DNA from: Escherichia coli
GTDB lineage: Bacteria; Pseudomonadota; Gammaproteobacteria; Enterobacterales; Enterobacteriaceae
Assembly: GCF_022846255.1 (NCBI RefSeq)
Contig: NZ_AP025682.1
Length of the DNA stretch: 64,000 nucleotides
Strand: one strand, 5' to 3'
The position numbers were made by a program, and so were the translations under genes. This document shows positions 1 to 64,000 of this stretch, piece by piece. The notes under the pieces were generated by a model, which saw only the letters and a program-made list of their open reading frames with translations, searched no databases and was not told the DNA's origin. Positions within the stretch are counted from its first letter, which is position 1; each line of letters opens with the position of its first letter.

Positions 1-3000
1 ATTGCCAAAGGCCAGCATATACATCATTTACAGAATTTAATGATAATACTAAGCAGTATAATAATGCCTTTTGTCTCGGATTGAATAATACGTATGAGAA
101 ACAATCAAGCATCTGATGTAAGTTTGCCTTGCCAGTAGATTTACAAATAAAATCAAAAGGTAAAGAAAAACACATACCTGAATGTTCAAGTAACAGATTC
201 TGTGAGCTATAGCAGTAAGAACGTACTGCGTTCATGTGACTTATTTCTGGCGGATAAATAGCACTAATTAGTGTACGTTCCCCCGATTGAGCCAACATGG
301 CTCTGATAGCTAAGCGATAATAATCTGTTACCTTCTTCGGTTCATCTTCAGCCAGTTCAGTCCATGTAACGCATGGAGTACGTTTGGCATACTCCTGTGC
401 ATCACATGCCGGAATATAGTTAGTGCGCGGCAGATAGTCATCAGGCAGAGTTAGCAAGTCGAGGTTATCGTATGCTTTATTCGTGTCGCAGATCTCTTTG
501 GGTGTGTTATAGAAAGGATTGCCGACAAAGAAATGTGGACCAGATACAACCCATTGTGAAGGATTTTTTGGAAACTGTGTTTTTCGCAAAATTGTGCCGT
601 CATTTTGTGCATTAACTTCATTCCAATGCTGGGTTGCATAATAGCTGTTTGTAAAATCATTTAATCTCTTAGGTTGACGAGCAAACTTCTCAAGCACCGC
701 TACCAATTGTTTAGAATGTAATGCAGGAAGACGAGCTTGTAGGGCCGGCGTGTCGTCAGAATCATAGAGACGAGCAAATAGTCCTAATTTTATAAAATCA
801 ATAGTCACAATTCGATCTAAATGTCCCTGAAAATTCCATTTAGCTTTGGCCTTTCCATCAATCTCAGCTTCTTCTTTAATGCCTGGAACGTTACCATCAC
901 CTTTATGTTCGAAACATGCATCAATTGTTTGAGGAATAAACAAATTTACTATGTTCGAAAATACTGGCATTTGAGAAAATGGACCATAGATATTGATGCT
1001 GAATCTAGTGTGATTATCCACCTCAGCAAATAGTTTTATTTCATTCGCAAACTGAAAATGAGCCCTCAACCTCGGATAAACTGATGCACGCATCTGCCCA
1101 CCAGTAGGATCATCATAAATCCCTTCCGGGTGCAGGAGTCCTGTCACACCTCTTTCCGCCCCCAAACGCCACGCCTGCGGCAGGAAGCATTTATACAAAT
1201 TCGCTTTTTGACCTGCTAGTACCGGGTAGTTCTGCTGCGCATTGAGGAAGTTTTGCATCCCTTCACAGCCTTCATACTCGCTGCGCCAGGCCGCTTCCAG
1301 CGCCGGGATCTGGTTAAAGGTATCAATACGCAACGTGGCCAGCTTCGATGCACTCAGCTTACGCAGCACAAATTCCGGCTCGTAATCACCCAGCACGCCC
1401 GCTTCCTGCCATTCCACTTTCAGCCACGGCGGGTTTCCGAGCATCAGGTCAAAACCGCCGCGCTCGGCAAACAAGTCGCAGAACTCCAGATCCCAGTGGA
1501 AGAAACGGTACTGCTTTCTCAGGGCATCGACAATCGCCAGACGCGGCAAATGACGGAACAACACCTCGGTTTTCAGACGACCTGCGCCGGAAAACAGTGA
1601 AGACTCTTCTCGCAGCAGACCTTCTTCGGCAAACAGATCGCCGGTGGTGTGCTCCGCAACTTCAGTGACTTTTTCCGTGATTACAATCCCGTCGAGCAGG
1701 GTTTCAATCTCAAACAACCAGGTGCCGCGATCCGGTAGCTCATCGGCTTTGTCGATCGGCCAGAACCACAGCGCGCACCAGTAGTCCATTACCCAACGCA
1801 GCTTCTGGTAGGCACTGTTATCTTCAAGACGACCACTGAAGGTTTCATCTTTACTGCTCAGCGAAGAACGCGTCTGCTCGCTGTTTTCTGCCGGCCACAC
1901 CGGGTAGCTGTCGGCGGTTTTCAGACGTTCTGCTTTAAGTTGCTGGCGATAGGTGTTCCACAGAGCTTCCACCTTTTCGCTGATACGCTGCACATCAGCA
2001 ATCTCATGCCCGGCAAAGCTTTTAATAAACTCTTTGCGCCAGCTGTCCAGGGCTTTGAAGTCATCCGGATAACGCTGCTTAACAGTTTTATCGCTGTAGT
2101 TAGCCATACCGCCGTCGGGCAGCAGGAAGTGAAAAATCTGCGTCTCTTCACGCGGCGTGTTCATCGCCAGTTCAACCGGCTCGCTGTTAAGCCAGCTCGG
2201 ATCTTTGGCTTTTTTGTAGGTCAGTTCACTCTTGTTAAATACCTGACGGCGCGCGCCCACCAGCGAGTTACCGCAGTGCAGCTGGTAACCAAACCACGGT
2301 ACAAACGCATCGCCACTAATGGCGTTCAGCCACAGTGACACTTCCGCCAGTTCCACCGCCACCGGGTTTAAGTCCACGCCGAAAACGTTGTTGTCGGCAA
2401 TGTACATTTTCACCCGCTGTAACTCCTGGGTGTAACGATCCTGCGGAATACGGCGACCTTCCGCCTGCTGCTTATGGAACAGATACGCTTCCGCCAGCTG
2501 GTTGATGGCTTCGTTAAGGAACGCCGCGCTGCCCATCGCCGGTTCGCACACGGTGAGGTTTAAGATGGCATCAGCTTTGGCGTGCGGATCGGTAATCGGA
2601 TCAATTTGCTCTTTAAACAGCTCTTTCAGGGCATATTTAACCAAGGAGCGGGTCAGCACTTCCGGGGTGTAATAAGAGGCAGATTTCTCACGGTCGCGCC
2701 CGGCCATACGGTAGATAAAACTGCCTTTGCGGTGAATGCGCAGACTGCCGTCTTTCTCGTAGACCTTCTCGTCTTCGTGGTATTTGCCAATCTCATCCTT
2801 ACTGACGAAGTAACCCGTCTCCAGCTCGTTAAACTCTTCCCCGGCTTTCTTCACCTCGTAGAGATCTTCACTGGCGAAGAATCCGCGATAGGAAAGCAGC
2901 GCCTCATACACCGCACCTAACTGGTTGATACCCAACTGGCGATAAGAAATACGTCCGCGGCGGTTAAAGCGCCCTTTGCCCGGGCGGCTTAACGACATCG

Positions 3001-4345
3001 CCTGGATAATCTGTTGCAGGGTTTCGTTACGGAATACCACGCGGTTAAGAATGCGGGTGTTGTTGGCATCGAAAAGATGACTTTCCAGACGCGGGACGCT
3101 GAACTGATGACTATGGATGGTGATCCGGTCGCCGCTCTCCAGGTCACTCTGTATTTTCACGCCGCCGTTGTAGCCTTCGCGCACCAGTTTAAACAGCATA
3201 TTCAGACTGTCGTGGAAGTAGCGCCCGTTGCGATCTTCTTCGCTGGTCAGCGGGATCATCTCCAGATCGCGCAACGTTTCCAGGCTGTAACCTTGCAGAT
3301 AGGTTTTGGCGGTCATTGGCGCATAACCCAGCTCCGGGCGCGCTTCAATGTAGAACAGGAACAGCAGGCGGTACATGTAACGCAGACATTCGCGGCTCAG
3401 TTCATCCGGGTCCACCGCACGGTTACCGGTATAGTTTGCCAGGCCACGGTCGATCAGATAATGCATCGCTTCGTTGCCCAACAACTCTATGCTTTCGCGC
3501 AGGGCATATTTCAGATCTTCCGAAACACCAAACGCATGTTTGTGCGAATTGTCATCCAGCGAGTCAAGATATGGTGCCCCACTGCCCGGCAGCAGCGAAT
3601 CTTTATGTAGCAACACTGCCGTCGCTTTCAGCGTATCCGTTTCACGACGACTTAAAATCTCTTCAAAATCAAAACGTAGCAGACGGTTTTGCGCCCACTT
3701 AGTACGGTCCAACAACAATAGCTGACGGTTACCGAGCAGCAGCACAAAACGCGGCGGTTCATTTTGGGTGAAGACCGCCGTAGAGAGCAGATCCTGCCAG
3801 CTGCGATATTCACCGTTGGCTTTTTTGCGCAGGCTGTCGCGCTTATGTTTGTCGGTATCCGCCGGGAATTGCGCGGTCAGTAAGGAGAGCGCCAGCGGAT
3901 CCAGCGTTCCTTCTTCCTGATCGTGTGCTTCAACAATCCACAGCCACGGGCTACCGTCAGTGCTGTTGTAACGCGCCAGTACCGGCAGTGGTGTATCGTC
4001 ATCCAGCATTTGGATCTGCGGCGTAATTTCGTAGCCCAGCGCCTTTAACAATGGCTGCCAGCGATTACGTTGATCGGCCAGACGCTGCGGGATCTGACGC
4101 TGTTTTTCGTGCTCGGCAAGTTTGCGGAAAAACTCAGTCGCCAGACTGTTAAACTGGTTCCACGGAGCGCGGTATCCCGGCTCTACGTCTTTGCCCTGTT
4201 CACGAGCGGCACGCTCCGCTTCACGCGCGGCATTTTCCTGGGCTATCCAGGGTTCCAGCACATCGCGGATATCACTGGTGAAAACCTCACCCAAATAATG
4301 GTTAGAGTAAAATTCATTTTCGTTATTAATACCGACCAGCGCCAT
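1..4345 (-). CDS. Large N6-adenine DNA methyltransferase, PglX/DrmMI-like (partial: 3-prime end lies beyond window start)
   Basis: Minus-strand frame opens with ATG at 4345-4343 and has no stop before position 1, so it is absent from the ORF track (which lists only closed ORFs). In-frame motif I-like EPAMGSAAF (approx 2519-2545) and motif IV NPPW (1424-1435). Start lies 2 nt after the stop of the SNF2 gene. Plus-strand ORFs across this span are short and overlapping. Confidence 0.7.
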   Translation of the reverse strand, partial: MALVGINNENEFYSNHYLGEVFTSDIRDVLEPWIAQENAAREAERAAREQGKDVEPGYRAPWNQFNSLATEFFRKLAEHEKQRQIPQRLADQRNRWQPLLKALGYEITPQIQMLDDDTPLPVLARYNSTDGSPWLWIVEAHDQEEGTLDPLALSLLTAQFPADTDKHKRDSLRKKANGEYRSWQDLLSTAVFTQNEPPRFVLLLGNRQLLLLDRTKWAQNRLLRFDFEEILSRRETDTLKATAVLLHKDSLLPGSGAPYLDSLDDNSHKHAFGVSEDLKYALRESIELLGNEAMHYLIDRGLANYTGNRAVDPDELSRECLRYMYRLLFLFYIEARPELGYAPMTAKTYLQGYSLETLRDLEMIPLTSEEDRNGRYFHDSLNMLFKLVREGYNGGVKIQSDLESGDRITIHSHQFSVPRLESHLFDANNTRILNRVVFRNETLQQIIQAMSLSRPGKGRFNRRGRISYRQLGINQLGAVYEALLSYRGFFASEDLYEVKKAGEEFNELETGYFVSKDEIGKYHEDEKVYEKDGSLRIHRKGSFIYRMAGRDREKSASYYTPEVLTRSLVKYALKELFKEQIDPITDPHAKADAILNLTVCEPAMGSAAFLNEAINQLAEAYLFHKQQAEGRRIPQDRYTQELQRVKMYIADNNVFGVDLNPVAVELAEVSLWLNAISGDAFVPWFGYQLHCGNSLVGARRQVFNKSELTYKKAKDPSWLNSEPVELAMNTPREETQIFHFLLPDGGMANYSDKTVKQRYPDDFKALDSWRKEFIKSFAGHEIADVQRISEKVEALWNTYRQQLKAERLKTADSYPVWPAENSEQTRSSLSSKDETFSGRLEDNSAYQKLRWVMDYWCALWFWPIDKADELPDRGTWLFEIETLLDGIVITEKVTEVAEHTTGDLFAEEGLLREESSLFSGAGRLKTEVLFRHLPRLAIVDALRKQYRFFHWDLEFCDLFAERGGFDLMLGNPPWLKVEWQEAGVLGDYEPEFVLRKLSASKLATLRIDTFNQIPALEAAWRSEYEGCEGMQNFLNAQQNYPVLAGQKANLYKCFLPQAWRLGAERGVTGLLHPEGIYDDPTGGQMRASVYPRLRAHFQFANEIKLFAEVDNHTRFSINIYGPFSQMPVFSNIVNLFIPQTIDACFEHKGDGNVPGIKEEAEIDGKAKAKWNFQGHLDRIVTIDFIKLGLFARLYDSDDTPALQARLPALHSKQLVAVLEKFARQPKRLNDFTNSYYATQHWNEVNAQNDGTILRKTQFPKNPSQWVVSGPHFFVGNPFYNTPKEICDTNKAYDNLDLLTLPDDYLPRTNYIPACDAQEYAKRTPCVTWTELAEDEPKKVTDYYRLAIRAMLAQSGERTLISAIYPPEISHMNAVRSYCYSSQNLLLEHSGMCFSLPFDFICKSTGKANLHQMLDCFSYVLFNPRQKALLYCLVLSLNSVNDVYAGLWQ

Positions 4346-4347
4346 GA

Positions 4348-7206
4348 TTAACCCTCCGCTCCGGTGATAACAGCAATTACCTGAATGTAGGGTTCTTTTT
4401 CAGTCGTCATGGTGTCCTCAATCCATTCAATATAGCTGTCAAAATTGTGTTCTATTTCGCGTTGTCTCTGCTCTTTACGGCTCTGCTTAACTGACAATTG
4501 CTGTTTGTTATCGGCAAAATCCAGCTCAAGTTGGCTCAACTGCCGCCCACGCAAAACGTCCAGCTTTTGCAGATGCTCATTCAGTTGCTGGTTAATGTGC
4601 GTTTCAAACGCATTCCGATCATGGATGAATACCTCCCGGGCATGAGCAATAGCCGCTTCCAGTAAATCCTGCTGGCGCTGGTGATTACGATCTTTACCGC
4701 CGCTGTTAGTCAGCTTGTTACTCAACTGCGGATGACGTTGTAAAAACTCAGCAAATGGCTGACTGCCGATTAGCGATTCACGGTTAAAGCTCACCACTAT
4801 CCACGGGTTAACCATCGGATGTGATTTACGGTTCGGGAATAACCCGGAAAGAATGAAGTGATCTTCATCGGGTTCAAGCAAGTATGGCAGACGGATAACC
4901 GGTGCCTGATGACGACCAAAAGCCGAAGAGATTTTATCGTCCAGCCACTGCACTACCGGGTTGATTTGCCAGAGATACTGCACATCGGGCCAGGCATGTT
5001 GCTCACCGCGAGCGCGTGCAATCGCGTCGGTGATGACGGTTTTATCCTGACTTAAATAGAGCTGCCAGTTCTCCGGCGCGATTTCAGGCGGTAGCTGGTT
5101 GAAGCGGCGGCGTAACTCCTCCGGTGCCACCAGCGACAAGGTATTATCAGGCAAGGTTTCATACTGGATAGTTTGACCACTGGCTTTCAGGTAACCCAAT
5201 GCTCTTTCACAGTACGCCTGTTCGCTGGCAAACAAGCTGGTGTCTGTTTCGGTAACCATTGAGGCATCGCTGGAAACCGCACTGCATATTTCGCCAAACA
5301 GATCATGTTCGGCGCTTTCCGAGACGTTGCTGTTCAGCAGTTGATCAAACAGGCTGGCACCATCATCCTGCATCATGAACTCTGCAACCTGCTCTTCTTC
5401 CTCTTCCTGGGTAAATTTGCCGGTAAACTCCGAACTGTCCCCAATGTTCTTCTGCGCCTGTTCGTCTTTGTTGATCAACACTTCCAGTACGCGCATATCG
5501 CCATTGATCTGTGGTTCGCTGGCCTCGGTAAGCAGATAGCGGATTTGAGGCTGATGTTTTTGCCCATAGCGGTCAATACGCCCGTTACGTTGCTGGAATA
5601 CCATCAACGACCACGGAATATCAAAGTGAATCATTTTGTGGCTAAGGTGATGCAAGTTGATCCCTTCAGATGCCACATCCGAACAAACCAGAAGACGCAA
5701 CGGAGACTGCGTTTTACCAAAGGCTTCTACGGTTTCCATCAACACCGTATCGCCCTGATCGCCGCGCAGCGTGGCGATCTGGTCATCTTTCAATTTCAGA
5801 TCCGCTCGCAGTTGCTGTTCGAGGAACTCCAGCGTTTTAATGCTTTCGGTGAAGATCACCAGGCGATCTTCCGTGTTATTGGCTTTCCAGGCGAGGTCTT
5901 TTCGGATGGTGTCGAGCAGCAACTGGTATTTGCTAAACTGGCTGGCATCAATGTTATTCAGCGCCAACAGCAATGACTCCAGTTCGTTGATCTGGCTCTG
6001 GCTATTATGATCTTTACGGCTCTCAAGACGCTTCAGACGATTCGCCACTACGCTGGCACACGCCATCGGGCTGGAAAATAGCGCTTTTTCGAGGGTTATC
6101 TTGAACAGACGACCTTTGTTAGACTGGGCCTGTTCATCGTCATCATCACGGAACTGACTCTCAACCAGGCGACGGTATGCTTCTTCTTCGGCACCGGATG
6201 CCAGGCGAGTCAGTTTGACAATATTGCGCTCGGGGAACTCGCCAGACATCTGATCTTTCACGTCTTTTTTGAAGCGACGGACAACCAGATTTTTATCGGC
6301 AAAGTCGGCGTATTCATACTCTTTCGGGTTGGCGATCGCCGTCGGGTCAAGCATGTTCATCAGGCTGGCAAAACTTTCAGCTTTACCATCATGCGGCGTT
6401 GCTGAAAGCATAATCAGCGTATCGCTGCGCCCGGCGAGCAGCTTTGCCAGTTTACTGCGTAACGAACTGGTTCCACGTTCTGCGACGTTATGGGCCTCAT
6501 CAATGACAATAATATCCCACCAGGCATTTTCCAGATGGTGACGATATTCAATGTCTTGTTTCAGCGTATCGATGGAGATAATGGTCTTGTCAAAATAGTG
6601 AAACGGGTTGTGGTTGGTAGGGATGCGGTTACGCACCTTTTGTAAACCAGCAGAATCCAGGCGGGTCAATGGGATCGCAAAACGGCTCCAGAACTCCTTC
6701 TGGAATTGTGTCAGCATCGATTTAACCGCCAGAACCAGAATACGTTTTCCGCGCCCACGACGGATCAGTTCCGAAACCAGAATACCGGCTTCCAGCGTTT
6801 TACCCAGACCGACAGCGTCGGCAATGAGTATCCGCTGGCGCGGCTGTGCCAGCGCCATCCGCGTAGGGTCGAGCTGAAACGGCATGGAATCCATCGCCGC
6901 CAGATGACCAAAATGGACTTTACTGTCTGTCGGTACGCGTTGGCGTAACTGACTTTCGATATACAACTGCGCCGCCTGATAATTGGCGGATTCATCTTCC
7001 ACCAAATGCGTTTTTGCGGGATCCAGGATCTCTACTTTTTGTTCCAGTTTGGTCAGAAATAACCCTTCTTTACCGCGCACAAGCTCTGAAATACCATCGC
7101 AGGTCAGCAAATACCCACCATCACCACTGTCATCCGCCCGGCGAATACGCCATTCGGCATCACGAATAACCACCCGCATACCAGGTGCATAATTTTGCTT
7201 ATTCAT
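4348..7206 (-). CDS. SNF2/Rad54-family helicase-like ATPase (BrxHII/DrmD-like)
   Basis: 952-aa ORF; Walker A (ADAVGLGKT), DEAH box (VIDEAH), C-terminal helicase lobe motifs; tightly coupled to downstream methyltransferase. Confidence 0.8.
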   Translation of the reverse strand: MNKQNYAPGMRVVIRDAEWRIRRADDSGDGGYLLTCDGISELVRGKEGLFLTKLEQKVEILDPAKTHLVEDESANYQAAQLYIESQLRQRVPTDSKVHFGHLAAMDSMPFQLDPTRMALAQPRQRILIADAVGLGKTLEAGILVSELIRRGRGKRILVLAVKSMLTQFQKEFWSRFAIPLTRLDSAGLQKVRNRIPTNHNPFHYFDKTIISIDTLKQDIEYRHHLENAWWDIIVIDEAHNVAERGTSSLRSKLAKLLAGRSDTLIMLSATPHDGKAESFASLMNMLDPTAIANPKEYEYADFADKNLVVRRFKKDVKDQMSGEFPERNIVKLTRLASGAEEEAYRRLVESQFRDDDDEQAQSNKGRLFKITLEKALFSSPMACASVVANRLKRLESRKDHNSQSQINELESLLLALNNIDASQFSKYQLLLDTIRKDLAWKANNTEDRLVIFTESIKTLEFLEQQLRADLKLKDDQIATLRGDQGDTVLMETVEAFGKTQSPLRLLVCSDVASEGINLHHLSHKMIHFDIPWSLMVFQQRNGRIDRYGQKHQPQIRYLLTEASEPQINGDMRVLEVLINKDEQAQKNIGDSSEFTGKFTQEEEEEQVAEFMMQDDGASLFDQLLNSNVSESAEHDLFGEICSAVSSDASMVTETDTSLFASEQAYCERALGYLKASGQTIQYETLPDNTLSLVAPEELRRRFNQLPPEIAPENWQLYLSQDKTVITDAIARARGEQHAWPDVQYLWQINPVVQWLDDKISSAFGRHQAPVIRLPYLLEPDEDHFILSGLFPNRKSHPMVNPWIVVSFNRESLIGSQPFAEFLQRHPQLSNKLTNSGGKDRNHQRQQDLLEAAIAHAREVFIHDRNAFETHINQQLNEHLQKLDVLRGRQLSQLELDFADNKQQLSVKQSRKEQRQREIEHNFDSYIEWIEDTMTTEKEPYIQVIAVITGAEG

Positions 7207-7429
7207 CGGTTTTTCTGTCTATTTGGGGCAGTGGCGGTAACGTCATCCTGAAAAATGTGGCGCGGCACACTGCGATAAAAAAGAGGGCCTTAAAGATATC
7301 ATGAAGGCCCCCGGCAAAGTGACAAAATGGGAGGGAATGCGCATAATTTGCGCATGATTTTCAAACAAAAATTATTAAAAAGTGAGCTGGGTCAACTCCC
7401 CTGGAAGATATCCCCAGGGGAGCAATTAT

Positions 7430-10400
7430 TTATCCAGCGATAATATAACTCCTAAGGTCATTACCCGGGGCAACAGCTCGCGCTCGCGTGTTTGCCAGCA
7501 GTTCAACTTGCTGCGGTACTCGCAGGGAAAAATCAAAGAAGGTATCTTCAATACAGCGCCAGTAGCTAAGCCCCATGTCGAGCAGGACATAATGCTGACT
7601 GCCATCGCTGAAGGTGACTGTCAGTTCTCGTCCATGCTCCGTACTCTGGTTATCCCCCGTTAACCAGCTAATTGCTCCCGGCCACGCTGGCCCCAGATAT
7701 CCTTCTTCAAGTAAAGTGGTCACAACCTGCTGACGATCTTCCTCATTAAGCCACGCGTTATAGAGAGCGTCGTGTTGGCGAGAGTTGTAATCCAATTTTT
7801 TGACGCAAACAGTGAGGCTGGCGCGTTCCGCCATTCCCTGTCCAACCAGCTCGGTTAAGATTTCACCTAACAAACGCGCCGTGAATGGGCTATTAAGATA
7901 ACGATCGCTGTACTCAACATGCGTTATCTCTTTGTGGCGGGTAAATGCCTGCTTCCAGCCAGCGTGCTGTTGCGTGACTAACGACCAGAAACGCGAACCA
8001 AAACCTTCCAGCGGCCCGTCCAGTTGCTCGCAGAGGTTGATGCGCACCGCCCCGGTGGGTAAGGCGGGCAGTAAATCTTCTGCACTTAAGGTCTGACCCG
8101 AGAAGGTTTTTCCGGACGTTCCTTTAAGTGTCACTACTGGTGAGGACGCACTTTGTCCCCATAATTCACCAGGTGCAACGGTAGCGCTGTCGTCTGCGGC
8201 CCACTGTTGGCTTTGCCCTTCGCGAGTCACCTGCGCAAGCCAGCGTCCCTTTCCTTGCATGAGTTGCGCAGTGGCAATGGATTTCACTTGTAAGCGTCCT
8301 CCCGGCATCGCCGCCAACGCGGAAAGCTGATGTCTGGAGCTATCTGTTAAGTTTGCCAACGGCGTGGCCACCAGCAACTCAACATGCCCACCGGAGGAGG
8401 CAAACTGGAGCAACTCTTTAAATAATGGCCATTGGGCAAAATCCCACTGTTCCTGCGGCCCCGCAAGAACCAGCGAGCAGGAGTCATAAATCTCGCTGTT
8501 CAGGCATTGCGCAATACGTAAACTCAGCGGGTTAGTTTCAACCCGGCTACCATCGCCGAAGTACTGATATTCTGGCGCGAGGTTAAGTCGCTGCAACCGT
8601 ACATTGGTAAGCAGGGTTAATGCATGGTGACGATCTAATCTGTTGACATAATGCTGACTGTCGTAGCTGAGCAAGCAGTGGTGACAGAATTTATCGCAAC
8701 TGCAATCGAGCAATTTTCTGGCGTAATTAAAGACATCAGCCCAATGGTCGATCAATTGCACTGCATAACCTGCACCACCCGCATTATTGTCGTAAATGAA
8801 GATGGAATATCCGGTATAGCCATTGATATCGCGCGCTTGCTGCGTCGTCACGCCCAGCTCAGTATTTTCGATACCCAATTTATGCGCTAACCCTTCACGC
8901 AAAGCGACCGCAAGGGATCGCGCGGCAACCTCATCACGGATCAACAGGCCATTATCATCATTGAGTTGCAGCTCAACCATATCTGTACGACTGCTATACC
9001 CCAACCAAAGATCTTTATGCACATGACCGTGGCACAATTTATTGCTCCCCTGACGATCGTTACTGCCCCCTCGCAACAGGTAATGCGTATTTTCCCTCTC
9101 TGGGTTCTTAAGATTTTCAGGGGTACGCTGGGGTTGATTTTGAGATTCTGCCCGACCACATGAGAGGCAAATTGCGTAGCCGTGCCCAAATTCCCCTTCA
9201 CTGAAGTGGAACAATTCCCCACTATGGCTAAAACGGTAACGTCCTAACCCAGCATCGGGTAAAGAAACCCACACCGAAGACGGTACAAGAACACGTGGAT
9301 CTTTCCAGGGAAGTTGTGCAGGCATGGATACATCATTATGCGCCTGATAACGGATATCTGTCGCAAAACCAACAGGCTGTAAATAACGCTTCACATCAAG
9401 TTGCTGTATATCCGCTTTGCAGTGACTACATTCGACAGGACGGGTAGTACTGGTTGCCCCCGCACCACATTTACGACAATGCCAGAACCACGGAATATGA
9501 TGATCGCCTGACAGCTCCTGCCCGCTGGCAAGTACCTTGCCAAGCATAATGCCCGAGGAACGATATACTTTTCCGCCCAATACCACATCTGCACCTGGAG
9601 CATACTCGCGTAATGCTGTAGGCAAATCACGGCTGGGCAATTTTTCAATACGACGAGAAAAGCTTTCTCCCCCTTCATTAGGGTCAGCCTGAGTAGCTTT
9701 TATTGCGCGACGTTTTTCCAGCTCATCTGCCGTCAGATAATTGAAATTGACGACGCCAACCGGGAAACCATGCCCCGGCAGGAACGCTTCACTAATGAGT
9801 TTAGAAAACAGATATGCACCGCGATAATCACGAAGCTGATAAGCGATGGCTTTACCTGCTGGCGTTTCTTCCCACGCGCTGTTATCCGCCTTCAACGCTT
9901 CGATATTTTCCAACAGTATCGCAAGTTGGCTTCTCCAGCGGATATCAACCTGCTGCATCATTGCTTGTGTGCGGGTCAAGAGCTGGGTTGCCGTCAATGA
10001 CATCAGGACGGTTCCCTGAGTAAGGCGTTTAAGTTTATCCGCCAGCTGATCGGCCTGGTTATTTAACCAATGGAGAAAACGAAGACACTGGCTCTCATCA
10101 CCTTCAAAGAACCATTTGCAACTCAGTTTTGTCGCATCAGGAACTTCAGCTCGTAAAAACAGACCTAAAACCAGGGCATTAACATGTCGTTGAACAATAC
10201 TGCTGCTCCCAAAACGAACCCGTGGCGCACTGGCAGTAGTGTTGAACGCCCAGAGGGGGGCTTTGAATACCTCCATTCCATGCGCCGTGTTTTTACATAA
10301 CGTAATGGCAGCAGATGCACTCTCTCCACGTCGACCCGCGCGGCCTGCACGCTGCAAATAATTTGCCGGAGCTGGAGGAACGTTGTTCATTGCCACCAAA

Positions 10401-13400
10401 CTCATACCACCAATGTCCACCCCCATCTCCATGGTCGTGGAGCAGTTCAGCACATTAACTTTGCCTGACTTAAATTGTTTTTCATTAAACTGGTTCTGCT
10501 CAGGCGTTCTCTGCGCAGAGTGTTCCTCCAGACGATACCAGCTATCTTTCAGGGCCAGTCGGTCGCTGCGAGTAGACCATAATCCTTCCTCGCGGGCATG
10601 TTGAATCAGCGCATTACTTTCCAGCCACTCCAGACGTTCTTCTCGGGCGATTTCTCCACCACCAGACAAACGCCAGTGACGTACAGGAAGCTCAGGCATT
10701 TCAATCAACACTGCTTTTTCAGGTGCAATTTCTTTGCTACCCGGCAAATACGGAGAGTATCCCAGTAACGTGACGTCTAACGCACGTCGAGTATAGGGGC
10801 AACGCCACACTTGCTTTGGACTGTAAAATTCAGCTTGTTGTTTAATATCCAGCTGATAACCCGACTCAAACTGACGTAAGCAGGGTCGAATTGCATCCCA
10901 GACCTCAATCATTAAGTGGTTAACTAACGATTTCCAGTGAGCCTGCTCAGGTTGTATTGCCGGAAAGACTGCAATTAATAGCTTAATGACCCGGTTATAA
11001 TGGCGATCGCGTATTTGTGGCCAAAGTTGATCACGTTTCTGCCCTTTGTTTTTTTTATCTGGACCCTGGAGCATTTTTACCGGGAAACGAGCCCCCATCC
11101 AGCGAGGGTATTGCTCGTTTTCGTAAAAAACGGCACTGTTTTCACGTATAAAGAAATCAAGAGTAATCTTCAATAAATTACGCCATTCCGCTAATTGCTT
11201 ATCGGGATCGGGTAATAATGTCTTCCAGTCCTGCGGGCAGGTTGTAACTTTATCAATAAATGGATAGTGAATGGCTACCAGACCCAGACTTTCGAGGGTC
11301 CAGGCATTTTTAGGGCGGCGACCAAACTCACTGTATAAACAAAAATCTGCAAACTGTTGTTTAGTAAGATCAAGCCCAGACAATTCTTTAAAACTGCCTC
11401 TCATTCTATCGGCAAGGTCCACACTGCCAACCAGCTGTTCAGACAGTGTTTGCCATGACATGGTTTTCTTCTGCTGATTGCCAGAGTTAGCCTGGAGTAT
11501 TTGCATCGCTTCAGCATGATCCGGGCTTAAGGAACTCACCATCGGCTCGATAATTTTAAGTGCCTGAATGTCCGCCGGGCTAAGCTCTTCATTAGCAACC
11601 ATCGCTTTTTTCAGCGCGTCAATAGAGTTTTTTAAAGGAAGGATAGAAAACTGGGTAATAAAACTCTCTAACAATGCGCAGTGTGCCGGGCTGAGCTTTG
11701 CTGATGGCTCATTAATATTGGCCAACTCCTGGTAACAAAGAGCTCGCAACGTCGCTTTATCGGCATCCTGCTGTAAGCGGGCAGAAATGCGGGCAGTGCC
11801 CTGACGTGAATCCGTAAAGGTGAGCAGACGTCGACCATTAAACGGTCCTAACTGCTCTTCTCTTGTCTGCGGTAATGGTGAAAACTCCAGCAGAGTAGGA
11901 ATAATTTCATTTAAAAAAAAGGGCGCGCCAAGTCGAAGCGGACGGAATAAAGGATTATTTTTTCGTTGGGTGTCACCACAGCAAACACAAGCAAAGGAAT
12001 TATTACGTCCCTCACCTCGAGATTCCGGTCTTAACAGGTTTATTTCATAGTGCTTTTGCGCTTCACTATCAATTTTCCCCGCCGTCGTTTCTTCCAGAGA
12101 AATGATATATTTTTCACCATCGATCGCAATCAGACGATCAAATTGAGAGTTATTGTCTAATTCGTCGTTGTCTTCATCTTCAGAATAAACATCTACATCA
12201 AGAGCAAATTCATCCACTTCGGCAGCGGCGGGTTGCGCTACCAACCAGTTCGTTCCATCACCGCGCACCTCCTCTTTGGCAGACAAATAAGCTGAACCAC
12301 ACCCGGAGCAACGTAAAACTTCAAATACCGGCGCACCACAGTCACAATATTGGCGCTGCTCAAACCATACCTGACCAAATGGCCAGTCACTCTGATTTAA
12401 TTCATGCGCTTTATGTGAGCATTGTTTGTTTGAACATGCCCATAGACCCGCCAGTGTTCTGATAAACCCATGCATACGTAATGGCGTAAAAGCCAGTTCA
12501 CCTTCTCGCGATCTCGCCATTAGGTCGAGGAGTTGCAGTAACTCACGGTGATTAATATCTGGCCAGGTTCTTCTGGCAACATTGAGCAACTCACTCAAAC
12601 GTACTGCCTGCCGTCCGGGATGAGTTAACGCCTGACGCAATTGCTGGGCCACACGGTAATGACAAAGCTGTTGGTAAAGATCCTGAGGGCTCAAAGATTT
12701 AAGAGAAGTTAAAGATGTGGGATATTCATGACGAATCAGCGACTCCGATACCCGCGGTATTTGTCGATAGCCGCGAACCACTTTGACATCACGTTCTGTA
12801 ACGCCCGCAAGATCAGCGACAAATTTAGCAAGCTCCTTATTACCTTCAGGAGAGTCTTCACCAATAGTGGCAGAGGTCGCGATAATCTGCACAGGTTTAT
12901 CTGTGCCAGGTCCAACATTGAAAGCCTGCATAACACGACGTAAAAGCAGCGCTAACTCAGCAGCCTGAGAACCAATATAACTATGGGCTTCATCCAGGAC
13001 GATATACTTTAACATCCCCTGAGACTTTTCGATGATTGGGGCATCTTTACGACGAATCAGCATATATTCCAGCATGGTGGTATTCGTCACCATGATGGAA
13101 GGTGGTGCTTCGTAAATGGCTTCCCGACTCAAAGCTTGTTCAGGTACTTTCAACTGATCTTCCTGAACTTCGTATTTGGTATGCCGGGTTTCGCCATTAT
13201 ATAGCGCGAAGCGTATTTTCCCCTTAAATCCGCGCGTCCATTCGCGAAGCCGCTCCTGTTGGCTGTTAATTAATGCATTTAACGGATACAAGAAAATAGC
13301 TTGTGTCCCTGTTAGTGACTGACGGGTCGATTTTTGCTGACGAATAAGATCTTCCAGAACCGGTACCATAAAGCATTCTGTTTTCCCGGATCCCGTACCG

Positions 13401-13753
13401 CTGCTCACTAACAAGGATTTTTTGTCTTCCAGAATCGTTCGCCACGCCGTAAGTTGATGACGAAATGGCACCGGCGCTTTGCTCAATGCATCAACCAGCG
13501 GGCTGGAAATTAGCTTGTCCCGCAAATCCTCCATTGTTTCATCCGCAGGCATCCAGCCGAACGTGCTTTCGAATACCGGGTCTGCAAGCAGTGACCCCTC
13601 CTGACCGGGAGGCTGGAAATATTGTGATTCCAGATAATGAGTCAACGACTTGCTCCGCAATGCCAACTGACTTACCACCGACCTCACCGCGCGCTGATGA
13701 AGCTGATTTAGAAGTGGCGCATAATGCAGTTGCTGAACGTCCATCAATGACAT
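7430..13753 (-). CDS. druE: Giant DEAH-box helicase with multiple Cys4 zinc-ribbon clusters (DUF1998-like); DruE-like
   Basis: 2107-aa ORF; Walker A SSGTGSGKTE, DEAH box (VLDEAH), helicase motif VI QRAGRAGRRG about 1000 residues downstream; CxxC...CxxC clusters (CSNKQC...CDCG...CSGCG; HCRKCG...CSHCK; CLSCG; CSCDKFCHHC). Size and domain content match the hallmark Druantia helicase; DrmA/DrmB-type fusion not excluded. Confidence 0.55.
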   Translation of the reverse strand: MSLMDVQQLHYAPLLNQLHQRAVRSVVSQLALRSKSLTHYLESQYFQPPGQEGSLLADPVFESTFGWMPADETMEDLRDKLISSPLVDALSKAPVPFRHQLTAWRTILEDKKSLLVSSGTGSGKTECFMVPVLEDLIRQQKSTRQSLTGTQAIFLYPLNALINSQQERLREWTRGFKGKIRFALYNGETRHTKYEVQEDQLKVPEQALSREAIYEAPPSIMVTNTTMLEYMLIRRKDAPIIEKSQGMLKYIVLDEAHSYIGSQAAELALLLRRVMQAFNVGPGTDKPVQIIATSATIGEDSPEGNKELAKFVADLAGVTERDVKVVRGYRQIPRVSESLIRHEYPTSLTSLKSLSPQDLYQQLCHYRVAQQLRQALTHPGRQAVRLSELLNVARRTWPDINHRELLQLLDLMARSREGELAFTPLRMHGFIRTLAGLWACSNKQCSHKAHELNQSDWPFGQVWFEQRQYCDCGAPVFEVLRCSGCGSAYLSAKEEVRGDGTNWLVAQPAAAEVDEFALDVDVYSEDEDNDELDNNSQFDRLIAIDGEKYIISLEETTAGKIDSEAQKHYEINLLRPESRGEGRNNSFACVCCGDTQRKNNPLFRPLRLGAPFFLNEIIPTLLEFSPLPQTREEQLGPFNGRRLLTFTDSRQGTARISARLQQDADKATLRALCYQELANINEPSAKLSPAHCALLESFITQFSILPLKNSIDALKKAMVANEELSPADIQALKIIEPMVSSLSPDHAEAMQILQANSGNQQKKTMSWQTLSEQLVGSVDLADRMRGSFKELSGLDLTKQQFADFCLYSEFGRRPKNAWTLESLGLVAIHYPFIDKVTTCPQDWKTLLPDPDKQLAEWRNLLKITLDFFIRENSAVFYENEQYPRWMGARFPVKMLQGPDKKNKGQKRDQLWPQIRDRHYNRVIKLLIAVFPAIQPEQAHWKSLVNHLMIEVWDAIRPCLRQFESGYQLDIKQQAEFYSPKQVWRCPYTRRALDVTLLGYSPYLPGSKEIAPEKAVLIEMPELPVRHWRLSGGGEIAREERLEWLESNALIQHAREEGLWSTRSDRLALKDSWYRLEEHSAQRTPEQNQFNEKQFKSGKVNVLNCSTTMEMGVDIGGMSLVAMNNVPPAPANYLQRAGRAGRRGESASAAITLCKNTAHGMEVFKAPLWAFNTTASAPRVRFGSSSIVQRHVNALVLGLFLRAEVPDATKLSCKWFFEGDESQCLRFLHWLNNQADQLADKLKRLTQGTVLMSLTATQLLTRTQAMMQQVDIRWRSQLAILLENIEALKADNSAWEETPAGKAIAYQLRDYRGAYLFSKLISEAFLPGHGFPVGVVNFNYLTADELEKRRAIKATQADPNEGGESFSRRIEKLPSRDLPTALREYAPGADVVLGGKVYRSSGIMLGKVLASGQELSGDHHIPWFWHCRKCGAGATSTTRPVECSHCKADIQQLDVKRYLQPVGFATDIRYQAHNDVSMPAQLPWKDPRVLVPSSVWVSLPDAGLGRYRFSHSGELFHFSEGEFGHGYAICLSCGRAESQNQPQRTPENLKNPERENTHYLLRGGSNDRQGSNKLCHGHVHKDLWLGYSSRTDMVELQLNDDNGLLIRDEVAARSLAVALREGLAHKLGIENTELGVTTQQARDINGYTGYSIFIYDNNAGGAGYAVQLIDHWADVFNYARKLLDCSCDKFCHHCLLSYDSQHYVNRLDRHHALTLLTNVRLQRLNLAPEYQYFGDGSRVETNPLSLRIAQCLNSEIYDSCSLVLAGPQEQWDFAQWPLFKELLQFASSGGHVELLVATPLANLTDSSRHQLSALAAMPGGRLQVKSIATAQLMQGKGRWLAQVTREGQSQQWAADDSATVAPGELWGQSASSPVVTLKGTSGKTFSGQTLSAEDLLPALPTGAVRINLCEQLDGPLEGFGSRFWSLVTQQHAGWKQAFTRHKEITHVEYSDRYLNSPFTARLLGEILTELVGQGMAERASLTVCVKKLDYNSRQHDALYNAWLNEEDRQQVVTTLLEEGYLGPAWPGAISWLTGDNQSTEHGRELTVTFSDGSQHYVLLDMGLSYWRCIEDTFFDFSLRVPQQVELLANTRARAVAPGNDLRSYIIAG

Positions 13754-16700
13754 ACTCCTGCTTGTTCAAAATAATATTGATAGATTACCCCTAATTGCTG
13801 CGGGGCTTGCTGATAGTGGAATTCAAAAAGCGCAGACAGTTGATGTATCAAGTTATTATCTTTTTGGGTTAACAGCGCTGCGACTAACATCAAATTAAAA
13901 CGTTTTTCAAGCCGTGAGTGATATTTATCTTCAATCCAAAGCTTATTAAAAACAGATTTTAACTCTGGAGTAATAGCACTAGACCAAAGTTCTTTAGGGA
14001 AGATACTGATACGCCCAAAGCTGTCGGGGTTCCTTAATAGCATCTGTTTAGCTTCATTAAACTGCTCACGACTAACAGTTGGCAAGACATTACAACCGGC
14101 TGGTAGGAGTTCGCCATATGTAAGTAACATATTCGCAATGGGAGCCAGACGACGATCGATATGTGCACGATGGTTCATAAAAGCAATAAAGGGTTGCAAT
14201 ATATGTAATGCTAATGTTTTATCGTTAATCTGTTTTTCCAGATAAGCCCAACACTTTTGAAAAACATCTTTCCAGATTGAAACGGGAATCCATCCCCATG
14301 AAAAGGGTAATTCTTCCTGTATATCATAAATCGTATCGCTATCACCAGAAAGACATGATGATATTAACAACTGAACAACTACGCGGTAATTACTCGAAAT
14401 ACCTCTGAACAAATCCAGATCCAGCAAGGATAAGCCATTATTCATTTTGTATTTCTTAATATACTCCGTTAATAAACAGCAATAATTTTGCAAAGGATTG
14501 TTATCTATTTCAAAAATTAGCTCATTAAAATATTTTTTTCGCTGTTCGGAATCCGCTTCGCATAGAGCATTAAGTAATAAATCATTTGTCTGTAATACAG
14601 GTAGCCCCCATTTAATTACTGGTGCAATGCGAGCTGTACCATCAAGTTTCCCCACAATTAACCATGGGCTATCCTGAACATTCAGAGCTGAAAGATCATA
14701 AGCAAATTCATCTTTTTTTAGCAACGATATGTGTAAGCCAGGATCCTTAAGAGAAATAGCATCAACAACCAGCTCGTCTATTCTATTTGCAGGAAAAACA
14801 ACAGAATTTTTTATATCAACCAGTAACCCTTGATCGTGTTCAATAAAACTACCATCGTAGCGTTTAATACTGAGTGTTGCTTTATCCTTTCCAAATCTGT
14901 CAGAGTAAAAATCAACACATAATGTACTATTGCTGTTCCATGCACATGCCAGCATAGCATTTAGCAAATTATAGTTCTCATAAAGTGAAATTTGTTTTAA
15001 TTTGTCATTGCATCCTGATAAAAGAGGAAGGTCGGCATGTAAATAACGGAATTTTTCAGCTACTGGATTTTCATCCAACAACTCGATATTAAGATATCCT
15101 CTTCCAGCACAAGATATGGTTAACAACTCAGCATCTATTCCATGCAAATGCGCTATAGATGCCACACCATCAAAATGAACAGAACCATCATGAGTTACAA
15201 ATCGGCCACCGCTAACCGGCTTAGGTAATAATAGTTTAAGATTAGAACCATCTTTCCAGGAGACCCGTAAATCAACGGTATTTTCCAGCATCTCCGATGA
15301 ATTATAATAAATAGCACACTCGTTTTGTGAATAATCGGACTTAAGTGTTACTTTTTCATTATTTGAATATTTGTCAATTCTAGTATCCGTTATACCAGAA
15401 AGCATTATGATGCCTTGCTGAGCACTCTCAGGTATAATATTAATATCGAAGTCTGTTGGTAAAACTACAACTTTACCGCTAAATAAAACCTCATCATTAA
15501 CTATTCGTCTGACTTCTATCTGTCCTTTTGGCATTTCTGATGCGACAGAATACCAGGCATTGTTACCTGAACGAATGGAACGCCAAAAAAGTTCTTTCTC
15601 CGGTACAATGCCATATTGCAGATCCTTTTTCCAACCGATCTTCGGCCAGGCTCGATGGACAGGATAATCCGATTTAACCAGTTCAACTTCTGTCGATTTA
15701 ATATAATATTCAATCGCAGAATCATAAAGTTGCTGGGTGCGAATTGTACAAACTGCACCATCATGTAAAACAACGCTAAATACTCCACTTATTTTAGTTA
15801 AGCTGCGTTCACTGTTTTTCAGCAACCTTGGGATATCAAACTCACCTTCTCCACTAATATCTAAATGGCTATTTTTCGGTAGCGAAATAAACAGAGCATT
15901 TAGCCTGGAACTCACAGACCCCATACCGACAAGTTTTAGCTGCGATTCACTCTCATTCATCGCTTCAAAAACCCAGGGGAGTTCTTCAGTAAGTTCATAA
16001 CCGCCTTTTGGAATTGTGTGGCCTAACAGAATTGGACCTTCATGAAGCGACAACGAGATTTCGGCCATTGCATCTGCACCAGAGAGCTTTTGCATCGCAA
16101 TAGGTAATAACTCGACCCGCCAATCTTGCTGCTCATAACGGCTTAGCATTGCCAACCTTGCCCCGCCATTTCTCCATTTTCCTGAAATGATGAGTCGGGT
16201 CTGCTCCGGCTGAATATTGCATTCAAACAAAGAGGTTAACTGTTCTGTACGCATTATGGCCGGGAATCGGAACCGGGCATCACAATACCAACTGTCATCA
16301 ACATCGACCCAGATTCTTTCAACCTGAAGACTACTTGCACTGCGTATTTCAGAAGATTGAGAAAGTAATCGCCTTACAATCTCTGCAGCATTCGCTTCGG
16401 GGAGAACGAGTGGAAGTTGAAGATGCCAGTCTGGAGAGAGCTTACGTAATGCAGAAACGGGATCACTGCTTTGAGGTGGATGCTCACTAAGTAATCGGCA
16501 GAGAGTCTCGCAGAATTCACCGGCTATTTCATAGACCAGTTCGTTTTGCATTGTGACAGGAATCGTATCGCCTAATTCTTGTGCAATTTTAGCGGCAGGA
16601 TATTGAGATGCTTGCCCACGAAGCGCCTGATATATCCTTCTGAAATAGGTAATCAAATAACCGCTCTCATTTTCAATCATGCGGATAGGTAAACCACCTT

Positions 16701-17103
16701 CACAAGCCAGTGTATGCAGATAACCCGAAGCTTGCCCCAGGTTTCTTATCTTTCTTTTCCAGTAGCGAATGCCATCATTAACCAGCTTCTGTTGATGAAC
16801 ATACGGAACTTTCCAGTCAATAGAATCTAAAATTGTGTCCCATTTAGGGTGTCCGACCGTATGAGTCCGGCGGATAAACTCTGCGGCATATATGCTAAAT
16901 AGAACATCGCTATAGGAAATGAATATCGTTCTTGGATAACTACGGGGGGCATATGTACGCAGTAGTTCTGCCAAACTTTCGTACTCTGTATCAGTACAAC
17001 GGTAAGCATATAACGCCCGTCCATCAGCTCCGGATAATGAACGGCGACTAAAAAACATGTTAAGCCATTGCAAAAGTGGGTTAACTGGAGTTTTCACAAG
17101 CAA
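13744..17103 (-). CDS. druH: 1119-aa protein without recognisable motifs, translationally coupled to the giant helicase (DruH-like position)
   Basis: Long uninterrupted ORF; stop overlaps helicase start by 10 nt; no catalytic motif recognised by eye; position and size fit the DruH partner of type III Druantia, but the assignment is by context only. Confidence 0.45.
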   Translation of the reverse strand: MLVKTPVNPLLQWLNMFFSRRSLSGADGRALYAYRCTDTEYESLAELLRTYAPRSYPRTIFISYSDVLFSIYAAEFIRRTHTVGHPKWDTILDSIDWKVPYVHQQKLVNDGIRYWKRKIRNLGQASGYLHTLACEGGLPIRMIENESGYLITYFRRIYQALRGQASQYPAAKIAQELGDTIPVTMQNELVYEIAGEFCETLCRLLSEHPPQSSDPVSALRKLSPDWHLQLPLVLPEANAAEIVRRLLSQSSEIRSASSLQVERIWVDVDDSWYCDARFRFPAIMRTEQLTSLFECNIQPEQTRLIISGKWRNGGARLAMLSRYEQQDWRVELLPIAMQKLSGADAMAEISLSLHEGPILLGHTIPKGGYELTEELPWVFEAMNESESQLKLVGMGSVSSRLNALFISLPKNSHLDISGEGEFDIPRLLKNSERSLTKISGVFSVVLHDGAVCTIRTQQLYDSAIEYYIKSTEVELVKSDYPVHRAWPKIGWKKDLQYGIVPEKELFWRSIRSGNNAWYSVASEMPKGQIEVRRIVNDEVLFSGKVVVLPTDFDINIIPESAQQGIIMLSGITDTRIDKYSNNEKVTLKSDYSQNECAIYYNSSEMLENTVDLRVSWKDGSNLKLLLPKPVSGGRFVTHDGSVHFDGVASIAHLHGIDAELLTISCAGRGYLNIELLDENPVAEKFRYLHADLPLLSGCNDKLKQISLYENYNLLNAMLACAWNSNSTLCVDFYSDRFGKDKATLSIKRYDGSFIEHDQGLLVDIKNSVVFPANRIDELVVDAISLKDPGLHISLLKKDEFAYDLSALNVQDSPWLIVGKLDGTARIAPVIKWGLPVLQTNDLLLNALCEADSEQRKKYFNELIFEIDNNPLQNYCCLLTEYIKKYKMNNGLSLLDLDLFRGISSNYRVVVQLLISSCLSGDSDTIYDIQEELPFSWGWIPVSIWKDVFQKCWAYLEKQINDKTLALHILQPFIAFMNHRAHIDRRLAPIANMLLTYGELLPAGCNVLPTVSREQFNEAKQMLLRNPDSFGRISIFPKELWSSAITPELKSVFNKLWIEDKYHSRLEKRFNLMLVAALLTQKDNNLIHQLSALFEFHYQQAPQQLGVIYQYYFEQAGVCH

Positions 17104-17314
17104 CCTGCCTTCCTTTGATACAATTCGTAACAGGTTACTATCATCATAAAAAAGCTCAACCCGATGAACTCGCTAAAAATGAGACAAATCATTTATATCT
17201 CGAAAAAACTTGTTACAATCATGAGCGCTACACCGAACTTAACCATATAAATTATGTGTGTTTTGTTTATTTTTTAAACAATTACAACTATCCATTATTT
17301 ACACAGGTATCAAA

Positions 17315-18967
17315 ATGTTAGCGCAGCTTTTTGAGCAGTTGTTTCAATCGATAGACTCTACACTGATCACCAATATTTTCATCTGGGCTGTTATATTCGT
17401 ATTTTTATCAGCGTGGTGGTGTGACAAAAAAAATATACATAGTAAGTTTAGAGAATATGCTCCAACCTTAATGGGGGCATTAGGTATTCTGGGTACTTTC
17501 ATTGGTATTATTATTGGGTTACTCAATTTTAATACTGAAAGTATTGATACCAGCATCCCCGTATTATTAGGCGGCCTAAAAACAGCATTCATTACAAGCA
17601 TTGTAGGTATGTTTTTTGCCATTTTATTTAATGGAATGGATGCTTTCTTTTTTGCCAATAAACGAAGTGCGTTAGCAGAAAATAACCCTGAATCTGTTAC
17701 ACCTGAACATATCTATCATGAATTAAAAGAGCAGAACCAGACTCTGACTAAATTAGTCTCGGGTATTAACGGTGATAGTGAAGGTTCTCTTATTGCTCAA
17801 ATAAAATTACTACGTACTGAGATTAGCGATTCCTCGCAGGCACAATTAGCTAATCACACTCATTTCAGTAATAAGCTTTGGGAACAACTTGAACAATTTG
17901 CAGATCTAATGGCAAAAGGTGCTACAGAACAAATTATTGATGCTTTACGACAAGTCATTATTGATTTTAATGAAAATTTAACTGAACAGTTTGGTGAAAA
18001 CTTTAAAGCACTTGATGCCTCTGTAAAAAAACTTGTTGAGTGGCAGGAAAATTATAAAACGCAAGTTGAGCTGATGTCAGAACAATATCAACAAAGTGTC
18101 GAGTCTCTGGTTGAAACAAAAACTGCGGTTGCCGGGATTTGGGAAGAATGTAAAGAAATTCCTCTGGCTATGTCTGAACTGCGTGAAGTGCTTCAGGTGA
18201 ACCAACATCAAATCAGCGAACTCTCCCGCCATTTAGAAACCTTTGTCGCCATCCGCGATAAAGCTACAACCGTATTACCTGAAATACAGAACAAAATGGC
18301 TGAAGTGGGTGAACTGCTGAAATCCGGAGCTGCAAATGTTAGTGCATCTCTTGAGCAAACCAGCCAGCAAATACTTCTTAATGCAGATTCAATGCGCGTG
18401 GCCCTGGATGAAGGTACCGAAGGATTCAGACAATCGGTTACCCAAACACAACAAGCATTTGCCTCGATGGCACATGATGTCAGCAATTCCTCCGAAACTC
18501 TAACCAGCACGTTAGGTGAAACAATTACTGAAATGAAACAAAGTGGTGAAGAATTCCTGAAGTCACTAGAGTCGCACTCGAAAGAATTGCATAGAAATAT
18601 GGAACAAAATACGACTAATGTAATTGATATGTTCAGTAAGACTGGTGAAAAGATTAACCATCAACTATCCAGTAATGCCGATAATATGTTTGATTCAATC
18701 CAGACATCATTTGATAAGGCAAGTGCAGGGCTGACTTCTCAAGTCAGAGAATCAATTGAAAAATTTGCTCTATCCATCAACGAGCAGTTACATGCTTTTG
18801 AGCAAGCAACTGAACGTGAGATGAACCGTGAAATGCAATCATTAGGTAATGCTCTGCTTTCAATCAGCAAAGGTTTTGTCGGTAACTATGAAAAACTTAT
18901 TAAAGATTACCAAATAATTATGGGGCAGTTACAAGCATTAATTTCTGCTAATAAACATCGAGGGTAA
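17315..18967 (+). CDS. zorA: ZorA-like MotA/TolQ/ExbB-family membrane protein with long coiled-coil tail
   Basis: Hydrophobic N-terminal helices (LITNIFIWAVIFVFLSAWW; LMGALGILGTFIGIIIGL; FITSIVGMFFAILF) followed by ~350 aa of heptad-rich sequence. Likely start at ATG 17315 (ORF track starts at 17258); first gene of a three-gene operon. Confidence 0.7.
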   Translation: MLAQLFEQLFQSIDSTLITNIFIWAVIFVFLSAWWCDKKNIHSKFREYAPTLMGALGILGTFIGIIIGLLNFNTESIDTSIPVLLGGLKTAFITSIVGMFFAILFNGMDAFFFANKRSALAENNPESVTPEHIYHELKEQNQTLTKLVSGINGDSEGSLIAQIKLLRTEISDSSQAQLANHTHFSNKLWEQLEQFADLMAKGATEQIIDALRQVIIDFNENLTEQFGENFKALDASVKKLVEWQENYKTQVELMSEQYQQSVESLVETKTAVAGIWEECKEIPLAMSELREVLQVNQHQISELSRHLETFVAIRDKATTVLPEIQNKMAEVGELLKSGAANVSASLEQTSQQILLNADSMRVALDEGTEGFRQSVTQTQQAFASMAHDVSNSSETLTSTLGETITEMKQSGEEFLKSLESHSKELHRNMEQNTTNVIDMFSKTGEKINHQLSSNADNMFDSIQTSFDKASAGLTSQVRESIEKFALSINEQLHAFEQATEREMNREMQSLGNALLSISKGFVGNYEKLIKDYQIIMGQLQALISANKHRG

Positions 18968-18973
18968 TCGATC

Positions 18974-19681
18974 ATGGATAAGATTATAGGGAAACAATTA
19001 CCTAAAAAAGATCAAGATAATGAACACTGGGTATCCATGTCAGACCTAATGGCAGGGCTGATGATGGTTTTTATGTTCATATCTATTGCTTATATGCACT
19101 ACGTACGTATTGAAAAAGAAAAAATTAAAGAAGTTGCCGTAGCCTACGAGAATGCTCAGTTACAGCTTTATAATGCTCTGGATATTGAGTTTGCAAAGGA
19201 TTTGCAAGACTGGGATGCAGAGATCGATAAGCAGACTCTGGAGGTTCGATTTAAATCACCGGATGTTTTATTTGGCTTAGGAAGCATAGAGCTTAAACCA
19301 AAGTTTAAACTCATTCTTGACGACTTCTTTCCTCGCTACCTAAAAGTTCTTGATAATTATCAAGAACATATTACTGAAGTCCGCATTGAAGGTCACACAA
19401 GTACTGACTGGACTGGAACAACGAATCCTGATATTGCTTATTTTAATAATATGGCACTATCACAAGGTCGTACACGTGCAGTATTACAATACGTTTATGA
19501 TATAAAAAATATCGCGACACACCAACAATGGGTTAAAAGTAAATTTGCCGCAGTAGGTTATTCATCTGCACATCCCATTCTTGATAAAACCGGCAAGGAG
19601 GATCCTAATCGCTCTCGTCGTGTCACCTTCAAAGTTGTAACAAATGCCGAGTTGCAGATTAGAAAGATTATTCAGGAGTAA
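18974..19681 (+). CDS. zorB: ZorB-like MotB/OmpA-family protein (single TM plus peptidoglycan-binding domain)
   Basis: N-terminal TM helix (LMAGLMMVFMFISIAYM) and OmpA_C-like motifs (IEGHTSTD, NMALSQGRTRAVLQY, NRSRRVTFKV); 7-nt gap after zorA. Confidence 0.7.
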   Translation: MDKIIGKQLPKKDQDNEHWVSMSDLMAGLMMVFMFISIAYMHYVRIEKEKIKEVAVAYENAQLQLYNALDIEFAKDLQDWDAEIDKQTLEVRFKSPDVLFGLGSIELKPKFKLILDDFFPRYLKVLDNYQEHITEVRIEGHTSTDWTGTTNPDIAYFNNMALSQGRTRAVLQYVYDIKNIATHQQWVKSKFAAVGYSSAHPILDKTGKEDPNRSRRVTFKVVTNAELQIRKIIQE

Positions 19682-19684
19682 GAG

Positions 19685-20788
19685 ATGAAATTATCTATCG
19701 ACATTTCAGAACTTATTCAATTAGGGAAGAAAATGTTACCAGAAGGAGTCGATTTTTTTCTGGATGAATCCCCTATTGACTTTGATCCTATAGATATTGA
19801 GTTATCCACGGGTAAAGAAGTTAGTATCGAAGATCTTGACCCTGGTAGCGGGCTTATCTCTTATCATGGCCGCCAGGTTCTTTTATATATTAGGGACCAT
19901 TCAGGGCGTTATGATGCGGCTATCATCGATGGCGAAAAAGGAAAACGTTTTCATATTGCCTGGTGCAGAACTCTTGATGAAATGCGCCATAAAAATCGAT
20001 TTGAAAGGTATCATGCAACTAACCGCATAGATGGTTTATTCGAAATTGATGATGGTTCAGGTCGGAGCCAGGATGTTGATTTACGGGTATGTATGAATTG
20101 TCTGGAACGACTTAATTACAAAGGAAGTATTGATAAACAAAGGAAAAGAGAGATTTTTAAATCATTCTCATTAAATGAGTTTTTTTCAGATTATAGTACC
20201 TGTTTTCGTCATATGCCTAAGGGTATCTATGACAAAACAAATAGTGGGTATGTCGAAAACTGGAAAGATATATCAAAATCAATACGAGAAAAGGCCAAGT
20301 ATACTTGTAATGATTGTGGTGTGAATTTATCAACCGCCAAAAACTTGTGCCATGTCCATCATAAAAATGGCATCAAATATGATAATCACCATGAAAACCT
20401 TCTTGTTCTGTGTAAGGATTGCCATCGTAAACAGCCCCTCCATGAAGGTATATTCGTTACCCAAGCTGAGATGGCTATCATTCAACGTTTACGTTCCCAA
20501 CAAGGGTTATTAAAAGCCGAATCCTGGAATGAAATATATGACCTGACTGATCCATCAGTACATGGTGATATTAATATGATGCAACATAAAGGCTTTCAAC
20601 CTCCTGTTCCTGGGTTAGATCTTCAAAACTCAGAACATGAAATTATTGCAACCGTAGAAGCAGCATGGCCAGGCCTTAAAATTGCAGTTAACCTTACTCC
20701 CGCCGAAGTCGAAGGATGGAGAATATATACCGTGGGTGAGCTGGTTAAAGAAATACAAACAGGAGCCTTTACGTCAGCAACGTTGTAA
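19685..20788 (+). CDS. zorE: ZorE-like HNH endonuclease
   Basis: HNH motif CNDCG...CHVHHKNG...NHHENLLVLCKDCH; immediately follows zorB (4-nt gap); MotA/MotB/HNH trio matches Zorya type II gene content. Confidence 0.7.
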   Translation: MKLSIDISELIQLGKKMLPEGVDFFLDESPIDFDPIDIELSTGKEVSIEDLDPGSGLISYHGRQVLLYIRDHSGRYDAAIIDGEKGKRFHIAWCRTLDEMRHKNRFERYHATNRIDGLFEIDDGSGRSQDVDLRVCMNCLERLNYKGSIDKQRKREIFKSFSLNEFFSDYSTCFRHMPKGIYDKTNSGYVENWKDISKSIREKAKYTCNDCGVNLSTAKNLCHVHHKNGIKYDNHHENLLVLCKDCHRKQPLHEGIFVTQAEMAIIQRLRSQQGLLKAESWNEIYDLTDPSVHGDINMMQHKGFQPPVPGLDLQNSEHEIIATVEAAWPGLKIAVNLTPAEVEGWRIYTVGELVKEIQTGAFTSATL

Positions 20789-20798
20789 ATTCCGAAAC

Positions 20799-20824
20799 TC
20801 CGTGAAAGTTAAGGCTTTCACGGA
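20799..20824 (+). terminator. Hairpin downstream of zorE (candidate intrinsic terminator)
   Basis: Perfect 10-bp inverted repeat tccgtgaaag / ctttcacgga with 6-nt loop, 11 nt after the zorE stop; T-run not immediately adjacent. Confidence 0.4.
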
Positions 20825-20998
20825 AGATAAATATAATTTTCCTGATTTGTGACTCAAATTACAAAAGTCGTTTATGGCATAACTTGTCTGTTTTTTTTGG
20901 TGTAATAGGTATAAAGGCATATGCTATGGTTAGCCTTATATTTAAAACTTTCCTCATACGGGTGAAGGTTAAAGATTGGTAGATAGGTTACAGTCACA

Positions 20999-21496
20999 AT
21001 GAATAAAGCAATAACGGTGCTTGCTATAATGATGGCTTCATTTTCCGTAAATGCGTATGTATTACCGGAAACGCCTGTGCCATTTAAAAGTGGTACCGGA
21101 GCAATTGATAACAACACTGTCTACATTGGTTTAGGTAGCGCAGGTACGGCATGGTACAAGCTGGAGAAACAGACCAAAGATAAAAAATGGACAGCGTTAG
21201 CTGCATTTCCTGGTGGACCGAGAGATCAAGCAACTTCTGCATTTATTGATGGCAATCTGTATGTGTTTGACGGCATTGGCAAAAACAGTGAGGGCTTGAC
21301 TCAGGTATTTAATGACGTTCACAAATACAACCTCAAAACCAATAGCTGGGTTAAATTGATGTCGCACGCGCCGATGGGCATGGCGGGTCATGTGACATTT
21401 GTACACAACGGCAAGGCTTATGTTACTGGCGGTGTTAACCAGAATATCTTCAATGGCTATTTTGAAGATCTTAACGAAGCTGGAAAAGATTCAACA
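20999..21496 (+). pseudogene. nanM: nanM (yjhT) N-acetylneuraminate mutarotase, 3-prime truncated (first ~166 codons only)
   Basis: Translation matches my recollection of E. coli NanM from the signal peptide through ...EDLNEAGKDST, then diverges into an unrelated 36-codon tail before a stop at 21607; full-length NanM is about twice this length. Confidence 0.8.
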
Positions 21497-21614
21497 TACC
21501 GAACGCCGGAGAACTGGACGACGACACCACGAAGCAGTCATTTCAGTCGGGGGATGATTGTAGACAAATTTGTTGACGCTATTTTGCGGTTTTGGCGTGA
21601 AGGGTGAGCATTCA

Positions 21615-22193
21615 TTAATTTGATTTATTTGCATCCATCAACGCTTTTAACTGCTCCGGCGAAAACGGTGGTTTGCGTCGGTGCAACATCGCATGGCAAT
21701 TAGGGCACACAGGAAGCAAATCATTAACTGGATCCAGCTGGTAATTCTCTTTAATGGCTGAAAGCGGCACCAGGTGATGCACATGGATAAAGCCTTCAGC
21801 GATATCACCATAGATCTTCACCAGATCAACGCCGCATACGTTGCACTGGCATCCATGATGTTCGACCGCTTTATCTCGGGCCTTTTTATCGCGTTCATAG
21901 CGGTTTACTGTCACCTTTATCGCCGCACTTTCAACGTATGTCTCCTGCGACGGCAACTCATCCGGGAACAGAACGTCGGCTATGGGAGCCGCAGCGGCTT
22001 TATCCAGATGAATATGAAATCCCTGCTCTATGAGTAGCTTGAGACATTTAGATTTTATTCCGCCGGTGAAATCCGCAGGGGTAAATTGCGTCCCCGTCAT
22101 CAATGTCGCTGCGATGCCAGCAATCGCCTTCGAGGGGTAACGTCGGCCATGAATACAACCGCGCAGGCTGGAACTGATGAGTTTCTCCCGCAT
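21615..22193 (-). CDS. HNH endonuclease (192 aa)
   Basis: C-terminal HNH signature HHGCQCNVCG...HVHHLVPLS...NDLLPVCPNCH; N-terminal ~100 aa unassigned. Confidence 0.65.
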   Translation of the reverse strand: MREKLISSSLRGCIHGRRYPSKAIAGIAATLMTGTQFTPADFTGGIKSKCLKLLIEQGFHIHLDKAAAAPIADVLFPDELPSQETYVESAAIKVTVNRYERDKKARDKAVEHHGCQCNVCGVDLVKIYGDIAEGFIHVHHLVPLSAIKENYQLDPVNDLLPVCPNCHAMLHRRKPPFSPEQLKALMDANKSN

Positions 22194-22333
22194 CCCATAA
22201 ATGGATAGCTTCGATGATATACCGCCGCGGAAGATGATCGGGGAGTTTATTCATGGAGAATGTCCTTATACGTTCTCAGAACAGGCAGCAAAAAAACAAA
22301 TGAGATCAAGGTAATATATCTTCACTTGCAGGC

Positions 22334-23263
22334 TTGAACAGCAGAAAATTTGCGAGCATGATCGCAATTATTTCACTGCCAGGGATATCAATGGCTTCCA
22401 GTAAATCGCTACAGCAGGCAATTGCCAATATAAAAATCTGGCACAAGGGTGAACAGCGCGCGCCGCATAAGCCATTGTTATTGCTATATATATTAGCGGG
22501 ATACCTGAATGGACATCCGCGCCTTTTCGATTATGGCTCGGAAATCTACGAACCTCTGCACAGTTTACTGGAACGTTTTGGGCCACAGCGTTCACAGTAC
22601 CGACCTGATATGCCGTTCTGGCGATTACAAGGCGACGGATTCTGGCAATTACACAATGCCGAGCTTTGCTCAACAGCAGGGAGCAGCCGACAACCACCAG
22701 TGAAGGAACTGACTGAATACCACGTTGCAGGCGGTTTCGATGAACAGCACTACGCCCTGGTAACTGGCAATAAAAAACTCATCAATACTCTGGCGCAACA
22801 GATACTCGAAGCGCACTTCACCGAGAGTATTCAGGAAGAAATTGCTGACGAGCTGGGTTTTGATCTCCAGCAAATCCGTAAACAGCGCGACCCGTTATTT
22901 CGCAAAAATGTATTACGCGCTTATAACTACCAGTGCGCGATATGTGGCTTTAATATGCGCCACGACGACACCACCGTCGCGCTGGAAGCGGCGCATATAA
23001 AATGGAAACAGCACGGCGGTCCTTGTGAAATTCCTAATGGCCTGGCGCTTTGCGCAATTCACCATAAAGCCTTTGATAAAGGATCGATTGGCCTGGATGA
23101 AAATATGCGGGTACTGGTATCAGATGCGGTAAACGGCGGAGGGATCGTTGAGAAACTATTCTGGGATTTTGACGGGAAAACTATTGCTTTGCCGCAGGTA
23201 CGTAAAAATTACCCTTATGAGGGATTTGTGGAGTGGCATCGAAAAGAGGTTTTTAGGGGGTGA
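22334..23263 (+). CDS. Two-domain HNH endonuclease (309 aa), N-terminal putative DNA-recognition domain; candidate modification-dependent restriction enzyme
   Basis: C-terminal HNH signature YQCAICGF...AAHIKWKQHGG...NGLALCAIHHKAFD; ~200-aa N-terminal domain (HKPLLLLYILAGY...) unassigned; divergent from the 192-aa HNH gene. Confidence 0.6.
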   Translation: MNSRKFASMIAIISLPGISMASSKSLQQAIANIKIWHKGEQRAPHKPLLLLYILAGYLNGHPRLFDYGSEIYEPLHSLLERFGPQRSQYRPDMPFWRLQGDGFWQLHNAELCSTAGSSRQPPVKELTEYHVAGGFDEQHYALVTGNKKLINTLAQQILEAHFTESIQEEIADELGFDLQQIRKQRDPLFRKNVLRAYNYQCAICGFNMRHDDTTVALEAAHIKWKQHGGPCEIPNGLALCAIHHKAFDKGSIGLDENMRVLVSDAVNGGGIVEKLFWDFDGKTIALPQVRKNYPYEGFVEWHRKEVFRG

Positions 23264-23373
23264 GGTTGATAATACCGCGCCCCTATAATCTTGCCATCTC
23301 GTGCATTGAGATGTTAAAAGCTACAAATGTTCTCCCTATTTTTCAATGTAGACATTTATAGCAATATCAAAAT

Positions 23374-24372
23374 TTATTGTTCAGCTTTTTCAACAACAAA
23401 ACCATTTTGCCGTACAAACTCAATCAAGAGTTCAATATTAACAATGCCCCATTGATTAGAAATAGCAACAATTTCACCAGAGGGAAGTGTAATCAACGCA
23501 TCTTCATTAATATGATAGCGACTTTTTTGCTTCTCTGGTATCTGATCGATAAGCATAACCGTACGTTTTTTAAAGTCATCACTTAATCCATTTATTAAAT
23601 CATTATAACTTGCAGGATTAAATTGTCTTATCCAATCACGTAATAATTCAAGCGCTAATTTACGTTTATTAAGTTCTTTATCTTTATATATATACCACGT
23701 ATAGTCCTTCTCTTTTTTCTGACTGCTAATTAGCTGTTCATCACGTTTTTCACGAAATTTAACTTGATATTCTTCCAATTCAGGAACCGGTATGATTTGC
23801 TCTGCATTGATTAGAACATCATCATTAAATCTATAAGGCGTCAGACGAACACATCGAATGTCTACCCCCTTATCTCTTAACCAAATCGCAGTGGTAGTCA
23901 GTTCCTTGCTAAAATCCGATGATGCCAAAACAATTCTGATATCTTTTCCGAAATCAACAAGCTCAGTTTCATCCAATTCAACAAATTCAAGTATTTTTTC
24001 TTTCGCATCGGCATCGCAGTTTTGTTTTTTCAAATACGTCTGGAAATATTCACATGCTTTCGCAAAACTCATTGTGGAAATCATCGCCGCATATCGTAGT
24101 GCCTGTAACTCCATATGCGCCCCCGTTTCATCACGTTTTAATTCGATAACCACTAAATTTGCCTGTTTATCGATTGCCAATAAATCAATTCGCCGACGGC
24201 TATCTTCCCAGTCAGAAAACTCTTCGGAAATCACCAGACAATCAGGAGCAATAATATCTATATTTTTTTTGATTGCTTCCTGTAAATCATAACGTTCCTG
24301 TAATCCTTCCAGAGTAAATGTCGTTTTTTCTAAAGCATGTAGTTCTTTATTTGCGATATTGTACAGCGCCAC
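23374..24372 (-). CDS. PD-(D/E)xK nuclease, NucS/DUF91-like N-terminal domain plus unassigned C-terminal domain
   Basis: Motif RIDLLAIDKQANLVVIELKRDE (D...ExK with the typical DUF91 spacing) near residue 60-80; monocistronic-looking gene between the HNH pair and jetD. Confidence 0.5.
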   Translation of the reverse strand: MALYNIANKELHALEKTTFTLEGLQERYDLQEAIKKNIDIIAPDCLVISEEFSDWEDSRRRIDLLAIDKQANLVVIELKRDETGAHMELQALRYAAMISTMSFAKACEYFQTYLKKQNCDADAKEKILEFVELDETELVDFGKDIRIVLASSDFSKELTTTAIWLRDKGVDIRCVRLTPYRFNDDVLINAEQIIPVPELEEYQVKFREKRDEQLISSQKKEKDYTWYIYKDKELNKRKLALELLRDWIRQFNPASYNDLINGLSDDFKKRTVMLIDQIPEKQKSRYHINEDALITLPSGEIVAISNQWGIVNIELLIEFVRQNGFVVEKAEQ

Positions 24373-24498
24373 GTTTATCTTCCTTTTTTAACTGATTTTA
24401 CAGGGACTTTAACACAGTAAAAATTTTATTTCCTGAGCTGTAATCGATTAAGCTGATGCATTCAATGGGAATGATATCACCTAAAAAGCACATTATGA

Positions 24499-25554
24499 CT
24501 ATATAAATAAACCTAAAGAAGCCACACCTTCTTGGGGTAGACGCTGGTGGATCGCCAGAAGAGTCTTCATTTCTCGTAAAACAAACTTTGGCATCCAGCC
24601 ACACTGTAACTCGAAATCAAACCGTTCGTTGTTGGCGTTCCCTTCCGCTGTCATCAGGCCATTTAAGATCAGTTTATTATAAAGCCATTCATCTAAATGC
24701 AAGCTGATACCGTAATCATTAAGCAACTTACAACGCAACTGATGAGCGATTTTTAAGCCCGCAACATCCAGATCGCCAAAATAAAGTAGTTGTTCTACCT
24801 GTTCGACCTCAAGGAGTTGTGACACGCACTCCGCCTGACCGGAAACTTTGTTACCTGCGCCATAAATGACCAGTGACCAGCGAGTCTGTGCTCGATTAAG
24901 TTGGCATAGCCGATAATACACATCGGAGTTTTCAACAATGATAGCCGGAAGATCATGGCAACGAGATGACTCATACGGTAAAGGCGGCGCACGTCGAAAC
25001 GCGCCCATATCAGCCAAAGTCAGAGTGACATGCTTCCAGCCATCAGGTGGCAAGGAGTCCAGAGCTTTTTCGTCACCAAATATAAGCAGAGACCGCTCAC
25101 GATGTCCAAGCAAGCCCGGGAATAGCGACTTGTCGCCCCCGGTTTGGCGAAAAAGATATGTATTCAGCTGTTGTAAGCGTGCCTTGATTGGCTGGGTAAG
25201 TTGTCCTGTAATACGTCGGGCCAACCAGGGATGCCAGGCTATTTCTGATGTTGTCTTCGTAGGAACGATGGCACCTTCGTAAACAAAAGTACTTGGCAGG
25301 CTCATACCCCGCCAGTAACGCTGCCAACTCGCTTTGTGCTTAGGTTGAGCCCGCCAGTCCCTTTCAAGCAGTTGCGTAACAGCCTGACTCAGCAAATCAG
25401 GCACCTCCTGGCTCAAGGCCTCTTGATTGTGTGCGCGTAATACCTCATCCAGCACCGCATTAGCTTTCACTGTACGCACGGCCTTACCAGCGGCAAGACG
25501 ATGTTTATTGGCTGTCGACTCCAGTCGGGATAGCCAGATCATTACGCTACTCAT
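24499..25554 (-). CDS. jetD: JetD-like Toprim-domain protein (Wadjet)
   Basis: C-terminal Toprim-like acidic motifs (AIIVENSDVYY; LYFGDLDVAGLKIA); last gene of a four-gene minus-strand operon following an SMC-like ATPase. Confidence 0.65.
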   Translation of the reverse strand: MSSVMIWLSRLESTANKHRLAAGKAVRTVKANAVLDEVLRAHNQEALSQEVPDLLSQAVTQLLERDWRAQPKHKASWQRYWRGMSLPSTFVYEGAIVPTKTTSEIAWHPWLARRITGQLTQPIKARLQQLNTYLFRQTGGDKSLFPGLLGHRERSLLIFGDEKALDSLPPDGWKHVTLTLADMGAFRRAPPLPYESSRCHDLPAIIVENSDVYYRLCQLNRAQTRWSLVIYGAGNKVSGQAECVSQLLEVEQVEQLLYFGDLDVAGLKIAHQLRCKLLNDYGISLHLDEWLYNKLILNGLMTAEGNANNERFDFELQCGWMPKFVLREMKTLLAIHQRLPQEGVASLGLFI

Positions 25555-25566
25555 CTCATATCAACC

Positions 25567-28500
25567 TTAAATGACTGGATCGAACTGTGGCTTAGCAGCC
25601 AGAGAAGCCGCCCACAGGGCATGGCGTTCTTTATCAACGGTTACCAAATCGCGCCGCCTCAGTTTTTGAACTTTATTCAGGAAGAGATGGTTATCAAACA
25701 TTGATTGGGCGTTTTCATCCGAAATACCAGTCAGGTAGATGAGCTGGATTTTATAGGCTTTGGCCATTTGGGTTTGAATGCGCATTAGATCATTGGCATT
25801 CGATTTACCCAGCGGGTTATCGGCTAACAAGAATCCTGCACTTGAAATACCCGTATCGTACTCTCGTACTTTACCAACCGTCACAAACAGTAAAAAGGCA
25901 GATGTAAGGCGCTGTCCACCCGAACCTTCAAGTCGGGTGACAGGAGTCCATTGTGGACGGCTGGCATTCGTCTTCAGCAAACGCACCTCCAGTTCCCCTT
26001 CGCCAAATACCGACTGAACCAAATCAGCTGTCAAGGCGTCCCGATTGGGCGCTCGGGGTATCTGTCCCCTGGCTATCCACTGCTGCAAGCGGCTGCTGGC
26101 AAAACCCCTGATATCAGCGGCAACATCATTCAACCGGTCGGTCATTTTAATAATGGGCCGACCAGGCAGTACGGGGCAATCCTCAGGAATTTTGACCGAC
26201 ATCGCGCGCCTGAGAAGCTTAATCGCCCCTTCCAGATGAGCAGTCAGATGGGTGACAGTCAGATCAATCGAACGTTGGAATTGCTCGAGGCTGTCCTGCA
26301 CAGCTTCGAATACCTGCGAGATCCCTGTACCGACCCTCTCCAAATCGCCCAGCACTTCATGATAAGTTGCGATTGAGTCCAACGGCCGTAAGTATTCCTG
26401 ACTGGCTCGGGCGTCTGGATCCTTGGCCAACTCTTCTTCGATGCGTTTGCGGAATTTTCCCCAGACCGTAGAGACGCGCATATTTTGCTGTTTTAGCGTT
26501 TCATTTAAACCGGCATACACTTGGCATTGTGCAGCCAGATCGTCAGCATATTCTGTGATGCTCAGGATCCTACCAGGTAGACCTGCGGCAGAGCTCGGCG
26601 TAATGGGCTGGATCATCGCTTGAGCTGTTTTGGCGTTCTGTAGCCGCTCTTTCACATTTTCAATCTTTCTCAACAGCAGTGTCTTTTGTTCCAGTAGGAA
26701 CTTGATCTGGTGTTCAATCGCATAAAGGTTATTGACGATTTCAGCCAGAGACGTTTGGATTGCCTCTATCTCAATGGGCTTCTCTTCCCAGACAAAATCC
26801 TCGTCAAGTGCTTTACTAGCCTCCTCACAGCTTTGGGAAAATTTTTGCAGAGTTACCTGAGAGCTAATTAGATTTTGCGTGAATTGCTTTTGCTGTTCTT
26901 TGAGGCGTACGATGCTGTTATTAATTACCGTTAGCTCATTGATGGCCGCAGCTTTTACCTCATCCGGATATGTATTGTAGGTGGGTTGAGCGGTCAAACG
27001 ATCAGAGGCGTAACGTTGTGCCTGTTCAGCATCTTTCAGTTGTTGCTTGAGAACGGTCACTTGATCACCGTTGGCTGCTTCGAGCAATTTTTTGTGCGCC
27101 TGAGCAGCCATCTCATGGGCATATTCAGGGCTTCGTCCTTCCATACCTTCAGTCGCCGTAATCTCTGAATAGAACGGTTCGTTACACAGATTACTCCAGC
27201 TACCTATCTGGATAATTAAAAGGGTTTTCTCGGAGCGTTTGTTCTTCTCGAGCTCGCTCAGCCGTTCCAGCCTCTCTCTCTGGGTGTAAAGAGTGTTCTT
27301 GCTTCGCTGAATCTGTGCAGCTAACTGCTCCAGTTTCATTATCGCCGTTTCACGCTTCGCCCATTCTTTTTCTACAAAAAGACTCACTTTATCATGTGCT
27401 TTTTCTGCCTGAATTTTCTGCTGTTGGGCGTTGTTTAAACGCACCTGGACATCTCTCTTCTCGTCACGCAGTGTTTGCTCATCATGCTCAGCTTGCTTAA
27501 GTGCTGCATCAGCATTTTCCAGTATTAATAGAGCCAGCTCCCGTTGGTCAAGCAGTCCCGCCCAATGCTTACCATACTGTTCGTAATGCCGACTCCAGTC
27601 ATTCCTGAAAGATTCCAGTACTTTAAGGGCGCTCTCCGCAGCCTTCACACTGACTTCCTGCGACGCTACGGTATTCTCCAGGTCTTGCAGCCGGGTTTCG
27701 TAAGCGGCCTGGCTATATCCGTGCTTATCGGGGTTTGAGAGGACAACCTGTACTAATTCAGACGTTTCTCGGCGGAGATCTTGTGCTTCATCCAGCAAGT
27801 AAATAGCAATAGGTGCCTTCTTCCAGGGTAGGATCTCACTAATTTTATGGACCTGTTCAAACGTTACATTGTCGAGTGCGACCAGGCTCAGGTAGCGGCC
27901 AGGGTTCTGATCGATCACCGCTGCAATCTTTTGTGCATCATCGTTGTGAGCAGAGGCCAAATAGTGTGGAAATGTCCATAGCTTATCCCGTGCAATGCCC
28001 GCAGCATAAAACGCTTCAAGTGCCTCATTGACCTGCTTAGCAACCAGTTCATGTCCCGTCACCCTCAACTCGTCCAGTTCGTGCCGGGCTTGCAGTAAAC
28101 GCTCTTTCATTCCATTCAGCGTTTGAGCGTTCGCATTCAATACTTTGTCGAGCTGCAATCCACACAGCTCGCTGTGCCAACTCGTGTCTTCAATATCCAG
28201 ATCATGTCGCGTTGACGATGGCAGTTTTTGATAGGTTTTTGCTAAAAGTAAGGCACTATCCACAGCTGACTGGTGTTTTTGTTTAGCCAGAATGAGTTTT
28301 TGCTGGGCCTCACTTTTCTCAATTGATGCCTCCCGCACAACATTCAGCTGTGCTTCCAGCGCCTGCTCTTTCTGATGAAGAATTGTATTAGCCAGTTCTT
28401 CACTCTGCTTTGCATCGCGTAAGGTTAATTCCAGTCGGTATTGGGCTGCTACTGGTGTTTCATCCTTCTGGATCAACCCAGCTTCACATAATTCATTCCG

Positions 28501-30003
28501 TTGCGATTCGCCCTGAAATTTGTCTCTTTTATATCCGTCACGCTCCGTTTCCAGACCACCCAACGTCTTTTGTAGTTTATCGTATGACTGTCTGAGGACA
28601 TGGCTTTCCCTGTCCATCTGCCCTAATTCTTCCTCAAGCGTAGCCTCCTGCTGGCGATGTCTGTCGATTGCCCACTCTAATGTGCCCAAGGCTTCGCCAG
28701 CAGTACGCTCGAAAATCACCTGTAGCGGCCTTTCCGTTTCACTTTGGAATACCTTCAGATCTTCATCTGCCTGGCGGTACTCATTCAGGGCCTTAGCATA
28801 GGCTTTGTAGTCTATAGCAGCGTGAGTAATCTCAATCTGGTGCTGATTGGTATCGGCTTCGTCTTGAAGCGCATCGACTATCGCTTTTTGTTTGTCGAAC
28901 TGATGCTGCACGAGATCATATTCAAGCAGTGCTCTGCGCTTACCTAACTGCTCACGCAGAGACATCGCCTGGCCAATATGTGTTTGCAAACTATCCATGT
29001 TATCTTCAAGCTGCGTCTGTTCAACCTGAGCATCCCCGACAAAGGCTGCGAGATCGCGCATTGCTTCTCGGAAGCCATCATCCAGCAGTTGCTGCTGTGC
29101 CTGGATGCTTTCCAGCTGTTTAGCCGGATCAAGAAACGCCAGCCAGTTAGCCAGCACATCCTTCAGGAAGGACTCGTTACGACGAATCCCCTCTAACTCT
29201 CCCTGACGCTCAACTTCATGCGCTACCAGTTCCCGCAGCCGCTCAGCCGCATCTTTAGACATGGTGCAGGCGAAGAACGCGCCAAGGAAATCATGTTCAG
29301 TTTTGTATTCGATAAAACGGGTCAGGCCACCTTCTTCGGAGTTGAAGGTCACCATTGTTTTGATAAGATCAACGTTAATTTGTTGTTCCAGTAAAAATGC
29401 GCGCCACTCGTTCTGTCTGGTGGTTTTACGCCAATGCATACCGCCTTCACTACCGGCCTTGAGATTAAGCCAGCTATCAAAACTGCGCAGGCTATTGGCA
29501 TAGGGGCGCAGCTCAGAATTGCGTTCCGCGCGGGAATAAGAAGGGACTTCATCAAACGGCGCGCCCATCAGGGAGTCGGGCGCATCACAAATAAACAGTG
29601 TCCGGTCAACATCATCTCCATTACGCTGATGAGCATGTCCTAGTAATAACGTTTGTCCTGATTCATTGACCATCTCAACCAAAACAACAGAGAGTTCTTT
29701 ATAGAAGTAATTGCGGTAGTGGTATTCACTCTGGCGATGATTTGCCAGATATTGGGTGAAGTCACTAACGGACGGCTCAAAAATCGATAACAGCAGCGCG
29801 ATGTAGGTCGACTTACCACCCCCATTCACAAGCTGCTGATAAGTACTGGTCACCACCTTCGCATTCCTGACGGGCGAGCGCAGACCTTCAACAACAGGGC
29901 TACTGACCGCTTGAGACAGGCCAATATAGTCCAGTGTGAGGTCCTTGTAGAAAGCTTCTTCATGGCCTGCACCATCCATATAAACCCGTTTAATCAGCCA
30001 CAT
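25567..30003 (-). CDS. jetC: JetC-like SMC/MukB-family ATPase (Wadjet)
   Basis: 1478 aa; N-terminal P-loop (VNGGGKSTY), very long coiled-coil middle, C-terminal signature/Walker B region (LLADNPLGKSNANDL...IQLIYLTGISDE). Confidence 0.7.
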   Translation of the reverse strand: MWLIKRVYMDGAGHEEAFYKDLTLDYIGLSQAVSSPVVEGLRSPVRNAKVVTSTYQQLVNGGGKSTYIALLLSIFEPSVSDFTQYLANHRQSEYHYRNYFYKELSVVLVEMVNESGQTLLLGHAHQRNGDDVDRTLFICDAPDSLMGAPFDEVPSYSRAERNSELRPYANSLRSFDSWLNLKAGSEGGMHWRKTTRQNEWRAFLLEQQINVDLIKTMVTFNSEEGGLTRFIEYKTEHDFLGAFFACTMSKDAAERLRELVAHEVERQGELEGIRRNESFLKDVLANWLAFLDPAKQLESIQAQQQLLDDGFREAMRDLAAFVGDAQVEQTQLEDNMDSLQTHIGQAMSLREQLGKRRALLEYDLVQHQFDKQKAIVDALQDEADTNQHQIEITHAAIDYKAYAKALNEYRQADEDLKVFQSETERPLQVIFERTAGEALGTLEWAIDRHRQQEATLEEELGQMDRESHVLRQSYDKLQKTLGGLETERDGYKRDKFQGESQRNELCEAGLIQKDETPVAAQYRLELTLRDAKQSEELANTILHQKEQALEAQLNVVREASIEKSEAQQKLILAKQKHQSAVDSALLLAKTYQKLPSSTRHDLDIEDTSWHSELCGLQLDKVLNANAQTLNGMKERLLQARHELDELRVTGHELVAKQVNEALEAFYAAGIARDKLWTFPHYLASAHNDDAQKIAAVIDQNPGRYLSLVALDNVTFEQVHKISEILPWKKAPIAIYLLDEAQDLRRETSELVQVVLSNPDKHGYSQAAYETRLQDLENTVASQEVSVKAAESALKVLESFRNDWSRHYEQYGKHWAGLLDQRELALLILENADAALKQAEHDEQTLRDEKRDVQVRLNNAQQQKIQAEKAHDKVSLFVEKEWAKRETAIMKLEQLAAQIQRSKNTLYTQRERLERLSELEKNKRSEKTLLIIQIGSWSNLCNEPFYSEITATEGMEGRSPEYAHEMAAQAHKKLLEAANGDQVTVLKQQLKDAEQAQRYASDRLTAQPTYNTYPDEVKAAAINELTVINNSIVRLKEQQKQFTQNLISSQVTLQKFSQSCEEASKALDEDFVWEEKPIEIEAIQTSLAEIVNNLYAIEHQIKFLLEQKTLLLRKIENVKERLQNAKTAQAMIQPITPSSAAGLPGRILSITEYADDLAAQCQVYAGLNETLKQQNMRVSTVWGKFRKRIEEELAKDPDARASQEYLRPLDSIATYHEVLGDLERVGTGISQVFEAVQDSLEQFQRSIDLTVTHLTAHLEGAIKLLRRAMSVKIPEDCPVLPGRPIIKMTDRLNDVAADIRGFASSRLQQWIARGQIPRAPNRDALTADLVQSVFGEGELEVRLLKTNASRPQWTPVTRLEGSGGQRLTSAFLLFVTVGKVREYDTGISSAGFLLADNPLGKSNANDLMRIQTQMAKAYKIQLIYLTGISDENAQSMFDNHLFLNKVQKLRRRDLVTVDKERHALWAASLAAKPQFDPVI

Positions 30004-30005
30004 AC

Positions 30006-30902
30006 TTAAATCTCCGTCAAGCGTTGCGTTTCTGTGGTTCCAGTTGTAACTGGACGTTCATTGAGCGAAGGAAACTCCAGGGTATCTGCTAATGCTGCAA
30101 GATCGCTTTCAGCTAAATCGGACGACCGTTCTTCTACGGCTGGACTGATGCTCATGACAAAGCGCACCGTCTCTTCGATGCCAGTATGGCGCAGATAATG
30201 TTTGAGTTTTTGGGTCGGATACCAGTCGGACTCTCCCGACAAACTGCTGTCTTCGGCCAGAAAGCCTTCCTCCTGCAGCAGTTGTATCCAGCGCGTTGCC
30301 ATTTCTGTTTGCGAGCGAATACTTGAGACACGCCCTACCTTTTCGTCGTGAATACGGGGAATACGTTCTTCCTGCACAAACCTGGCCGCCATAAGTAGGC
30401 CATCTACGGTATCGTCACCCTCGGCCTTGCGCTGGGCAATCACCTGGTCGGCAACATTATTGAGCCTGGCTACCACCGAGGCTGCATTAATGGCGTTACT
30501 CTGACCGAACTCGACACGAACGGTGTCTGGAGTTGGAAACAAATCAGCCAGCAACGCAATCAGAGTTAAGCCTGCAAACAGGCGCTGTTCTTTCCGTTCC
30601 TTACCCTGTTGCTCAGCCATTGTTTCAGGTAGCAAGCGTTTGTTCAGCCAACCCAAAGATGGGGAAAACGGACCTCGGCCATCTGCAGCCAGTAATACCC
30701 CGTAGGTCTCATGAATCCCGAGATACCGCAATTTCATACCTGTCGCGACGCCACGGATAATCTCTGTGAACAGGGCATCACCTTGCAGATCAAGAGCACG
30801 TTGAATCAGCTCATCCCCCATTTTATATCCCAGTGAATTCATAATTGCCTGCGTGGCAATCTCGGCGTAGCGTTTAGTTTGTTGATGCGCGTTGTCGTAC
30901 AT
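30006..30902 (-). CDS. jetB: JetB-like (MksE-like) subunit (Wadjet)
   Basis: 298-aa ORF translationally coupled between jetA (4-nt overlap) and jetC (3-nt gap); assignment by size and operon position. Confidence 0.55.
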   Translation of the reverse strand: MYDNAHQQTKRYAEIATQAIMNSLGYKMGDELIQRALDLQGDALFTEIIRGVATGMKLRYLGIHETYGVLLAADGRGPFSPSLGWLNKRLLPETMAEQQGKERKEQRLFAGLTLIALLADLFPTPDTVRVEFGQSNAINAASVVARLNNVADQVIAQRKAEGDDTVDGLLMAARFVQEERIPRIHDEKVGRVSSIRSQTEMATRWIQLLQEEGFLAEDSSLSGESDWYPTQKLKHYLRHTGIEETVRFVMSISPAVEERSSDLAESDLAALADTLEFPSLNERPVTTGTTETQRLTEI

Positions 30903-30904
30903 AA

Positions 30905-32371
30905 CTACTCCTCAAAGGGGTATAAGGGAGCAACCGTTAACAGTTTGATATTGTTAGCCCGCCAGAGCGTTGTTTCGATAGCGCCGTCTATCTCCACTTC
31001 TATTGCGGGATCGCTGTTAGCTGCCAGGCTGCCAATATGGAGTAAACAAACCTGTTGCTCTTGTTCGGATAATTCTTCGCCCTCATAGGCGTCAAAAACA
31101 TCTCTAAAGCTCACATGCCCCCAATTCTTCAATCGGTCACTAACCCAATCGCTGCATTTTTTAATGACAGATTCAGGGATACCTCGCAGGTTGGTTTCAA
31201 TAGCTACAGGCTGATCGGTGAGGTCCTGTATCTCATGTGGAAGCGCCTGTTCAAATCTATCGAGATAAAGGTTCAGCAGCGCCTCAAGGTCAAACAGAAT
31301 GTGCCGATCATCATCCTGTCTTCGGGGAGCCAACAGGCGTGCGGTGAGATCATCGATTTCCTTTTCGACAGTGTCGGGGGAATGAGACAGCAAGGGCTTG
31401 AGTGCACCTTTTTCCAGTGTTTCCCGAAAGAGGGTATTATCTCTGGGAATAATGAGTTTCAGACGAGCTCGCTCAAAATCTTTATTCACATCCAGTAAGC
31501 AGTCTTGATAGCGCTGCGTAAAAGCGCAGACCTCAGCAAAAATCTCCTGTGCTCTACGTAGCTTATTTAATTTGTCGGGATTTAATTTCGAAATTCCTTC
31601 AACCAGCATTTCGGTAATGGCCGACATTGAGTTCTGGATATGTTCCAAAACCTCTCGGGTTTTATCAAAGGAATCATTGAGTACGGGACGGATATCGTGT
31701 GCATAAGATGCACTCAAATCACCAGACTGGGCGGCACGCACTTTCATCCGCATTCCAATCAGATATTGCTCCAGTTGCCGCTGTGTTGATTGGATTTGGT
31801 GTACTGCCTTGTCGATCTCTCCGCGACGGATCGTTTTAAGCGTGCGCCAGGCCAGAATCGCAGCGCGTTCTATCGGCGTTTCATCCAAGCGCAGGGTATA
31901 GAACAACATTCCTTCATCAGTCAGCGACCAGAGAATATCATCTGAGCCGGATAGCTGGTCATAGCGTACCAGACGGACTATCTGCTCTTCGGAATGCGTT
32001 CGTTGCGAGAAATCATAATAACGGAGGCGGAAAGGATCTTTGATCGCCACAAAAATCTTGCTGGCCACTTGTGCGTAGTCGGGTTCTTCTTGTCCCGGAT
32101 AGGCTTCATTGAGGTGCCCAACCAGACATAACTCCGCTTCCTTACGCGTCATTCCAGGCCGGCGCTCGCGGTCAGCATAATAAAGCATGGCGTCAAAGAG
32201 ATACATGATTGCCGCCAGCGCATCAAGCTCAACACCATCGAACGGATTTCGCTGAAGGGCGCTATATATTGAATCCAGCGTCCGCACGACCAGCAAGGCG
32301 TGAGACTGAATAGACAGCTCACGACGTGCCATTGATTCATTACGAGCCTGCTCCAAAAACCCTAGCGACAT
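30905..32371 (-). CDS. jetA: JetA-like (MksF/kleisin-like) subunit (Wadjet)
   Basis: 488-aa ORF, first gene of the operon; assignment by size and position upstream of JetB/JetC/JetD. Confidence 0.55.
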   Translation of the reverse strand: MSLGFLEQARNESMARRELSIQSHALLVVRTLDSIYSALQRNPFDGVELDALAAIMYLFDAMLYYADRERRPGMTRKEAELCLVGHLNEAYPGQEEPDYAQVASKIFVAIKDPFRLRYYDFSQRTHSEEQIVRLVRYDQLSGSDDILWSLTDEGMLFYTLRLDETPIERAAILAWRTLKTIRRGEIDKAVHQIQSTQRQLEQYLIGMRMKVRAAQSGDLSASYAHDIRPVLNDSFDKTREVLEHIQNSMSAITEMLVEGISKLNPDKLNKLRRAQEIFAEVCAFTQRYQDCLLDVNKDFERARLKLIIPRDNTLFRETLEKGALKPLLSHSPDTVEKEIDDLTARLLAPRRQDDDRHILFDLEALLNLYLDRFEQALPHEIQDLTDQPVAIETNLRGIPESVIKKCSDWVSDRLKNWGHVSFRDVFDAYEGEELSEQEQQVCLLHIGSLAANSDPAIEVEIDGAIETTLWRANNIKLLTVAPLYPFEE

Positions 32372-32417
32372 AACATTCTCCCTCTGAGACGGAAGCCACT
32401 ATAGTACTCCCCTGCCA

Positions 32418-32440
32418 ATTAAGCAAAGAAACTTTGCTTA
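32418..32440. promoter_or_regulatory. Perfect palindrome in the jetA/regulator divergent promoter region (candidate operator)
   Basis: ttaagcaaag-aaa-ctttgcttaa (10-bp arms, 3-bp spacer) followed by a T9 run; lies 47 bp upstream of jetA and ~105 bp upstream of the divergent regulator gene. Confidence 0.4.
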
Positions 32441-32546
32441 ATTTTTTTTTATAGCAATGTTATTTGTTTTGATGTCATTCGCCTTCTATACTCAGTCGGT
32501 ATATCAAACCGCAATTGATTAACCTGCAAATAAGAATAAAACTGAT

Positions 32547-33440
32547 ATGTACTACTCAAAGTTTCTTGAGAAACACAAATCCCCCCTCAGCCACGCACAA
32601 TGGTTGCGCTTGCGCTATATTGAGCGCCAGCTACTGTGGGAACGAAAAGTCACTTCGCGCATGATTGCTGAAGAGTTTGGCGTCTCGGCGCAACAAGCTC
32701 GTACTGATGTAAGAACCTATATGGAGGTCGCTCCAGGCAATGCTATTGAGAAGGGGGCCGGCCGAAAAGGGTATTTCCCCAGTACGACGTTTACGCCTGT
32801 TTTGCTGGGAGACAACGATCTGGTCTGGCGTGCGACGGTAGAATTTCAACCGCCGCAAGCGGCCCACGCGCAGGAAATCCCGCTCATCCATCGCGCCGTG
32901 CATAGCCGCACGCTGGCAATTTTTTTGTCAGCAATCGAACAGAAAGGACAAGTAAAAGTGACTTATGCGTCAATGGAAAACCCGGAAGGCATATCTCGTA
33001 CACTAAGCCCTACGGTAATTATCACCGTTAACGGGCGTCAGCATGTGCGAGCCTATGACTGGGGAAGTTCGGCGTTTAAGGACTTTGTTTTGGCGCGATT
33101 TCTGGACTCGCCGGAACTGATTGTTCCTGCACCCGCCCCGCCACGCAAAGATACCGCGTGGGAGGTCATAATCCCCGTGCGTTTTATCGCAAATCCAACA
33201 CTAAACAAAGCGCAACAAGAGGTAATTAAGCGGGACTATTTACTTGAACCCTCTGAATTCAACATTCGTGCACCAATGATTTTTTATTTATGCCCTGAAA
33301 ACAATCTGCCTAAAACAGATGATGAATATGCACAAGCTACTGACGCCAGCAGCCACGGCCCCTTTATCTACCCTGTTCTAGCTGTGCACGCCCAAACAGG
33401 GGAGCCTATTCATAAGTACCGCCATGCAGGTGAGAGATAG
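32547..33440 (+). CDS. HTH transcriptional regulator with WYL-like domain (BrxR/CapW-like)
   Basis: HTH segment (SRMIAEEFGVSAQQARTDVRTYM) followed by WYL-like core (VRAYDWGSSAFKDFVLARF); divergent from jetA. Confidence 0.45.
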   Translation: MYYSKFLEKHKSPLSHAQWLRLRYIERQLLWERKVTSRMIAEEFGVSAQQARTDVRTYMEVAPGNAIEKGAGRKGYFPSTTFTPVLLGDNDLVWRATVEFQPPQAAHAQEIPLIHRAVHSRTLAIFLSAIEQKGQVKVTYASMENPEGISRTLSPTVIITVNGRQHVRAYDWGSSAFKDFVLARFLDSPELIVPAPAPPRKDTAWEVIIPVRFIANPTLNKAQQEVIKRDYLLEPSEFNIRAPMIFYLCPENNLPKTDDEYAQATDASSHGPFIYPVLAVHAQTGEPIHKYRHAGER

Positions 33441-33559
33441 ACATTCTGTTTACTAATAATTTATAGCCATTTTCTGCTCCTGCATCAGAGATATGATGCA
33501 GGAATATTAAATACCAGCCACCTATAAATTATGATTTATTAATTTCTGATTCAGTTAAA

Positions 33560-33850
33560 TCCCTCTGAAAATAGACCCGTTTTAGTTCCATGCATCTTTA
33601 GAAATTCCGACCAAATAATGGGGTCGGCAAACATCTATTTGAGACGTTGGTTCTCATCCTCAAGATCCTTGATTATTTTAATATCAGAAGATTCCATACC
33701 GCCGTATCTGGACTTGCAGTTGTAGTAAGTGGCTTAAGATAAGCCGGCCTCCCGGCAGACATCTTTAACAGTTTGCCCGTATTCAAGCGATTTAATCACG
33801 GCGATAATCTGATTCTCAGTAAAAGGGACTTTACGCATAGCGATCTCCTT
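33560..33850 (-). mobile_element. Degenerate IS3-family transposase OrfA fragment
   Basis: Minus-strand ATG at 33838 with AGGAG RBS encodes MRKVPFTENQIIAVIKSLEYGQTVKDVCREAGLS then a stop; a shifted frame continues with a leucine-zipper-like ...KDLEDENQRLK...; no OrfB follows. Confidence 0.4.
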
Positions 33851-33948
33851 CATTGGCAGATTGATTATGCCGGAGGATCTCTAAATGTTAATGGCACGAT
33901 TATGCGGGATATTTACAATACCAGTCCAACCCTCAGCTTACTGCAATG

Positions 33949-34818
33949 TCAATCAAGAGGGATGGTCCACATTGACGTATCAAAATCGATCTCTGACCAG
34001 CGAGCAAAACGTAGCTCACTGGAGCGAATAAAGATAAGCAGAGTGAGTTCCGTTGCCCAGCGGGTTAGCGGCCTGCCGGTATAGCCGTCTATTTTCTCAA
34101 GTAACTCAGGGATGCGCTTTAACTCCAGCGCCGGACGATGCTGTCGATTACTGGAAGCAACCGCCCCCGCCATCTCTTGTGCCGGGTTATAATCAATTAA
34201 TCCACTTTGCACTGCATAACGCATGATGGCCGTGGTGCGCTGTTGAAGGCGGGAAGCCACTTCAAAACGTCCAGATTTCTCCACGGCTTTAATGGGAATT
34301 AACAGATCGCGGGTGCCCAGTTCAGCAATATTGCGAGCAACAATTGTTGGGAAGATATTGTCCTCCAGGCTCTTTTTTCCACGATTAGCATGATCTTCCG
34401 ACCATTTTTGGTTGGTTACGAGCCACTCTCTGGCAACCTTCTCGAAAGTAATAATCTCTTTCGCCTGCTCTTCTTTCACAGCACGTTTATGCTCACGAGG
34501 ATCGATACCAGCAGCGACCAGCTTTCTGGCCTCTTCCCTTTTCTTCCGCGCATCCGCCAGCGAAACATCCGGGTAAACGCCGAACGCCATCAAATGTTGT
34601 TTACCACCAAAACGGAAACGAAATCGCCAATACTTTGAACCGCCAGGTTTTACAAGTAAAGACATGCCGTCGCCGTCAACAAGTGAATACTCTTTCTCCT
34701 CAGGTTTTGCAGGACGAACTTTAGTATACGTTAGGGCTATAGTGGTCTTCCTTCCATTGGTATCTCGTGAGTATACAAGCAATATCGAATCGGCAAATAT
34801 ACTTATAAGTATACTCAC
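33949..34818 (-). pseudogene. P4-type tyrosine integrase, C-terminally truncated (intB-like remnant)
   Basis: Residues align with the N-terminal two thirds of the intact integrase at 51593-52840 (GSKYWRFRFRFGGKQ..., RLQQRTTAIMRYAVQSGLIDYNPAQ, LTLLIFIRSSELRFARWSEIDF) but end at ...WTIPLD before the catalytic region. Confidence 0.75.
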
Positions 34819-34903
34819 AAGCCTGTTGATGTGGGTTGAGTCAGGTTGACTTCAGTTGAGGAGAAAAGCTGGAAAAGCCTTGCGTAGCGCGGATTTCAGG
34901 CAT

Positions 34904-34927
34904 AAAAAAAGACCTCAGTTGAGGTCT
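34904..34927 (-). terminator. Intrinsic terminator (ancestral leuX terminator relic)
   Basis: Hairpin agacctca-gt-tgaggtct flanked by A7 on the plus strand, i.e. stem plus T7 on the minus strand; lies just downstream (minus sense) of the partial tRNA copy. Confidence 0.6.
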
Positions 34928-34940
34928 ATTTACATACTTT

Positions 34941-34963
34941 TGGTGCGAAGGCCGGACTCGAAC
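34941..34963 (-). repeat. 23-bp direct repeat of the leuX 3-prime end (att site / island junction)
   Basis: tggtgcgaaggccggactcgaac matches the 3-prime end of the tRNA at 53030-53054 except for one deleted base. Confidence 0.8.
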
Positions 34964-35685
34964 ATATTAATTATCCCGTTGTATTTAAGGCTATTTTATC
35001 AAAATCATTATTGAAGTACCATCATTAATACCATCATAGGTATTGTTCTCCTTTGGCAACAGTTCTTTGATATCGAAATACTTTAACGAACTTTTTATGA
35101 CATCATACTTTGAAGAAAAAATCACATACTGATTTTCATCCAGTACATCTTGCAAGACAAGGTATAAAACAGGGACTACGATTAAAAATAGCAAAGTCAT
35201 TCACTAAATGAATTCAAAATCAGTGATGTTCTTATCTGCAAGAATATAATATATTTAAAAGATTATAAGCAATATATAAATAATAATATAGCTTTAAAAA
35301 AACACACATGAATTAGAAGTTAAATACATTAATTAAAGAAACAAATAAGTAAGAATTTTGTTTTTAAATAACTCATGCAAACGCATCGTTTATTTATATT
35401 AAAGGAAAATGATGAAATCCAATCTAAATTTAAATAGCTACATTACAAACGAATAGAAAAAGAAGCATTTTCCATGTTAAACTACTATCTTGGTGAAGAC
35501 AGGGGGTATAGCCTTCTGCGGTAGCCTACGCTCTTCGAATGCAAAGCAAGAAAATAACCTTTATAATCAAATTGTTATGCAATGCGCTTGTAGAGCAAAG
35601 GTATCTTAAACGAATAGGTTTAACAGTTAAAGCCTCTTTACATAGGCTGAACAAGGGCAGTACTTGAAAATGATAAAATTGGGGT

Positions 35686-37371
35686 ATGTTTAAAATTATG
35701 AATGCCCATAGTTTAGAGATGAGAAAAGAGTTAGGAGCATATTATACTCCAAGTGCTCTTAGTCAAGTGATGTCAGATTGGGCAATTAGAAGACCAACTG
35801 ATAAAATACTTGAGCCAAGTTTTGGAGGCTGTGGCTTTTTAGAAAGCTGTGAAAAGAGCCTCATGGAGATAGGCTGCATAAACCCAATGGAAAATTTATT
35901 TGGGGTTGATGTAGACCAAAAAGCCTTTGATACTCTCAAAAAAAAATATGGGCATTTATTAATAAAAAAACATTTCATTTTAAGTGATTTCATTAACGTA
36001 TTTCCAAAAGATTTTGGCATTGAAGATTTTGAGGTTATCATTGGGAACCCTCCTTATATCTCTATGCATAATATGAGTTATGAACAAAGGAAGTCCTGTG
36101 AAAAAGTTTTTGCTGACTCACCTTTTAAAACAAAAACATTAGGACGCAATGCAAGTCTTTGGGGGTTTTTCTTACTCCATGCATTAAGCTTCATTCGAGA
36201 AAATGGACGAATAGCGTGGGTATTACCGAGTAGTTTTTTAAATGCCTATTATGCGAAAGAGCTTATAAGAATTTACAAAAATCATTTTAACCATCTAAAA
36301 ATAATAAAGATAAATGAAAGACTTTTCAAAAATGAAGGTGCCGATGAAATGTCAGTACTTTTTTTATGCGATGAGTTTCACAGGACACCTATCAATAATG
36401 GATACGTTTCAATTGGATTTGCTGACACATTAAATGAACTAACCAGCATAATGACTGGAACTAAAGAAAACAAATTAAATAGCTCTGAAAATTACAAATA
36501 TAATATATTAGATATTGACACATTAAATGTGATATCGTCTATAACAGAACATAAGTACAGTTTAAAAATACAGGATATTGCTGATATAAAGATTGGGATG
36601 GTAACCGGCATGAACAACTTCTTTATATTGGATCAAAATCAAATTTTAAAACATAATTTAGACAATAAACATTTTAGACCAGTTATTTCACGATTTTCAC
36701 ATTTGAAGGGAATTCACCACACATTAAAAAGACATACGAAGTTAATTGCAGACAATAAAAAAGGATTGCTATTACACGTCAGTCCAGATGATTTATATGA
36801 AAAACATAGTCCGTTGAGAAAATATTTATCACAAGTTGATAGAAAAGAACGAGTCAAAAACCGCACATTCAAAAAACGAAAAAAGTGGTTTCAACCAGAT
36901 GATGGTATTTACCCAGACGCATTTTTTTCATATATGGTTCATGAGTTTCCCAGAATGATATTAAATAAAGGGAAAGTTAACTGCACTAACTCAATACATC
37001 GTATCTTTTTCAAAGATATAGCATCTAATAAATTAAAAAAAGCATGTTGCATATCTCTTTTATCAACATTTTCACAACTTTCTGCCGAACTTGAAGGTCG
37101 GTCATATGGCTCAGGTGTGCTAAAAATAGAGCCTACCGCAGGAAAGAACATATCATTCTTAATTAAAGATGATTTAATACACGAGTTAAGCAACTTAAGT
37201 AAAGAAATAGATCAATTGCTTTTAAATAATGAAACAAGCAATGCCACTGCTTTAGTTGATAAGTTTTTTGTTGATAAGGGACTAATTAGCTTAGATGAAT
37301 TGAAAAGTCTTAAAAAAGGGTTATTCAGATTAAGAAAAGATCGATATAAAGGGGTCAAAAATTATGAGTGA
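35686..37371 (+). CDS. N6-adenine DNA methyltransferase (Eco57I-like gamma-class) with C-terminal extension
   Basis: Motifs GAYYTP, ILEPSFGGCGFL (motif I-like) and IIGNPPYIS (motif IV, approx 36044-36060); 561 aa; first gene of a tightly overlapping four-gene operon. Confidence 0.8.
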   Translation: MFKIMNAHSLEMRKELGAYYTPSALSQVMSDWAIRRPTDKILEPSFGGCGFLESCEKSLMEIGCINPMENLFGVDVDQKAFDTLKKKYGHLLIKKHFILSDFINVFPKDFGIEDFEVIIGNPPYISMHNMSYEQRKSCEKVFADSPFKTKTLGRNASLWGFFLLHALSFIRENGRIAWVLPSSFLNAYYAKELIRIYKNHFNHLKIIKINERLFKNEGADEMSVLFLCDEFHRTPINNGYVSIGFADTLNELTSIMTGTKENKLNSSENYKYNILDIDTLNVISSITEHKYSLKIQDIADIKIGMVTGMNNFFILDQNQILKHNLDNKHFRPVISRFSHLKGIHHTLKRHTKLIADNKKGLLLHVSPDDLYEKHSPLRKYLSQVDRKERVKNRTFKKRKKWFQPDDGIYPDAFFSYMVHEFPRMILNKGKVNCTNSIHRIFFKDIASNKLKKACCISLLSTFSQLSAELEGRSYGSGVLKIEPTAGKNISFLIKDDLIHELSNLSKEIDQLLLNNETSNATALVDKFFVDKGLISLDELKSLKKGLFRLRKDRYKGVKNYE

Positions 37372-39673
37372 AGATATTCTTTTTTTGAAGGATAAGATGA
37401 AAGCCCTCCTGGATAATGAGGCTCTCGATTATGATAAAGTATTAGAAACAGCAGTAAAAATCACCGAAAAAGACAACAACAATATTAGATTTTCTGTAGA
37501 TGCGAATTTAGTTAGAAGATTAGGTGAGCAGTTAGTCGCTAAAAAAACTACTGCTGTCAGTGAATTGGTGAAAAATGCTTATGACGCAGATTCGACATTA
37601 GTAAATGTATATTTCGAATTGAACGAAGCAAATCCTCGAATAGTCATATTCGATGACGGCACAGGTATGTCAAAGGAAGATATTATCAATGGATTCATGC
37701 GAATAAGCACAAGTGAAAAAGAAGATAACTCTGTTTCAGAACGATATCAGAGACTAAGAGCAGGTAGAAAAGGTATTGGGCGTTTTTCTACACAGCGATT
37801 AGGAAATTATTTAAAAATAATTACCAAGCAAGAAAATGAAGAGTTAGGATATTTAATAGAAATTAACTGGCAGCAGTTTTCAAAAAAGAAAAATATATCC
37901 TTCATTGCTAACACTATCTCAAAAATCGATGTGGATTTCATTCATGGAACAAAAATAATAATAGAAGATCTGAATGATAAAGATTGGTCTGATGGGAACA
38001 TAAAAACGGCTTATAAATATATTAAGAGCATTATAAATATTGCCCCAAGCGAGACAGATCCAGGTTTCCAAGTAAAGTTCTATTATAAAAATGCCAATGG
38101 CTATGAATTAGTTGCAGATGAGAAAACTGAAATTTTTTCTGATAGTGATGCTCATATTACAGCAACACTTGAAAATGGAAATGCTGTAGTGAGAGTTAGC
38201 AGTGAAACCCTTGGCATAAAAAATGAAAGCATAGATGTATGGTATGATGAAAAAAATAACATACGAAAATTCTCACATATAAACTCTCCAGTAAAGCTTG
38301 ATGCATACTATTTCTCATTAGCAACAGTTAACTCCAGAAAACAAGCGGCATATTTACGTGAAAATGGCGGAATAAAAATCTATCGAAATGGATTCAAGGT
38401 TTCTCCTTATGGAGAGCAGTATGATGACTGGACGGCTCTTGATGACTCGGTTCGAAGGAGAAAGATATTACCCCCTCATGGTAATCAAAACTTCTTTGGA
38501 CACGTCAAAGTTGAAGACCTAAATGGAATAGACTTTGAAGAAACGTCCTCAAGGGAAGGTCTGATTCATACCGATGCCTTTCAAGAACTTCGCCTCTTTG
38601 TATATAAAGCACTGACGGCTGCGGTAATAAGAATTAGTGAAGCCAGAAATATAAAAATAAATCCAAATGACCGTAGCTATGTTAAAGAAACTAAACCAAC
38701 AATATCAGTCAAAGATAAATTAAATATTGTATCTGAAACGATAAGCTCGGTTAGTAAATTGGTAGATGCAGCAACATCTGTTGATGACGTTTCAAGTGAT
38801 GGTGTCATTAATAACATTGAAGATAAAAGTATAAGAAACAAAATTATTGAAGATCTCCATGAAGCCGCAGATGAGCTAAAACAAGCGAGTGTGATATCTC
38901 AATCTTTAATCGATGAAATTGAGCTTCTTAGAGTGCTTGGCGCTATGGGCCTTGCTATTGGTGAGTTTACACACGAAATAAATTTATCAATAACAAGTTT
39001 GAGTATTAACGTTCAAAACCTTAAACAGTCTAAATTATTAGAGGAAGATAGAGACTCTGCTCTAAATAGCCTTGAAAATAATATTGCAACATTAAAATCA
39101 TTTACTAAATTTTTTGACAGTACTATACGTGAGAATGTAAACAGAAATAAGAAAGTTATTGAGATAAGAGACTCTATTGAGCCATTTTATGAATCGATGA
39201 AACCAATAATAGAACGCAAAGGAATTCAGTTTGCAATACATTATGAAGGTTATGAACTTTTTACGAAGCCGATTCATGTTTCAGAGCTATATTCTGTATT
39301 TATAAATCTCTTTACGAATGCATATAAAGCAATACTTCGTTCTGGAACAAATCCACGAAAAATGTCTTTAACTGCGAAAAAAGATAGTGAAGATATAATT
39401 ATCCGATTCGAAGATAGCGGTGATGGAATTGAACCTGCAAATAGAGAAAGAGTTTTTGAGCCTTTCTATACAACAAGTACACCATCAGGACCTTTTGAAA
39501 GTGATGATTTATCATTAAAAGGAATGGGATTGGGGTTATCAATCGTACGTGATCTCGTTGAATCCATGTCTGCAGAAATATCTATAGTTGATGCATCCGA
39601 TGGTTTTACAACGTGCTTTGAGTTGAGAATTCCAAAAGCTGATGATAAGGAAATACCAGATGACATCTATTAA
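37364..39673 (+). CDS. Dual Bergerat-fold ATPase: N-terminal MutL/HSP90/MORC-like GHKL module plus C-terminal histidine-kinase core (HisKA-like H-box + HATPase_c)
   Basis: N-terminal motifs ELVKNAYDAD (approx 37562-37591), DDGTGMS, GRKGIGRF; C-terminal H-box GEFTHEINLSITSL (approx 38961-39000), N-box LFTNAYKAIL, G1 EDSGDGIE, F-box FEPFYTT, G2 GMGLGLSIV; no obvious TM segment; start overlaps MTase stop by 8 nt. Confidence 0.7.
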   Translation: MSEDILFLKDKMKALLDNEALDYDKVLETAVKITEKDNNNIRFSVDANLVRRLGEQLVAKKTTAVSELVKNAYDADSTLVNVYFELNEANPRIVIFDDGTGMSKEDIINGFMRISTSEKEDNSVSERYQRLRAGRKGIGRFSTQRLGNYLKIITKQENEELGYLIEINWQQFSKKKNISFIANTISKIDVDFIHGTKIIIEDLNDKDWSDGNIKTAYKYIKSIINIAPSETDPGFQVKFYYKNANGYELVADEKTEIFSDSDAHITATLENGNAVVRVSSETLGIKNESIDVWYDEKNNIRKFSHINSPVKLDAYYFSLATVNSRKQAAYLRENGGIKIYRNGFKVSPYGEQYDDWTALDDSVRRRKILPPHGNQNFFGHVKVEDLNGIDFEETSSREGLIHTDAFQELRLFVYKALTAAVIRISEARNIKINPNDRSYVKETKPTISVKDKLNIVSETISSVSKLVDAATSVDDVSSDGVINNIEDKSIRNKIIEDLHEAADELKQASVISQSLIDEIELLRVLGAMGLAIGEFTHEINLSITSLSINVQNLKQSKLLEEDRDSALNSLENNIATLKSFTKFFDSTIRENVNRNKKVIEIRDSIEPFYESMKPIIERKGIQFAIHYEGYELFTKPIHVSELYSVFINLFTNAYKAILRSGTNPRKMSLTAKKDSEDIIIRFEDSGDGIEPANRERVFEPFYTTSTPSGPFESDDLSLKGMGLGLSIVRDLVESMSAEISIVDASDGFTTCFELRIPKADDKEIPDDIY

Positions 39674-40763
39674 CCTACTTTATATCGATGATGATCAGCC
39701 TCAGCAAGTAAAGGGTTTAATTGAAGCAATAATCAGTAAAGCGAGTTTTGATTTAAATATAACTCATAAACCGCCGACGAAAATGAGTGAAATAGCCATA
39801 GAGTTGAGACAAGGTTATGATGGTATCATCATAGATCAAAAACTTGACAGCTTTGTTGAGGGAGTAGAACCAGTTGATTACTTTGGTGCCGCGTTAGCAC
39901 AAAATTTGCGAACACTCATGGCGGGTAAGTCAGATAATATATCTTATAAGCCAATAATTTTACTCTCTCTCGAAAGCTTATTAATTGAATATTATAATCC
40001 CGATTCAAGCTCGCATGATCTATTTGATTTAGTTTTGAGTAAAAGCATATTAGAACAACCAGAATTGTTAGAAAAAAAAGTTCACTTAATAAAATCTATT
40101 GTGAATGCTTACAAACGTGCACATTCGGAAGACTCGTTATATCAATTGCTTTCTCTGAGCAGTAATTATTCATTGCTTGATAAAAGATTTGAAATATATA
40201 TTTCTCAGTATGATAAAGATATACATAAGCTCGTCACATCCATACACTCCACACTTCTGAGAAGTAGTGGCATGTTAGTTTCTGAGATAACTTTGGCAAC
40301 CAGACTGGGTATTAATATTGAAGAATCGCCAGACTGGCACCAAGTAATTGGGCACCTTGAGGAATATAAATACAATGGCATATTCTCTGATTATTATAAA
40401 AGATGGTGGTGGGCAGATGTAGAGTTGTGGATAAATAAAAAGCTTAACTGCCCAATAATTAAAGGATTAACCTCAGAAAAAAGAGTGGAGATCATCAAAG
40501 AAAAACTTGGCTTAGAACGATTGATGCCAATTCATAGCGTACATCCAGGCCAAAGCACCAAGTTTTGGGTTAATTGTATCATCAGTAAAGAACCTCTTGA
40601 TACAATAGATGCTCTTCGTGCATCATCTATGGAATTAAAACCTTGGGAAGATGATAAATACCTTTCAATTAAAACAGTGTTAGAGAGACGGGCCGAAAAA
40701 TATAAAGTACATCCAGAAGATAGAACAAAATTGGATCGAATTCGGGCGAGGTTTAAATTATAA
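39642..40763 (+). CDS. Receiver (REC)-like domain protein with unassigned ~250-aa C-terminal domain
   Basis: CheY-like pattern: LLYIDDD (beta1, acidic pocket), GIIIDQKL (candidate phospho-acceptor Asp), KPIILLSLES (beta4 Ser); divergent REC, so call is tentative; overlaps kinase gene stop. Confidence 0.5.
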   Translation: MIRKYQMTSINLLYIDDDQPQQVKGLIEAIISKASFDLNITHKPPTKMSEIAIELRQGYDGIIIDQKLDSFVEGVEPVDYFGAALAQNLRTLMAGKSDNISYKPIILLSLESLLIEYYNPDSSSHDLFDLVLSKSILEQPELLEKKVHLIKSIVNAYKRAHSEDSLYQLLSLSSNYSLLDKRFEIYISQYDKDIHKLVTSIHSTLLRSSGMLVSEITLATRLGINIEESPDWHQVIGHLEEYKYNGIFSDYYKRWWWADVELWINKKLNCPIIKGLTSEKRVEIIKEKLGLERLMPIHSVHPGQSTKFWVNCIISKEPLDTIDALRASSMELKPWEDDKYLSIKTVLERRAEKYKVHPEDRTKLDRIRARFKL

Positions 40764-41506
40764 TGAACAATAATACAACTTTGTTAGACGATATGTGTAG
40801 GCTCAGGGACTTTTTATATGATAGCCGCATATGCCCAGATATTAATCCTCTCAACCGTTTAATCAGTAAACTTAATGCAAATCTCCACTCCGAAACAGGG
40901 GAGGACTTTGAATACTCTTTAGACGATTTAGTATTTTATCTTAGCGAAAAATCTGGAACAATTTGTCCGACCCAAATTACACCCAAAGAAAACCCTATTG
41001 AAATACATTTGGAACTTATATTAAAAAGTGAAGGCCCTTATGAATTTTCGAAGATTAAAGAACTTTCAGGGCAATTACGACTTAAAGCTGAGTGGATCAA
41101 TGACACAACAGAAAAAATTGAGATAAAAACATCACATAGTGCTTGGCATTTTGATTATCATGTTCCTCAAATGGGGGATGGCGTAAATTCATTTACTCAT
41201 CCTCAATTCCATTTACAAAATGGAGGAAACAGGCTGACTGATAATTTAAATGACTATGGAGAGTTAATGATTCTTGATGCTCCAAGACTACCTTTACCTC
41301 CTATGGATGTGATATTAGCCATTGACTTTATTATTTCAAATTTCTTTGGTTCTATTTGGCAACAAGCATTATGTGATTCAGAATACATTGATGTAGTTAA
41401 AAGAGCACAAAAAGCATGGTGGAAACCTTATTATGAAGGTATAAGTCAACACTGGTCTGGCAATGGCTCAGGAATATCCAATATCCTAATTCCAAACCTT
41501 CTGTAG
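40763..41506 (+). CDS. Hypothetical protein (247 aa), fourth gene of the operon; possible effector
   Basis: ATG overlaps preceding stop (ATAATG); His-rich segment HFDYHVPQMGDGVNSFTHPQFH; no confident motif. Confidence 0.6.
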   Translation: MNNNTTLLDDMCRLRDFLYDSRICPDINPLNRLISKLNANLHSETGEDFEYSLDDLVFYLSEKSGTICPTQITPKENPIEIHLELILKSEGPYEFSKIKELSGQLRLKAEWINDTTEKIEIKTSHSAWHFDYHVPQMGDGVNSFTHPQFHLQNGGNRLTDNLNDYGELMILDAPRLPLPPMDVILAIDFIISNFFGSIWQQALCDSEYIDVVKRAQKAWWKPYYEGISQHWSGNGSGISNILIPNLL

Positions 41507-41771
41507 TGTATCAAAATCTGTTAACCATCTCCAATTACGAATAGCAATATTTATATAAAACTAATTTTTTATTTTAAACAACTTCAGCAAGGGCTAACTC
41601 TCAGCATCTCCTTCGGTGATACTTTGAGTTGCTCCTTGTTTTTTCGCCCTTTGGTTGAAAAAATTAAAAGCAAAACCAACCCTATACATTGACTTTTTCA
41701 GCATCTATCATATAAATAAAATAAGCATAATGGACATGCTTATTTTACTTTACTATATGAAAGGAGTTCAT

Positions 41772-42185
41772 ATGAATGATAGGAATCATACTTTTAATAA
41801 GTTCGAGCCATTCAGAAGTTGTAGCTATGAAAATTTTACTTCTGCTAAAACACTCTCCCAGCAGACACGTTCTCATTGTATTAGTATCAGATTAAATGAT
41901 GCCGAGTTATCTTACGTTGATGGCTTACGAGAAGATCTCAACCGTGCTGTTTGGATACGTATGTCAGCATTGAATCGTCTCCCTTCCAAAATTCCTGAAA
42001 TAAATCTAATTGTCTGGAAAGACCTTGCCAAAGCATCTCAGAATCTGAATAACCTCGTTCAGCATCTCAACACTAAATCACACGATAGTCCTTTTACTAT
42101 CACCGAAATTTATACGGTACAAAAAAGAATAAAAGCACTAAGAGATGCCCTTCTGTCAGCAAATCGATCTGTCAGTGATAAATAA
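41772..42185 (+). CDS. MobC-like mobilization accessory protein
   Basis: Strong RBS aaggag 5 nt upstream of ATG 41772; small basic protein with ribbon-helix-helix-like segment (CISIRLNDAELSYVDGLRED); stop overlaps relaxase start (TAATG). Confidence 0.55.
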   Translation: MNDRNHTFNKFEPFRSCSYENFTSAKTLSQQTRSHCISIRLNDAELSYVDGLREDLNRAVWIRMSALNRLPSKIPEINLIVWKDLAKASQNLNNLVQHLNTKSHDSPFTITEIYTVQKRIKALRDALLSANRSVSDK

Positions 42186-43372
42186 TGAAAGGGATGCAAA
42201 AAATCCGCAGAGGAAAGAGTTTTGCTGGTGTCGTCCTCTATGCGTTAAAGCCCGGTTCTCATCATAAAAAAGACCCTATCGTGATCGGTGGAAATATAAC
42301 GATAGTTGGCAATGCCGCTAAAGATCTGATCGCTGAATTTGATAGCACCAAACAGCTTCGCCCTGACGTGCAAAAGGCTGTTTGGCACAACTCGCTTCGC
42401 TTACCTAAAGGTGAATCACTAACGGCTAAACAGTGGTCTGAAATAGCAGATGATTACATGTCCCGCATGGGCTTCTCTGAAACGCATCTCAGATGCTACG
42501 TCCTACATGACGACGAAGATGGCCAGCACATCCATATCATCGCCAGCAGAGTGTCTCTTGATGCCGGAAAGCTCTACCTCGGCAGGAATGAGAACCTGGC
42601 AAGCACGAGAATAATTCAGCAACTTGAAAGAAATTACAATCTGACAAGAACCAAAGGGCCAGGAGCTAAAGCATCTACATCTTCTCTTTCCTCTAAACCG
42701 AAACATAAAAAATCACGTAATGAGGCTATGTTAGAGGAGAGAACTGGTGAACCATGCCCTAAATCCATCATCCAAAGGGCTATAGATTCGATAACATTAA
42801 ATCCTATAGCAATTGATGACTTCGTTGAAAAGCTGAATAGCATAGGGATTACGGCGAAAAGCAATATTTCTTCAACTGGCAAGATGAATGGATTTTCCTT
42901 TGAATGCAAAGGTGTTGTGTTCAAAGCTTCCCAGCTTGGCAAGAAGTATAGTTGGAAGAACCTGGAATCAATGATTTCAATGAATTACAACTCACACATT
43001 GGTGATGAAAAACCTGTCATCCCTGAACCTGCTGCCCATCGCAGCAACGAAGCTGTCATACCTATAGTGGAAGACTATTCTGATGAAAAGATTTACCCTG
43101 AGATAAGGGTACCCTTACCAAGACCTGACACAGCGCCCACAAAACCTACAAGCATGACAATGCGTTGGATCGCAACCATACCTTATCTTGTGAGTGTTAT
43201 TAGCGCACTTAAAACGATGCGTATCCCCTTTCTAAAGGCGTTCAATGGCCCAAGGAAGTTCTTTTCCGTGTCCATGATTCACCTGTCCTCTGTAAGCCTG
43301 AAACAGACCAAAACGAATAATTTCAAACCAAAAAGTTCCCACCAAAAGGCCCACAAGCCCCTTCTCCCCTGA
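42185..43372 (+). CDS. Mobilization relaxase (MobA/VirD2-like)
   Basis: Relaxase histidine triad region HDDEDGQHIHIIASRV (HxH motif), N-terminal nickase-like domain; coupled to the MobC-like gene. Confidence 0.65.
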   Translation: MKGMQKIRRGKSFAGVVLYALKPGSHHKKDPIVIGGNITIVGNAAKDLIAEFDSTKQLRPDVQKAVWHNSLRLPKGESLTAKQWSEIADDYMSRMGFSETHLRCYVLHDDEDGQHIHIIASRVSLDAGKLYLGRNENLASTRIIQQLERNYNLTRTKGPGAKASTSSLSSKPKHKKSRNEAMLEERTGEPCPKSIIQRAIDSITLNPIAIDDFVEKLNSIGITAKSNISSTGKMNGFSFECKGVVFKASQLGKKYSWKNLESMISMNYNSHIGDEKPVIPEPAAHRSNEAVIPIVEDYSDEKIYPEIRVPLPRPDTAPTKPTSMTMRWIATIPYLVSVISALKTMRIPFLKAFNGPRKFFSVSMIHLSSVSLKQTKTNNFKPKSSHQKAHKPLLP

Positions 43373-43580
43373 TTTCTCCACAGATAAACGATCGTTATAA
43401 TCGATCGATTTATTTATATTGATAGTCAATAACAATCAATAGGTAAATAATCGATCGGTACAAGCAATTTGCTATGTCCTTAGAAGTGTTCAAAATGTAC
43501 TTTCATGCATAAATCGGATAATAGGTTGATTTTACTAGCCTATTTTTCTATCCACGTATCGAACATGCAGGGACTGAAGT

Positions 43581-44171
43581 ATGAGATATCTCATGATGAA
43601 GCGTGTAATGTTAGCAATCCTTCTTCCGTTTATTGTTGGATGTTTATTTGGTGCTAAAGCATTATCAGAGTATTGGGTTGTGTGGTTTTTTGTTTGTGCA
43701 ATGTTGATGATCACAGCCTGGGGCGTGTGGTTAAAAAATAAAAACAGAGGTTCCAGCTTCAGCTACCTGAATGATAATGAAGATGGTGTATTTATCTACA
43801 AATTTCATAATCAAGAGATGCGTTTAGATAAAGCCAAAAAAGAGCTTTATTTAAAAGATGGGTTAAACGAAAAAACCTACACTTTTTCCGATGTTGAAAG
43901 CTGGGAATATAAAATTAGCACAGGTGGTCAGATCCTCACTTCAGGTCTTAACCCTACAACTAACTTGATTAACAATAAGATTCTTGGTGAAAACATTAAT
44001 GACACCGGCTTCTTTATCAAAGTTAAAGACATCAGAAACCCTGAGTGGCATATTCGATTCTTCCCTCAAGAAGGATCTTATAAAGATCAGAGGGGATTAA
44101 TTAGCTTAAAAAAACAGATGATGCAGTGGATGACCGTTTTTGACTTAATCGTAAATGCTGATACAAAGTAA
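43581..44171 (+). CDS. Hypothetical inner-membrane protein (two predicted TM helices)
   Basis: N-terminal hydrophobic segments (VMLAILLPFIVGCLFGA; WVVWFFVCAMLMITAWGVWL) then soluble domain; function unknown. Confidence 0.6.
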   Translation: MRYLMMKRVMLAILLPFIVGCLFGAKALSEYWVVWFFVCAMLMITAWGVWLKNKNRGSSFSYLNDNEDGVFIYKFHNQEMRLDKAKKELYLKDGLNEKTYTFSDVESWEYKISTGGQILTSGLNPTTNLINNKILGENINDTGFFIKVKDIRNPEWHIRFFPQEGSYKDQRGLISLKKQMMQWMTVFDLIVNADTK

Positions 44172-44182
44172 GGAAAACAAGA

Positions 44183-44473
44183 ATGAAAAAAACCATGCTA
44201 CTATTATTAGCTTCAATGTCGCTGACAGGTTGCAACAGTGAACCATCCGATGCAGATATTTCAAAAGCCATGCAGAGCTTTATGAGTGAGATGCATGGTA
44301 CCCTGAACTCGTCTAAAAAACTTGCGTGTAAAGATATAGAGAGTGATGGCAGTTATCTCTGCTCTGTAGAGTTCGATGCTAAACTTCCAATCGTGGGCCA
44401 TAGAGAATCGACGCTAGAATTAAAGTTTATTAAATCCGATGACTCCTGGAAAGCAATGGCTCCATCTAAATAA
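44183..44473 (+). CDS. Small lipoprotein (96 aa)
   Basis: Signal peptide with lipobox (LLLASMSLTGC); 11 nt downstream of the membrane protein gene. Confidence 0.6.
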   Translation: MKKTMLLLLASMSLTGCNSEPSDADISKAMQSFMSEMHGTLNSSKKLACKDIESDGSYLCSVEFDAKLPIVGHRESTLELKFIKSDDSWKAMAPSK

Positions 44474-44566
44474 ACTTAATTATATTTGACAATAGAAAAA
44501 TAGTACGTCATAGATAGTAAATTGATAACAACCAGTGGGTTGAGCCACTGGCTGTTATCCCAATGG

Positions 44567-44644
44567 TTAATACACGGATGTACTAACCACCATTAAAAGG
44601 ATAAACAACATCACCTTTAATGCACGGGAGCGTTTTTTAGACAT
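44567..44644 (-). CDS. Unannotated 25-aa hydrophobic peptide (MSKKRSRALKVMLFILLMVVSTSVY); type I toxin-like small ORF
   Basis: Minus-strand ATG with GGAG 6 nt upstream; basic N-terminus then a single hydrophobic helix; a 14-bp imperfect hairpin (approx 44524-44558) lies just downstream. Below the ORF-track length cutoff. Confidence 0.3.
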   Translation of the reverse strand: MSKKRSRALKVMLFILLMVVSTSVY

Positions 44645-44730
44645 ACGCCACTCCTTCTTTTTCATCATCAACCTTATTGTTGGTGATGTTGCCTCTTTGG
44701 GCTGATGCAGATTATCATTTTAGAATACTA

Positions 44731-44756
44731 AAAGCATCCTTTCGGATGCTTTTTTT
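44731..44756. terminator. Bidirectional intrinsic terminator
   Basis: aaagcatcc-tttc-ggatgcttt hairpin flanked by an A-run upstream and T-run downstream, between convergent/adjacent transcription units. Confidence 0.6.
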
Positions 44757-44850
44757 CGCCTTGAAAATATTAGCAAGATAATAATCCATAAAGGATAATA
44801 TAAAAACCAAAATAATATGCTACGGTAGTTGTTATAAAAATCACATAAAA

Positions 44851-45273
44851 CTACAGTCCATATTTTTTCCTTTTATCCTTCATCAATAATTCTCTTTTTA
44901 GGGTAGAAGCCTCATGTTTCCTTCTCTCATTAATATAGACTTTTTCGGTTCTACTACCATTGCTCACAATGAAATTGATAAGTGAAGAGCATACGTTTTT
45001 CATACGCTCTTTATCGAGCATGTCATTTTCAATATTATTGATATTGCAGTAATAAGAAAGTAGTAAAAAATTCAACACTACTTCCCTGTTTGAGAACGTT
45101 AGTTTTTCTATTTCAGGCTGGTATTTAATGTAGAACCCGGCACAAAACAGGTATGATTGTTCGATAATTTGTTGCTCTGAGAAGTCTGATTCAGAGAGTT
45201 TATCAACGAATCGATCAAGTAGAAGAAGATACCTTTCCATCAAATGAATATTTATTTTTTCCATAACATGCAT
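44851..45273 (-). CDS. Hypothetical protein (140 aa)
   Basis: ORF in AT-rich island cargo downstream of the recombinase operon; no motif recognised. Confidence 0.5.
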   Translation of the reverse strand: MHVMEKINIHLMERYLLLLDRFVDKLSESDFSEQQIIEQSYLFCAGFYIKYQPEIEKLTFSNREVVLNFLLLSYYCNINNIENDMLDKERMKNVCSSLINFIVSNGSRTEKVYINERRKHEASTLKRELLMKDKRKKYGL

Positions 45274-45357
45274 CCTTGCAATTTATTTTGCCATCCTGAC
45301 AATTAAATAAATACCATAATTATTAATCACGTCAATAGTTAAAACCTATCTATTTTA

Positions 45358-45756
45358 TTAAAGGTATTTTGCAGGTAACGGATTATTAAGTTCTTCAATC
45401 GTTATTTGTTTAAGGTGAGCATTATAAAGCCATACTTTGAACTGCTCTAAATAGCGTTCATTTAATGCCTTCAAAGCCTCATTTTCTGCTTCAAGTCTTC
45501 TAATTCGTTGAGAAGCCACTTTTAAATTAGCAGGTTTTACAGTATGTATTGCACCAGATTTGATAGTGGCCTTTTTCACACTGAAGCTTTCTGCAATCCT
45601 TACATGACTACTTAAGGATTGTCTTGATGGTCTTTTCCCAATAATCCTTACTAACCTGTCGCACAAAGCATCCCAGGTTAGTTTTTCATCTATAGACCAT
45701 GTGTTAATAACATCTACAATCTTCTTCTCATGATAACCATTTATATGCTTAGCCAT
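45358..45756 (-). CDS. Small basic coiled-coil protein (132 aa), accessory gene of the recombinase operon
   Basis: Starts 1 nt after the stop of the 543-aa recombinase; heptad segment RIRRLEAENEALKALNERYLEQ. Confidence 0.55.
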   Translation of the reverse strand: MAKHINGYHEKKIVDVINTWSIDEKLTWDALCDRLVRIIGKRPSRQSLSSHVRIAESFSVKKATIKSGAIHTVKPANLKVASQRIRRLEAENEALKALNERYLEQFKVWLYNAHLKQITIEELNNPLPAKYL

Positions 45757-47388
45757 TTATTCTCCTTTTTTTATTCTCTTATGGAATTCATACCATCTAT
45801 CAGCATTTATGTTCCCATCATTTTTATCATACAGTGTTCTTTTTGAAATTTTATCGTGAATTTTTGAAATCGTTTCGTTATCTAAACCAGAATTCTCAAT
45901 CGGATAATGTTCACACGGCTTAAACGCATATGAGTGCTTGCAGTAGCCATGTTTTGATACCAGTACTGCACCACTACTAAGTGAATCAAACTCATTAAGA
46001 ACCACCACTGGAATATCCTTTATTCTGTGCTCATTAACACACACTGATAACTTTTGTTCTCTTATTGCTTTAGACATTTGAAGATGCGATCTGTGGTCAT
46101 AAGAAAAATTTTGAGAAATAAGCTTACGTCCAGACCAGCGAGCAATACTAAACTCATCCATACCATTTATTTGAGCAAAAGTGTTGAGAAGATGCCTCAG
46201 TTGATGTGTTCTTAGCAAATATGGGCTACCATCATCATTTATATAACCATGTCTTTTAAATACATTTAAATATCCTTTTATATAATCAGAATCAACGATA
46301 TCAGTTTTAAAAAAATTCGTTGTAGGTCTGAATAACTTATCTAACATTTCCTTTTTATTTTGATTTAACTGTCCTTCAGTTAACAAGCAAAGCGCATTAG
46401 AATATTTGATTTTCTTCTCTCTATCATACCAAAAGAGATCTGGAGGTATATTTTCTTTAAGGGTTCCCATCGTTGAATTAGAGTAATTCTTTTGAATTTC
46501 AGCAGCCAATAATCTCGCTTGACTTGATAATTCTTTTAATCTGCTAATAGCCTTTTTTGCTACAGGTATCATTAAAGTTGGAATCCATTTTATATTGCCT
46601 TCATACCCTTTTGCTGAAAAAAATCTTAAACCGTATCTTTGAATGCCCTTTCCATCACATTCTGTAATTTCACAATCCACTGGCAAAGCTAAAATTTCCG
46701 ATATCCTACTCGGTGCACACATAAGTAAAGCAAGCACAGATGTAGTAAATATATCTCTTGACGATAATTGTTCATCCCGCTTTGAAAAAATCTCAGCAAT
46801 CGCAATAACTGATTTGATATCAGGCAATCTAGAATGGCCTTCCAGTGAAGAATCATAACCAGTCCAAGACTGAGTAATCCTATACCTAATTGGACTTATC
46901 CAAAATAAATAAGATGAGTTAGTCATCCTATTATCATTTAAAAATGAACTCAATTTCTCAAGTTCTTTCCCAATAGCAAATGCATGTGCTTTAGAATACT
47001 TTTCAGAGGCTATCCTTATGCATTCATCAAAGATTGAATTGTTGCAATAGTTTACATTAGCTTCCATATTGATTTTAAGTAAAACGAATTCGACAATCTT
47101 CAACATTGATAATGTTGAGTGTTTCGTCTTAGATTTATTGAATGAATGCACATGCAACATATATGCTTTAGCAAAATTAATAAAGCTATCATCTAAGCAT
47201 TCTTTGCTGTTTAGGTTGTTTTTTGAGTTAAACTTAGTAAACCTATATAAACCTTTCCATTTATTGCTTTCCCAAGAAGTTGTTAAATTATTATTAGAAA
47301 TAGTACTCTTACAAAACTCGATGAACTTAATAACATTATCGTGAGGGTTGTTTTTATTGCTTGGTTCAAAAATAAATATATTGTTCAT
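45757..47388 (-). CDS. Tyrosine recombinase (543 aa), third of three tandem recombinases
   Basis: Catalytic-region motifs PSRISEIL (box I Arg), HQLRHLLNT (HxxR), downstream Tyr region; 4-nt overlap with the upstream recombinase gene. Confidence 0.65.
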   Translation of the reverse strand: MNNIFIFEPSNKNNPHDNVIKFIEFCKSTISNNNLTTSWESNKWKGLYRFTKFNSKNNLNSKECLDDSFINFAKAYMLHVHSFNKSKTKHSTLSMLKIVEFVLLKINMEANVNYCNNSIFDECIRIASEKYSKAHAFAIGKELEKLSSFLNDNRMTNSSYLFWISPIRYRITQSWTGYDSSLEGHSRLPDIKSVIAIAEIFSKRDEQLSSRDIFTTSVLALLMCAPSRISEILALPVDCEITECDGKGIQRYGLRFFSAKGYEGNIKWIPTLMIPVAKKAISRLKELSSQARLLAAEIQKNYSNSTMGTLKENIPPDLFWYDREKKIKYSNALCLLTEGQLNQNKKEMLDKLFRPTTNFFKTDIVDSDYIKGYLNVFKRHGYINDDGSPYLLRTHQLRHLLNTFAQINGMDEFSIARWSGRKLISQNFSYDHRSHLQMSKAIREQKLSVCVNEHRIKDIPVVVLNEFDSLSSGAVLVSKHGYCKHSYAFKPCEHYPIENSGLDNETISKIHDKISKRTLYDKNDGNINADRWYEFHKRIKKGE

Positions 47389-48710
47389 AATGCTCTCCAG
47401 GGATTGAATTTTTTACACGTTAAGCATTTCAAATCCTCTTTCGTATCTTCTAATAAGAAAAATGCATCTGAAACATACTTGATAAAAAAGTTCTTGTTTT
47501 CTTCAATCTCTATGCCCATAAGTATATTAGATAAGGGGTTAAAAAACGCACTTAGTCTCTTATCGATGTCATAAACGTTGTCAGGATTGTTTTTTATATA
47601 TATCATAGAAGAGTTTACTGATTTATGATCTAAGGCTTTAGCAATCACCTCAATTGAGGCTCCTTCGTTAGCCAGTCGACTTCCTAACGTATATCTGAAT
47701 CTTCTAGCATTAAGTTCTATATAGCTGTTAGTCCTTTCTGACCTAACATCGAATTTTGACGGAAAGTGTTTTAATAGTTTTGACATAACTGAATTTTTCA
47801 TATGGAAAAAATCTGTTGTTAAATCAGATAAAAAATCCTCAATCCTTTTTGTTTCCGTAATCTTATCTAAATTCATGAAGATTGGTAATTCGCCTCTATA
47901 GTTATTAATCCCAACACTGAATTTATCTTCAACAAACGCCTGATTTTGATTAATTAGCATTGATAAACTGTCATATAAGAACGGTTCTATCATTACCATA
48001 TTAAATTCTTTTCTGAAACATTTTCTTTGTTTTACTTTTGGTACATTCAAAAAGCACCCTCTCTCATTTTTAATGAGATCTTTAGCTTTTAGAGATATCA
48101 ATTGTAATGGCCTTCTTCCTGTTATTGCCAGCAAAAGGATATAACAATACAAAAAGCATTGAATTTTCTTCTCATGATAAAATTTTCCAACGGCGTTAAT
48201 AATGTTATTGAATTCCGTTTCAGTTAAAGGTCCTTTATTTGGATCTCGTCTTTTAACTGCATCTCCTGTTTGGTTTGGAATGATTTTTATTTTCTCCAGC
48301 ATTCTAATGGCAGTCGCATCTACCCCAGGGTAATTGAGATTTTTCCATTTAGTGATGAAAGCCTTAATTGAGTTTAGTTTGTAGTTTCTTTCTGAACCTA
48401 AATAAACATTCAATTGATATATTGCTTTGTCATCAATAGTATCGATGGTCATTGCACCAAACCACTTATAAAATAGATTGTTAATATTTTGTATATAAAA
48501 AGAACTATATTCAGACGCATAGTAAGCTAATGTTTTTAAGTAGCTAAGTTTCATTTTTGTAGGCATTCTATCTACAACTTTATGAGGGTATACGCAGTTT
48601 TCTTTATCAAGTTGCCATTTCTTATCTGACAGTTTGAAACTATATCTATTCATCTTAGCAAAAAAAATTTGCTCACTTTCAATACATTTTATTTCCACAT
48701 TAAACCCCAC
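47385..48710 (-). CDS. Tyrosine recombinase (441 aa), second of three
   Basis: Motifs ITGRRPLQLISLK (box I Arg), RFRYTLGSRL and LDHKSVNSSMIY (box II); overlaps neighbours at both ends. Confidence 0.65.
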   Translation of the reverse strand: MGFNVEIKCIESEQIFFAKMNRYSFKLSDKKWQLDKENCVYPHKVVDRMPTKMKLSYLKTLAYYASEYSSFYIQNINNLFYKWFGAMTIDTIDDKAIYQLNVYLGSERNYKLNSIKAFITKWKNLNYPGVDATAIRMLEKIKIIPNQTGDAVKRRDPNKGPLTETEFNNIINAVGKFYHEKKIQCFLYCYILLLAITGRRPLQLISLKAKDLIKNERGCFLNVPKVKQRKCFRKEFNMVMIEPFLYDSLSMLINQNQAFVEDKFSVGINNYRGELPIFMNLDKITETKRIEDFLSDLTTDFFHMKNSVMSKLLKHFPSKFDVRSERTNSYIELNARRFRYTLGSRLANEGASIEVIAKALDHKSVNSSMIYIKNNPDNVYDIDKRLSAFFNPLSNILMGIEIEENKNFFIKYVSDAFFLLEDTKEDLKCLTCKKFNPWRAL

Positions 48711-49905
48711 TAATTATTTTACTTACTGATTTATAGACCTTTAGGACGACATCCTTCTCTTGTTGGGATATATATTTAAAATTGTATCTATTACACATGA
48801 TTGACTCCTTTGACCAACCCATTAGATAATTCCTTAAATCTTTCCTTCTACTATATTCTAATTCAGCGCCTTCAATTCCTTTAGAATACATATAATTCCA
48901 AGAGTGCCTTAACCTATGACCTGAAAGATTATATAGCTTTGGACTTGCTCGTTTCAGTGTTGATATCACCTTCTCATAAGCTGAAATGCTTAAGGGTTCT
49001 CCTGCGTTTTTTCCGGTGCAATGAGCCACGAATAAGAAATTATGTTTTTTCCTTTTTGTCATTTTTTCCCTGCTATTGCTTATGTAATCAAAAATTTCAC
49101 TGGCTAACTCATCAGATAACGGAATAACCCTTTCTCCAGTCTTTACTAATGGCTGATAAGCTCTTCCATCTTCTTTTGAATCATGTCTTCTGACTACACT
49201 TAAAGTGTTGTCTCTGAGATCAAAATCATCTATTTTAAGATTGAGCAACTCTCCAGCCCTTAAACCTAAATTTAAGAGCAAGGTAAATATTAGTCTGTTC
49301 CTGACCTGTACTTCCTTATGAAAAGGGTTTTCAATCCCACCAATTTCCAATAGACGGAAAAGCACATTGATCTCTTCTTCATTTAACGATTTTTCAGATA
49401 TTTCATTCATATTCAATGAACTGTTTCTTGGAATATGTGCTCTGATACTTTCAATAAATACTTCTACTTCATACTTTGCATGAATCCCCTTTGACGAATG
49501 AACTAATCCACATAACCACTTAAGGTAGCGTGAAAAAACGTGTACTCTATAACTAAAGGTTCTCTTTGCAATAAACCTATTACTTGCTGATTTTATATTT
49601 ATAATTTTTTGTCTATCGAATCTTTGTTTCGCATATCTTACCAGATCATCTATTTCTGCAACGCTGAGATACTTTTTAAGCTCAATTCTCTCAACTATAT
49701 TAATTTTCCTACTATCTAAGAAATTACTAAAAATTAGTAAGTTAGTTGCAACTATTTCCATAGTTGAGGCGGTTGCGCCTCTATTTCTTATGTCTGTAGT
49801 AAGAAATAGATTTTGATAGTAAGCTGGTAGATTACTATTTTTATCAAGGATCAGGCATCCTCGCTCCCCATTACTCATGATGAATTTCTTTACTTTATAT
49901 CCCAT
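48700..49905 (-). CDS. Tyrosine recombinase (401 aa), first of three
   Basis: Motifs LGLRAGELLNLKIDD (box I Arg), GHRLRHSW (HxxR), LMGWSKESIMCNRY (box II Tyr). Confidence 0.65.
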   Translation of the reverse strand: MGYKVKKFIMSNGERGCLILDKNSNLPAYYQNLFLTTDIRNRGATASTMEIVATNLLIFSNFLDSRKINIVERIELKKYLSVAEIDDLVRYAKQRFDRQKIINIKSASNRFIAKRTFSYRVHVFSRYLKWLCGLVHSSKGIHAKYEVEVFIESIRAHIPRNSSLNMNEISEKSLNEEEINVLFRLLEIGGIENPFHKEVQVRNRLIFTLLLNLGLRAGELLNLKIDDFDLRDNTLSVVRRHDSKEDGRAYQPLVKTGERVIPLSDELASEIFDYISNSREKMTKRKKHNFLFVAHCTGKNAGEPLSISAYEKVISTLKRASPKLYNLSGHRLRHSWNYMYSKGIEGAELEYSRRKDLRNYLMGWSKESIMCNRYNFKYISQQEKDVVLKVYKSVSKIISGV

Positions 49906-50029
49906 TTTGACCTCATTCTTTACAAATTAATATCACTCTCACTTATTAAATATATTCCAATTCAAAATAATTCAAATTTTTTACAATGGCTTTAGTTTAT
50001 TTGGTATATATATTAATGGCTTGAAAAAA

Positions 50030-50049
50030 TTTATTTGACGTCAAATAAA
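50030..50049. repeat. 20-bp perfect palindrome upstream of the recombinase trio
   Basis: tttatttgacgtcaaataaa centred on GACGTC, ~125 bp upstream of the first recombinase start codon. Confidence 0.5.
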
Positions 50050-50287
50050 CAGGTACGGCTAGTATTGAGTATCCATACCCGATATTAAGAAAACCATCTT
50101 CAACCCTTATAGCAAAAGCTCTGCTAGAAAAAAGGTAAAGAATTACGTCAAATATACTTATTTTTCAGATACAAACTTTACAAAGCCTCTTTTTTTTCAA
50201 AGCCACTAAGTAAACTCAAAAGATCTCTAAATTCCTTTTTCTTAATACATTATCAAAAGTTAAAAAATCCATGAAGCAGCATTCCTG

Positions 50288-50491
50288 TTAAGCGACATGC
50301 TTTCTTGAATTTTCGATAATTAATTGAATCCATTCATCGATTTCGCTTTCTACAAAAGCGGTAGCACGAATACCGATCTTTACTGGCTGTGGGAACCGAT
50401 TTTGGCTGATAAGACGATAGATCCACGCTTTACCAAATCCAGTTTTCTTCATGACTTCTGGTAAACGGATGAGACGAGCTTGATTTTCCAT
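50288..50491 (-). CDS. alpA: AlpA-family phage/island transcriptional regulator (excisionase-like HTH)
   Basis: MENQARLIRLPEVMKKTGFGKAWIYRLISQNRFPQPVKIG... typical AlpA HTH; RBS agga 7 nt upstream of ATG 50491 (the ORF-track start at 50575 is probably too long); adjacent to the integrase module. Confidence 0.75.
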   Translation of the reverse strand: MENQARLIRLPEVMKKTGFGKAWIYRLISQNRFPQPVKIGIRATAFVESEIDEWIQLIIENSRKHVA

Positions 50492-50611
50492 ATGTATGTC
50501 CTCTGTTGTGTCTACAGGGCTACAGTACAAATGAATTTCGAATGGATGAAGCGAGATTACGAACATCAGAGCCATCCCTGGCTCGAAACTATGAGTCTCT
50601 GGAGATTCATA

Positions 50612-51523
50612 TCACTCAGAGTCTGAGAGTTTCATAACATCCGAAACCCTCATTTCTTTAACATGCTGATTTTTATTGATAAAAAAGTTAAATTGCCTTA
50701 AAAAATCAATTTCTACAGTTTTCATTGCGAAAGGCCGATCAGCATCTCTTATATGATATCCTTGGCGAATCGCCTTATCATCATCTTCATCCGTGTATAG
50801 CAATCGAGATAATCTGTCGTCTGACAGAAGTAATTTTTTTCTTTCTGACCATGCGAGCAAATCAAGCATAGGGATAATTCGATAGCTAATTAATTTTTTT
50901 ATTGCCCCATAACCAAATCTGACTGCATCAAGTGGTGCAGGTTTAACGCCTTTTACTTTTCGCCATTGTGGTAATGATACTCGCAGGGCCTCAGCTATCT
51001 CATCATCGCTTCCACCCGCAAGATCGATTTCTAACATAATCGTAGTAGGAAACTGTTCAGGAATTTTTTCGGAAATATATTCATTTTCAATAGTGGAATC
51101 AATTTTATATTGTTCTGTATTTGCTCTAATGAATAAAGCCTTTCTCATACAATCAAAACTGATATTTGCTATTCGATCAACAGTAGTAATAAAAAAGTAT
51201 GGGGGTTGATATAATTTATTTTCGGCATCCATATAATTTAAGTGCTTCTCTTTGATAAGAAAAGGATCACCATCCAATATCTGCATATAATTTTTCAATA
51301 CTGTTTTCTGCATTCCTTCTTCTATTACTGGTTTGAAAAAATAGGTTCTCGCCCATATTTCATGGTAAAGCATATTAATAGAAATGTTTTCAAACCCTCG
51401 ATATTTGTCCAAATCAAACCACGTTTTCACTGCTTTGGTGTCTTCTGATGTCCAACTATTCATTTTTACCCAAGATTTCATTAATGCCACTCCGTTGTAA
51501 AAAGTTTTACTTCGTAATAGCAC
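50612..51523 (-). CDS. Hypothetical protein (303 aa) of the integrase-alpA module
   Basis: ORF between integrase and alpA on the same strand; no motif recognised. Confidence 0.55.
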   Translation of the reverse strand: MLLRSKTFYNGVALMKSWVKMNSWTSEDTKAVKTWFDLDKYRGFENISINMLYHEIWARTYFFKPVIEEGMQKTVLKNYMQILDGDPFLIKEKHLNYMDAENKLYQPPYFFITTVDRIANISFDCMRKALFIRANTEQYKIDSTIENEYISEKIPEQFPTTIMLEIDLAGGSDDEIAEALRVSLPQWRKVKGVKPAPLDAVRFGYGAIKKLISYRIIPMLDLLAWSERKKLLLSDDRLSRLLYTDEDDDKAIRQGYHIRDADRPFAMKTVEIDFLRQFNFFINKNQHVKEMRVSDVMKLSDSE

Positions 51524-51592
51524 ATAAATCGCAAATAAAAAAATGGCGTCTCAATTGGTTATTGAATACGCCATTTTACTCATAAAAATCAG

Positions 51593-52840
51593 TTAGTTAT
51601 TAAAATCAAAAGGTGCAATTCTTCTCTTAGTTGTTTCATCAAGATAATCAGCCCACCACTGCAACATCAACCTACGCTCATCCAAATGCTCAGCTTTATG
51701 AATGTATGCGGCACGAACGGAGTTCCGCTCCTGATGGCTCATCTGCCTCTCAACAGCATCTCTCGACCACTTTCCTGACTCGATCAAAGCACTACAAGCC
51801 ATCGCTCTAAAACCATGCCCACATACCTCAACGGTTGTGTCATAACCCATCGCCCTGAGCGCCTTGTTCACTGTGTTTTCGCTCATAGGTTTTCTGAAAT
51901 CATGATCGCCAATGAATACCAGGTCGCATTCGCCGCTGATTTCTCTGATGGCTTTTAGAAGTTCTAAAGCCTGACGACTTAACGGCACGAGGTGTGGGGT
52001 CTTCATTTTTGAACCTCGATGGGAATGTTTGACTCCTGGCAATAGCTCGCGTTCTCCAGGGATAGTCCACATCGCATTTTCAAAGTCGATCTCCGACCAT
52101 CTTGCGAATCGGAGTTCAATGGAACGGATAAAAATGAGCAATGTCAGCTTCACAGCTAATTTAGTAAGTTTCCTACCTTTAAAGCTTTCAATGCGCTCTA
52201 AAAGCTCTGAGAACCTATCAAATGGTAAGGCTGGTCTGTGGGTTCGTTTCGCAACTGTAATTGCCCCAGACATATCTTGTGCTGGATTGTAGTCAATTAA
52301 GCCATTCTGGACGGCATATCGCATTACTGCCGTAGTCCTTTGCTGTAGTCGGGAAGCAACTTCCAGTCGTCCAGAAGCTTCAACGGCCTTGATAGGGGCG
52401 ATAAGATCTCTGGTATTAAGCTCGGATATTTTTCTTTTACCAATAGCAGTAAAGAGACCATCCTCCATGCTTTTTAGAACTCTTTCGCTGTGAGAATCTG
52501 ACCATTTCCTTTTACAGGCAGTATGCCAGTCCCTTGCAACAGCTTCGAATGTCAGGGCTTCGCTTTGCTCAATCTTATCTGCTTTTTTCTTTTCAGAAGG
52601 ATCGATACCATCAGATACCAACTTTTTGGCTTCATCTCGCTTCCTGCGGGCTTCACCAAGAGAGACCATTGGATAAACACCCAATGCTAAAACTTTCTGT
52701 TTGCCCCCGAAACGGTATTGGAGTCGCCAGTACTTTGAACCATTGGGGTTGATCAGCAGGTGCATACCCTGCCCATCTGTGAGTTTGAAAGGTTTATCGG
52801 AGGGCTTTGTTGTTCGAACTTTGATATCAGTGAGTGCCAT
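51593..52840 (-). CDS. P4-type tyrosine integrase (intact)
   Basis: 415 aa; N-terminal GSKYWRLQYRFGGKQ and C-terminal catalytic region (HGFRAMACSAL, conserved Tyr region AAYIHKAE); starts 190 bp from the tRNA 3-prime end. Confidence 0.85.
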   Translation of the reverse strand: MALTDIKVRTTKPSDKPFKLTDGQGMHLLINPNGSKYWRLQYRFGGKQKVLALGVYPMVSLGEARRKRDEAKKLVSDGIDPSEKKKADKIEQSEALTFEAVARDWHTACKRKWSDSHSERVLKSMEDGLFTAIGKRKISELNTRDLIAPIKAVEASGRLEVASRLQQRTTAVMRYAVQNGLIDYNPAQDMSGAITVAKRTHRPALPFDRFSELLERIESFKGRKLTKLAVKLTLLIFIRSIELRFARWSEIDFENAMWTIPGERELLPGVKHSHRGSKMKTPHLVPLSRQALELLKAIREISGECDLVFIGDHDFRKPMSENTVNKALRAMGYDTTVEVCGHGFRAMACSALIESGKWSRDAVERQMSHQERNSVRAAYIHKAEHLDERRLMLQWWADYLDETTKRRIAPFDFNN

Positions 52841-53029
52841 CAGTTGATACCTCCATTGTTGGTACCAAAATCAATCGAACCGAGAATACCATCAGTTATA
52901 CCATCATCGGTTGGTATATGTTCAAGGAATTGAGTAGACGTGAACAGACTAAGCCAAGTCAGAAACTCGCTTAACTTACTGTTTTTTTGGACTAAAGTAG
53001 ACGTTAGTAGACTTGAAAAAAGCTTTGTA

Positions 53030-53114
53030 TGGTGCCGAAGGCCGGACTCGAACCGGCACGTATTTCTACGGTTGATTTTGAATCAACTGCGTCTACCGAT
53101 TTCGCCACTTCGGC
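53030..53114 (-). tRNA. leuX: tRNA-Leu (leuX-like, 85 nt with long variable arm)
   Basis: Acceptor stem GCCGAAG/CUUCGGC, T-arm GGTTCGAGTCC and 3-prime CCA read on the minus strand; sits between ahr and a P4-type integrase as at the K-12 leuX locus. Confidence 0.9.
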
Positions 53115-53309
53115 ACTGAAGAGGTATGCGGAAAACGTTGTGAATTATACCTGTCACGCGCCACCATGCAAGCGCCAGCTTGCTCGCACCTCGCTAAGTG
53201 CTGAAATTTTCAGCATTGCATACCGCGATGTGTAACCTTTGTCACACTCCAGGCACCCCGCCCTGCCATGCTCTACACTTCCCAGACCACACCAGAGAAG
53301 GACCAAAAA

Positions 53310-54329
53310 ATGTCGATGATAAAAAGCTATGCCGCAAAAGAAGCGGGTGGCGAACTGGAAGTTTATGAGTACGATCCCGGTGAACTGAAGCCACAAGATG
53401 TTGAAGTGCAGGTGGATTACTGCGGGATCTGTCATTCCGATCTGTCAATGATCGATAATGAATGGGGATTTTCACAATATCCACTGGTTGCCGGGCATGA
53501 GGTGATTGGTCGCGTAGTGGCGCTCGGGAGTGCCGCGCAGGATAAAGGTTTGCAGGTCGGTCAGCGTGTCGGGATTGGCTGGACGGCGCGTAGCTGCGGG
53601 CATTGCGATGCCTGTATTAGCGGTAATCAGATCAACTGCGAGCAAGGTGCGGTGCCAACAATTATGAATCGCGGCGGTTTTGCCGAGAAGTTGCGTGCAG
53701 ACTGGCAATGGGTGATCCCACTGCCGGAAAATATCGATATCGAGTCCGCCGGGCCGCTGCTGTGTGGTGGTATCACGGTCTTTAAACCGCTGTTGATGCA
53801 CCATATCACTGCCACCAGCCGCGTTGGGGTAATTGGTATTGGCGGGCTGGGGCATATAGCTATAAAACTTCTGCACGCAATGGGATGCGAGGTGACAGCC
53901 TTTAGTTCTAATCCGGCGAAAGAGCAGGAAGTGCTGGCGATGGGTGCCGATAAAGTGGTGAATAGCCGCGATCCACAGGCACTGAAAGCACTGGCGGGGC
54001 AGTTTGATCTCATTATCAACACCGTCAACGTCAGCCTCGACTGGCAGCCCTATTTTGAGGCGCTGACCTATGGCGGTAATTTCCATACGGTCGGTGCGGT
54101 CCTCACGCCGCTGTCTGTTCCGGCCTTTACGTTAATTGCGGGCGACCGCAGCGTCTCTGGTTCAGCAACCGGTACACCTTATGAGTTGCGTAAGCTGATG
54201 CGCTTTGCCGCCCGCAGCAAGGTTGTGCCGACTACCGAACTGTTCCCGATGTCGAAAATTAACGACGCCATCCAGCATGTGCGCGATGGTAAAGCGCGCT
54301 ACCGCGTGGTGTTGAAAGCAGATTTTTGA
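53310..54329 (+). CDS. ahr: NADPH-dependent aldehyde reductase Ahr (YjgB), zinc-type alcohol dehydrogenase
   Basis: Translation [26 protein letters not shown]... with zinc-ADH motifs ([15 protein letters not shown]); RBS upstream of ATG 53310. Confidence 0.9.
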
Positions 54330-54332
54330 AAA

Positions 54333-54896
54333 TCATTCGCAGCGCTGATCTGAGGCGCTGCCCTCTTTCGCACATATTCTGTTTTGTCTTATCGCCAGCA
54401 CAGCCTGCCGACATTGTTCGGTGACATTGGCAATATCATGGTTGATATCAATGCGCACAATATCCTGCTCATCTTCTTGTGGACGCTCCAGTGCCTCAAA
54501 CTGACTTTTTAGTAACGCTACCGGCATAAAATGCCCAGCCCGACGCTGCATTCGCGCGAGAATAGTTTCATAGTCGCCATCTAACCAGAGGAAATGAACA
54601 TGGGGGCTACCCTTGCGTAAAATATCACGATACTGTTTTTTTAATGATGAACAGACAATAAATCCTGTTTCATTCTTTTTATAAAGACTGTATGAAGCAT
54701 CATTTAAGCGTTCCAGCCAGGGAAGTCGATCTTCATCAGATAATGGAATACCCTGCGACATTTTATCTATATTTTTGGCTGGATGAAGATCGTCACCATC
54801 AATAAATTTAGCAGATAATAACGCGGCAACCTTGCTACCAATTAATGTTTTACCACTCCCTGAAACACCCATCAAAATAAAGCTTTCACCCGCCAT
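54333..54896 (-). CDS. idnK: Gluconokinase (thermosensitive, IdnK)
   Basis: 187 aa with P-loop GVSGSGKT; divergent from idnD as in the E. coli idn locus. Confidence 0.9.
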   Translation of the reverse strand: MAGESFILMGVSGSGKTLIGSKVAALLSAKFIDGDDLHPAKNIDKMSQGIPLSDEDRLPWLERLNDASYSLYKKNETGFIVCSSLKKQYRDILRKGSPHVHFLWLDGDYETILARMQRRAGHFMPVALLKSQFEALERPQEDEQDIVRIDINHDIANVTEQCRQAVLAIRQNRICAKEGSASDQRCE

Positions 54897-55112
54897 TTAA
54901 AATCTCCTGAATCATCTTACCTGCGGCGATACTACGCCTGGTGGCATAATAATTTCACGTTTTTTTATTTCTGCTGATAAGAATTACAAGGCACATCACG
55001 TTATGCGTAACATAGTAATGTAACAATTTTCTGACGTGATCTTCATCACAAATAATGACAATTAAAACCGCTTAAATGCTTCCGAGGTGTCTACCTGACC
55101 AGTGAGGAATTT
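54897..55112. promoter_or_regulatory. Divergent idnK/idnD promoter region
   Basis: 216-bp AT-rich intergenic region between divergently oriented idnK and idnDOTR; operator positions not mapped here. Confidence 0.4.
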
Positions 55113-56144
55113 ATGCAAGTGAAAACACAGTCCTGCGTTGTTGCGGGCAAGAAAACTGTTGCCGTTACCGAGCAGACGATAGATTGGAATAATAATGGAA
55201 CATTAGTACAAATAACCCGAGGTGGAATTTGCGGTTCCGATTTACATTATTATCAGGAAGGAAAAGTAGGTAATTTCATGATAAAGGCACCGATGGTGTT
55301 AGGTCATGAAGTTATCGGTAAAGTTATTCATAGCGACTCATCAGAATTACATGAAGGGCAAACGGTAGCCATTAATCCGTCTAAACCGTGCGGTCACTGC
55401 AAATACTGCATTGAACATAACGAGAATCAGTGTACAGAGATGCGTTTTTTTGGCAGTGCCATGTATTTCCCTCATGTTGATGGTGGCTTTACCCGTTATA
55501 AAATGGTCGAAACGTCGCAATGTGTCCCTTATCCGGCCAAAGCTGACGAAAAGGTTATAGCTTTTGCCGAACCTTTAGCCGTCGCGATTCATGCCGCACA
55601 TCAGGCCGGCGAGTTACAGGGCAAGCGAGTATTTATTTCTGGTGTTGGGCCCATTGGCTGCCTGATTGTCAGTGCAGTGAAAACACTGGGGGCCGCGGAA
55701 ATTGTCTGTGCCGATGTGAGTCCCCGTTCCCTTTCGCTGGGCAAAGAGATGGGGGCGGATGTGCTCGTAAACCCACAAAACGACGACATGGATCACTGGA
55801 AAGCGGAAAAAGGCTATTTCGATGTCAGCTTTGAAGTGTCCGGTCATCCTTCATCAGTGAATACCTGTCTGGAGGTCACTCGTGCACGCGGCGTAATGGT
55901 GCAGGTAGGTATGGGAGGCGCGATGGCAGAATTCCCAATGATGACATTGATTGGTAAGGAGATTTCACTCAAAGGCTCTTTCCGTTTTACCAGCGAATTT
56001 AATACCGCAGTGTCATGGCTGGCGAATGGCGTTATTAATCCACTGCCTTTACTGAGTGCTGAATATCCCTTCACTGACCTGGAAGAGGCGCTACGTTTCG
56101 CCGGTGATAAAACCCAGGCAGCAAAAGTCCAGCTTGTTTTCTAA
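55113..56144 (+). CDS. idnD: L-idonate 5-dehydrogenase
   Basis: 343 aa zinc-ADH family (GICGSDLHY, GHEVIGKV); first gene of idnDOTR. Confidence 0.9.
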   Translation: MQVKTQSCVVAGKKTVAVTEQTIDWNNNGTLVQITRGGICGSDLHYYQEGKVGNFMIKAPMVLGHEVIGKVIHSDSSELHEGQTVAINPSKPCGHCKYCIEHNENQCTEMRFFGSAMYFPHVDGGFTRYKMVETSQCVPYPAKADEKVIAFAEPLAVAIHAAHQAGELQGKRVFISGVGPIGCLIVSAVKTLGAAEIVCADVSPRSLSLGKEMGADVLVNPQNDDMDHWKAEKGYFDVSFEVSGHPSSVNTCLEVTRARGVMVQVGMGGAMAEFPMMTLIGKEISLKGSFRFTSEFNTAVSWLANGVINPLPLLSAEYPFTDLEEALRFAGDKTQAAKVQLVF

Positions 56145-56167
56145 GAGATAAATAAAGGAATAATACA

Positions 56168-56932
56168 ATGAACGATCTATTTTCACTGGCAGGAAAAAAT
56201 ATCTTGATTACCGGTTCAGCACAGGGCATTGGCTTTTTACTGGCAACCGGCCTGGGTAAATATGGCGCACAAATAATTATTAATGATATTACTGCCGAAC
56301 GCGCAGAACTTGCTGTAGAAAAACTCCACCAGGAGGGTATTCAGGCCGTTGCCGCACCTTTTAATGTTACTCATAAACATGAAATTGATGCCGCCGTTGA
56401 ACATATCGAAAAGGACATCGGCCCCATTGATGTGCTGGTGAATAACGCCGGTATCCAGCGCCGTCATCCTTTTACTGAGTTCCCTGAACAAGAGTGGAAT
56501 GATGTGATCGCAGTAAACCAGACCGCCGTGTTCCTGGTGTCGCAAGCGGTAACTCGTCACATGGTTGAACGCAAGGCAGGTAAAGTTATTAATATTTGCT
56601 CGATGCAAAGCGAACTGGGACGTGACACCATCACCCCTTATGCCGCATCGAAAGGGGCGGTAAAAATGCTCACCCGCGGCATGTGCGTCGAGCTGGCGCG
56701 CCACAATATTCAGGTCAACGGTATTGCGCCGGGCTATTTCAAAACAGAAATGACTAAAGCACTGGTTGAGGACGAAGCCTTCACCGCCTGGTTGTGCAAA
56801 CGGACCCCCGCCGCACGCTGGGGAGATCCGCAGGAACTGATTGGTGCTGCGGTGTTCCTTTCTTCAAAAGCCTCTGATTTCGTAAACGGCCACCTGTTGT
56901 TTGTTGATGGCGGCATGTTAGTGGCTGTTTAA
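56168..56932 (+). CDS. idnO: 5-keto-D-gluconate 5-reductase (short-chain dehydrogenase)
   Basis: 254 aa SDR with TGSAQGIG Rossmann motif and YAASKGAV active-site region. Confidence 0.9.
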   Translation: MNDLFSLAGKNILITGSAQGIGFLLATGLGKYGAQIIINDITAERAELAVEKLHQEGIQAVAAPFNVTHKHEIDAAVEHIEKDIGPIDVLVNNAGIQRRHPFTEFPEQEWNDVIAVNQTAVFLVSQAVTRHMVERKAGKVINICSMQSELGRDTITPYAASKGAVKMLTRGMCVELARHNIQVNGIAPGYFKTEMTKALVEDEAFTAWLCKRTPAARWGDPQELIGAAVFLSSKASDFVNGHLLFVDGGMLVAV

Positions 56933-56996
56933 CAGCTACTACCCTACGTGCAGCGCGAAAGCGCTGCTTTTCTGGCACTAATAAGAGATAAAGACT

Positions 56997-58316
56997 ATGC
57001 CATTAATCATTATTGCGGCAGGCGTCGCGCTGCTTCTTATCCTGATGATCGGCTTTAAAGTTAACGGCTTTATTGCCCTCGTTCTGGTCGCTGCCGTCGT
57101 CGGATTTGCCGAAGGGATGGATGCACAGGCCGTCCTGCACTCTATACAAAATGGTATCGGCAGCACACTCGGCGGGCTGGCAATGATCCTCGGTTTCGGG
57201 GCCATGTTAGGCAAGCTGATTTCTGATACGGGCGCGGCACAACGTATCGCCACTACGCTGATTGCTACTTTTGGTAAAAAACGCGTGCAATGGGCGCTAG
57301 TGATCACCGGTCTGGTTGTGGGCCTCGCCATGTTTTTTGAAGTGGGTTTTGTCCTGCTGTTGCCGTTGGTATTTACCATCGTGGCATCATCTGGATTACC
57401 CCTGTTGTATGTTGGCGTACCGATGGTAGCAGCGCTCTCTGTAACCCACTGTTTTCTGCCGCCACATCCAGGGCCTACTGCCATCGCGACTATCTTTGAG
57501 GCTAATCTCGGAACGACTTTACTGTATGGATTTATCATTACCATTCCGACAGTTATTGTCGCAGGACCGCTGTTTTCTAAACTGCTAACTCGCTTTGAGA
57601 AAGCACCACCGGAAGGCTTATTTAATCCTCATCTGTTTAGCGAAGAGGAGATGCCCTCCTTCTGGAACAGTATTTTTGCTGCAGTGATCCCGGTCATCCT
57701 GATGGCTATCGCCGCCGTTTGTGAAATTACGTTACCGAAAACTAACACCGTGCGCCTCTTCTTTGAATTTGTCGGTAACCCTGCCGTTGCGCTGTTTATT
57801 GCCATTGTTATTGCGATTTTCACACTGGGCCGACGTAATGGACGCACCATCGAGCAAATCATGGATATCATTGGGGATTCTATAGGCGCTATCGCGATGA
57901 TTGTGTTTATTATCGCTGGCGGCGGCGCGTTTAAGCAGGTATTAGTAGATAGCGGTGTCGGGCAGTATATTTCACACTTAATGACCGGAACTACGCTTTC
58001 GCCGTTATTGATGTGCTGGACTGTCGCGGCGCTGTTGCGTATCGCTCTGGGCTCTGCCACCGTCGCGGCCATTACCACCGCGGGTGTGGTGTTGCCGATT
58101 ATCAACGTTACCCATGCCGATCCCGCTTTAATGGTACTGGCAACTGGTGCGGGCAGCGTGATCGCGTCACACGTAAACGACCCTGGCTTCTGGCTATTTA
58201 AAGGGTATTTTAATCTGACGGTTGGTGAAACGTTGCGTACCTGGACGGTGATGGAAACCCTTATTTCTATTATGGGTTTGCTGGGCGTGTTAGCCATTAA
58301 CGCCGTATTGCACTGA
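56997..58316 (+). CDS. idnT: L-idonate/5-ketogluconate/gluconate transporter (GntP family)
   Basis: 439 aa polytopic membrane protein; position in idn operon. Confidence 0.9.
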   Translation: MPLIIIAAGVALLLILMIGFKVNGFIALVLVAAVVGFAEGMDAQAVLHSIQNGIGSTLGGLAMILGFGAMLGKLISDTGAAQRIATTLIATFGKKRVQWALVITGLVVGLAMFFEVGFVLLLPLVFTIVASSGLPLLYVGVPMVAALSVTHCFLPPHPGPTAIATIFEANLGTTLLYGFIITIPTVIVAGPLFSKLLTRFEKAPPEGLFNPHLFSEEEMPSFWNSIFAAVIPVILMAIAAVCEITLPKTNTVRLFFEFVGNPAVALFIAIVIAIFTLGRRNGRTIEQIMDIIGDSIGAIAMIVFIIAGGGAFKQVLVDSGVGQYISHLMTGTTLSPLLMCWTVAALLRIALGSATVAAITTAGVVLPIINVTHADPALMVLATGAGSVIASHVNDPGFWLFKGYFNLTVGETLRTWTVMETLISIMGLLGVLAINAVLH

Positions 58317-58382
58317 AAGAATAAAATATTGTGATGTAGTTTCGGGGGAAGATTGAAGATTCCCCCGACGTTGGGAGAAGTT

Positions 58383-59381
58383 ATGCGCAATCACAGAATT
58401 TCTTTACAGGATATCGCTACGCTGGCTGGCGTAACAAAAATGACCGTGAGTCGTTATATCCGCTCGCCGAAAAAGGTGGCAAAGGAAACAGGCGAGCGCA
58501 TCGCCAAAATTATGGAAGAGATCAATTATATCCCTAATCGCGCTCCCGGCATGTTGTTGAATGCACAAAGTTATACCCTCGGTATCTTGATTCCGTCATT
58601 TCAAAATCAACTCTTCGCTGACATTCTCGCGGGAATAGAATCCGTCACCTCTGTGCATAATTATCAGACCATTATTGCTAATTACAATTACGATCGCGAT
58701 TCCGAAGAAGAGTCGGTGATTAACCTGCTCTCTTATAACATTGACGGGATTATTCTTTCGGAAAAATATCACACCATCAGGACGGTGAAATTTCTGCGTT
58801 CAGCCACCATTCCGGTCGTGGAATTGATGGATGTACAGGGAGAACGGCTGGATATGGAGGTCGGTTTTGATAATCGGCAGGCTGCTTTTGACATGGTGTG
58901 TACCATGCTGGATAAGCGAGTCAGGCGCAAAATTCTGTATCTCGGTTCCAAAGATGACACCCGCGATGAACAGCGTTATCAGGGGTATTGCGATGCGATG
59001 ATGCTGCATAATCTTTCCCCATTACGCATGAATCCACGCGCCATCTCATCCATTCATTTAGGAATGCAGTTAATGCGTGATGCCCTTAGCGCAAACCCGG
59101 ATTTAGACGGTGTATTTTGCACCAATGACGATATTGCGATGGGTGCGCTTCTGCTGTGCCGCGAGCGAAACCTCGCCGTGCCAGAACAAATTTCCATTGC
59201 GGGTTTTCATGGGCTGGAGATTGGCAGGCAAATGATCCCAAGCCTCGCCAGCGTAATTACTCCCCGTTTTGATATTGGTCGGATGGCCGCCCAAATGTTG
59301 CTGAGCAAAATTAAGAATAACGATCACAACCACAACACTGTTGACCTCGGGTATCAGATTTATCACGGTAACACGCTTTAG
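58383..59381 (+). CDS. idnR: LacI-family transcriptional regulator IdnR
   Basis: N-terminal HTH ([21 protein letters not shown]) and periplasmic-binding-like domain; likely start at ATG 58383 giving 332 aa (ORF track begins at 58353). Confidence 0.85.
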
Positions 59382-59458
59382 GTTATTTTCTCTGCATTAC
59401 ACATATTCTCTTTGCCGGACGTTGCCTATACTCCAGGCAGGAAACTGGAGGAAATCTC

Positions 59459-60961
59459 ATGAGCGAACCCCTGTTAATTGCCCGCACGCCGGACACAGAA
59501 CTGTTTTTACTGCCGGGAATGGCTAACCGCCATGGGCTGATTACCGGCGCAACGGGGACGGGTAAAACCGTTACGCTGCAAAAACTGGCGGAGTCATTGT
59601 CGGAAATCGGCGTGCCTGTGTTTATGGCTGATGTGAAAGGTGATTTAACGGGAGTTGCGGAGGAAGGTACATCTTCGGAAAAACTGCTCGCAAGGCTTAA
59701 AAATATCGGCGTAAATGACTGGCAACCTCATACTAATCCGGTGGTGGTGTGGGATATCTTTGGCGAGAAAGGCCATCCGGTGCGGGCGACGGTTTCGGAT
59801 CTGGGGCCGCTGTTGCTGGCACGACTGTTGAATCTCAACGATGTGCAATCTGGCGTGCTGAATATCATTTTCCGCATTGCTGACGATCAGGGATTGTTGC
59901 TGCTCGACTTTAAAGATCTGCGGGCAATTACCCAGTACATCGGCGATAACGCCAAATCCTTCCAGAATCAGTACGGTAATATCAGTAGTGCATCGGTTGG
60001 TGCCATCCAGCGCGGGCTGTTGTCGCTGGAACAGCAAGGCGCAGCACACTTCTTTGGTGAGCCGATGCTGGATATCAAAGACTGGATGCGCACCGATGCC
60101 AACGGTAAAGGCGTTATCAATATCCTCAGCGCCGAGAAGCTCTACCAGATGCCGAAACTGTACGCCGCCAGCCTGCTGTGGATGCTTTCAGAGTTGTATG
60201 AACAATTGCCGGAAGCGGGCGATCTGGAGAAACCAAAACTGGTGTTTTTCTTCGACGAAGCGCATCTGCTGTTTAACGATGCACCGCAGGTACTGCTGGA
60301 TAAGATTGAGCAGGTGATAAGGCTTATTCGCTCAAAAGGCGTGGGCGTCTGGTTCGTTTCGCAAAACCCGTCAGATATCCCGGATAACGTGCTCGGGCAG
60401 CTCGGTAATCGCGTTCAACACGCTTTGCGTGCTTTTACGCCTAAAGATCAGAAAGCAGTGAAGGCAGCGGCGCAAACCATGCGGGCCAATCCAACATTTG
60501 ATACCGAAAAGGCAATCCAGGAACTGGGGACGGGCGAAGCGTTAATCTCGTTTCTCGATGCGAAAGGAAGCCCTTCAGTGGTGGAACGGGCGATGGTGAT
60601 TGCCCCCTGTTCACGAATGGGGCCGGTGACGGAAGATGAGCGCAATGGCTTGATTAACCACTCCCCGGTGTATGGCAAGTACGAGGATGACGTGGACCGG
60701 GAATCCGCCTATGAGATGTTGCAAAAAGGCTTTCAGGCCAGTATCGAGCAGCAAAATAATCCTCCCGCGAAAGGGAAAGAGGTGGCGGTGGATGACGGTA
60801 TTCTCGGTGGATTGAAGGATATTTTGTTTGGCACTACCGGACCACGCGGCGGGAAGAAAGATGGTGTGGTGCAAACAATGGCAAAAAGCGCCGCCCGCCA
60901 GGTGACGAATCAGATTGTGCGCGGGATGTTGGGGAGTTTGCTGGGGGGGAGAAGAAGGTAA
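59459..60961 (+). CDS. yjgR: DUF853-family P-loop NTPase YjgR
   Basis: 500 aa with Walker A (GATGTGKT) and Walker B (VFFFDEAH). Confidence 0.85.
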
Positions 60962-60981
60962 GCCAGGTGCGATTTGTCTTT

Positions 60982-61016
60982 GCCTGATGCGACGCTGGCG
61001 CGCCGCATCAGGCCTA
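60982..61016. repeat. REP (repetitive extragenic palindromic) element
   Basis: Imperfect palindrome gcctgatgcgacgctggcgcgccgcatcaggc followed by ctac, typical enterobacterial REP architecture, in the yjgR-lptG intergenic region. Confidence 0.6.
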
Positions 61017-61085
61017 CACTACTGCAATATATTGAATTTTCATGATCTTTCAGGCATGAACGAAACACACTTTGCTAACAATAAT

Positions 61086-61107
61086 AAAGGGAGCTTTCGC
61101 TCCCTTT
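61086..61107. terminator. Bidirectional intrinsic terminator between convergent yjgR and lptG
   Basis: aaagggagc-tttc-gctcccttt hairpin with A-run 5-prime and T-run 3-prime. Confidence 0.7.
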
Positions 61108-61121
61108 ATTCGTTCATTCGG

Positions 61122-62207
61122 TTACGATTTTCTCATTAACAGCCACAGGCTGATTAAGAAGAAGCTGGCACTTGGCAACAGTGCGCCGATGATCGGTGGG
61201 ATGCCGTAAACCAACGTCAGCGGGCCGAAGATCTGGTCCAGTACGTAGAAGACAAAACCGAAGCTAATACCAGTGACCACACGCACGCCCATCGGTACGC
61301 TACGCAGTGGGCCAAAGATGAACGACAGCGCCATCAGCATCATCACCGCCACGGATAGCGGCTGGAAGATTTTGCTCCACATGTTGAGCTGATAACGTCC
61401 GGCATCCTGACCGCTCGACTTCAGATACTTCACATAGTTGTGCAAACCGCTGATAGAGAGTGCATCCGGGTCCAGCGCCACCACGCCCAGTTTGTCTGGC
61501 GTGAGGTTGGTTTTCCAGGTGCCGCTCACCGTCTGCGAACCGGTGATCTGTTTCGGATTGGTCAAATCAGATTCATCAACCTGCGACAGACGCCAGACTT
61601 TATGTTCCGGGTCAAACTTCGCGGTAGCGGCATAGCGTACGGATTGCAGACGACGATTCTCGTTAAAGGCATAAATACTGATGCCACCTAACTCTTCGTC
61701 ACCTTTAACCCGCTCAATGTAGACGAAGTTGTTGCCATCTTTCGCCCATAAACCTTGCTGGGTAGAGAGCAACGAGCCGCCGTACATCGCCTGCGCACGG
61801 TAGTTACGCGCCATCTGCTCGCCCTGCGGCGCGACCCATTCACCAATCGCCATCGTCAGCAAGACCAGCGGAATGGCGGTTTTCATCACCGACAGCGCCA
61901 CCTGCATACGGGTAAAACCAGAAGCCTGCATCACCACCAGTTCGCTGCGCTGCGCCAGCATCCCAAGACCAAGCAACGCCCCAAGCAGAGCCGCCATCGG
62001 GAAGAAGATTTGCACATCTTTCGGCACGCTCAGCAAGGTATACATTCCTGCGCCTAACGCGTCGTAACTCCCCTGCCCGGCTTTTTTCAGCTGATCGACA
62101 AACTTGATAATGCCGGACAGCGACACCAGCATGAACAGCGTCATCATGATGGTGGTGAAAATAGTTTTACCGATATAGCGGTCAAGTACGCCAAAAGGTT
62201 GCATCAC
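61122..62207 (-). CDS. lptG: LPS export ABC transporter permease LptG
   Basis: 361 aa polytopic membrane protein; overlaps lptF stop by 4 nt. Confidence 0.9.
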   Translation of the reverse strand: MMQPFGVLDRYIGKTIFTTIMMTLFMLVSLSGIIKFVDQLKKAGQGSYDALGAGMYTLLSVPKDVQIFFPMAALLGALLGLGMLAQRSELVVMQASGFTRMQVALSVMKTAIPLVLLTMAIGEWVAPQGEQMARNYRAQAMYGGSLLSTQQGLWAKDGNNFVYIERVKGDEELGGISIYAFNENRRLQSVRYAATAKFDPEHKVWRLSQVDESDLTNPKQITGSQTVSGTWKTNLTPDKLGVVALDPDALSISGLHNYVKYLKSSGQDAGRYQLNMWSKIFQPLSVAVMMLMALSFIFGPLRSVPMGVRVVTGISFGFVFYVLDQIFGPLTLVYGIPPIIGALLPSASFFLISLWLLMRKS

Positions 62208-63304
62208 ACCGCTCCTTTACGCGAAAAACTGGCGCGCAGGCGGCGGACCGGCACGGTGTCCCAAAGGTTGAGAACAATCGCCAAAGCCAGATAAATCAGG
62301 TTAACGGTCCACATCCACAGCGTCGGGTCCAGCTTACCTTTACCGCCGTTCGATTTCAGGGAGGTCTGGATCAGGAAGAACAACAGATACAGCAGCATGG
62401 CTGGCAGCATCGACAGTACGCGCCCCTGACGCGGGTTAACCACGCTCAGCGGTACGACCATAAGTGCCATCATAAACACGGTGAACACCAACGTGATACG
62501 CCAGTTCAGTTCTGCGCGAGCACGATCGGTGTCAGTGTTCCACAATGTGCGCATGTCCATCTGGTCGGTATCGTTCGGGTCGAGCGCCACCGCCTGGTGA
62601 CCAATGATCGCCTGATAATCCTGGAAATCCGTAATGCGGAAATCACGTAACAGTGCAGTGCCTTCGAAGCGCGTTCCCTGGTTGAGAGTGACGACCTGGG
62701 AGCCGTCGCGCAGCTGGGTTAAATGTCCGGAATCGGCCACCACCACAGAAGGTCGTGCATTACCTTTTGGTCGAATTTGCGCGAGGAACACATCTTTGAA
62801 ATCGCTGCCGTCAACGCTTTCGATGAACAGCACCGAGCTGCCATTAGTCGCTTGCTGGAATTGCCCTTGCGCCAGCGCCGCCATGCCAGGGTTCGCTTTC
62901 GCTTCTGCTAACACTTCATCCTGATGACGCGATGACCATGGTCCCGCCCACATCACGTTAACCGCCGCGACGATTGCCGTGAACACCGCAAGGATCATTG
63001 CCGCTTTCACCAGCACCGCTTTGCTCAGACCGCAGGCATGCATTACCGTAATTTCACTTTCGGTATACAGTTTGCCCAGCGTCATCAGCAGCCCGAGGAA
63101 CAGGCTTAATGGCAGGATAAGCTGCGCCATTTCCGGCACGCCCAACCCGAGAAGGGAGAGCACCAGGTTCGCCGGAATATCGCCGTCAACCGCTGCGCCG
63201 AGGATCCTCACTAACTTTTGACAGAAGAAGATCAAAAGCAAGATGAAGAGTATCGCCAGCTGGCTTTTGAGCGTCTCCCGCACCAGATATCTTATGATTA
63301 TCAC
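62204..63304 (-). CDS. lptF: LPS export ABC transporter permease LptF
   Basis: 366 aa polytopic membrane protein divergent from pepA. Confidence 0.9.
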   Translation of the reverse strand: MIIIRYLVRETLKSQLAILFILLLIFFCQKLVRILGAAVDGDIPANLVLSLLGLGVPEMAQLILPLSLFLGLLMTLGKLYTESEITVMHACGLSKAVLVKAAMILAVFTAIVAAVNVMWAGPWSSRHQDEVLAEAKANPGMAALAQGQFQQATNGSSVLFIESVDGSDFKDVFLAQIRPKGNARPSVVVADSGHLTQLRDGSQVVTLNQGTRFEGTALLRDFRITDFQDYQAIIGHQAVALDPNDTDQMDMRTLWNTDTDRARAELNWRITLVFTVFMMALMVVPLSVVNPRQGRVLSMLPAMLLYLLFFLIQTSLKSNGGKGKLDPTLWMWTVNLIYLALAIVLNLWDTVPVRRLRASFSRKGAV

Positions 63305-63567
63305 TTTAAATACGCCCGTAAAAACTCGTCTTTTGCAGGATTTTAGCTTGTTTCATGGCTTAAACGTCATTTATTCTCTTGAGTCGTCGAAATCGTCGCT
63401 AAGATAATTATACTCAACGGATTCACCTCTCAGATTTTGTTCTGACGTGCCAATGCCGTAATAACGTTAAGATTAACACGAAGTCATCGCAACAGCGGAC
63501 ATGAGTTACGAAAGCTTGCAATTCTATCTGTAGCCACCGCCGTTGTCTTTAAGATTCAGGAGCGTAG

Positions 63568-64000
<433 letters not shown>

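Follow-up and report, generated by a model that had tools for sequence, protein, structure and literature searches.

Described systems closest to the locus

The closest described systems, Druantia of type III and ARMADA of type II, are both known from Escherichia coli, and the main literature sources on the two are preprints of 2025-26. ARMADA II was described from E. coli NCTC 12900, EDL933 and ATCC 8739 (PMC12458937; doi 10.1101/2025.09.22.677730). Its defence requires all four arm genes (Bell et al. 2025, PMC12458937) and also depends on the ATPase motifs in ArmA and ArmC, on Walker A in ArmD and on NPPW in ArmB; it is direct and non-abortive, ARMADA II cloned alone protects, and single deletions of the arm genes, armB included, cause no growth defect. 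Following a logic like that of BREX and DISARM, ArmB would mark host DNA by means of an exchangeable recognition region and, together with the translocase ArmA, would also be required for restriction, the YprA helicase ArmC would attack unmarked phage DNA through its C-terminal Vsr-type nuclease, and ArmD, in which a UvrD-type helicase is joined to a RelE-like domain, would assist; both the methylation of the host by ArmB and the nuclease activity of ArmC are predicted roles. Druantia III (III-A) is represented by the PDB entries 9tu7-9tud (2026 preprints), whose proteins are 98-99% identical to those of the locus presented here. DruE acts as a 3'-to-5' helicase-nuclease engaging single-stranded parts of phage replication intermediates, a defence for which host methylation is unnecessary. 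The pair druHE alone (pDruHE) protects both E. coli MG1655, a strain in which no ARMADA is reported, and a methylation-free strain, and is non-toxic there (preprint). Synergy between ARMADA II and Druantia III was shown in ATCC 8739 and EDL933 (2025-26 preprints); speculatively, the two might reinforce each other via shared DNA intermediates.

Gene content of the leuX island region

The window, i.e. the whole stretch of 64,000 nucleotides that was analyzed, is the leuX island of E. coli, named OI-172 in O157:H7. Four very large minus-strand genes occupy its first 17 kb, and an ORF check placed all four at the coordinates reported in the initial annotation. These 17 kb very probably hold Druantia III and ARMADA II, two distinct anti-phage systems that run in the same direction within the leuX/OI-172 defence island. 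Assignment of the first two genes to the DruH-DruE pair of type III Druantia, already proposed in the initial annotation, is borne out by PADLOC, NCBIfam and PDB matches. The gene druH (13744..17103, minus strand, TTG start) encodes a DruH of 1119 residues belonging to the STY4851/ECs_5259/YjiT family, which matches the PADLOC DruH3 profile over its full length (2538 bits), NCBIfam NF038336 with 970 bits vs. a cut-off of 150, and the 'DruH' of PDB entry 9tud with 2528 bits; 1097 of its 1119 residues (98%) are identical in the DruH of O157:H7. It lies directly upstream of druE (7430..13753, minus strand), the ends of the two genes overlapping; RefSeq places the start of druE three codons later than the ORF call, and in the RefSeq models this start overlaps the druH stop by 1 nt. 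DruE is a YprA-family DEAH helicase of 2107 residues (PADLOC DruE3, 2179 bits, full length; PDB 9tu7, 4861 bits) with GSGKT at residue 121, DEAH at residue 254, and Pfam matches to Helicase_C and the MrfA Zn-binding (DUF1998/MZB) domain, residues 1615–1694 (nt 8672-8911); it shares 2082 of 2104 residues (99%) with the O157:H7 protein. Neither a Pfam match to a PLD domain nor an H-x-K motif within the last 457 residues was found in DruE. The cryo-EM structure of a near-identical (99%) E. coli DruE describes two C-terminal domains of the PLD superfamily, PLDi and PLDa, so that the earlier statement that the window lacks a PLD nuclease holds for a separate gene, none being present in the window or its relatives, and may not hold at the level of domains. 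Overlap of druH with druE and a divergent Zorya II neighbour are common to the described Druantia III of E. coli and to the window, and no substantive difference between the two was found.

The Zorya type II genes zorA2, zorB2 and zorE (17258..20788, plus strand; PADLOC ZorA2 1001, ZorB2 346 and ZorE2 585 bits) constitute the third component of this conserved array, beyond positions 1-17103, in agreement with the RefSeq annotation of the relatives. Promoter-like hexamers on both strands of the region between druH and zorA2 (17104..17257) make it a putative divergent promoter region. Further downstream, the genes of 1478, 298 and 488 aa at 24.5-32.4 kb were considered as DptFGH and rejected, since they correspond to Wadjet type III, JetDCBA. 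An Rfam scan gave a tRNA as the sole match.

On the other side of druE, a spacer of 223 nt (7207..7429, minus strand) separates this gene from armA. It contains a 12-bp hairpin immediately past the druE stop (about 7395-7423), promoter-like hexamers (7325-7298) and another hairpin with U6 after it (about 7275-7312), and its folding energy of -66.3 kcal/mol corresponds to z = -3.9 vs. shuffled sequences. These elements suggest that the spacer marks the boundary between two operons, and in the literature the native promoter was included when either operon was cloned.

The initial annotation had recognized in the last two genes the module of an SNF2 helicase and an adenine methyltransferase common to class 1 DISARM and BREX, a description that holds as far as it goes: the two are armA and armB, the first two of the four ARMADA type II genes. 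ArmA (4348..7206, minus strand; 952 residues) is an SNF2/RapA-like helicase resembling BrxHII and DrmD, with SNF2-rel_dom and Helicase_C domains in Pfam, the Walker A lysine K136 and the DEAH aspartate D236 in place, and RapA as nearest solved structure; all of its 952 residues (100%) are identical to WP_001041505.1 of O157:H7. The gene armB (1..4345, minus strand), which encodes an N6-adenine DNA methyltransferase, starts with an ATG 2 nt past the armA stop and stays open from position 4345 to the window start, so that 1448 of the 1644 residues found in relatives are visible and the C-terminal 196 are missing. Motif I, EPAMGSAAF (G605, nt 2531-2533), and motif IV, NPPW (residues 971–974 with N971, nt 1424-1435), are both present, G605 and N971 carrying the same residue numbers as those mutated by Bell et al.

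Because the window ends inside armB, we infer armC and armD of this genome from relatives of 97.7-99.6% DNA identity, and in every close relative (L001, L002, L086) armC and then armD follow armB, completing ARMADA type II. The possibility of partners beyond position 1, foreseen in the initial annotation, thus turned out to be real in all close relatives, immediately past the edge. Their ArmC (2113 residues) is a YprA-type helicase with Helicase_C and MZB domains in Pfam and a DruE-like PADLOC match of 348 bits. ArmC and ArmD of the relatives share 99.4% and 99.6% identity, respectively, with their O157:H7 counterparts; in the case of ArmC the protein compared is WP_000937974.1, encoded by the gene after armB in O157:H7 strain TR01 and chosen by Bell et al. 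2025 (PMC12458937) as ARMADA type II representative. ArmD (704 residues) matches GajB in PADLOC (123 bits) and UvrD-helicase and UvrD_C in Pfam, which did not detect a RelE domain; it took structure prediction to see one. In the AlphaFold model of residues 1–240 (pLDDT 69; core 70-89) the N-terminus appears to fold like RelE/YoeB (Foldseek best probability 1.00, TM 0.64-0.75, target-normalised), and nearly all of the top 50 Foldseek matches are toxins of RelE/YoeB/YafQ/ParE type or proteins with such a domain. Compared with the described ARMADA II, genes, order, island and catalytic residue numbers are the same, and the ArmB allele is the sole difference, armC and armD of this genome lying off-window.

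Assortment of the defence modules

Among the 5426 complete E. coli genomes surveyed, DruHE is found in 505, ArmA with ArmB in 521 and ArmC with ArmD in 525, these being marginal counts per gene pair, and the joint 17.5-kb stretch in 500. The Zorya-Druantia-ARMADA block moves as one, both on islands and on IncFIB plasmids. Across species, 80 species-level ArmA loci were compared by tblastn and ORF maps. ArmB follows ArmA in 62 of 63 loci, and ArmC lies no more than about 5 kb away in 22 of 47, while four extended loci have it further downstream; wherever the sequence extends far enough ArmB is followed by ArmC, contig ends being reached in L089 and L092 before any ArmC could be visible. DruE or DruHE stands directly upstream of ArmA in 8 of 45 loci, ArmAB being without DruHE in the other 37, and DruHE occurs without ArmAB on plasmids of Methylocystis and Pseudomonas luteola. 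Apparent DruHE-ArmAB variants without ArmC (L013 and L015 from Vibrio/Enterovibrio, and the MAG L025) were rejected after extension of the loci, which revealed ArmC, and ArmD where visible, further downstream behind nested genes; extension of L018/L087 and L058/L095 likewise placed ArmC further downstream.

In other Gammaproteobacteria, where Zorya, Druantia and ARMADA genes are interleaved, complete operons of further defence systems (Zorya I or II, GmrSD-like, Tiamat-like) are inserted between armB and armC. In the marine representatives L088, L090 and L095 it is the whole zorABE operon that is found there, with or without DruHE in front, and a nested locus of Aliidiomarina indica reads armA-armB-gmrSD-zorABE-armC-armD; the portion of the ARMADA paper's text that was searched says nothing of Zorya being nested or embedded in ARMADA. 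Moreover, ZorE and ArmC have in common a C-terminal motif of 57 residues (40% identity, pairwise E-value 2e-8). The nested zorABE, the ZorE-ArmC motif and the mobility of the block are hints that Zorya II and Druantia III, together with ARMADA II, could be the modules of a single, integrated defence unit, in which either ArmA-ArmB as epigenetic module, or DNA intermediates of ArmC/ArmD, would feed into the nucleases DruE and ZorE; we regard such a unit as unlikely.

The initial annotation described a hybrid Druantia/DISARM-like arrangement and raised the question of DruHE and the SNF2-methyltransferase pair being a single system, the latter pair supplying self/non-self marking to the former. 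The genes are indeed adjacent and co-directional, the block is kept in the 500 E. coli genomes and on plasmids, DruE and ArmC are paralogues among the YprA helicases, and the synergy is experimentally established. Nevertheless, the protection conferred by druHE alone on MG1655 and on a methylation-free strain, without toxicity, contradicts a role of the methyltransferase in self-marking for Druantia; ARMADA defence is lost on deletion of armC or armD in spite of the presence of druHE, and cloned ARMADA II needs no DruHE to protect. Likewise, a spacer with hairpins lies between the operons, the two pairs assort independently in the survey, and the loci that had been candidates for DruHE with ArmAB only carry ArmC, and ArmD where visible. 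The hybrid reading, very improbable in our view, is largely refuted already, and what stands of the functional link that it proposed is the synergy, not a shared system. We favour DruHE and ArmAB as parts of adjacent cooperating systems, each active alone. Against this reading, the two are not fully independent, considering their synergy, their joint movement on islands and IncFIB plasmids, and the interleaving of the three systems in other Gammaproteobacteria.

The methyltransferase ArmB and its relation to known enzymes

Pfam gives weak matches of ArmB to Eco57I, MmeI_Mtase and N6_Mtase and found no nuclease in it, and a sequence search returned no solved homologue. Structure prediction was needed to see that the N-terminal 545 residues, as modelled, would adopt a restriction-endonuclease-like fold followed by a helical domain, an arrangement also seen in HsdM, PglX and DrdV. 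In PADLOC, the protein matches REase_MTase_IIG (PDLC03614) over nearly the whole profile, with 794 bits for the fragment and 954 for the full length. ArmB could on these grounds be taken for a self-contained Type IIG/IIL restriction-modification enzyme, with ArmA as accessory and independent of both neighbours, the more so as conservation across 40 homologues is at least 90% at D149, D213, K216 and E229. However, these residues do not form a canonical PD-(D/E)xK motif and none could be assigned, the Foldseek E-values are weak (0.006-0.07), and ArmC follows ArmB wherever the sequence suffices. The requirement for all four arm genes argues against action of ArmB as a single protein, and, furthermore, the armB deletion strain grows normally and the NPPW mutant loses defence without the host being killed. 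We regard a self-contained enzyme as very improbable. The resemblance to Type IIG/IIL enzymes (MmeI, DrdV, BpuSI) lies in the order of restriction-endonuclease-like fold, helical domain, gamma-class methyltransferase and recognition domains; in contrast to them, ArmB is about 600 residues longer and cannot act alone because ArmA, ArmC and ArmD are needed.

That the methyltransferase and the SNF2 protein are members of a standard BREX or class 1 DISARM locus with its remaining genes off-window has a negligible probability, for although ArmA has DrmD as best PADLOC match (333 bits, followed by BrxHII with 201) and ArmB matches DrmMI (192 bits), the relatives continue past armB with ArmC, ArmD and the island-flank genes of the nan region, no PglZ, BrxC, DrmA/DrmB pair or DrmC is present among their annotated neighbours, ArmA stays below the curated DrmD cut-off (NCBIfam NF038317, 349.7 bits vs. 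610), and ArmB reaches 25.7 and 30.4 bits with the BREX-1 and BREX-6 PglX models of NCBIfam vs. cut-offs of 500 and 900. Nor did the window ORFs scanned with PADLOC include PglZ or BrxC, as the initial annotation had already remarked.

ARMADA II as an adjacent, separate system nevertheless resembles both families. With class 1 DISARM (DrmD, DrmMI, DrmA, DrmB, DrmC) it has in common an SNF2 helicase and a large N6-adenine methyltransferase, followed by a helicase bearing DUF1998, and the two probably obey the same epigenetic self/non-self logic. Whereas DISARM has separate DrmA and DrmB (DUF1998) genes, which were not encountered here, helicase and DUF1998 are fused in the single ArmC protein of the relatives, which is nearer to DruE than to DrmA (348 vs. 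49 bits); ARMADA II has, according to the literature, the Vsr-type nuclease in place of a PLD gene, and it includes ArmD as an extra UvrD/RelE protein. As in BREX, a large methyltransferase with a variable recognition region is required for defence itself and has an SNF2-type helicase as partner, and the modelled N-terminal fold of ArmB is similar to that of Salmonella PglX. On the other hand, PglZ, BrxC, BrxA, BrxB and BrxL are missing from ARMADA II, and sequence similarity to PglX is confined to the catalytic core (22 bits with the PADLOC profile, up to about 30 with those of NCBIfam).

The hypervariable target-recognition region of ArmB comprises residues ~1075–1470, divided into two variable sub-blocks (~1075–1300 and ~1300–1470); the part of the region that is visible corresponds to nt 1-1123. 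Over the 1448 residues seen, ArmB is 93% identical to that of the described ARMADA II, with the differences mostly in residues ~1000–1448, a stretch in which two other E. coli alleles form a mosaic. Judging from these alignments, the armB allele of the window is a recombinant of two other alleles within a hypervariable block of ~400 residues. This is in keeping with exchangeable recognition modules and leads to the prediction of a distinct methylation motif.

The locus, its gene content and E. coli distribution, and the independence and synergy of the two systems were already described in 2025-26, and as a discovery the finding adds little to what is published on them. For work on ARMADA, the recombinant armB allele and the tolerance of ARMADA II for operons between armB and armC may be of use.

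Gene content and island setting

In the region 1–17103, Druantia III lies beside the first two of the four ARMADA II genes, as part of the published Zorya-Druantia-ARMADA array. The finding holds up and is already known, the key papers being preprints. Four large co-directional open reading frames on the minus strand are present exactly where the initial annotation had placed them: druH (13744–17103, 1119 aa), druE (7430–13753, 2107 aa), armA, encoding an SNF2 protein (4348–7206, 952 aa), and armB, encoding a methyltransferase (1–4345, ATG at 4345), which is open to the window start with 1448 aa visible. The stop of druH overlaps the start of druE, 2 nt separate the armA stop from the armB start, and a spacer of 223 nt (7207–7429) lies between druE and armA. 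This 17.5-kb stretch is matched in 553 of 5426 complete E. coli genomes, with at least 80% of it covered in 500 of the 5426, at identities of 95–99.6%.

The assignment of the first two genes to type III Druantia is borne out by PADLOC (DruH3, 2538 bits; DruE3, 2179 bits), by NCBIfam (DruH in the YjiT family, 970 bits for a cut-off of 150) and by matches to PDB entries 9tud ('DruH', 2528 bits) and 9tu7 (DruE, 4861 bits). DruE carries GSGKT and DEAH motifs, Helicase_C and an MrfA Zn-binding domain. Experiments on near-identical proteins describe it as a 3'-to-5' helicase that bears PLD domains and engages phage intermediates containing ssDNA, and point to DruH as the likely sensor. In some genomes the NCBI pipeline labels DruE a 'motility-regulating DEAH-box RNA helicase'. 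According to a 2026 preprint, DNA but no RNA is bound and deleting druE leaves motility unchanged; the name is probably misleading.

ArmA finds its best PADLOC match in DrmD (333 bits), remains under the curated NCBI cut-off for that family (350 vs. 610 bits), has RapA as closest solved structure and is identical to the O157:H7 protein over 952/952 residues. Three relatives (EC42405, CFSAN061771 and O157:H7 TR01) were fetched for the sequence past the window start. Each of them encodes a methyltransferase of 1644 aa, followed by a DEAD/DEAH helicase of 2113 aa (ArmC; PADLOC DruE-like matches of 348 bits, Pfam Helicase_C and MZB) and a UvrD-type helicase of 704 aa (ArmD; PADLOC GajB 123 bits, Pfam UvrD domains), whose N-terminus is predicted to adopt a RelE/YoeB-type fold; beyond these lie island-flank genes of the nan region. 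The partners upstream of position 1 for which the initial annotation had allowed are thus found in the relatives, from which we infer armC and armD in the present genome, and the absence of PglZ and BrxC noted in the window extends to the neighbours in these three genomes, which include no PLD gene either. The O157:H7 ArmC (WP_000937974.1) is the type II representative of Bell et al. (PMC12458937), who reported a strict gene order, a direct, non-abortive defence by ARMADA II that needs all four arm genes, and a requirement for ArmA K136/D236, ArmB N971, ArmC K110/D234 and ArmD K266; all of these residues are present with unchanged numbering.

The tRNA-Leu(CAA) at 53030–53114 with its adjoining P4-type integrase identifies the source region as the leuX island, O-island 172 in O157:H7. 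A NanM/kelch gene fragment lies within 20999–24372, and the same part of the island encodes a short HNH endonuclease (21615–22193), a restriction endonuclease binding phosphorothioated DNA (22334–23263; NCBIfam 438 bits) and a PDDEXK protein that corresponds to PADLOC candidate PDC-S11 (23374–24372). These are followed by a type III Wadjet (jetD, jetC, jetB, jetA; 24499–32371, minus strand), a divergent BrxR/WYL regulator (32547–33440) and a truncated P4-type integrase (33949–34818), the boundary of an older island. A second element of low GC content (31–40%) occupies about 35–52.8 kb, with a type II methyltransferase and restriction endonuclease (35686–39673), a relaxase-like gene (42185–43372), two tyrosine recombinases (47385–49905) and, adjoining the tRNA gene, an intact integrase (51593–52840); for several of its open reading frames, family searches gave no match.

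One system or two

The initial annotation had described the four genes as a hybrid Druantia/DISARM-like arrangement. This is not supported, since each system protects when cloned alone: druHE in MG1655, also in a methylation-free strain and without toxicity (2026 preprint), and ARMADA II according to Bell et al. (PMC12458937). In EDL933, deletion of any one arm gene abolishes ARMADA defence with druHE intact. A functional link does find support in the synergy published for Druantia III with ARMADA II against many phages, as a relation between two systems and not as a single hybrid.

The genomic surveys agree with the experiments. Among the 5426 complete E. coli genomes, DruHE, ArmAB and ArmCD are found in 505, 521 and 525, respectively. 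Li et al. (doi 10.1101/2025.09.22.677730) reported ARMADA II in 426 of 3792 genomes. Scanning an ArmA alignment against one genome per species yielded 80 loci, in which ArmA is followed by ArmB in 62 of 63 cases and preceded by DruE in only 8 of 45. Close ArmABC loci without DruHE occur in Enterobacter wuhouensis, Mangrovibacter and Aeromonas veronii, and DruHE occurs without ArmAB on plasmids of Methylocystis and Pseudomonas luteola. Three loci (L013, L015, L025) that appeared to carry DruH-DruE-ArmA-ArmB without ArmC were rejected as hybrids, as extension revealed ArmC behind inserted genes, together with ArmD where the contig was long enough; the same held for others that at first seemed to pass from ArmA-ArmB to something other than ArmC. 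Therefore, no true hybrid restricted to Druantia and the SNF2-methyltransferase pair was found among the extended ArmA loci.

The druE-armA spacer is consistent with separate transcription units: its predicted folding is unusually stable (z = -3.9), with two strong hairpins, one of 12 bp directly past the druE stop and one with U6 behind it about 70 nt ahead of the armA start, overlapped by promoter-like hexamers. The DruHE-ArmABC block was also observed, flanked by IS1/IS3 elements, on IncFIB plasmids of K. pneumoniae (L083) and E. coli (L096), the latter including Zorya II; one of the two is a conjugative qnrS1 plasmid.

The variable methyltransferase ArmB

The best PADLOC match of ArmB is the 'Type IIG' model (794 bits), followed by DrmMI (192 bits), PglX reaching only 22 bits; NCBIfam PglX models give 26–30 bits for cut-offs of 500–900. 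The 'Type IIG' label is explained by the N-terminus, as the model of residues 1–545 (window 2711–4345; pLDDT 84) displays a restriction-endonuclease-like fold and then a helical domain of the HsdM/PglX/DrdV type. Across 40 homologues, conservation of D149, D213, K216 and E229 is at least 90%, and no canonical PD-(D/E)xK nuclease motif is evident in this segment.

Comparison of 12 full-length orthologues reveals that ArmB is conserved except for a block with two minima at residues ~1075–1470, where identity falls to 0.38–0.73 within E. coli; Li et al. found variation concentrated in armB. The block, visible in the window at 1–1123 (residues ~1075–1448), follows the NPPW motif, an arrangement shared with Type IIG enzymes and PglX, and its variation is that expected of exchangeable target-recognition modules. 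The window allele resembles CFSAN061771 up to about residue 1300 and EC42405 afterwards and is therefore a recombinant; over its first 1.5 kb, the window shares only 87.7% identity with the best full-length E. coli match, and the allele probably has a distinct recognition specificity.

Single arm deletions in EDL933, armB among them, did not slow growth. The genetics of ARMADA II fit a logic like that of BREX, with restriction itself depending on the methyltransferase and no harm arising from its loss. ArmB may mark host DNA and ArmC may cleave; more speculatively, and by analogy with Druantia-Zorya work, shared DNA intermediates could underlie ARMADA II's synergy with Druantia III.

Zorya operons nested within ARMADA II

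In three loci an entire Zorya II operon lies inside ARMADA II, between armB and armC, with all genes co-directional, and two of the three have DruHE in front. In Enterovibrio sp. (L088, 1–24998), armB is followed by a UvrD-like gene, two small open reading frames, zorABE and an ArmC truncated at the end of the locus; in a gammaproteobacterial MAG (L090, 1–21902) and in Aliidiomarina indica (L095, 1–21695; without DruHE), a GmrSD-like or GmrSD gene and zorABE precede ArmC and ArmD. ZorA occurs soon after ArmB in five more loci. Other genes found after armB are a 1638-aa sacsin/NOV_C protein (PADLOC TmtA) in Bowmanella pacifica (L087, 10001–14917), followed by ArmC and ArmD, and a type I Zorya (ZorA, ZorB, an EH_Signature protein and an SNF2 protein) in a Marinobacterium MAG (L089, 7866–15638).

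A 57-residue C-terminal motif is common to ZorE (residues 279–335, window 20519–20689) and ArmC of CFSAN061771 (L002, residues ~2022–2077), with 40% identity and a pairwise E-value of 2e-8; the same segment of the ZorE profile matches the C-termini of TmtA-like and GmrSD-like proteins adjoining ArmB in other species. We found no mention of Zorya nested inside ARMADA in the ARMADA paper (PMC12458937), and this nesting is noteworthy in itself.

What the first reader, a model, noticed from the sequence alone, without database searches (positions are those of the whole stretch)
7207..7429. Hairpin-rich spacer separating the DruE-like gene from the SNF2-MTase pair
This 223-bp intergenic region contains a strong palindrome centred on GATATC immediately after the helicase stop (approx 7396-7425, arms ctcccctgg / ccaggggag), a second stem gggcctt...aaggccc (approx 7288-7315) and a short palindrome gcgcataatttgcgc (approx 7341-7355). 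Together these look like a terminator followed by a separate regulated promoter, implying the SNF2-MTase pair is transcribed independently of druHE.
Basis: seen in the sequence. Interest (0 to 1): 0.35.

Follow-up and report, generated by a model that had tools for sequence, protein, structure and literature searches.

The report
Terminator-promoter junction between defence operons
The 223-bp gap is the ordinary but well-built boundary between two known E. coli anti-phage operons (Druantia III and ARMADA II): a conserved RNA hairpin ends the upstream operon, and a conserved promoter plus leader starts the downstream one.

Summary
All three palindromes are present, and fold better than shuffled sequence. 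The genes lie on the minus strand: druH-druE (Druantia III), then the spacer, then armA-armB (ARMADA II). This is the published Zorya II / Druantia III / ARMADA II island.

Across 36 armA-linked spacer variants, only the first hairpin (H1, 7395-7423) is conserved as a structure. It uses at least three stem sequences, with compensatory and G·U-only changes. H2 (7283-7312) and H3 (7337-7355) are stable mainly in the E. coli lineage.

The spacer travels with armA whatever lies upstream: druE, an unannotated gene pair, mobile-element genes, or a divergent gene. A published ARMADA clone starts exactly at the druE stop and is active.

In E. coli, H2 plus its U6 tract is the only canonical intrinsic terminator. 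It wraps the promoter, so it should stop only transcripts arriving from upstream.

Independent transcription of armABCD is therefore well supported. "Regulated" is untested, and no transcript data could be obtained. This is an ordinary kind of element, of modest interest.

The parts
7430..7432 (-). druE (Druantia type III) stop codon TAA
   Evidence: ORF 7430-13753 on the minus strand. PADLOC DruE3, 2179 bits. The RefSeq annotation agrees.
7395..7423 (-). H1: G+C-rich hairpin starting 6 nt after the stop. Core arms are 7396-7404 and 7414-7422. It has no U-tract: the tail is UUGACCCA.
   Evidence: -21.2 kcal/mol. It is conserved as a structure with compensatory changes: 96.8% of cells paired, 17 cells changed on both sides, covariation 0.349 against 0.185 in shuffles (0 of 500 reach it), and slid controls are much lower. 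All one-sided changes give U·G in the sense strand, and several variants are stable only as sense RNA.
7390..7395 (-). TTGACC directly abutting H1. Candidate -35 of an upstream promoter, P1.
   Evidence: GTTGAC is present in the E. coli, Siccibacter and Serratia types. PWM scan: TTGACC-15-TAATTT scores 9.8, and TTGACC-16-TATCGT scores 10.8-11.4 in relatives. It is missing in L097, L115 and L119, which still keep the armA-proximal part.
7369..7374 (-). TAATTT: candidate -10 of P1, at a sub-optimal 15-nt spacing
   Evidence: There is no matching -10 in the Serratia type.
7337..7355 (-). H3: perfect 7-5-7 palindrome ATGCGCA-N5-TGCGCAT
   Evidence: It is perfect only in the E. coli type (-8.6 kcal/mol). 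In the Siccibacter type it is weaker and kept only through G·U pairs in sense RNA (-5.5 to -3.6, against 0 to -3.2 antisense). It is absent in the Serratia and Aeromonadaceae types.
7320..7325 (-). TTGTCA: -35-like hexamer, 16 nt upstream of CATGAT (7303-7298)
   Evidence: 9 of 12 matches, score 8.3. It is present only where H2 is present, in the E. coli and L101 types.
7283..7312 (-). H2: hairpin GGGGGCCUU-N12-AAGGCCCUC, immediately followed by U6. Together these form the only canonical intrinsic-terminator signature in the spacer. Its loop holds the -10 and its 3' arm holds the predicted start site.
   Evidence: -15.1 kcal/mol. It is stable only in the E. coli type (-13.7) and the L101 type (-14.6, where a G·U pair becomes A-U). 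It is weakened in the plasmid/Klebsiella variant (-8.0) and absent elsewhere (0 to -2.7).
7293..7301 (-). P2: extended -10 promoter motif TGaTATCTT (TG 7301-7300; -10 hexamer 7298-7293)
   Evidence: T-15, G-14, T-12, A-11 and T-7 are invariant in all 36 armA-linked variants, while only 48 of 223 spacer columns are invariant. All variation falls at -16 (A/G), -13, -10, -9 and -8. The motif is also present in Aeromonas veronii L013 as TGgTACCCT. TG has become TC in the 7 E. coli remnants that have lost armA.
7277..7282 (-). T6 tract: U-tail of H2 for upstream-initiated RNA, and part of the invariant initial transcribed region for P2 RNA
   Evidence: Invariant block TTTTTATCG. It is preceded by a stable hairpin only in the E. 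coli and L101 types.
7268..7304 (-). Most conserved block of the spacer, TCATGATATCTTTAAGGCCCTCTTTTTTATCGCAGTG. The predicted +1 is about 7286-7291.
   Evidence: It is unique in the window and is found only upstream of armA among the fetched loci.
7228..7273 (-). 5'UTR stem-loop closed by GCAGUG / CACUGC, with a variable interior
   Evidence: The closing helix is kept in all lineages, with one compensatory G-C to A-U change and one U-A to U·G change. It folds at -10 to -22 kcal/mol in every variant.
7204..7222 (-). Conserved A-rich translation-initiation region ACAGACAGAAAAACCG plus the armA ATG (7206-7204)
   Evidence: The N-terminus MNKQNYAPGM is conserved in homologues from residue 1.
7319..7347 (+). 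Plus-strand promoter-like site GTGACA-17-CATAAT, pointing into the 3' end of druE. Function doubtful.
   Evidence: 10 of 12 matches. The two hexamers are not conserved in the Siccibacter and Serratia types, as read from the alignments.

Best explanation
The spacer is the boundary between two separately transcribed anti-phage operons, druHE (Druantia III) and armABCD (ARMADA II). As a unit it belongs to the ARMADA side.

Reading 5' to 3' on the minus strand:
1. H1 is an RNA hairpin formed at the 3' end of whatever operon lies upstream. It acts as a 3'-end-protecting hairpin, or as a weak, non-canonical terminator.
2. P2, an extended -10 sigma-70 promoter (CRTGnTAYYYT, 7301-7293), starts armABCD transcription at about 7286-7291.
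3. The resulting mRNA begins with an invariant C/U-rich stretch, then a conserved stem-loop, then an A-rich ribosome-binding region. The leader is about 80-85 nt long.
4. In the E. coli lineage only, sequence on either side of P2 has become complementary, forming H2. Together with the U6 tract this makes a canonical intrinsic terminator.

The -10 sits in the H2 loop and the start site sits in its 3' arm. Transcripts arriving from druHE, or from a possible upstream promoter P1, contain the whole hairpin and should be terminated. P2 transcripts lack the 5' arm and should continue into armA.

What is shown: the structures, their conservation pattern, the modular linkage to armA, and the sufficiency of the spacer in a published clone.

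What is inferred: the promoter assignment, the start site, termination at H1 or H2, and the insulating logic.
For: Gene identities: DruH3, DruE3, DrmD-like ArmA and DrmMI-like/type IIG-like ArmB. The island is described as Zorya II / Druantia III / ARMADA II, with druHE and armABCD treated as separate operons.

H1 is conserved as a sense-strand RNA structure.

P2: the five critical positions of TGnTAnnnT are invariant in 36 variants, against 21.5% invariant columns overall. Variation falls only at non-critical positions, and the motif has decayed where armA is lost.

The 5'UTR stem-loop is conserved.

The spacer travels with armA:
- An identical H1-to-ATG sequence lies behind druE in Siccibacter and behind an unrelated 743-aa gene in Citrobacter, with the homology breakpoint just 5' of H1.
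- armA lies next to a divergently oriented gene in L097 and next to an IS element in L115. Both keep the P2 segment but not the H1/P1 segment.

Published evidence: pARMADA was amplified with primer FN1701, whose 3' part ATAATTGCTCCCCTGGGGATATC matches window 7431-7409. It was cloned 'under its native promoters', antisense to lacZ-alpha in pBeloBAC11, and it protects BL21-AI against phages.

H2 plus U6: 9-bp stem, -15 kcal/mol, 7 U in the 8 nt after the stem. H1 has 2 U in 8.
Against: - No transcription start site, 3'-end or RNA-seq data could be obtained. The held Cappable-seq tables for EDL933 are truncated before this locus.
- TGnTAnnnT alone is a short motif, expected about 0.2 times per strand in 223 nt. 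The case for it rests on its conservation pattern.
- The predicted +1 falls on pyrimidines (CCC), which is unusual.
- The simple promoter scan did not call this -10. It called the overlapping TTGTCA-16-CATGAT instead.
- The invariance of the 20 nt downstream of the -10 is not explained by a plain promoter.
- H2 is weakened by a mismatch in the plasmid-borne variant, so the insulating terminator is dispensable.
- Vector read-through in pARMADA cannot be formally excluded.
- The Vibrio homologues do not show the same motif.
Confidence: 0.6

Rival explanations
1. The main promoter is P1, formed by the TTGACC abutting H1 plus TAATTT/TATCGT. Its RNA starts near 7360 with H3 as a 5' stabilising hairpin. 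In E. coli, H2 plus U6 then acts as a leader attenuator. It either releases an ~85-nt small RNA (H3, a CCCUCCC stretch, then the H2 terminator) or allows conditional read-through into armA.
For: - P1 gives the best PWM scores in most lineages (9.8-11.4).
- GTTGAC is kept next to H1 in three lineages.
- H3 variants stay paired only via G·U in the sense RNA.
- The segment 7270-7360 gives a weak sRNA-like Rfam hit (suhB/mmgR, 23.4 bits, E = 0.023).
- CUCCC (7333-7329) could pair with GGGGG (7312-7308) as an anti-terminator. This was read from the sequence and not tested.
Against: - The Rfam hit is far below the gathering score of 41.
- The Serratia type has no usable -10 behind TTGACG.
- L097, L115 and L119 lack the P1 segment yet keep armA and the P2 segment.
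- H2 and H3 are absent from most lineages, so attenuation cannot be the ancestral mechanism.
- The spacing in E. coli is 15 nt.
Confidence: 0.2
2. There is no independent promoter. druHE-armABCD is one long transcript, and the hairpins only serve mRNA processing or stability within it.
For: All six genes are co-directional and the systems act synergistically. H1 lacks a U-tract. The published Druantia deletion keeps the druH promoter (primer TG180 maps to 17059-17108), so that experiment does not exclude read-through expression.
Against: - pARMADA, which starts at the druE stop, is active.
- ARMADA occurs behind a divergent gene, behind mobile-element genes, and alone in Salmonella.
- H2 plus U6 is a canonical terminator in this very sequence.
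Confidence: 0.07
3. The DNA palindromes are operators for dimeric DNA-binding regulators that control ARMADA. This applies to H3 (7-5-7) and H2 (a 13-nt imperfect inverted repeat across the -10), with structure at the DNA level rather than the RNA level.
For: H3 and H2 are symmetric in DNA and overlap or flank promoter elements. The invariant block downstream of the -10 could be a protein-binding site.
Against: - Neither palindrome is conserved outside the E. coli lineage.
- Changes in H1 and H3 preserve G·U pairing, which matters only in RNA.
- No regulator gene lies in the island next to them.
- The invariant block is not itself palindromic, as read from the sequence.
Confidence: 0.08
4. The hairpins are chance features of an A+T-rich spacer and have no function.
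For: H2, H3 and the two GATATC sites are lineage-specific. GATATC is common in this window, at 35 sites.
Against: Shuffle z-scores are -2.3 to -4.3. H1 shows covariation. The spacer length of exactly 223 nt is kept from E. coli to Yersinia and Serratia, where ArmA is 87-88% identical.
Confidence: 0.05

Closest known systems
Rho-independent (intrinsic) terminators of Enterobacteria
   Same: H2 plus TTTTTT has the defining anatomy: a G+C-rich stem of 9 bp, about -15 kcal/mol, directly followed by a U-run. H1 shares the stable G+C-rich stem placed just after a stop codon.
   Different: H1 has no U-tract, and H2 has a large 12-nt loop. H2 exists only in one lineage. Unusually, it encloses the downstream promoter's -10 and start site, so it can act only on transcripts that begin upstream.
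Extended -10 (TGn) sigma-70 promoters, e.g. galP1 (established knowledge of E. coli promoters)
   Same: A TG lies one base upstream of a TAnnnT hexamer, with a purine at -16. No good -35 sits at the proper spacing. The conservation pattern matches the positions known to contact sigma.
   Different: The start site is not mapped, and the predicted start falls on C residues. The 20 nt that follow are invariant, which plain promoters do not require.
Zorya II / Druantia III / ARMADA II defence island (OI-172, SpLE6) of E. coli (10.1101/2025.09.22.677730; PMC12458937)
   Same: This is the same locus. The window matches the ATCC 8739 deletion primers with 0 mismatches. The spacer is 99-100% identical in 505 genomes.
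   Different: Those papers treat druHE and armABCD as operons and clone ARMADA with 'native promoters'. The passages I read do not describe the elements inside the spacer.
UTP/CTP-sensitive promoters with U-tracts in the initial transcribed region (pyrBI, codBA, upp, pyrC; recalled from memory)
   Same: There is a run of six T a few bases after the predicted start. The start falls on pyrimidines, and a nearby 5' stem-loop follows.
   Different: This is a resemblance only. The U-tract would begin at about +5, further from +1 than in the known cases. No link to nucleotide metabolism is known, and nothing was tested.
5'-terminal stem-loops that stabilise mRNA (e.g. the ompA 5'UTR; recalled from memory)
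   Same: A conserved stem-loop lies near the 5' end of the predicted armA mRNA, and H3 lies near the 5' end of a P1 transcript.
   Different: About 13-18 unpaired nucleotides would precede the stem-loop, whereas stabilising hairpins normally sit within a few nucleotides of the 5' end.

Membership tests
Intrinsic (Rho-independent) terminator | Stable G+C-rich stem-loop in the transcribed strand | tested here: met
   H1 folds at -21.2 kcal/mol and H2 at -15.1 kcal/mol as sense RNA.
Intrinsic (Rho-independent) terminator | U-rich tract immediately 3' of the stem | tested here: inconclusive
   H2 meets this feature with UUUUUUAU. H1 does not: its tail is UUGACCCA. The terminator scan missed H2 because its loop exceeds 8 nt, and it flagged only a weak 6-bp hairpin at 7398-7384.
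Intrinsic (Rho-independent) terminator | Hairpin conserved among homologous loci | tested here: inconclusive
   H1 is conserved with covariation. H2 is found only in the E. coli and L101 types.
Intrinsic (Rho-independent) terminator | RNA 3' ends at the U-tract in vivo or in vitro | not testable with these tools
   No Term-seq or RNA-seq data were accessible.
Sigma-70 extended -10 promoter | TG at -15/-14, one base upstream of the -10 hexamer | tested here: met
   TG at 7301-7300 is invariant in 36 armA-linked variants. It has become TC only in remnants lacking armA.
Sigma-70 extended -10 promoter | -10 hexamer with T-12, A-11 and T-7 | tested here: met
   TATCTT, TACTCT, TATTCT and TACCCT occur in different lineages. 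The three key positions are invariant.
Sigma-70 extended -10 promoter | Mapped transcription start 6-9 nt downstream, and activity of the isolated fragment | not testable with these tools
   There is only indirect support: the spacer-plus-armABCD clone is active. The TSS tables are truncated.
Any curated RNA family (Rfam 15) | Covariance-model score at or above the family gathering threshold | tested here: not met
   The best hit is suhB/mmgR at 23.4 bits, against a threshold of 41.
Druantia type III / ARMADA type II flanking genes | DruH plus DruE upstream, and SNF2 (ArmA) plus PglX-like MTase (ArmB) downstream | tested here: met
   PADLOC: DruH3 2538 bits, DruE3 2179 bits, DrmD-like 333 bits, and REase_MTase_IIG/DrmMI 939 and 190 bits. 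The literature names these genes. ArmC and ArmD lie outside the window.
Dispersed repeat (REP/BIME/ERIC-type) | Many copies per genome | tested here: not met
   Median of 1 place per genome, and at most 2.
Integron attC site | Imperfect palindrome bounded by the RYYYAAC ... GTTRRRY core sites | tested here: not met
   H1 is followed by GTTGACC, where the third R position is C. No inverse core lies on the 5' side. This was read directly from the sequence.

The most novel reading that the evidence does not exclude
The invariant start region (CCCUCUUUUUUAUC) plus the adjacent conserved stem-loop may not be a passive leader. It could be a sensor that tunes ARMADA expression. One possible mechanism is pyrimidine-nucleotide-dependent start-site choice or reiterative transcription at the U-tract, as in pyrBI, codBA or upp. 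Another is binding of an unidentified protein or RNA. Either would couple the level of this defence system to the metabolic state of an infected cell. In E. coli, the promoter-wrapping terminator H2 would add strict insulation from druHE.
Probability: 0.08. Interest if true: 0.55.

Novelty: new member of a known kind. Interest (0 to 1): 0.25.

Why it matters
- It pins down where ARMADA II's native expression signals most probably lie: about 125 nt upstream of armA, of which roughly 95 nt are needed for the extended -10 and leader. This is useful for cloning, for reporter work, and for designing non-polar deletions.
- It matters for reading the published Druantia/ARMADA synergy experiments. The Druantia deletion used there keeps both the druH promoter and the whole spacer.
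- It shows that ARMADA II moves as a self-contained cassette that brings its own upstream hairpin, promoter and leader. This explains how it can sit behind Druantia III, behind an undescribed gene pair, or behind mobile-element genes.
- The biology itself, a terminator/promoter junction, is ordinary.

Tried and rejected
- **Rfam search of 6900-7800:** nothing reached threshold.
- **Dispersed-repeat hypothesis:** rejected, because the spacer is single-copy per genome.
- **GATATC as a functional centre:** rejected. It is absent from both loops in all other lineages and is frequent in the window.
- **H2 plus U-tract as the ancestral terminator:** rejected. No stable hairpin precedes the invariant T-tract outside the E. 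coli and L101 types.
- **Alternative sigma factors and binding sites, checked by eye:** sigma-54 (GG-N10-GC), sigma-28 (TAAAGTTT-N11-GCCGATAA), sigma-32, IHF and DnaA-box consensus sequences were compared with the conserved block. None fitted in spacing or sequence. These were inspections only, using consensus sequences recalled from memory.
- **Integron attC:** the core sites do not fit.
- **Small ORFs:**
  - The 18-aa ORF at 7355-7299 loses its start codon in the Mangrovibacter and 1218KP types.
  - The 19-aa ORF at 7302-7243 keeps its length in three sub-lineages. In the Serratia and Aeromonadaceae types a 1-nt indel shifts its frame while the nucleotides stay conserved. Conservation is therefore at the nucleotide level (read).
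- **Plus-strand 18-aa ORF from ATG 7301:** its start is not conserved (CACG in Serratia).
- **Experimental start sites:**
  - The EDL933 Cappable-seq supplements are truncated before 5.42 Mb.
  - The Sakai dRNA-seq paper has no held supplements.
  - Literature searches for locus tags, or for small RNAs in OI-172/SpLE6, gave nothing on this spacer.
- **Published Druantia deletion as evidence for an independent promoter:** rejected as uninformative, because the druH promoter is retained.

Full report
**What is there.**

The finding covers exactly the 223 bp between two minus-strand ORFs, 13753-7430 (2107 aa) and 7206-4348 (952 aa). PADLOC and Pfam identify the upstream genes as DruH3 (17103-13744) and DruE3. 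The downstream genes are a DrmD-like SNF2 helicase and a DrmMI-like/type IIG-like methyltransferase that runs off the window start.

RefSeq genomes show the full layout. zorA2-zorB2-zorE is divergent from druH-druE, which is followed by four co-directional genes (EDL933). The literature names this the Zorya II / Druantia III / ARMADA II island (OI-172, SpLE6), with armABCD as the downstream operon. The window matches the E. coli ATCC 8739 deletion primers of PMC12458937 without mismatch. The spacer occurs once per genome in 534 of 5426 complete E. coli genomes and on 17 plasmids.

**Check of the observation.**

All three palindromes exist, with small coordinate corrections:
- H1: 7396-7404 / 7414-7422, extendable to 7423-7395.
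- H2: 7285-7291 / 7304-7310, which forms 9 pairs across 7283-7312 as RNA.
- H3: 7337-7343 / 7349-7355.

As sense (minus-strand) RNA they fold at -21.2, -15.1 and -9.2 kcal/mol, with z-scores of -3.3, -2.3 and -4.3 against dinucleotide shuffles. The whole spacer has z = -3.9. Rfam has no family for any of them.

**Comparative evidence.**

A protein-guided scan of species genomes returned armA homologues with their upstream DNA. A DNA-pattern scan of metagenomes added more. Together they give 40 distinct spacer variants, 36 of them attached to an intact armA.

The gap is exactly 223 nt from E. coli to Siccibacter, Serratia, Yersinia and an Enterobacter MAG. Four results follow.

*(i) H1 is a conserved structure.*
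- Three different stem sequences occur: CUCCCCUGG, CUCCCCCAC and CCCCCUGCC.
- A fourth, unrelated hairpin sits at the same place in an Aeromonadaceae contig.
- All form 9-10 perfect pairs right after the upstream stop codon.
- On 18 distinct rows, 96.8% of cells pair and 17 cells carry changes on both sides. The covariation score is 0.349 against 0.185 ± 0.021 in shuffles (0 of 500 reach it), and sliding the partner collapses the signal.
- Every one-sided change is C to U, giving U·G in the sense strand. Some variants are stable only as sense RNA, for example L124 at -9.9 against -1.5 kcal/mol.
- H1 therefore acts as RNA in the direction of the genes.

*(ii) H2 and H3 are not general.*
- H2 is stable only in the E. 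coli type and one mosaic lineage (L101/L110, where a G·U pair becomes A-U).
- It is weakened by a mismatch in the plasmid/Klebsiella variant and absent elsewhere.
- H3 is perfect only in the E. coli type, survives weakly through G·U pairs in the Siccibacter type, and is absent in the Serratia and Aeromonadaceae types.
- The two GATATC sites are likewise E. coli-specific.

*(iii) The best-conserved sequence is not a hairpin.*
- It is the block TCATGATATCTTTAAGGCCCTCTTTTTTATCGCAGTG (7304-7268).
- Within it, T-15, G-14, T-12, A-11 and T-7 of an extended -10 promoter (TGnTAnnnT) are invariant in all 36 variants, while only 21.5% of spacer columns are invariant. Every substitution falls at -16 (A/G, a purine as in the known TRTG motif), -13, -10, -9 or -8.
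- Aeromonas veronii has TGgTACCCT at the corresponding place.
- In seven E. coli genomes an IS element has removed armA, and there the motif has decayed to TCtTATCTT.
- Downstream lie an invariant CCC(TC)TTTTTTATCG and a stem-loop closed by GCAGUG/CACUGC, which is kept in all lineages with one compensatory pair. A conserved A-rich region then precedes the ATG.

*(iv) The spacer belongs to armA, not to druE.*
- Siccibacter (druE upstream) and Citrobacter (an unrelated 743-aa gene upstream) have virtually identical sequence from 7 nt before H1 to the ATG. The breakpoint is right at the upstream stop codon.
- In A. veronii the upstream genes are a primase-helicase and a small-terminase-like gene.
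- In contig L115 an IS3-type transposase replaces the H1-proximal part.
- In contig L097 the neighbour is a divergently transcribed dynamin-like pair, so armA must start its own transcript there.
- All of these keep the P2 block.
- An older paper also notes armABCD alone in Salmonella.

**Published functional evidence.**

PMC12458937 cloned ARMADA II 'under its native promoters'. Primer FN1701 shows that the insert begins with ATAATTGCTCCCCTGGGGATATC, the last base of the druE stop codon followed by H1. The Gibson overlaps place the insert antisense to lacZ-alpha of pBeloBAC11 (the orientation is deduced from the M13 primer sequences, which is my inference). That single-copy clone protects BL21-AI. 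The 223 bp are therefore sufficient for armABCD expression, unless an unrecognised vector promoter reads in.

The chromosomal Druantia deletion in the same paper keeps the first codons of druH and everything upstream. It says nothing about promoter independence.

**How it most likely works.**

H1 marks the 3' end of the upstream operon. Lacking a U-tract (UUGACCCA), it is at best a weak terminator. More probably it is a 3'-end-protecting hairpin.

Transcription of armABCD starts from P2, either from TGaTATCTT or, in E. coli, from the overlapping TTGTCA-16-CATGAT that the scan found. Either gives a start at about 7286-7291 and a leader of about 80-85 nt.

In the E. coli lineage, the sequences flanking P2 have become complementary. 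The 5' arm (7312-7304) lies upstream of the TG, the -10 lies in the loop, and the 3' arm (7291-7283) covers the start site and is followed by U6. This is the only canonical intrinsic terminator in the spacer, with 7 U in the 8 nt after a -15 kcal/mol stem. It can form only in RNA that began upstream. It should therefore block read-through from druHE, or from the possible promoter P1, while leaving P2 transcripts untouched. These steps are inferred from anatomy and none is shown experimentally.

**Rivals.**
- *P1 as the main promoter.* P1 (the TTGACC abutting H1, then TAATTT/TATCGT) scores well. It could be a second promoter whose RNA begins with H3 and, in E. coli, ends at H2 as a short RNA or attenuated leader. 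Against it being the main promoter, it lacks a -10 in the Serratia type and is dispensable in L097, L115 and L119.
- *A single long operon* is unlikely, given the clone and the varied contexts.
- *DNA-level operators* are disfavoured by the G·U-type substitutions and the lack of conservation.
- *Chance* is excluded for H1 but not fully for H2 and H3.

**What remains unexplained.**
- Why the 20 nt after the -10 are invariant, and why the predicted start falls on C residues.
- A pyrimidine-sensing start region (reiterative transcription at the U-tract) or a binding site is conceivable. I rate it about 8% likely.

**Verdict.**
It is wrong or unproven in details: which hairpin terminates, where the promoter lies, and whether it is 'regulated'.
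- The element is an ordinary operon junction in an already published island, with a tidy lineage-specific terminator-around-promoter arrangement.
- Novelty: a new member of a known kind. Interest: modest.

Noticed in passing
L017:776-7749 (Citrobacter sp. FP75); also L008, L009, L094, L095, L105, L116. Remnant in E. coli at L002:12237-19174.: A two-gene pair (about 1581 aa plus 743 aa) occupies exactly the position of Druantia III upstream of the ARMADA II spacer. It has no hit in PADLOC, Pfam, NCBIfam or PDB sequences. It is a candidate undescribed defence module.
   Followed up: partly
L015:2334-7861 (Vibrio sp. 05-20-BW147): Another unannotated pair lies upstream of armA: 1182 aa with only a sub-threshold DEAD-box hit, plus 660 aa.
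   Followed up: partly
L097:2604-6741: In this metagenome contig, armA is preceded by a divergently oriented pair of weakly dynamin/GTPase-like proteins (sub-threshold Pfam hits). The H1/P1 part of the spacer is missing, but the P2 block is intact.
   Followed up: partly
L101 and L110 (metagenome contigs): These carry a mosaic spacer. H1 is of the Siccibacter type, the middle part (including H3, TTGTCA and H2) is of the E. coli type, and the 5'UTR is of the E. wuhouensis type. This indicates recombination inside the 223 bp.
   Followed up: partly
L119 (QZMH01005423.1): The last ~160 nt of the spacer plus armA are joined to a Gram-positive-looking promoter/RBS (TTGATT..TATACTATAAT..AAGGAGAGAG..ATG). 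This may be a chimeric assembly or a construct.
   Followed up: no
window 7319-7347 (+), with H1 at 7396-7422: A plus-strand promoter-like site, GTGACA-17-CATAAT (10 of 12 matches), points into the druE 3' end. H1 plus CAAUUAUUUAU lie downstream of it, so it could give an ~80-nt antisense RNA. The hexamers are not conserved in other lineages.
   Followed up: partly
window 7355-7299 (-) and 7302-7243 (-): There are two small ORFs in the spacer: MRKLCAFPPILSLCRGPS and MISLRPSFLSQCAAPHFSG. The second keeps its 19-codon length in the Siccibacter and E. wuhouensis types but is frame-shifted in the Serratia and Aeromonadaceae types. Neither is preceded by a conserved Shine-Dalgarno sequence.
   Followed up: partly
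whole window: GATATC occurs 35 times, against 15 ± 4 in dinucleotide-preserving shuffles. The cause was not examined.
   Followed up: no
window 7400-7404 and 7414-7418: In the E. coli type only, the H1 stem contains two Dcm sites (CCTGG and CCAGG). This was read from the sequence, and its significance is unknown.
   Followed up: no
window 17104-17257: The divergent zorA2 / druH intergenic region (about 150 bp) must hold the promoters of both Zorya II and Druantia III. The published Druantia deletion leaves it intact.
   Followed up: no

What the first reader, a model, noticed from the sequence alone, without database searches (positions are those of the whole stretch)
7430..13753. Giant helicase with widely separated RecA lobes and at least four Cys4 clusters
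Walker A/DEAH motifs are near the N-terminus, while helicase motif VI (QRAGRAGRRG) lies roughly 1000 residues later. Zinc-ribbon-like CxxC pairs occur both between the lobes and in the C-terminal 600 aa. This implies large inserted domains of unknown function inside the motor, which are candidate sensing or nuclease modules.
Basis: seen in the sequence. Interest (0 to 1): 0.5.

Follow-up and report, generated by a model that had tools for sequence, protein, structure and literature searches.

The report
Known Druantia III helicase DruE
This giant gene is DruE, the helicase of the E. coli type III Druantia anti-phage system; a protein about 99% identical has cryo-EM structures that already explain its large insert and zinc clusters, so the finding is real but not new.

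Summary
A 2107-codon ORF lies at 7430..13753 (-). Walker A is at aa 119-125, DEAH at 254-257 and motif VI (QRAGRAGR) at 1134-1141. CxxC pairs are about ten times more frequent than shuffles give.

The protein is not unknown. It matches the PADLOC DruE3 model end to end (2179 bits). Its upstream neighbour, overlapping it by one base, is DruH (2538 bits). It is 99.05% identical to the O157:H7 allele, the one solved by cryo-EM as PDB 9TU7-9TUC. About 10% of complete E. coli genomes carry the gene.

Four 2026 preprints describe this protein or close orthologues. The roughly 730-aa insert between the RecA lobes holds:
- a small helical domain;
- a double zinc-binding domain with a "lock" loop;
- a duplex-binding "Cap" domain carrying the strand-separation wedge;
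- a four-helix dimerisation module needed for defence.

Four or five zinc sites are reported. The insert carries no nuclease. The nuclease candidates are two C-terminal PLD-like domains, and the preprints disagree on whether they cut DNA. The canonical HxKxxxxD motif is absent here.

Verdict: already known, low interest. The true start is probably M4 (13744).

The parts
7430..13744 (-). druE coding sequence from the probable true start (M4 of the ORF) to the stop: 2104 aa. The ORF from the first ATG runs to 13753.
   Evidence: ORF list and translation. PADLOC DruE3 PDLC00037, aa 9-2105 against profile 4-2051 of 2055, 2179 bits. PDB 9TU7 chain, 4860 bits. Start-site reasoning.
12860..13462 (-). 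RecA1 lobe (Pfam DEAD, aa 98-298). Walker A GTGSGKT is at aa 119-125 (13379-13399) and DEAH at aa 254-257 (12983-12994).
   Evidence: Pfam; motif positions. Motif I and motif II mutants abolish defence in the EDL933 protein.
10574..12724 (-). Insert between the RecA lobes (about aa 344-1060; these boundaries are my approximation). It contains the WH/five-helix domain, the dZBD/ZBM_L, and the DBD/'Cap' with the DD/PD embedded in it.
   Evidence: No Pfam family here. The only solved structure matching this stretch by sequence is DruE itself. The in-silico deletion restores the Lhr register.
11978..12436 (-). Double zinc-binding domain cysteines (C440, C445, C470, C472, C482, C485, C589, C591, C592; two Zn sites). 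It includes the acidic 'lock' loop at aa 508-526 (12176-12232).
   Evidence: Cysteine positions. 'ZBM_L contains two zinc-binding motifs'. 'Two in the dZBD' and lock residues 505-523 in paper numbering.
11468..11713 (-). Four-helix dimerisation subdomain (DD/PD), aa 681-762 (paper numbering 678-759).
   Evidence: Deletion abolishes dimer formation and defence. It holds 9 of the 20 substitutions that separate this allele from the O157:H7 allele.
11081..11089 (-). Strand-separation wedge R889-F890-P891 (paper numbering R886/F887/P888) in the Cap/DBD domain.
   Evidence: Residues confirmed at the +3 offset. Role from the forked-DNA cryo-EM structure.
10325..10540 (-). RecA2 lobe core (Pfam Helicase_C, aa 1072-1143), with motif VI QRAGRAGR at aa 1134-1141 (10331-10354).
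   Evidence: Pfam; motif position. R1135L/R1138L (paper numbering) abolishes defence.
9017..9478 (-). Zinc modules of the OB-fold region: the C1426/C1429/C1442/C1445 ribbon, and C1529/C1532 with C1574 and His 1575/1577/1579. The ligand set of the second site is my inference.
   Evidence: Cysteine positions. 'Two in the OBZ domain'. ZBMs inserted in the OB region of all Druantia types.
8672..8911 (-). MZB (MrfA Zn-binding, formerly DUF1998) domain, aa 1615-1694. Its zinc site is C1684-x-C1686-xxx-C1690-xx-C1693 (8675-8704).
   Evidence: Pfam PF09369, E = 7e-12. C1681/C1683/C1687/C1690 (paper numbering) mutants abolish defence, and the MZB domain is required for unwinding.
7433..8575 (-). Two C-terminal PLD-like domains (about aa 1727-2107). 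There is no canonical HxKxxxxD. The only HxK/R triplet is H2040-G-R2042.
   Evidence: Regex search. No Pfam PLD hit. Near-identical to residues 1722-2108 of 9TU7. Function is disputed: dispensable with no nuclease, or an active nuclease.
13744..17103 (-). druH, the partner gene of type III Druantia (1119 aa). Its stop codon overlaps the druE M4 start by one base.
   Evidence: PADLOC DruH3 PDLC00041, 2538 bits, full length. NCBIfam NF038336 STY4851/ECs_5259 family, 970 bits against a cut-off of 150. Junction sequence.

Best explanation
The ORF is druE, the helicase of a type III-A Druantia anti-phage system (druH-druE). It sits in the conserved E. coli Zorya II - Druantia III - ARMADA II defence island.

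DruE is a YprA/MrfA-like superfamily 2 DNA helicase. It loads on 3' single-stranded DNA and moves 3'-to-5'. The MrfA-like core is RecA1, RecA2, an extended winged helix, an OB fold, a connector and the MZB/DUF1998 zinc domain. This core threads the tracking strand.

The roughly 730-aa insert between the RecA lobes is structural and mechanical. It is neither a nuclease nor an independent sensor:
- a double zinc-binding domain plus a duplex-binding 'Cap' domain cradle the incoming duplex;
- the Cap supplies the wedge (R889-F890-P891) that splits the strands;
- the zinc domain carries an acidic lock loop;
- an embedded four-helix bundle dimerises the protein, which is needed for defence.

The four to five Cys-rich zinc sites stabilise small modules lining the DNA path.

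Solved or assayed on near-identical proteins: fold, DNA path, 3'-to-5' unwinding, and the requirement for motifs I, II and VI, the MZB cysteines and dimerisation. Shown here: identity, motifs, clusters and context. Inferred or unsettled: how unwinding leads to phage clearance, and whether the PLD-like tail cuts DNA.
For: - Full-length PADLOC DruE3 hit of 2179 bits, with an adjacent full-length DruH3 hit of 2538 bits.
- Pfam DEAD, Helicase_C and MZB.
- PDB 9TU7-9TUC chain at 4860 bits over aa 3-2107. The window differs at 20 of 2107 residues (99.05% identity) from an O157:H7 RefSeq allele; the shown parts of the 9TU7 alignment carry the same substitutions.
- 55 of the 57 distinct residue positions cited in three E. 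coli DruE preprints are present at a constant +3 offset.
- Domain roles come from cryo-EM and mutagenesis.
- Neighbours are ZorA2/ZorB2/ZorE and ARMADA-type SNF2 and methyltransferase genes.
- The gene is present in 540 of 5426 complete E. coli genomes.
- The wide RecA-lobe spacing is shared by the DruE1 and DruE2 profiles, where RecA2 maps at about profile position 1080-1200.
Against: - The four preprints disagree on important points. Two E. coli studies find no nuclease activity and find the PLD domains dispensable. Another E. coli study and the orthologue the authors call PaDruE report ATP-dependent DNA cleavage by DruE.
- One study reports that dimerisation is required for defence. The PaDruE study sees the dimer as autoinhibited, and prefers 5'-overhang junctions after DruH processing.
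- All mechanistic evidence comes from other alleles. Nothing was measured on this exact sequence.
- My domain boundaries inside the insert are approximate.
Confidence: 0.93

Rival explanations
1. [quoted passage not shown] The helicase delivers single-stranded DNA to an active site in the C-terminal PLD-like domains, and this site degrades phage DNA. DruH acts as a sensor or 3' exonuclease that licenses DruE. This rival concerns the output step of the mechanism, not the identity of the gene.
For: - An E. coli DruE preparation degrades long ssDNA and lambda DNA and nicks plasmid DNA when ATP and Mg are present. Extra ATPgammaS sites were seen in the 'active' PLD domain.
- In the orthologue called PaDruE, a D1740A pocket mutant abolishes ssDNA degradation in vitro and defence.
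- Bell et al. predict the last PLD domain to be active.
- In this window the D1950-R1951-Y1952 triplet and H2040-G-R2042 are present. Their correspondence to the PaDruE pocket residues (DRY, HxR) is my inference and was not aligned.
Against: - There is no canonical HxKxxxxD motif in this sequence and no Pfam PLD hit.
- Deleting both PLD domains leaves defence, ATPase and unwinding intact in two independent E. coli studies. No reproducible nuclease activity was found there.
- A contaminating nuclease is a classic artefact with large DNA-binding proteins.
Confidence: 0.3
2. One reading: the domains inserted between the RecA lobes are autonomous sensing or nuclease modules of unknown function.
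For: - The insert is large and folded.
- It has no Pfam family and no sequence relative among solved structures other than DruE itself.
Against: - Structures with forked or 3'-tailed DNA show the insert holding the duplex, wedging the strands apart and dimerising the protein.
- No catalytic site is reported in it.
- The fragment 1-1171 (both RecA lobes plus the insert) alone has no DNA affinity or ATPase activity.
Confidence: 0.05
3. The gene encodes a DEAH-box RNA helicase that regulates flagellar motility through fliC. This is the older annotation of Z5898 of O-island 172, and RefSeq still uses it as a product name.
For: - A 2013 study reported that an EDL933 Z5898 deletion lost flagella and fliC expression.
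- RefSeq names some copies 'motility-regulating DEAH-box RNA helicase'.
Against: [quoted passage not shown]
- All biochemical substrates shown are DNA.
- The gene sits in a defence island, is coupled to druH, and confers phage resistance.
Confidence: 0.03

Closest known systems
DruE of E. coli O157:H7 EDL933, type III-A Druantia (PDB 9TU7-9TUC; preprint 10.64898/2026.05.13.724758). The E. coli DruE proteins of preprints 10.64898/2026.05.12.722862 and PMC13192584 belong here too.
   Same: Same gene. It has the same length and collinear sequence at 99.05% identity. All helicase motifs and every cysteine are unchanged, as are the wedge, clamp and lock elements. It has the same druH partner and the same Zorya II / ARMADA II neighbours.
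   Different: There are 20 amino-acid substitutions, 9 of them in the dimerisation subdomain (aa 681-745). G1971 replaces the glutamate (E1968 in paper numbering) that one study places in a trimer interface.
MrfA/YprA of Bacillus subtilis (PDB 6ZNP, 6ZNQ, 6ZNS), the founding YprA-family repair helicase
   Same: It shares the SF2 DEAH core, 3'-to-5' DNA helicase activity, and the OB-connector-MZB/DUF1998 'canopy' with a 4-Cys zinc site. Sequence match E = 1.9e-19.
   Different: MrfA is 751 aa. It lacks the roughly 730-aa insert between the RecA lobes, the extra zinc modules, the dimerisation bundle and the PLD-like tail. About 60% of DruE's mass is additional.
ArmC of ARMADA II, and the DruE proteins of Druantia types I, II and IV (YprA-like defence helicases)
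   Same: They share a lineage-specific insert after RecA1: a BrxA-like helical domain, a beta-barrel zinc module and a MarR-like domain embedded in RecA2. They also share extra zinc modules in the OB region. The DruE1, DruE2 and DruE4 profiles match at E = 1e-100 to 1e-172.
   Different: The C-terminal nuclease-like domains differ (Vsr-type in ARMADA and in Druantia I and II). The partner genes differ. The matches are only partial and in several pieces.
DrmA + DrmB of DISARM
   Same: It is a YprA-family helicase core plus a DUF1998 zinc domain, used in anti-phage defence.
   Different: The core and the zinc domain are split into two proteins. It is reported to unwind 5'-to-3' and to be regulated by a trigger loop. 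Only weak local PADLOC matches were found (E about 1e-10), confined to RecA2.

Membership tests
Druantia type III DruE (PADLOC DruE3) | Full-length match to a DruE3 profile | tested here: met
   PDLC00037: E = 0, 2179 bits, aa 9-2105 against profile positions 4-2051 of 2055.
Druantia type III DruE (PADLOC DruE3) | An adjacent, co-oriented druH gene | tested here: met
   The gene at 13744..17103 (-) matches DruH3 PDLC00041 at 2538 bits over its full length. It also matches NCBIfam NF038336 at 970 bits against a cut-off of 150. The druH stop and druE start overlap in TGATG.
Druantia type III DruE (PADLOC DruE3) | No type I or type II partner genes (DruA-D; DruM, DruF, DruG) in the operon | tested here: met
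   The flanking genes are ArmA/ArmB-like (best matches DrmD and type IIG/DrmMI models) on one side and ZorA2/ZorB2/ZorE on the other. The hit lists show no DruA-D, DruM, DruF or DruG (only the best 25 of 32 families are listed for the ArmA-like protein).
Druantia type III DruE (PADLOC DruE3) | Confers phage resistance together with DruH | not testable with these tools
   This is shown experimentally for alleles about 99% identical, but not for this exact sequence.
YprA/MrfA-like SF2 helicases | DEAD/DEAH RecA1 domain, Helicase_C RecA2 domain and an MZB (DUF1998) domain with a 4-Cys zinc site | tested here: met
   Pfam PF00270 (E = 6e-24), PF00271 (E = 2e-12) and PF09369 (E = 7e-12). The zinc site is C1684/C1686/C1690/C1693. 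MrfA chain 6ZNP matches at E = 1.9e-19.
YprA/MrfA-like SF2 helicases | OB fold and connector between RecA2 and the MZB domain | not tested
   Taken from the cryo-EM descriptions of the near-identical protein. I ran no structural comparison because the protein exceeds the 1200-aa limit of the predictor and a solved structure already exists.
Type III-A subtype (DruE with two C-terminal PLD-like domains) | C-terminal region of about 380 aa homologous to PLD1/PLD2 of characterised III-A DruE | tested here: met
   aa 1721-2107 align to residues 1722-2108 of 9TU7 with 4 substitutions, 865 bits.
PLD-superfamily nucleases | Catalytic HxK(x)4D (HKD) motif | tested here: not met
   There is no H.K.{4}D anywhere in the protein. 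The only HxK/R triplet in aa 1727-2107 is H2040-G-R2042. There is no Pfam PLD hit. This agrees. Nuclease activity through a non-canonical pocket is still claimed by others.
DEAH/RHA RNA helicases ('motility-regulating DEAH-box RNA helicase') | DEAH motif plus RNA-dependent unwinding and the RHA-type C-terminal domains | tested here: not met
   DEAH is present. There are no RHA-type auxiliary domains: Pfam finds only DEAD, Helicase_C and MZB. No NCBIfam RNA-helicase model comes near its cut-off. RNA unwinding cannot be tested here, and the published substrates are DNA.
DISARM DrmA | Full-length match to DrmA, with separate DrmB and DrmC genes | tested here: not met
   There are only local hits, E = 1e-10 over aa 1094-1145. 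No DrmB or DrmC gene is adjacent.

The most novel reading that the evidence does not exclude
The C-terminal PLD-like pair, with the non-canonical D1950-R-Y and H2040-x-R2042 residues, may be a conditionally active nuclease or nucleotide-regulated module. [quoted passage not shown] That would reconcile the contradictory preprints. The locally divergent dimerisation patch might also tune allele-specific assembly. Both ideas would extend a known system rather than define a new one.
Probability: 0.25. Interest if true: 0.35.

Novelty: already known. Interest (0 to 1): 0.1.

Why it matters
Little here is new. The gene has belonged to a named defence family since 2018. Its domain architecture was dissected computationally in 2025 (Bell et al., PMC12458937). 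A protein 99% identical has deposited cryo-EM structures with DNA, together with mutational tests of the helicase motifs, the MZB cysteines, the lock, the wedge, the dimerisation domain and the PLD tail.

Three points have practical value:
- The RefSeq product name 'motility-regulating DEAH-box RNA helicase' is misleading. 'Druantia type III DruE' is the better label.
- The ORF start should be M4.
- This allele is a natural variant of the studied protein. Its substitutions are concentrated in the dimerisation module, which could help groups trying to resolve the conflicting reports on oligomeric state and nuclease activity.

Tried and rejected
- Pfam on both halves of the protein found nothing in aa 300-1070.
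- A sequence search of solved structures with the insert alone (aa 301-1070) found only DruE itself. With the tail alone (aa 1721-2107) the result was the same.
- NCBIfam has no model that reaches its cut-off for DruE.
- I considered DISARM, BREX (BrxHI/HII), Dpd (DpdJ), Cas3 and SngC because of local PADLOC hits. I rejected them as family assignments because the hits cover only the RecA lobes.
- I considered the older RNA-helicase/motility annotation and rejected it.
- I looked for a paper linked to PDB 9WAE, a 1970-aa 'Helicase' with a weak match. None is in the library.
- I did not run AlphaFold or Foldseek. The protein is longer than the 1200-aa limit, and an experimental structure of a 99%-identical protein exists.
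The allele comparison therefore rests on L001 and L002 only.


Full report
**1. The observation**

The window carries an uninterrupted ORF at 7430..13753 on the minus strand, 2107 aa from the first ATG. In ORF numbering, Walker A (GTGSGKT) is at aa 119-125. DEAH is at 254-257. Motif VI (QRAGRAGR) is at 1134-1141.

Pfam finds DEAD at aa 98-298 and Helicase_C at aa 1072-1143, with nothing between them. It also finds the MrfA Zn-binding domain (MZB, formerly DUF1998) at aa 1615-1694. To size the insert I removed aa 344-1074 in silico. RecA2 of the shortened protein then aligned to the Lhr helicase almost residue for residue (construct 345-429 against 5V9X 340-427). The insert is therefore about 730 aa.

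The protein has 37 cysteines, and they are strongly clustered:
- C440/C445, C470/C472, C482/C485 and C589/C591/C592, inside the insert;
- C1426/C1429/C1442/C1445;
- C1529/C1532 with C1574;
- C1684/C1686/C1690/C1693.

There are six CxxC pairs. The mean in 2000 shuffles is 0.63 and the maximum is 5.

The only correction concerns the start. The second ATG (M4, window 13744) overlaps the stop codon of the upstream gene in TGATG and lies 10 nt after an AGGAG. RefSeq starts there. All published residue numbers fit the ORF at a constant offset of +3.

**2. What it is**

The PADLOC library gives an end-to-end match to the type III DruE model PDLC00037: E = 0, 2179 bits, aa 9-2105 against profile positions 4-2051 of 2055. 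The gene immediately upstream (13744..17103, minus strand) is a full-length DruH at 2538 bits. NCBIfam places that neighbour in the STY4851/ECs_5259 family at 970 bits against a cut-off of 150. The pair druH-druE defines type III Druantia.

Sequence search of the Protein Data Bank returns a 2108-residue chain at 4860 bits, present in six entries (9TU7-9TUC). A preprint identifies these entries as cryo-EM structures of DruE from E. coli O157:H7 EDL933. Against an O157:H7 RefSeq allele the window protein has 20 substitutions, which is 99.05% identity. In the parts of the 9TU7 alignment that were shown, the same substitutions appear. No cysteine and no helicase motif is changed.

The gene occurs in 540 of 5426 complete E. 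coli genomes at 95-99.8% nucleotide identity.

**3. Surroundings**

The window is a defence island. Downstream of druE lie an SNF2/BrxHII-like helicase (4348..7206, minus strand) and a large PglX/type IIG-like methyltransferase that runs off the left end of the window. In the near-identical RefSeq region these are followed by a second giant DEAD/DEAH helicase and a UvrD-family helicase. That is the gene order of ARMADA type II, armA to armD.

Upstream, on the other strand, are ZorA2, ZorB2 and ZorE of Zorya II (17258..20788). Further on lie an HNH protein, a PDC-S11 candidate and a type III Wadjet operon. The Zorya II - Druantia III - ARMADA II array is a described, conserved and synergistic arrangement, O-island 172 in EHEC.

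**4. How it works, according to the structures of the near-identical protein**

DruE has an MrfA-like core: RecA1, RecA2, an extended winged-helix domain, an OB fold, a connector and the zinc-binding MZB domain. The protein closes topologically around the tracking strand. It unwinds 3'-tailed and forked DNA but not blunt or 5'-tailed DNA. ssDNA stimulates its ATPase.

The region between the RecA lobes has three published nomenclatures:
- WH + dZBD + DBD + DD;
- FHD + ZBM_L + Cap + PD;
- INS + Stalk.

An earlier computational dissection described it as a BrxA-like helical domain, a beta-barrel with CxxC zinc motifs and a MarR-like domain embedded in RecA2. [quoted passage not shown]

Functionally, the zinc domain and the Cap/DBD cradle and over-twist the duplex. 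A Cap loop (R886/F887/P888 in paper numbering; R889/F890/P891 here) wedges the strands apart. A long acidic loop of the dZBD (505-523; here 508-526) acts as a 'lock'. The four-helix DD/PD (678-759; here 681-762) mediates dimerisation, and its deletion abolishes defence.

Zinc sites are counted as five (two in the dZBD, two in the OB region, one in the MZB domain) or four. Mutating the MZB cysteines C1681/C1683/C1687/C1690 (here 1684-1693) abolishes defence, and the MZB domain is required for unwinding. Mutants of motifs I, II and VI also abolish defence. All of these residues are present in the window protein.

**5. What remains unsettled**

The last 380 aa or so form two PLD-like domains. This sequence has no canonical HxKxxxxD motif and no Pfam PLD hit. 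The only HxK/R triplet in the tail is H2040-G-R2042.

- Two E. coli studies find that the PLD domains are dispensable and detect no nuclease activity.
- A third E. coli study reports ATP- and Mg-dependent cleavage of long DNA and calls the last domain active.
- The study of the orthologue called PaDruE reports a non-canonical pocket whose D1740A mutant loses both DNA degradation and defence. It treats the DruE dimer as autoinhibited and DruH as a 3' exonuclease that licenses DruE.

I therefore commit to the helicase mechanism with high confidence. I treat 'helicase-nuclease' as a live rival for the output step, at about 0.3.

**6.

The inference that these are uncharacterised sensing or nuclease modules is not supported. 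The insert is a DNA-handling and dimerisation apparatus with a published structure. The nuclease candidates lie elsewhere, in the C-terminal tail.

**7. Older annotation**

RefSeq labels some copies 'motility-regulating DEAH-box RNA helicase'. This goes back to a 2013 study of Z5898 in O-island 172. The EDL933 Druantia study saw no motility effect when druE was deleted. All demonstrated substrates are DNA.

**8. Verdict**

The feature is an ordinary, intact allele of a known and structurally solved protein. Novelty: already known. Interest: low, 0.1.

Noticed in passing
window 13742-13760 (minus strand): The druH stop codon and the second ATG of the druE ORF overlap in TGATG, with an AGGAG 10 nt upstream. 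This suggests translational coupling, and that the real DruE start is M4 (13744) rather than the first ATG (13753).
   Followed up: yes
window 11353-11953 (DruE aa 601-800): Relative to the O157:H7 allele, 9 of the 20 amino-acid changes fall in the 82-aa dimerisation subdomain. Synonymous changes are also elevated over aa 601-800. The pattern looks like a locally divergent, possibly recombined patch rather than uniform drift.
   Followed up: partly
window 7841-7843 (DruE G1971): This allele has glycine where the studied alleles have glutamate (E1968 in paper numbering). One preprint places that residue in the CTD-CTD interface of a DruE trimer.
   Followed up: no
window 1-7206 (minus strand): An ARMADA type II system begins directly downstream of druE. 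An ArmA-like SNF2/BrxHII helicase lies at 4348-7206, and a PglX/type IIG-like methyltransferase (ArmB) runs off the left end of the window. The armC and armD genes would lie outside the window.
   Followed up: partly
window 17258-20788 (plus strand): A complete type II Zorya system (ZorA2, ZorB2, ZorE) is divergently oriented from druH. This is the published synergy partner of Druantia III.
   Followed up: partly
window 24499-32371 (minus strand): A type III Wadjet operon: JetD at 24499-25554, JetC at 25567-30003 and JetA at 30905-32371. The 298-aa ORF in the JetB position (30006-30902) gave no PADLOC hit at E <= 1e-10.
   Followed up: partly
window 21615-24372: Small defence-like genes lie between Zorya and Wadjet. 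There is an HNH-domain protein (22334-23263, plus strand) and a PDC-S11 candidate (PDDEXK family in RefSeq) at 23374-24372 (minus strand). By position, the 192-aa ORF at 21615-22193 corresponds to a gene RefSeq annotates as an HNH endonuclease, but it gave no PADLOC hit (E <= 1e-8).
   Followed up: partly
window about 35600-51500: A low-GC segment (32-37% against about 50% elsewhere). It carries a type II methyltransferase (35686-37371), a weak restriction-enzyme-like ORF (37364-39673) and eight further large ORFs (39642-44171 on the plus strand; 45757-49905 and 50612-51523 on the minus strand). The five of these that were searched gave no PADLOC match. It looks like a separately acquired block.
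   Followed up: no
E. coli genomes, hit H19 (NZ_AP026116.1), and the plasmid hits: In strain CEC13002 druE is interrupted by an IS3-family element (IS1203). 17 of the 546 matching places are on plasmids, so the gene is sometimes inactivated and sometimes mobile.
   Followed up: no
RefSeq annotation of the homologous gene (L001 20001-26315): The product name 'motility-regulating DEAH-box RNA helicase' persists in RefSeq for some copies of druE. The annotation appears outdated in the light of the Druantia literature.
   Followed up: yes

What the first reader, a model, noticed from the sequence alone, without database searches (positions are those of the whole stretch)
13744..17103. 1119-aa partner protein with no recognisable motif and an apparent compositional break
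The protein has no catalytic signature that I can recognise. By eye the 3-prime ~1.7 kb of the gene (approx 13.8-15.5 kb) is markedly more AT-rich than its 5-prime part, hinting at a mosaic origin or domain swap. The stop overlaps the helicase start by 10 nt, implying obligate co-expression.
Basis: seen in the sequence. Interest (0 to 1): 0.4.

Follow-up and report, generated by a model that had tools for sequence, protein, structure and literature searches.

The report
DruH gene with real GC step
This gene encodes DruH, the already characterised partner of the DruE helicase in the type III Druantia anti-phage system; its internal drop in GC content is real, but it marks a shift from a conserved part to a faster-evolving, recombining part of one colinear gene, not a fusion of foreign pieces.

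Summary
The ORF at 13744-17103 (minus strand) is druH of a type III Druantia system. It sits between druE and a divergent Zorya II operon in an E. coli-type defence island. It matches DruH/YjiT models end to end. A solved DruH chain (PDB 9tud) matches it almost full-length, and all 25 published functional residues are present at the same numbering.

The compositional break is real. GC falls from 0.453 to 0.368 at about codon 400, window position about 15.9 kb (support interval 15.47-16.02 kb). None of 500 codon shuffles matched it, and it is the strongest break among the 10 large ORFs of the window that were tested.

A mosaic origin or domain swap is not supported. Homologues are colinear. Alleles only 63% identical have exactly 1119 codons and no indels. 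Trees for the N and C parts agree, and the break lies inside the Ig-like array rather than at a main domain boundary.

Two things are supported. The C-terminal two-thirds evolve faster in every comparison, with Ig6 at dN/dS about 0.56. Alleles are also patchworks of blocks exchanged by homologous recombination.

The GC landscape is specific to the Zorya II-linked enterobacterial clade and is kept at the same positions across it; its cause is unresolved. Verdict: a known gene with a minor new descriptive detail.

The parts
13744..17103 (-). druH CDS (1119 codons plus stop), type III Druantia partner protein, YjiT / STY4851 / ECs_5259 family
   Evidence: ORF listing. PADLOC DruH3 full-length match, 2538 bits. 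NCBIfam NF038336. PDB 9tud_A 'DruH', 1119 aa, 2528 bits over residues 3-1119. RefSeq annotates the same coordinates in 510 E. coli genomes.
15903..17103 (-). GC-richer 5' segment, codons 1-400. GC 0.453, GC3 about 0.385-0.388, four-fold GC 0.40. Encodes the alpha-helical N-terminal domain and the first Ig-like domain.
   Evidence: Change-point analysis, four-fold sites, AF2 secondary structure. 17 of the 22 invariant alignment columns lie here.
13744..15902 (-). AT-rich 3' segment, codons 401-1119. GC 0.368, GC3 about 0.287-0.290, four-fold GC 0.30. Encodes Ig2-Ig6 and the alpha-helical C-terminal domain.
   Evidence: Amino-acid shift: GARP falls from 25.8% to 18.4% and FYMINK rises from 21.5% to 29.2%. 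This part is consistently the more divergent one in homologues.
15474..16019 (-). Support interval of the GC change point (codons 361-543), best point about 15903
   Evidence: Likelihood profile, LLR within 2 of the maximum.
16339..17103 (-). N-terminal alpha-helical domain, residues about 1-255. Carries the invariant residues Y32, Y34, R35, E75, G111, L129, A133, G136-P139 and the published loss- and gain-of-function surface at 63-137.
   Evidence: AF2 model, alignment A1 invariants, residue check. Literature: 10.64898/2026.05.12.724681 and 10.64898/2026.05.13.724313.
14590..16338 (-). Beta-rich array of six Ig-like or Fn3-like domains, residues about 256-838. The GC step falls inside it.
   Evidence: AF2 secondary structure. 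Most of the weak Foldseek hits are to tandem Ig-like proteins. Cryo-EM descriptions.
14590..14859 (-). Ig6, codons 749-838. The fastest-evolving segment: dN/dS 0.56 between E. coli and Hafnia, against 0.05-0.12 in the other domains. The wider 749-900 stretch is the least conserved part in every pairwise comparison.
13747..14589 (-). C-terminal alpha-helical domain, residues 839-1119. Together with Ig5 (Y670, N672, Y733) it forms the published ssDNA/ATP pocket (R1031, H1062, R1064, K1067). In P. aeruginosa it is the published DruE-binding surface.
   Evidence: AF2 model. All pocket residues present. Literature.
13742..13759 (-). druH-druE junction: AGGAG (13759-13755), first druE ATG (13753-13751), druH stop TGA (13746-13744), second druE ATG (13744-13742)
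   Evidence: Sequence read, RefSeq start choice, 2108-aa solved DruE chain.
7430..13753 (-). druE, the helicase-nuclease partner: DEAD/DEAH and Helicase_C domains, an MZB (DUF1998) domain at 1615-1694, and a C-terminal region
   Evidence: PADLOC DruE3 2179 bits, Pfam, PDB 9tu7.
17104..17257 (.). Spacer between the divergent zorA and druH genes (presumed promoter region). Invariant among the E. coli alleles except for a single SNP in L001, and swapped together with the druH 5' end among type-B alleles.

Best explanation
The gene is druH of a type III Druantia system, translationally coupled to druE.

Mechanism, taken from the 2026 literature on near-identical E. coli proteins and on a P. aeruginosa orthologue. 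DruH has an alpha-helical N-terminal domain, six Ig-like domains and an alpha-helical C-terminal domain. It binds ssDNA in a pocket between Ig5 and the C-terminal domain, and ATP competes for that pocket. Two of the four studies also find it to be a nuclease: one a 3'-5' exonuclease with its site in the conserved N-terminal domain, the other a dimer-dependent nuclease. On forked or ssDNA-containing phage replication intermediates, its C-terminal domain docks onto DruE. This converts the autoinhibited DruE dimer into an active DruE-DruH helicase-nuclease that degrades phage DNA.

The compositional break, inferred here. It is an evolutionary-regime boundary inside one vertically coherent, colinear gene, not a junction between pieces of different origin. 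Upstream of about codon 400 lie the N-terminal domain and Ig1. They are densely constrained, with three times more invariant positions, and they keep a GC-richer, GARP-rich coding sequence. Downstream lie Ig2-Ig6 and the C-terminal domain. They evolve faster, Ig6 under strongly relaxed or diversifying selection. They are the main arena of block-wise homologous recombination between alleles, and in this Zorya II-linked enterobacterial clade they have settled at an AT-rich, FYMINK-rich composition that is kept at the same positions in all alleles.
For: Identity:
- Full-length DruH and YjiT model matches.
- A solved DruH chain of the same length matches almost full-length.
- All 25 published functional residues are identical at the same numbering.
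- druE lies immediately downstream.
- The AF2 model gives alpha 1-255, beta 256-838 and alpha 839-1119, as in the cryo-EM descriptions.

The break is real: LLR 11.5, 0/500 shuffles, and the strongest of the 10 large ORFs tested.

It is not a chimera:
- Homologues are colinear, and there are no indels at 63% identity.
- N and C identities correlate at r = 0.98.
- N and C trees agree on the clade order.
- The same conservation profile along the protein appears in every pair, including pairs outside this clade.

Differential constraint:
- 17 of 22 invariant columns and 27 of 48 nearly invariant columns lie in the first 400 residues.
- C/N divergence ratios are 1.1-1.5 in all homologues.
- dN/dS by domain is 0.05-0.12, except Ig6 at 0.56.

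A maintained positional landscape:
- The step is present in E. coli, Escherichia sp., Hafnia, Yersinia, Serratia and Enterobacter alleles.
- E. coli-type and Yersinia-type alleles are saturated at synonymous sites, pS >= 0.72.
- GC1+2 and GC3 profiles still correlate between them, rho 0.85 and 0.65.
- Alternative recombination-block variants that differ by dS 0.5-1.9 have the same GC at each position.

Allelic recombination blocks.
Against: - The sister clade at 48% identity (L035) is AT-rich along the whole druH (0.417 / 0.414) and shows no step. Relaxed constraint plus AT pressure is therefore not a general rule for this family.
- The correlation between GC and family-wide conservation is weak, rho about +0.3, p 0.04-0.08. 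The conservation drop starts nearer residue 550 than residue 400.
- Protein-level constraint does not explain the difference of about 0.1 at four-fold degenerate sites. That difference is seen in three semi-independent lineages, but each test is only z about 1.4-2.9. At 60-codon resolution the four-fold profile is not conserved.
- Whether the N part rose or the C part fell in GC on the stem of the clade was not determined.
- The biochemical role of DruH is itself contested. It is described as a 3'-5' exonuclease in 10.64898/2026.05.13.724313, as having no nuclease activity in 10.64898/2026.05.12.722862, as a dimer-dependent nuclease and phage sensor in 10.64898/2026.05.12.724681, and as a scaffold in 10.64898/2026.05.13.724758.
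Confidence: 0.6

Rival explanations
1. Ancient homologous replacement. In the ancestor of the Zorya II-linked clade, one part of druH (either codons ~400-1119 or codons 1-400) was replaced by the matching part of a closely related allele that had lived in a host or element of different GC content. The step is the scar of that event.
For: The step is specific to this clade and absent from the 48%, 35% and 33% identity clades and from 20 distant homologues. It is visible at four-fold degenerate sites. druH alleles demonstrably exchange blocks by homologous recombination, and one block edge lies at nt ~1080-1200.
Against: - N and C trees give the same clade order, and N/C identities correlate at r = 0.98, so any donor must have been a very close relative.
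- Synonymous sites are saturated between the E. coli-type and Yersinia-type alleles. A single old compositional scar should have largely decayed by now (inference from a two-state amelioration argument), yet both lineages keep it.
- Block variants of different ancestry have the same positional GC.
Confidence: 0.2
2. Selection on the DNA or mRNA itself. The AT-rich 3' two-thirds is kept AT-rich for a nucleic-acid-level reason. Candidates are H-NS/StpA binding that keeps a costly defence operon at low expression, slow translation that helps the Ig array fold, or internal regulatory signals.
For: The GC landscape is conserved by position across alleles with saturated synonymous sites, including at third positions. 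The adjacent Zorya II genes are similarly AT-rich, at 0.375. This fits the known preference of H-NS for AT-rich, horizontally acquired DNA (established knowledge, not tested here).
Against: - Promoter-like sites are not enriched in the region: 17 found against 12.3 +/- 3.5 expected.
- The apparent internal start at codon 427 (cluster P0014) is only an assembly break at an IS insertion.
- The four-fold profile is not conserved at fine scale.
- Most of the step lies in GC1+2, that is, in amino-acid composition.
- The sister clade lacks the pattern.
Confidence: 0.12
3. The break is chance variation or a by-eye artefact.
For: Within-gene GC wanders in many genes, and several other ORFs in the window show nominal steps of 0.06-0.09.
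Against: 0 of 500 codon shuffles reach the observed likelihood ratio, and those other ORFs are not significant. The same step recurs in independent alleles from five other genera.
Confidence: 0.01

Closest known systems
DruH (YjiT / STY4851 / ECs_5259 family; NCBIfam NF038336; Pfam YjiT_N PF27201 + YjiT_2nd PF27205) of type III Druantia, e.g. E. coli ATCC 8739 / EDL933 Z5897; PDB 9tud
   Same: End-to-end sequence match, the same length, and the same residue numbering for all 25 published functional residues. The fold layout is the same: an alpha N-terminal domain, six Ig-like domains and an alpha C-terminal domain. The operon partner (druE) and the Zorya II / ARMADA II neighbourhood are also the same.
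   Different: Nothing essential. This allele is 97.6-99.9% identical at the DNA level to those in 510 complete E. coli genomes. The GC step and the block-mosaic allele structure are not mentioned in the four mechanistic preprints as far as I read or term-searched them. Term searches in three of them were negative; the search in the fourth failed.
MrfA-MrfB (YprA-family helicase with a partner 3'-5' exonuclease, B. subtilis DNA repair)
   Same: A large DExH/MZB helicase paired with a separately encoded partner. In one study the partner acts on the 3' ends of DNA that the helicase engages (analogy drawn in 10.64898/2026.05.12.722862). DruE carries the MZB domain.
   Different: DruH has no DnaQ-like exonuclease fold or any other known nuclease motif. 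It is built largely of Ig-like domains, and it works in defence rather than repair.
Block-mosaic specificity genes of defence and phage-host interfaces (e.g. type I R-M hsdS target-recognition-domain shuffling, phage tail-fibre mosaics)
   Same: Closely related alleles differ by discrete, highly divergent blocks with sharp edges, embedded in near-identical backbone sequence. The most variable block, Ig6, shows raised dN/dS.
   Different: No evidence here that the blocks change specificity. There are no flanking repeats or dedicated recombinase. Block edges are not fixed at domain boundaries. The neighbouring zorA and, to a lesser degree, druE show similar patchiness. The resemblance is an analogy, not membership.

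Membership tests
DruH of type III Druantia (YjiT family) | Full-length sequence match to DruH / YjiT family models | tested here: met
   PADLOC PDLC00041 covers 3-1119 against 1-1117/1117, 2538 bits. NCBIfam NF038336 scores 970 bits against a cutoff of 150. Homologues carry PF27201 + PF27205.
DruH of type III Druantia (YjiT family) | Encoded immediately upstream of, and co-oriented with, a DruE helicase (DEAD/DEAH + Helicase_C + MZB/DUF1998) | tested here: met
   druE lies at 7430-13753 and overlaps the druH stop. PADLOC DruE3 scores 2179 bits. Pfam finds DEAD, Helicase_C and MZB. The same pairing is seen in all orthologous loci where the flank was available.
DruH of type III Druantia (YjiT family) | Architecture: alpha-helical N-terminal domain, array of Ig-like domains, alpha-helical C-terminal domain | tested here: met
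   AF2 model with mean pLDDT 81: helices in 9-247, strands in 260-831, helices in 842-1118. Most of the weak Foldseek hits are to tandem Ig-like proteins. This agrees with the cryo-EM descriptions.
DruH of type III Druantia (YjiT family) | Published functional residues: the N-terminal surface 63-137, and the ssDNA/ATP pocket Y670 N672 H689 Y733 D735 R1031 H1062 R1064 K1067 | tested here: met
   All 25 residues checked are identical at the published positions.
DruH of type III Druantia (YjiT family) | Confers anti-phage defence together with DruE; ssDNA binding and/or nuclease activity | not testable with these tools
   Shown experimentally for E. coli systems with the same residue numbering, and for P. 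aeruginosa and M. smegmatis systems, in papers read. Nuclease activity is disputed between those studies.
Chimeric / domain-swapped gene (mosaic origin) | Compositional discontinuity within the gene | tested here: met
   GC 0.453 to 0.368 at codon ~400, 0/500 shuffles.
Chimeric / domain-swapped gene (mosaic origin) | The two parts occur with different partners, or are non-colinear, in homologues | tested here: not met
   All 41 full-length homologues are colinear and share the same two domains. There are no indels among 1119-codon alleles at 63% identity.
Chimeric / domain-swapped gene (mosaic origin) | Discordant phylogenies of the two parts at clade level | tested here: not met
   N and C NJ trees give the same clade order. 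N and C identities correlate at r = 0.98 over 703 pairs.
Chimeric / domain-swapped gene (mosaic origin) | Junction coincides with a structural domain boundary | tested here: inconclusive
   The best point, codon 400, lies inside the Ig array and not at the alpha/beta boundaries near 255 and 838. The support interval 361-543 does include a likely Ig1/Ig2 linker near residue 370.
Allele-level mosaicism by homologous recombination | Sharp, statistically supported changes in divergence along pairwise allele comparisons | tested here: met
   O157-type against L004-type alleles: 0.6% divergence up to about codon 776 and 4.4% beyond it (p about 0). Serratia against Enterobacter: 41% in the first 54 codons and 1.3% afterwards. 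The block structure among 8 type-B alleles is shown, and at protein level.

The most novel reading that the evidence does not exclude
The AT-rich portion from Ig2 to the C-terminal domain, and Ig6 in particular, may be a recombining specificity module. Under this reading, blocks exchanged between alleles retune which phage structure or protein DruH senses, or which DruE variant it docks to. This would parallel target-recognition-domain shuffling in type I R-M hsdS genes or tail-fibre mosaics. The GC step would then mark the edge of that exchangeable module.
Probability: 0.2. Interest if true: 0.45.

Novelty: already known. Interest (0 to 1): 0.2.

Why it matters
The entity is known and is under intensive study: five mechanistic studies appeared in 2026, four preprints in May and one journal paper in June, and solved structures exist. 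The finding therefore opens no new system.

The small added value is evolutionary. druH in the Zorya II-linked enterobacterial clade has a positionally conserved two-regime composition. Its alleles are block mosaics, with a hot spot in Ig6.

This matters in practice for the published site-wise positive-selection inference on DruH. FEL and FUBAR assume one tree per alignment, so recombination of this kind can inflate their signals. It also gives natural breakpoints for designing chimeras to test whether DruH is the specificity-determining sensor.

Tried and rejected
- Internal start or split gene. The 693-aa cluster P0014 (563 sequences) begins at residue 427, near the GC step. It turned out to be a contig-end truncation at a multi-copy IS end inserted at codon 413, so it is not an alternative product.
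- Internal promoters in the AT-rich part. These are not enriched: 17 found against 12.3 +/- 3.5 expected.
- Divergent druH alleles in E. coli, such as the K-12 yjiT remnant. A sensitive blastn found only the same 520 records as megablast, so no within-species divergent allele was available for comparison.
- GC tracking family-wide conservation. The correlation is only weak, rho about 0.3, and cannot stand as a sufficient explanation.
- Deep swap of the N or C part. Rejected by congruent trees and the r = 0.98 correlation of distances.
- Foldseek against the PDB. That library (releases up to 2026-04-08) does not yet hold 9tud, so the fold match to the solved DruH could not be scored; only Ig-array hits with low TM-scores were returned.
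- The identity of the IS end was not confirmed. It was absent from the other fetched loci. It is multi-copy in 3094 E. coli genomes, and one hit lies under an IS3-family transposase. The name IS629 is only my recollection.
- A term search in the fourth preprint failed on a term that was too short.
Full report
**What is there**

The ORF at 13744-17103 on the minus strand (1119 aa, TTG start) is followed by a 2107-aa ORF at 7430-13753. It is preceded, divergently, by three ORFs at 17258-20788.

PADLOC profiles identify the five genes as DruH3 (2538 bits, end to end), DruE3, ZorA2, ZorB2 and ZorE2. NCBIfam places the 1119-aa protein in YjiT_fam / STY4851 / ECs_5259. The local Pfam-A copy finds nothing in it, but homologues carry the newer Pfam models YjiT_N and YjiT_2nd.

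A solved chain named DruH (PDB 9tud_A, 1119 aa) matches residues 3-1119 at 2528 bits. DruE matches 9tu7. In the E. coli complete-genome collection, 510 of 5426 genomes hold a full-length copy that is 97.6-100% identical, always annotated as a STY4851/ECs_5259 family protein followed by a DEAD/DEAH helicase.

The neighbourhood is the described Zorya II - Druantia III - ARMADA II island of O-island 172 (10.1101/2025.09.22.677730). Here it is extended by a type III Wadjet system and several nucleases.

**What DruH does (from papers, not tested here)**

Four preprints of May 2026 solved DruH by cryo-EM. [quoted passage not shown] None finds a known catalytic fold. They differ on function:

- Hu et al. 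find an ssDNA-binding pocket between Ig5 and the C-terminal domain (Y670, N672, Y733, R1031, H1062, R1064, K1067). ATP competes for it, and they see no nuclease activity.
- Loeff et al. find a 3'-5' exonuclease in a P. aeruginosa DruH, with essential residues in the N-terminal domain. They also find forked-DNA-dependent assembly of a 1:1 DruE-DruH complex through the DruH C-terminal domain.
- Wu et al. propose a phage sensor with dimer-dependent nuclease activity and an N-terminal regulatory surface at residues 63-137. They note that DruH diverges faster than DruE.
- Himpich et al. see a monomer with no catalytic domain and only indirect interaction with DruE.

All 25 functional residues named for the E. 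coli protein are present in the window protein at the same numbers. My AF2 model (mean pLDDT 81) gives helices up to about residue 250, strands from 260 to 831, and helices from 842 to the end. Its weak Foldseek hits in the PDB are mostly to tandem Ig-like proteins.

**The observation**

The GC step is real. A two-segment likelihood scan puts the change at gene nt 1201 (codon 400, window about 15903), with GC 0.453 before and 0.368 after. No codon shuffle out of 500 reaches the observed likelihood ratio.

The drop is present at positions 1+2 (0.486 to 0.407), at position 3 (0.385 to 0.287) and at four-fold sites (0.402 to 0.299). It is accompanied by a shift in amino-acid use: GARP falls from 25.8% to 18.4% and FYMINK rises from 21.5% to 29.2%.

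Among the ten large ORFs of the window that I tested, druH has the strongest internal step. druE (GC 0.488) is sharply GC-richer than the 3' part of druH, and Zorya II (0.375) is as AT-rich as that part.

The '10-nt overlap' applies to the longest druE ORF. RefSeq and other gene calls use the next ATG, giving a TGATG 1-nt overlap, and the Shine-Dalgarno spacing favours that start. The solved DruE chain is 2108 aa, the length of the long form plus one residue. Both readings imply tight coupling.

**Is it a mosaic or a domain swap?**

At the level of architecture and deep history, no.

- Every full-length homologue recovered is colinear and of similar length.
- Alleles from Hafnia (83% identity) and from Yersinia, Serratia and Enterobacter (63%) have exactly 1119 codons with no indel.
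- The pattern of conservation along the protein is the same in every pairwise comparison, including pairs outside this clade. It is high in 81-180 and 281-540, lower beyond about 560, and lowest in 720-900.
- Identities of the N and C parts correlate at r = 0.98 over 703 pairs.
- NJ trees of the two parts give the same order: (((E. coli + Hafnia, Yersinia-type), 48% group), 35% group), then distant homologues.
- The change point lies within the Ig array, not at either alpha/beta boundary.

**Where the step exists**

Using orthologue DNA from a genome scan and from contig look-ups, the N-minus-C GC difference is +0.06 to +0.084 in Escherichia, Hafnia, Yersinia, Serratia and Enterobacter. It is about zero in the 48% group (0.417 / 0.414), the 35% group, a 33% gammaproteobacterial homologue and 20 distant GC-rich homologues.

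All members of the step-bearing clade whose upstream flank I inspected sit in the same arrangement of Zorya II, druHE and a SNF2 helicase, or, on one short contig, next to Zorya II alone.

Synonymous sites are saturated between the E. coli-type and Yersinia-type alleles (pS >= 0.72), yet both keep the step. GC1+2 and GC3 profiles in 60-codon bins still correlate between them (rho 0.85 and 0.65). Alternative recombination-block variants that differ by dS 0.5-1.9 have the same GC at each position.

I infer that the landscape is a maintained positional property of this clade rather than the fading scar of one import. A simple two-state amelioration argument says such a scar should have largely decayed. 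That is reasoning, not a computed result.

**What correlates with the step**

Constraint does.

- 17 of 22 invariant columns and 27 of 48 nearly invariant columns lie in the first 400 residues.
- The C part is 1.1-1.5 times more divergent than the N part in every homologue.
- dN/dS between E. coli and Hafnia is 0.05-0.12 for the N-terminal domain, Ig1-5 and the C-terminal domain, but 0.56 for Ig6, codons 749-838.

The fit is imperfect. The correlation of GC with family-wide conservation is weak. The conservation drop begins nearer residue 550 than residue 400. The 48% clade is AT-rich throughout, without a step. Protein-level constraint cannot explain the four-fold-site difference. I therefore hold the 'regime boundary' explanation at moderate confidence and list an ancient replacement from a close relative, and selection on the DNA itself, as rivals.

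**A real but different mosaicism**

Closely related alleles differ by sharply bounded blocks.

- Within E. coli, the O157-type and another allele differ by 0.6% up to codon 776 and by 4.4% beyond it (permutation p about 0).
- Serratia and Enterobacter alleles differ by 41% in the first 54 codons and by 1.3% afterwards.
- Among eight Yersinia-type alleles, at least four blocks reassort on a near-identical backbone of nt 330-1080. The blocks lie at about nt 1-330, 1080-1620, 1920-2760 and 2880-3300.

One block edge (nt about 1080-1200) falls in the support interval of the GC step; the others do not. zorA, the zorA-druH spacer and parts of druE show similar patchiness. Nucleotide diversity is 0.099 for druH against 0.059 for druE.

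None of the three preprints I could search mentions mosaicism or GC content. Wu et al. report site-wise positive selection in DruH. Recombination of this kind can confound such tests.

**Verdict**

The finding is a correctly spotted and statistically solid compositional step inside a gene that is already known and structurally characterised. The proposed cause, a mosaic origin or domain swap, is not supported. Novelty is low, and interest is modest.

Noticed in passing
window 4348-7206 (-), 17258-20788 (+), 21615-32371, 35686-39673: The window is a stacked defence island. It holds an ARMADA II-like SNF2 helicase (ArmA, with a methyltransferase upstream), Druantia III, Zorya II, an HNH endonuclease, a phosphorothioate-binding HNH endonuclease and a PDC-S11/PDDEXK nuclease. 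It also holds a type III Wadjet system (JetD 24499-25554, JetC 25567-30003, a likely JetB 30006-30902, JetA 30905-32371). A methyltransferase plus a restriction-like pair sits in DNA of roughly 31-34% GC.
   Followed up: partly
window ~8599 (druE codon ~1718): druE has its own, weaker GC step, 0.477 to 0.535, reached by 11 of 500 shuffles. It lies just after the MZB/DUF1998 domain (residues 1615-1694), where the C-terminal nuclease-like region begins.
   Followed up: no
window ~15866 (druH codon 413); locus L038 1-29: A protein cluster of 563 sequences (P0014) is druH truncated at a contig end. The contig end is the terminus of a multi-copy insertion sequence, present at 11583 places in 3094 E. 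coli genomes. This implies a widespread lineage in which druH is disrupted by an IS close to the GC step. A different IS3 insertion interrupts druH at about nt 492 in strain EC05.
   Followed up: partly
loci L009-L011, L040-L044: druH codons 1-110 plus the zorA-druH spacer (corresponds to window ~16770-17260): In Yersinia-type islands, the 5' end of druH, the divergent promoter spacer and the 3' part of zorA swap together as one highly divergent block. Pairwise divergence in these 300-nt bins reaches about 27-34%, against a few percent in the neighbouring bins. This suggests exchange of regulatory region and N-terminus as a unit.
   Followed up: partly
window 13742-13759: The start of druE is annotated inconsistently. 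The longest ORF (and the length of the solved chain) correspond to the ATG at 13753. RefSeq/PGAP uses the ATG at 13744, which has better Shine-Dalgarno spacing. RefSeq also names DruE a 'motility-regulating DEAH-box RNA helicase' in some records.
   Followed up: partly
window ~20998-21495 (+): A truncated N-acetylneuraminate epimerase (nanM) remnant lies between Zorya II and the HNH genes. It is kept in all E. coli loci inspected. It is probably a scar of the island's insertion or rearrangement.
   Followed up: no
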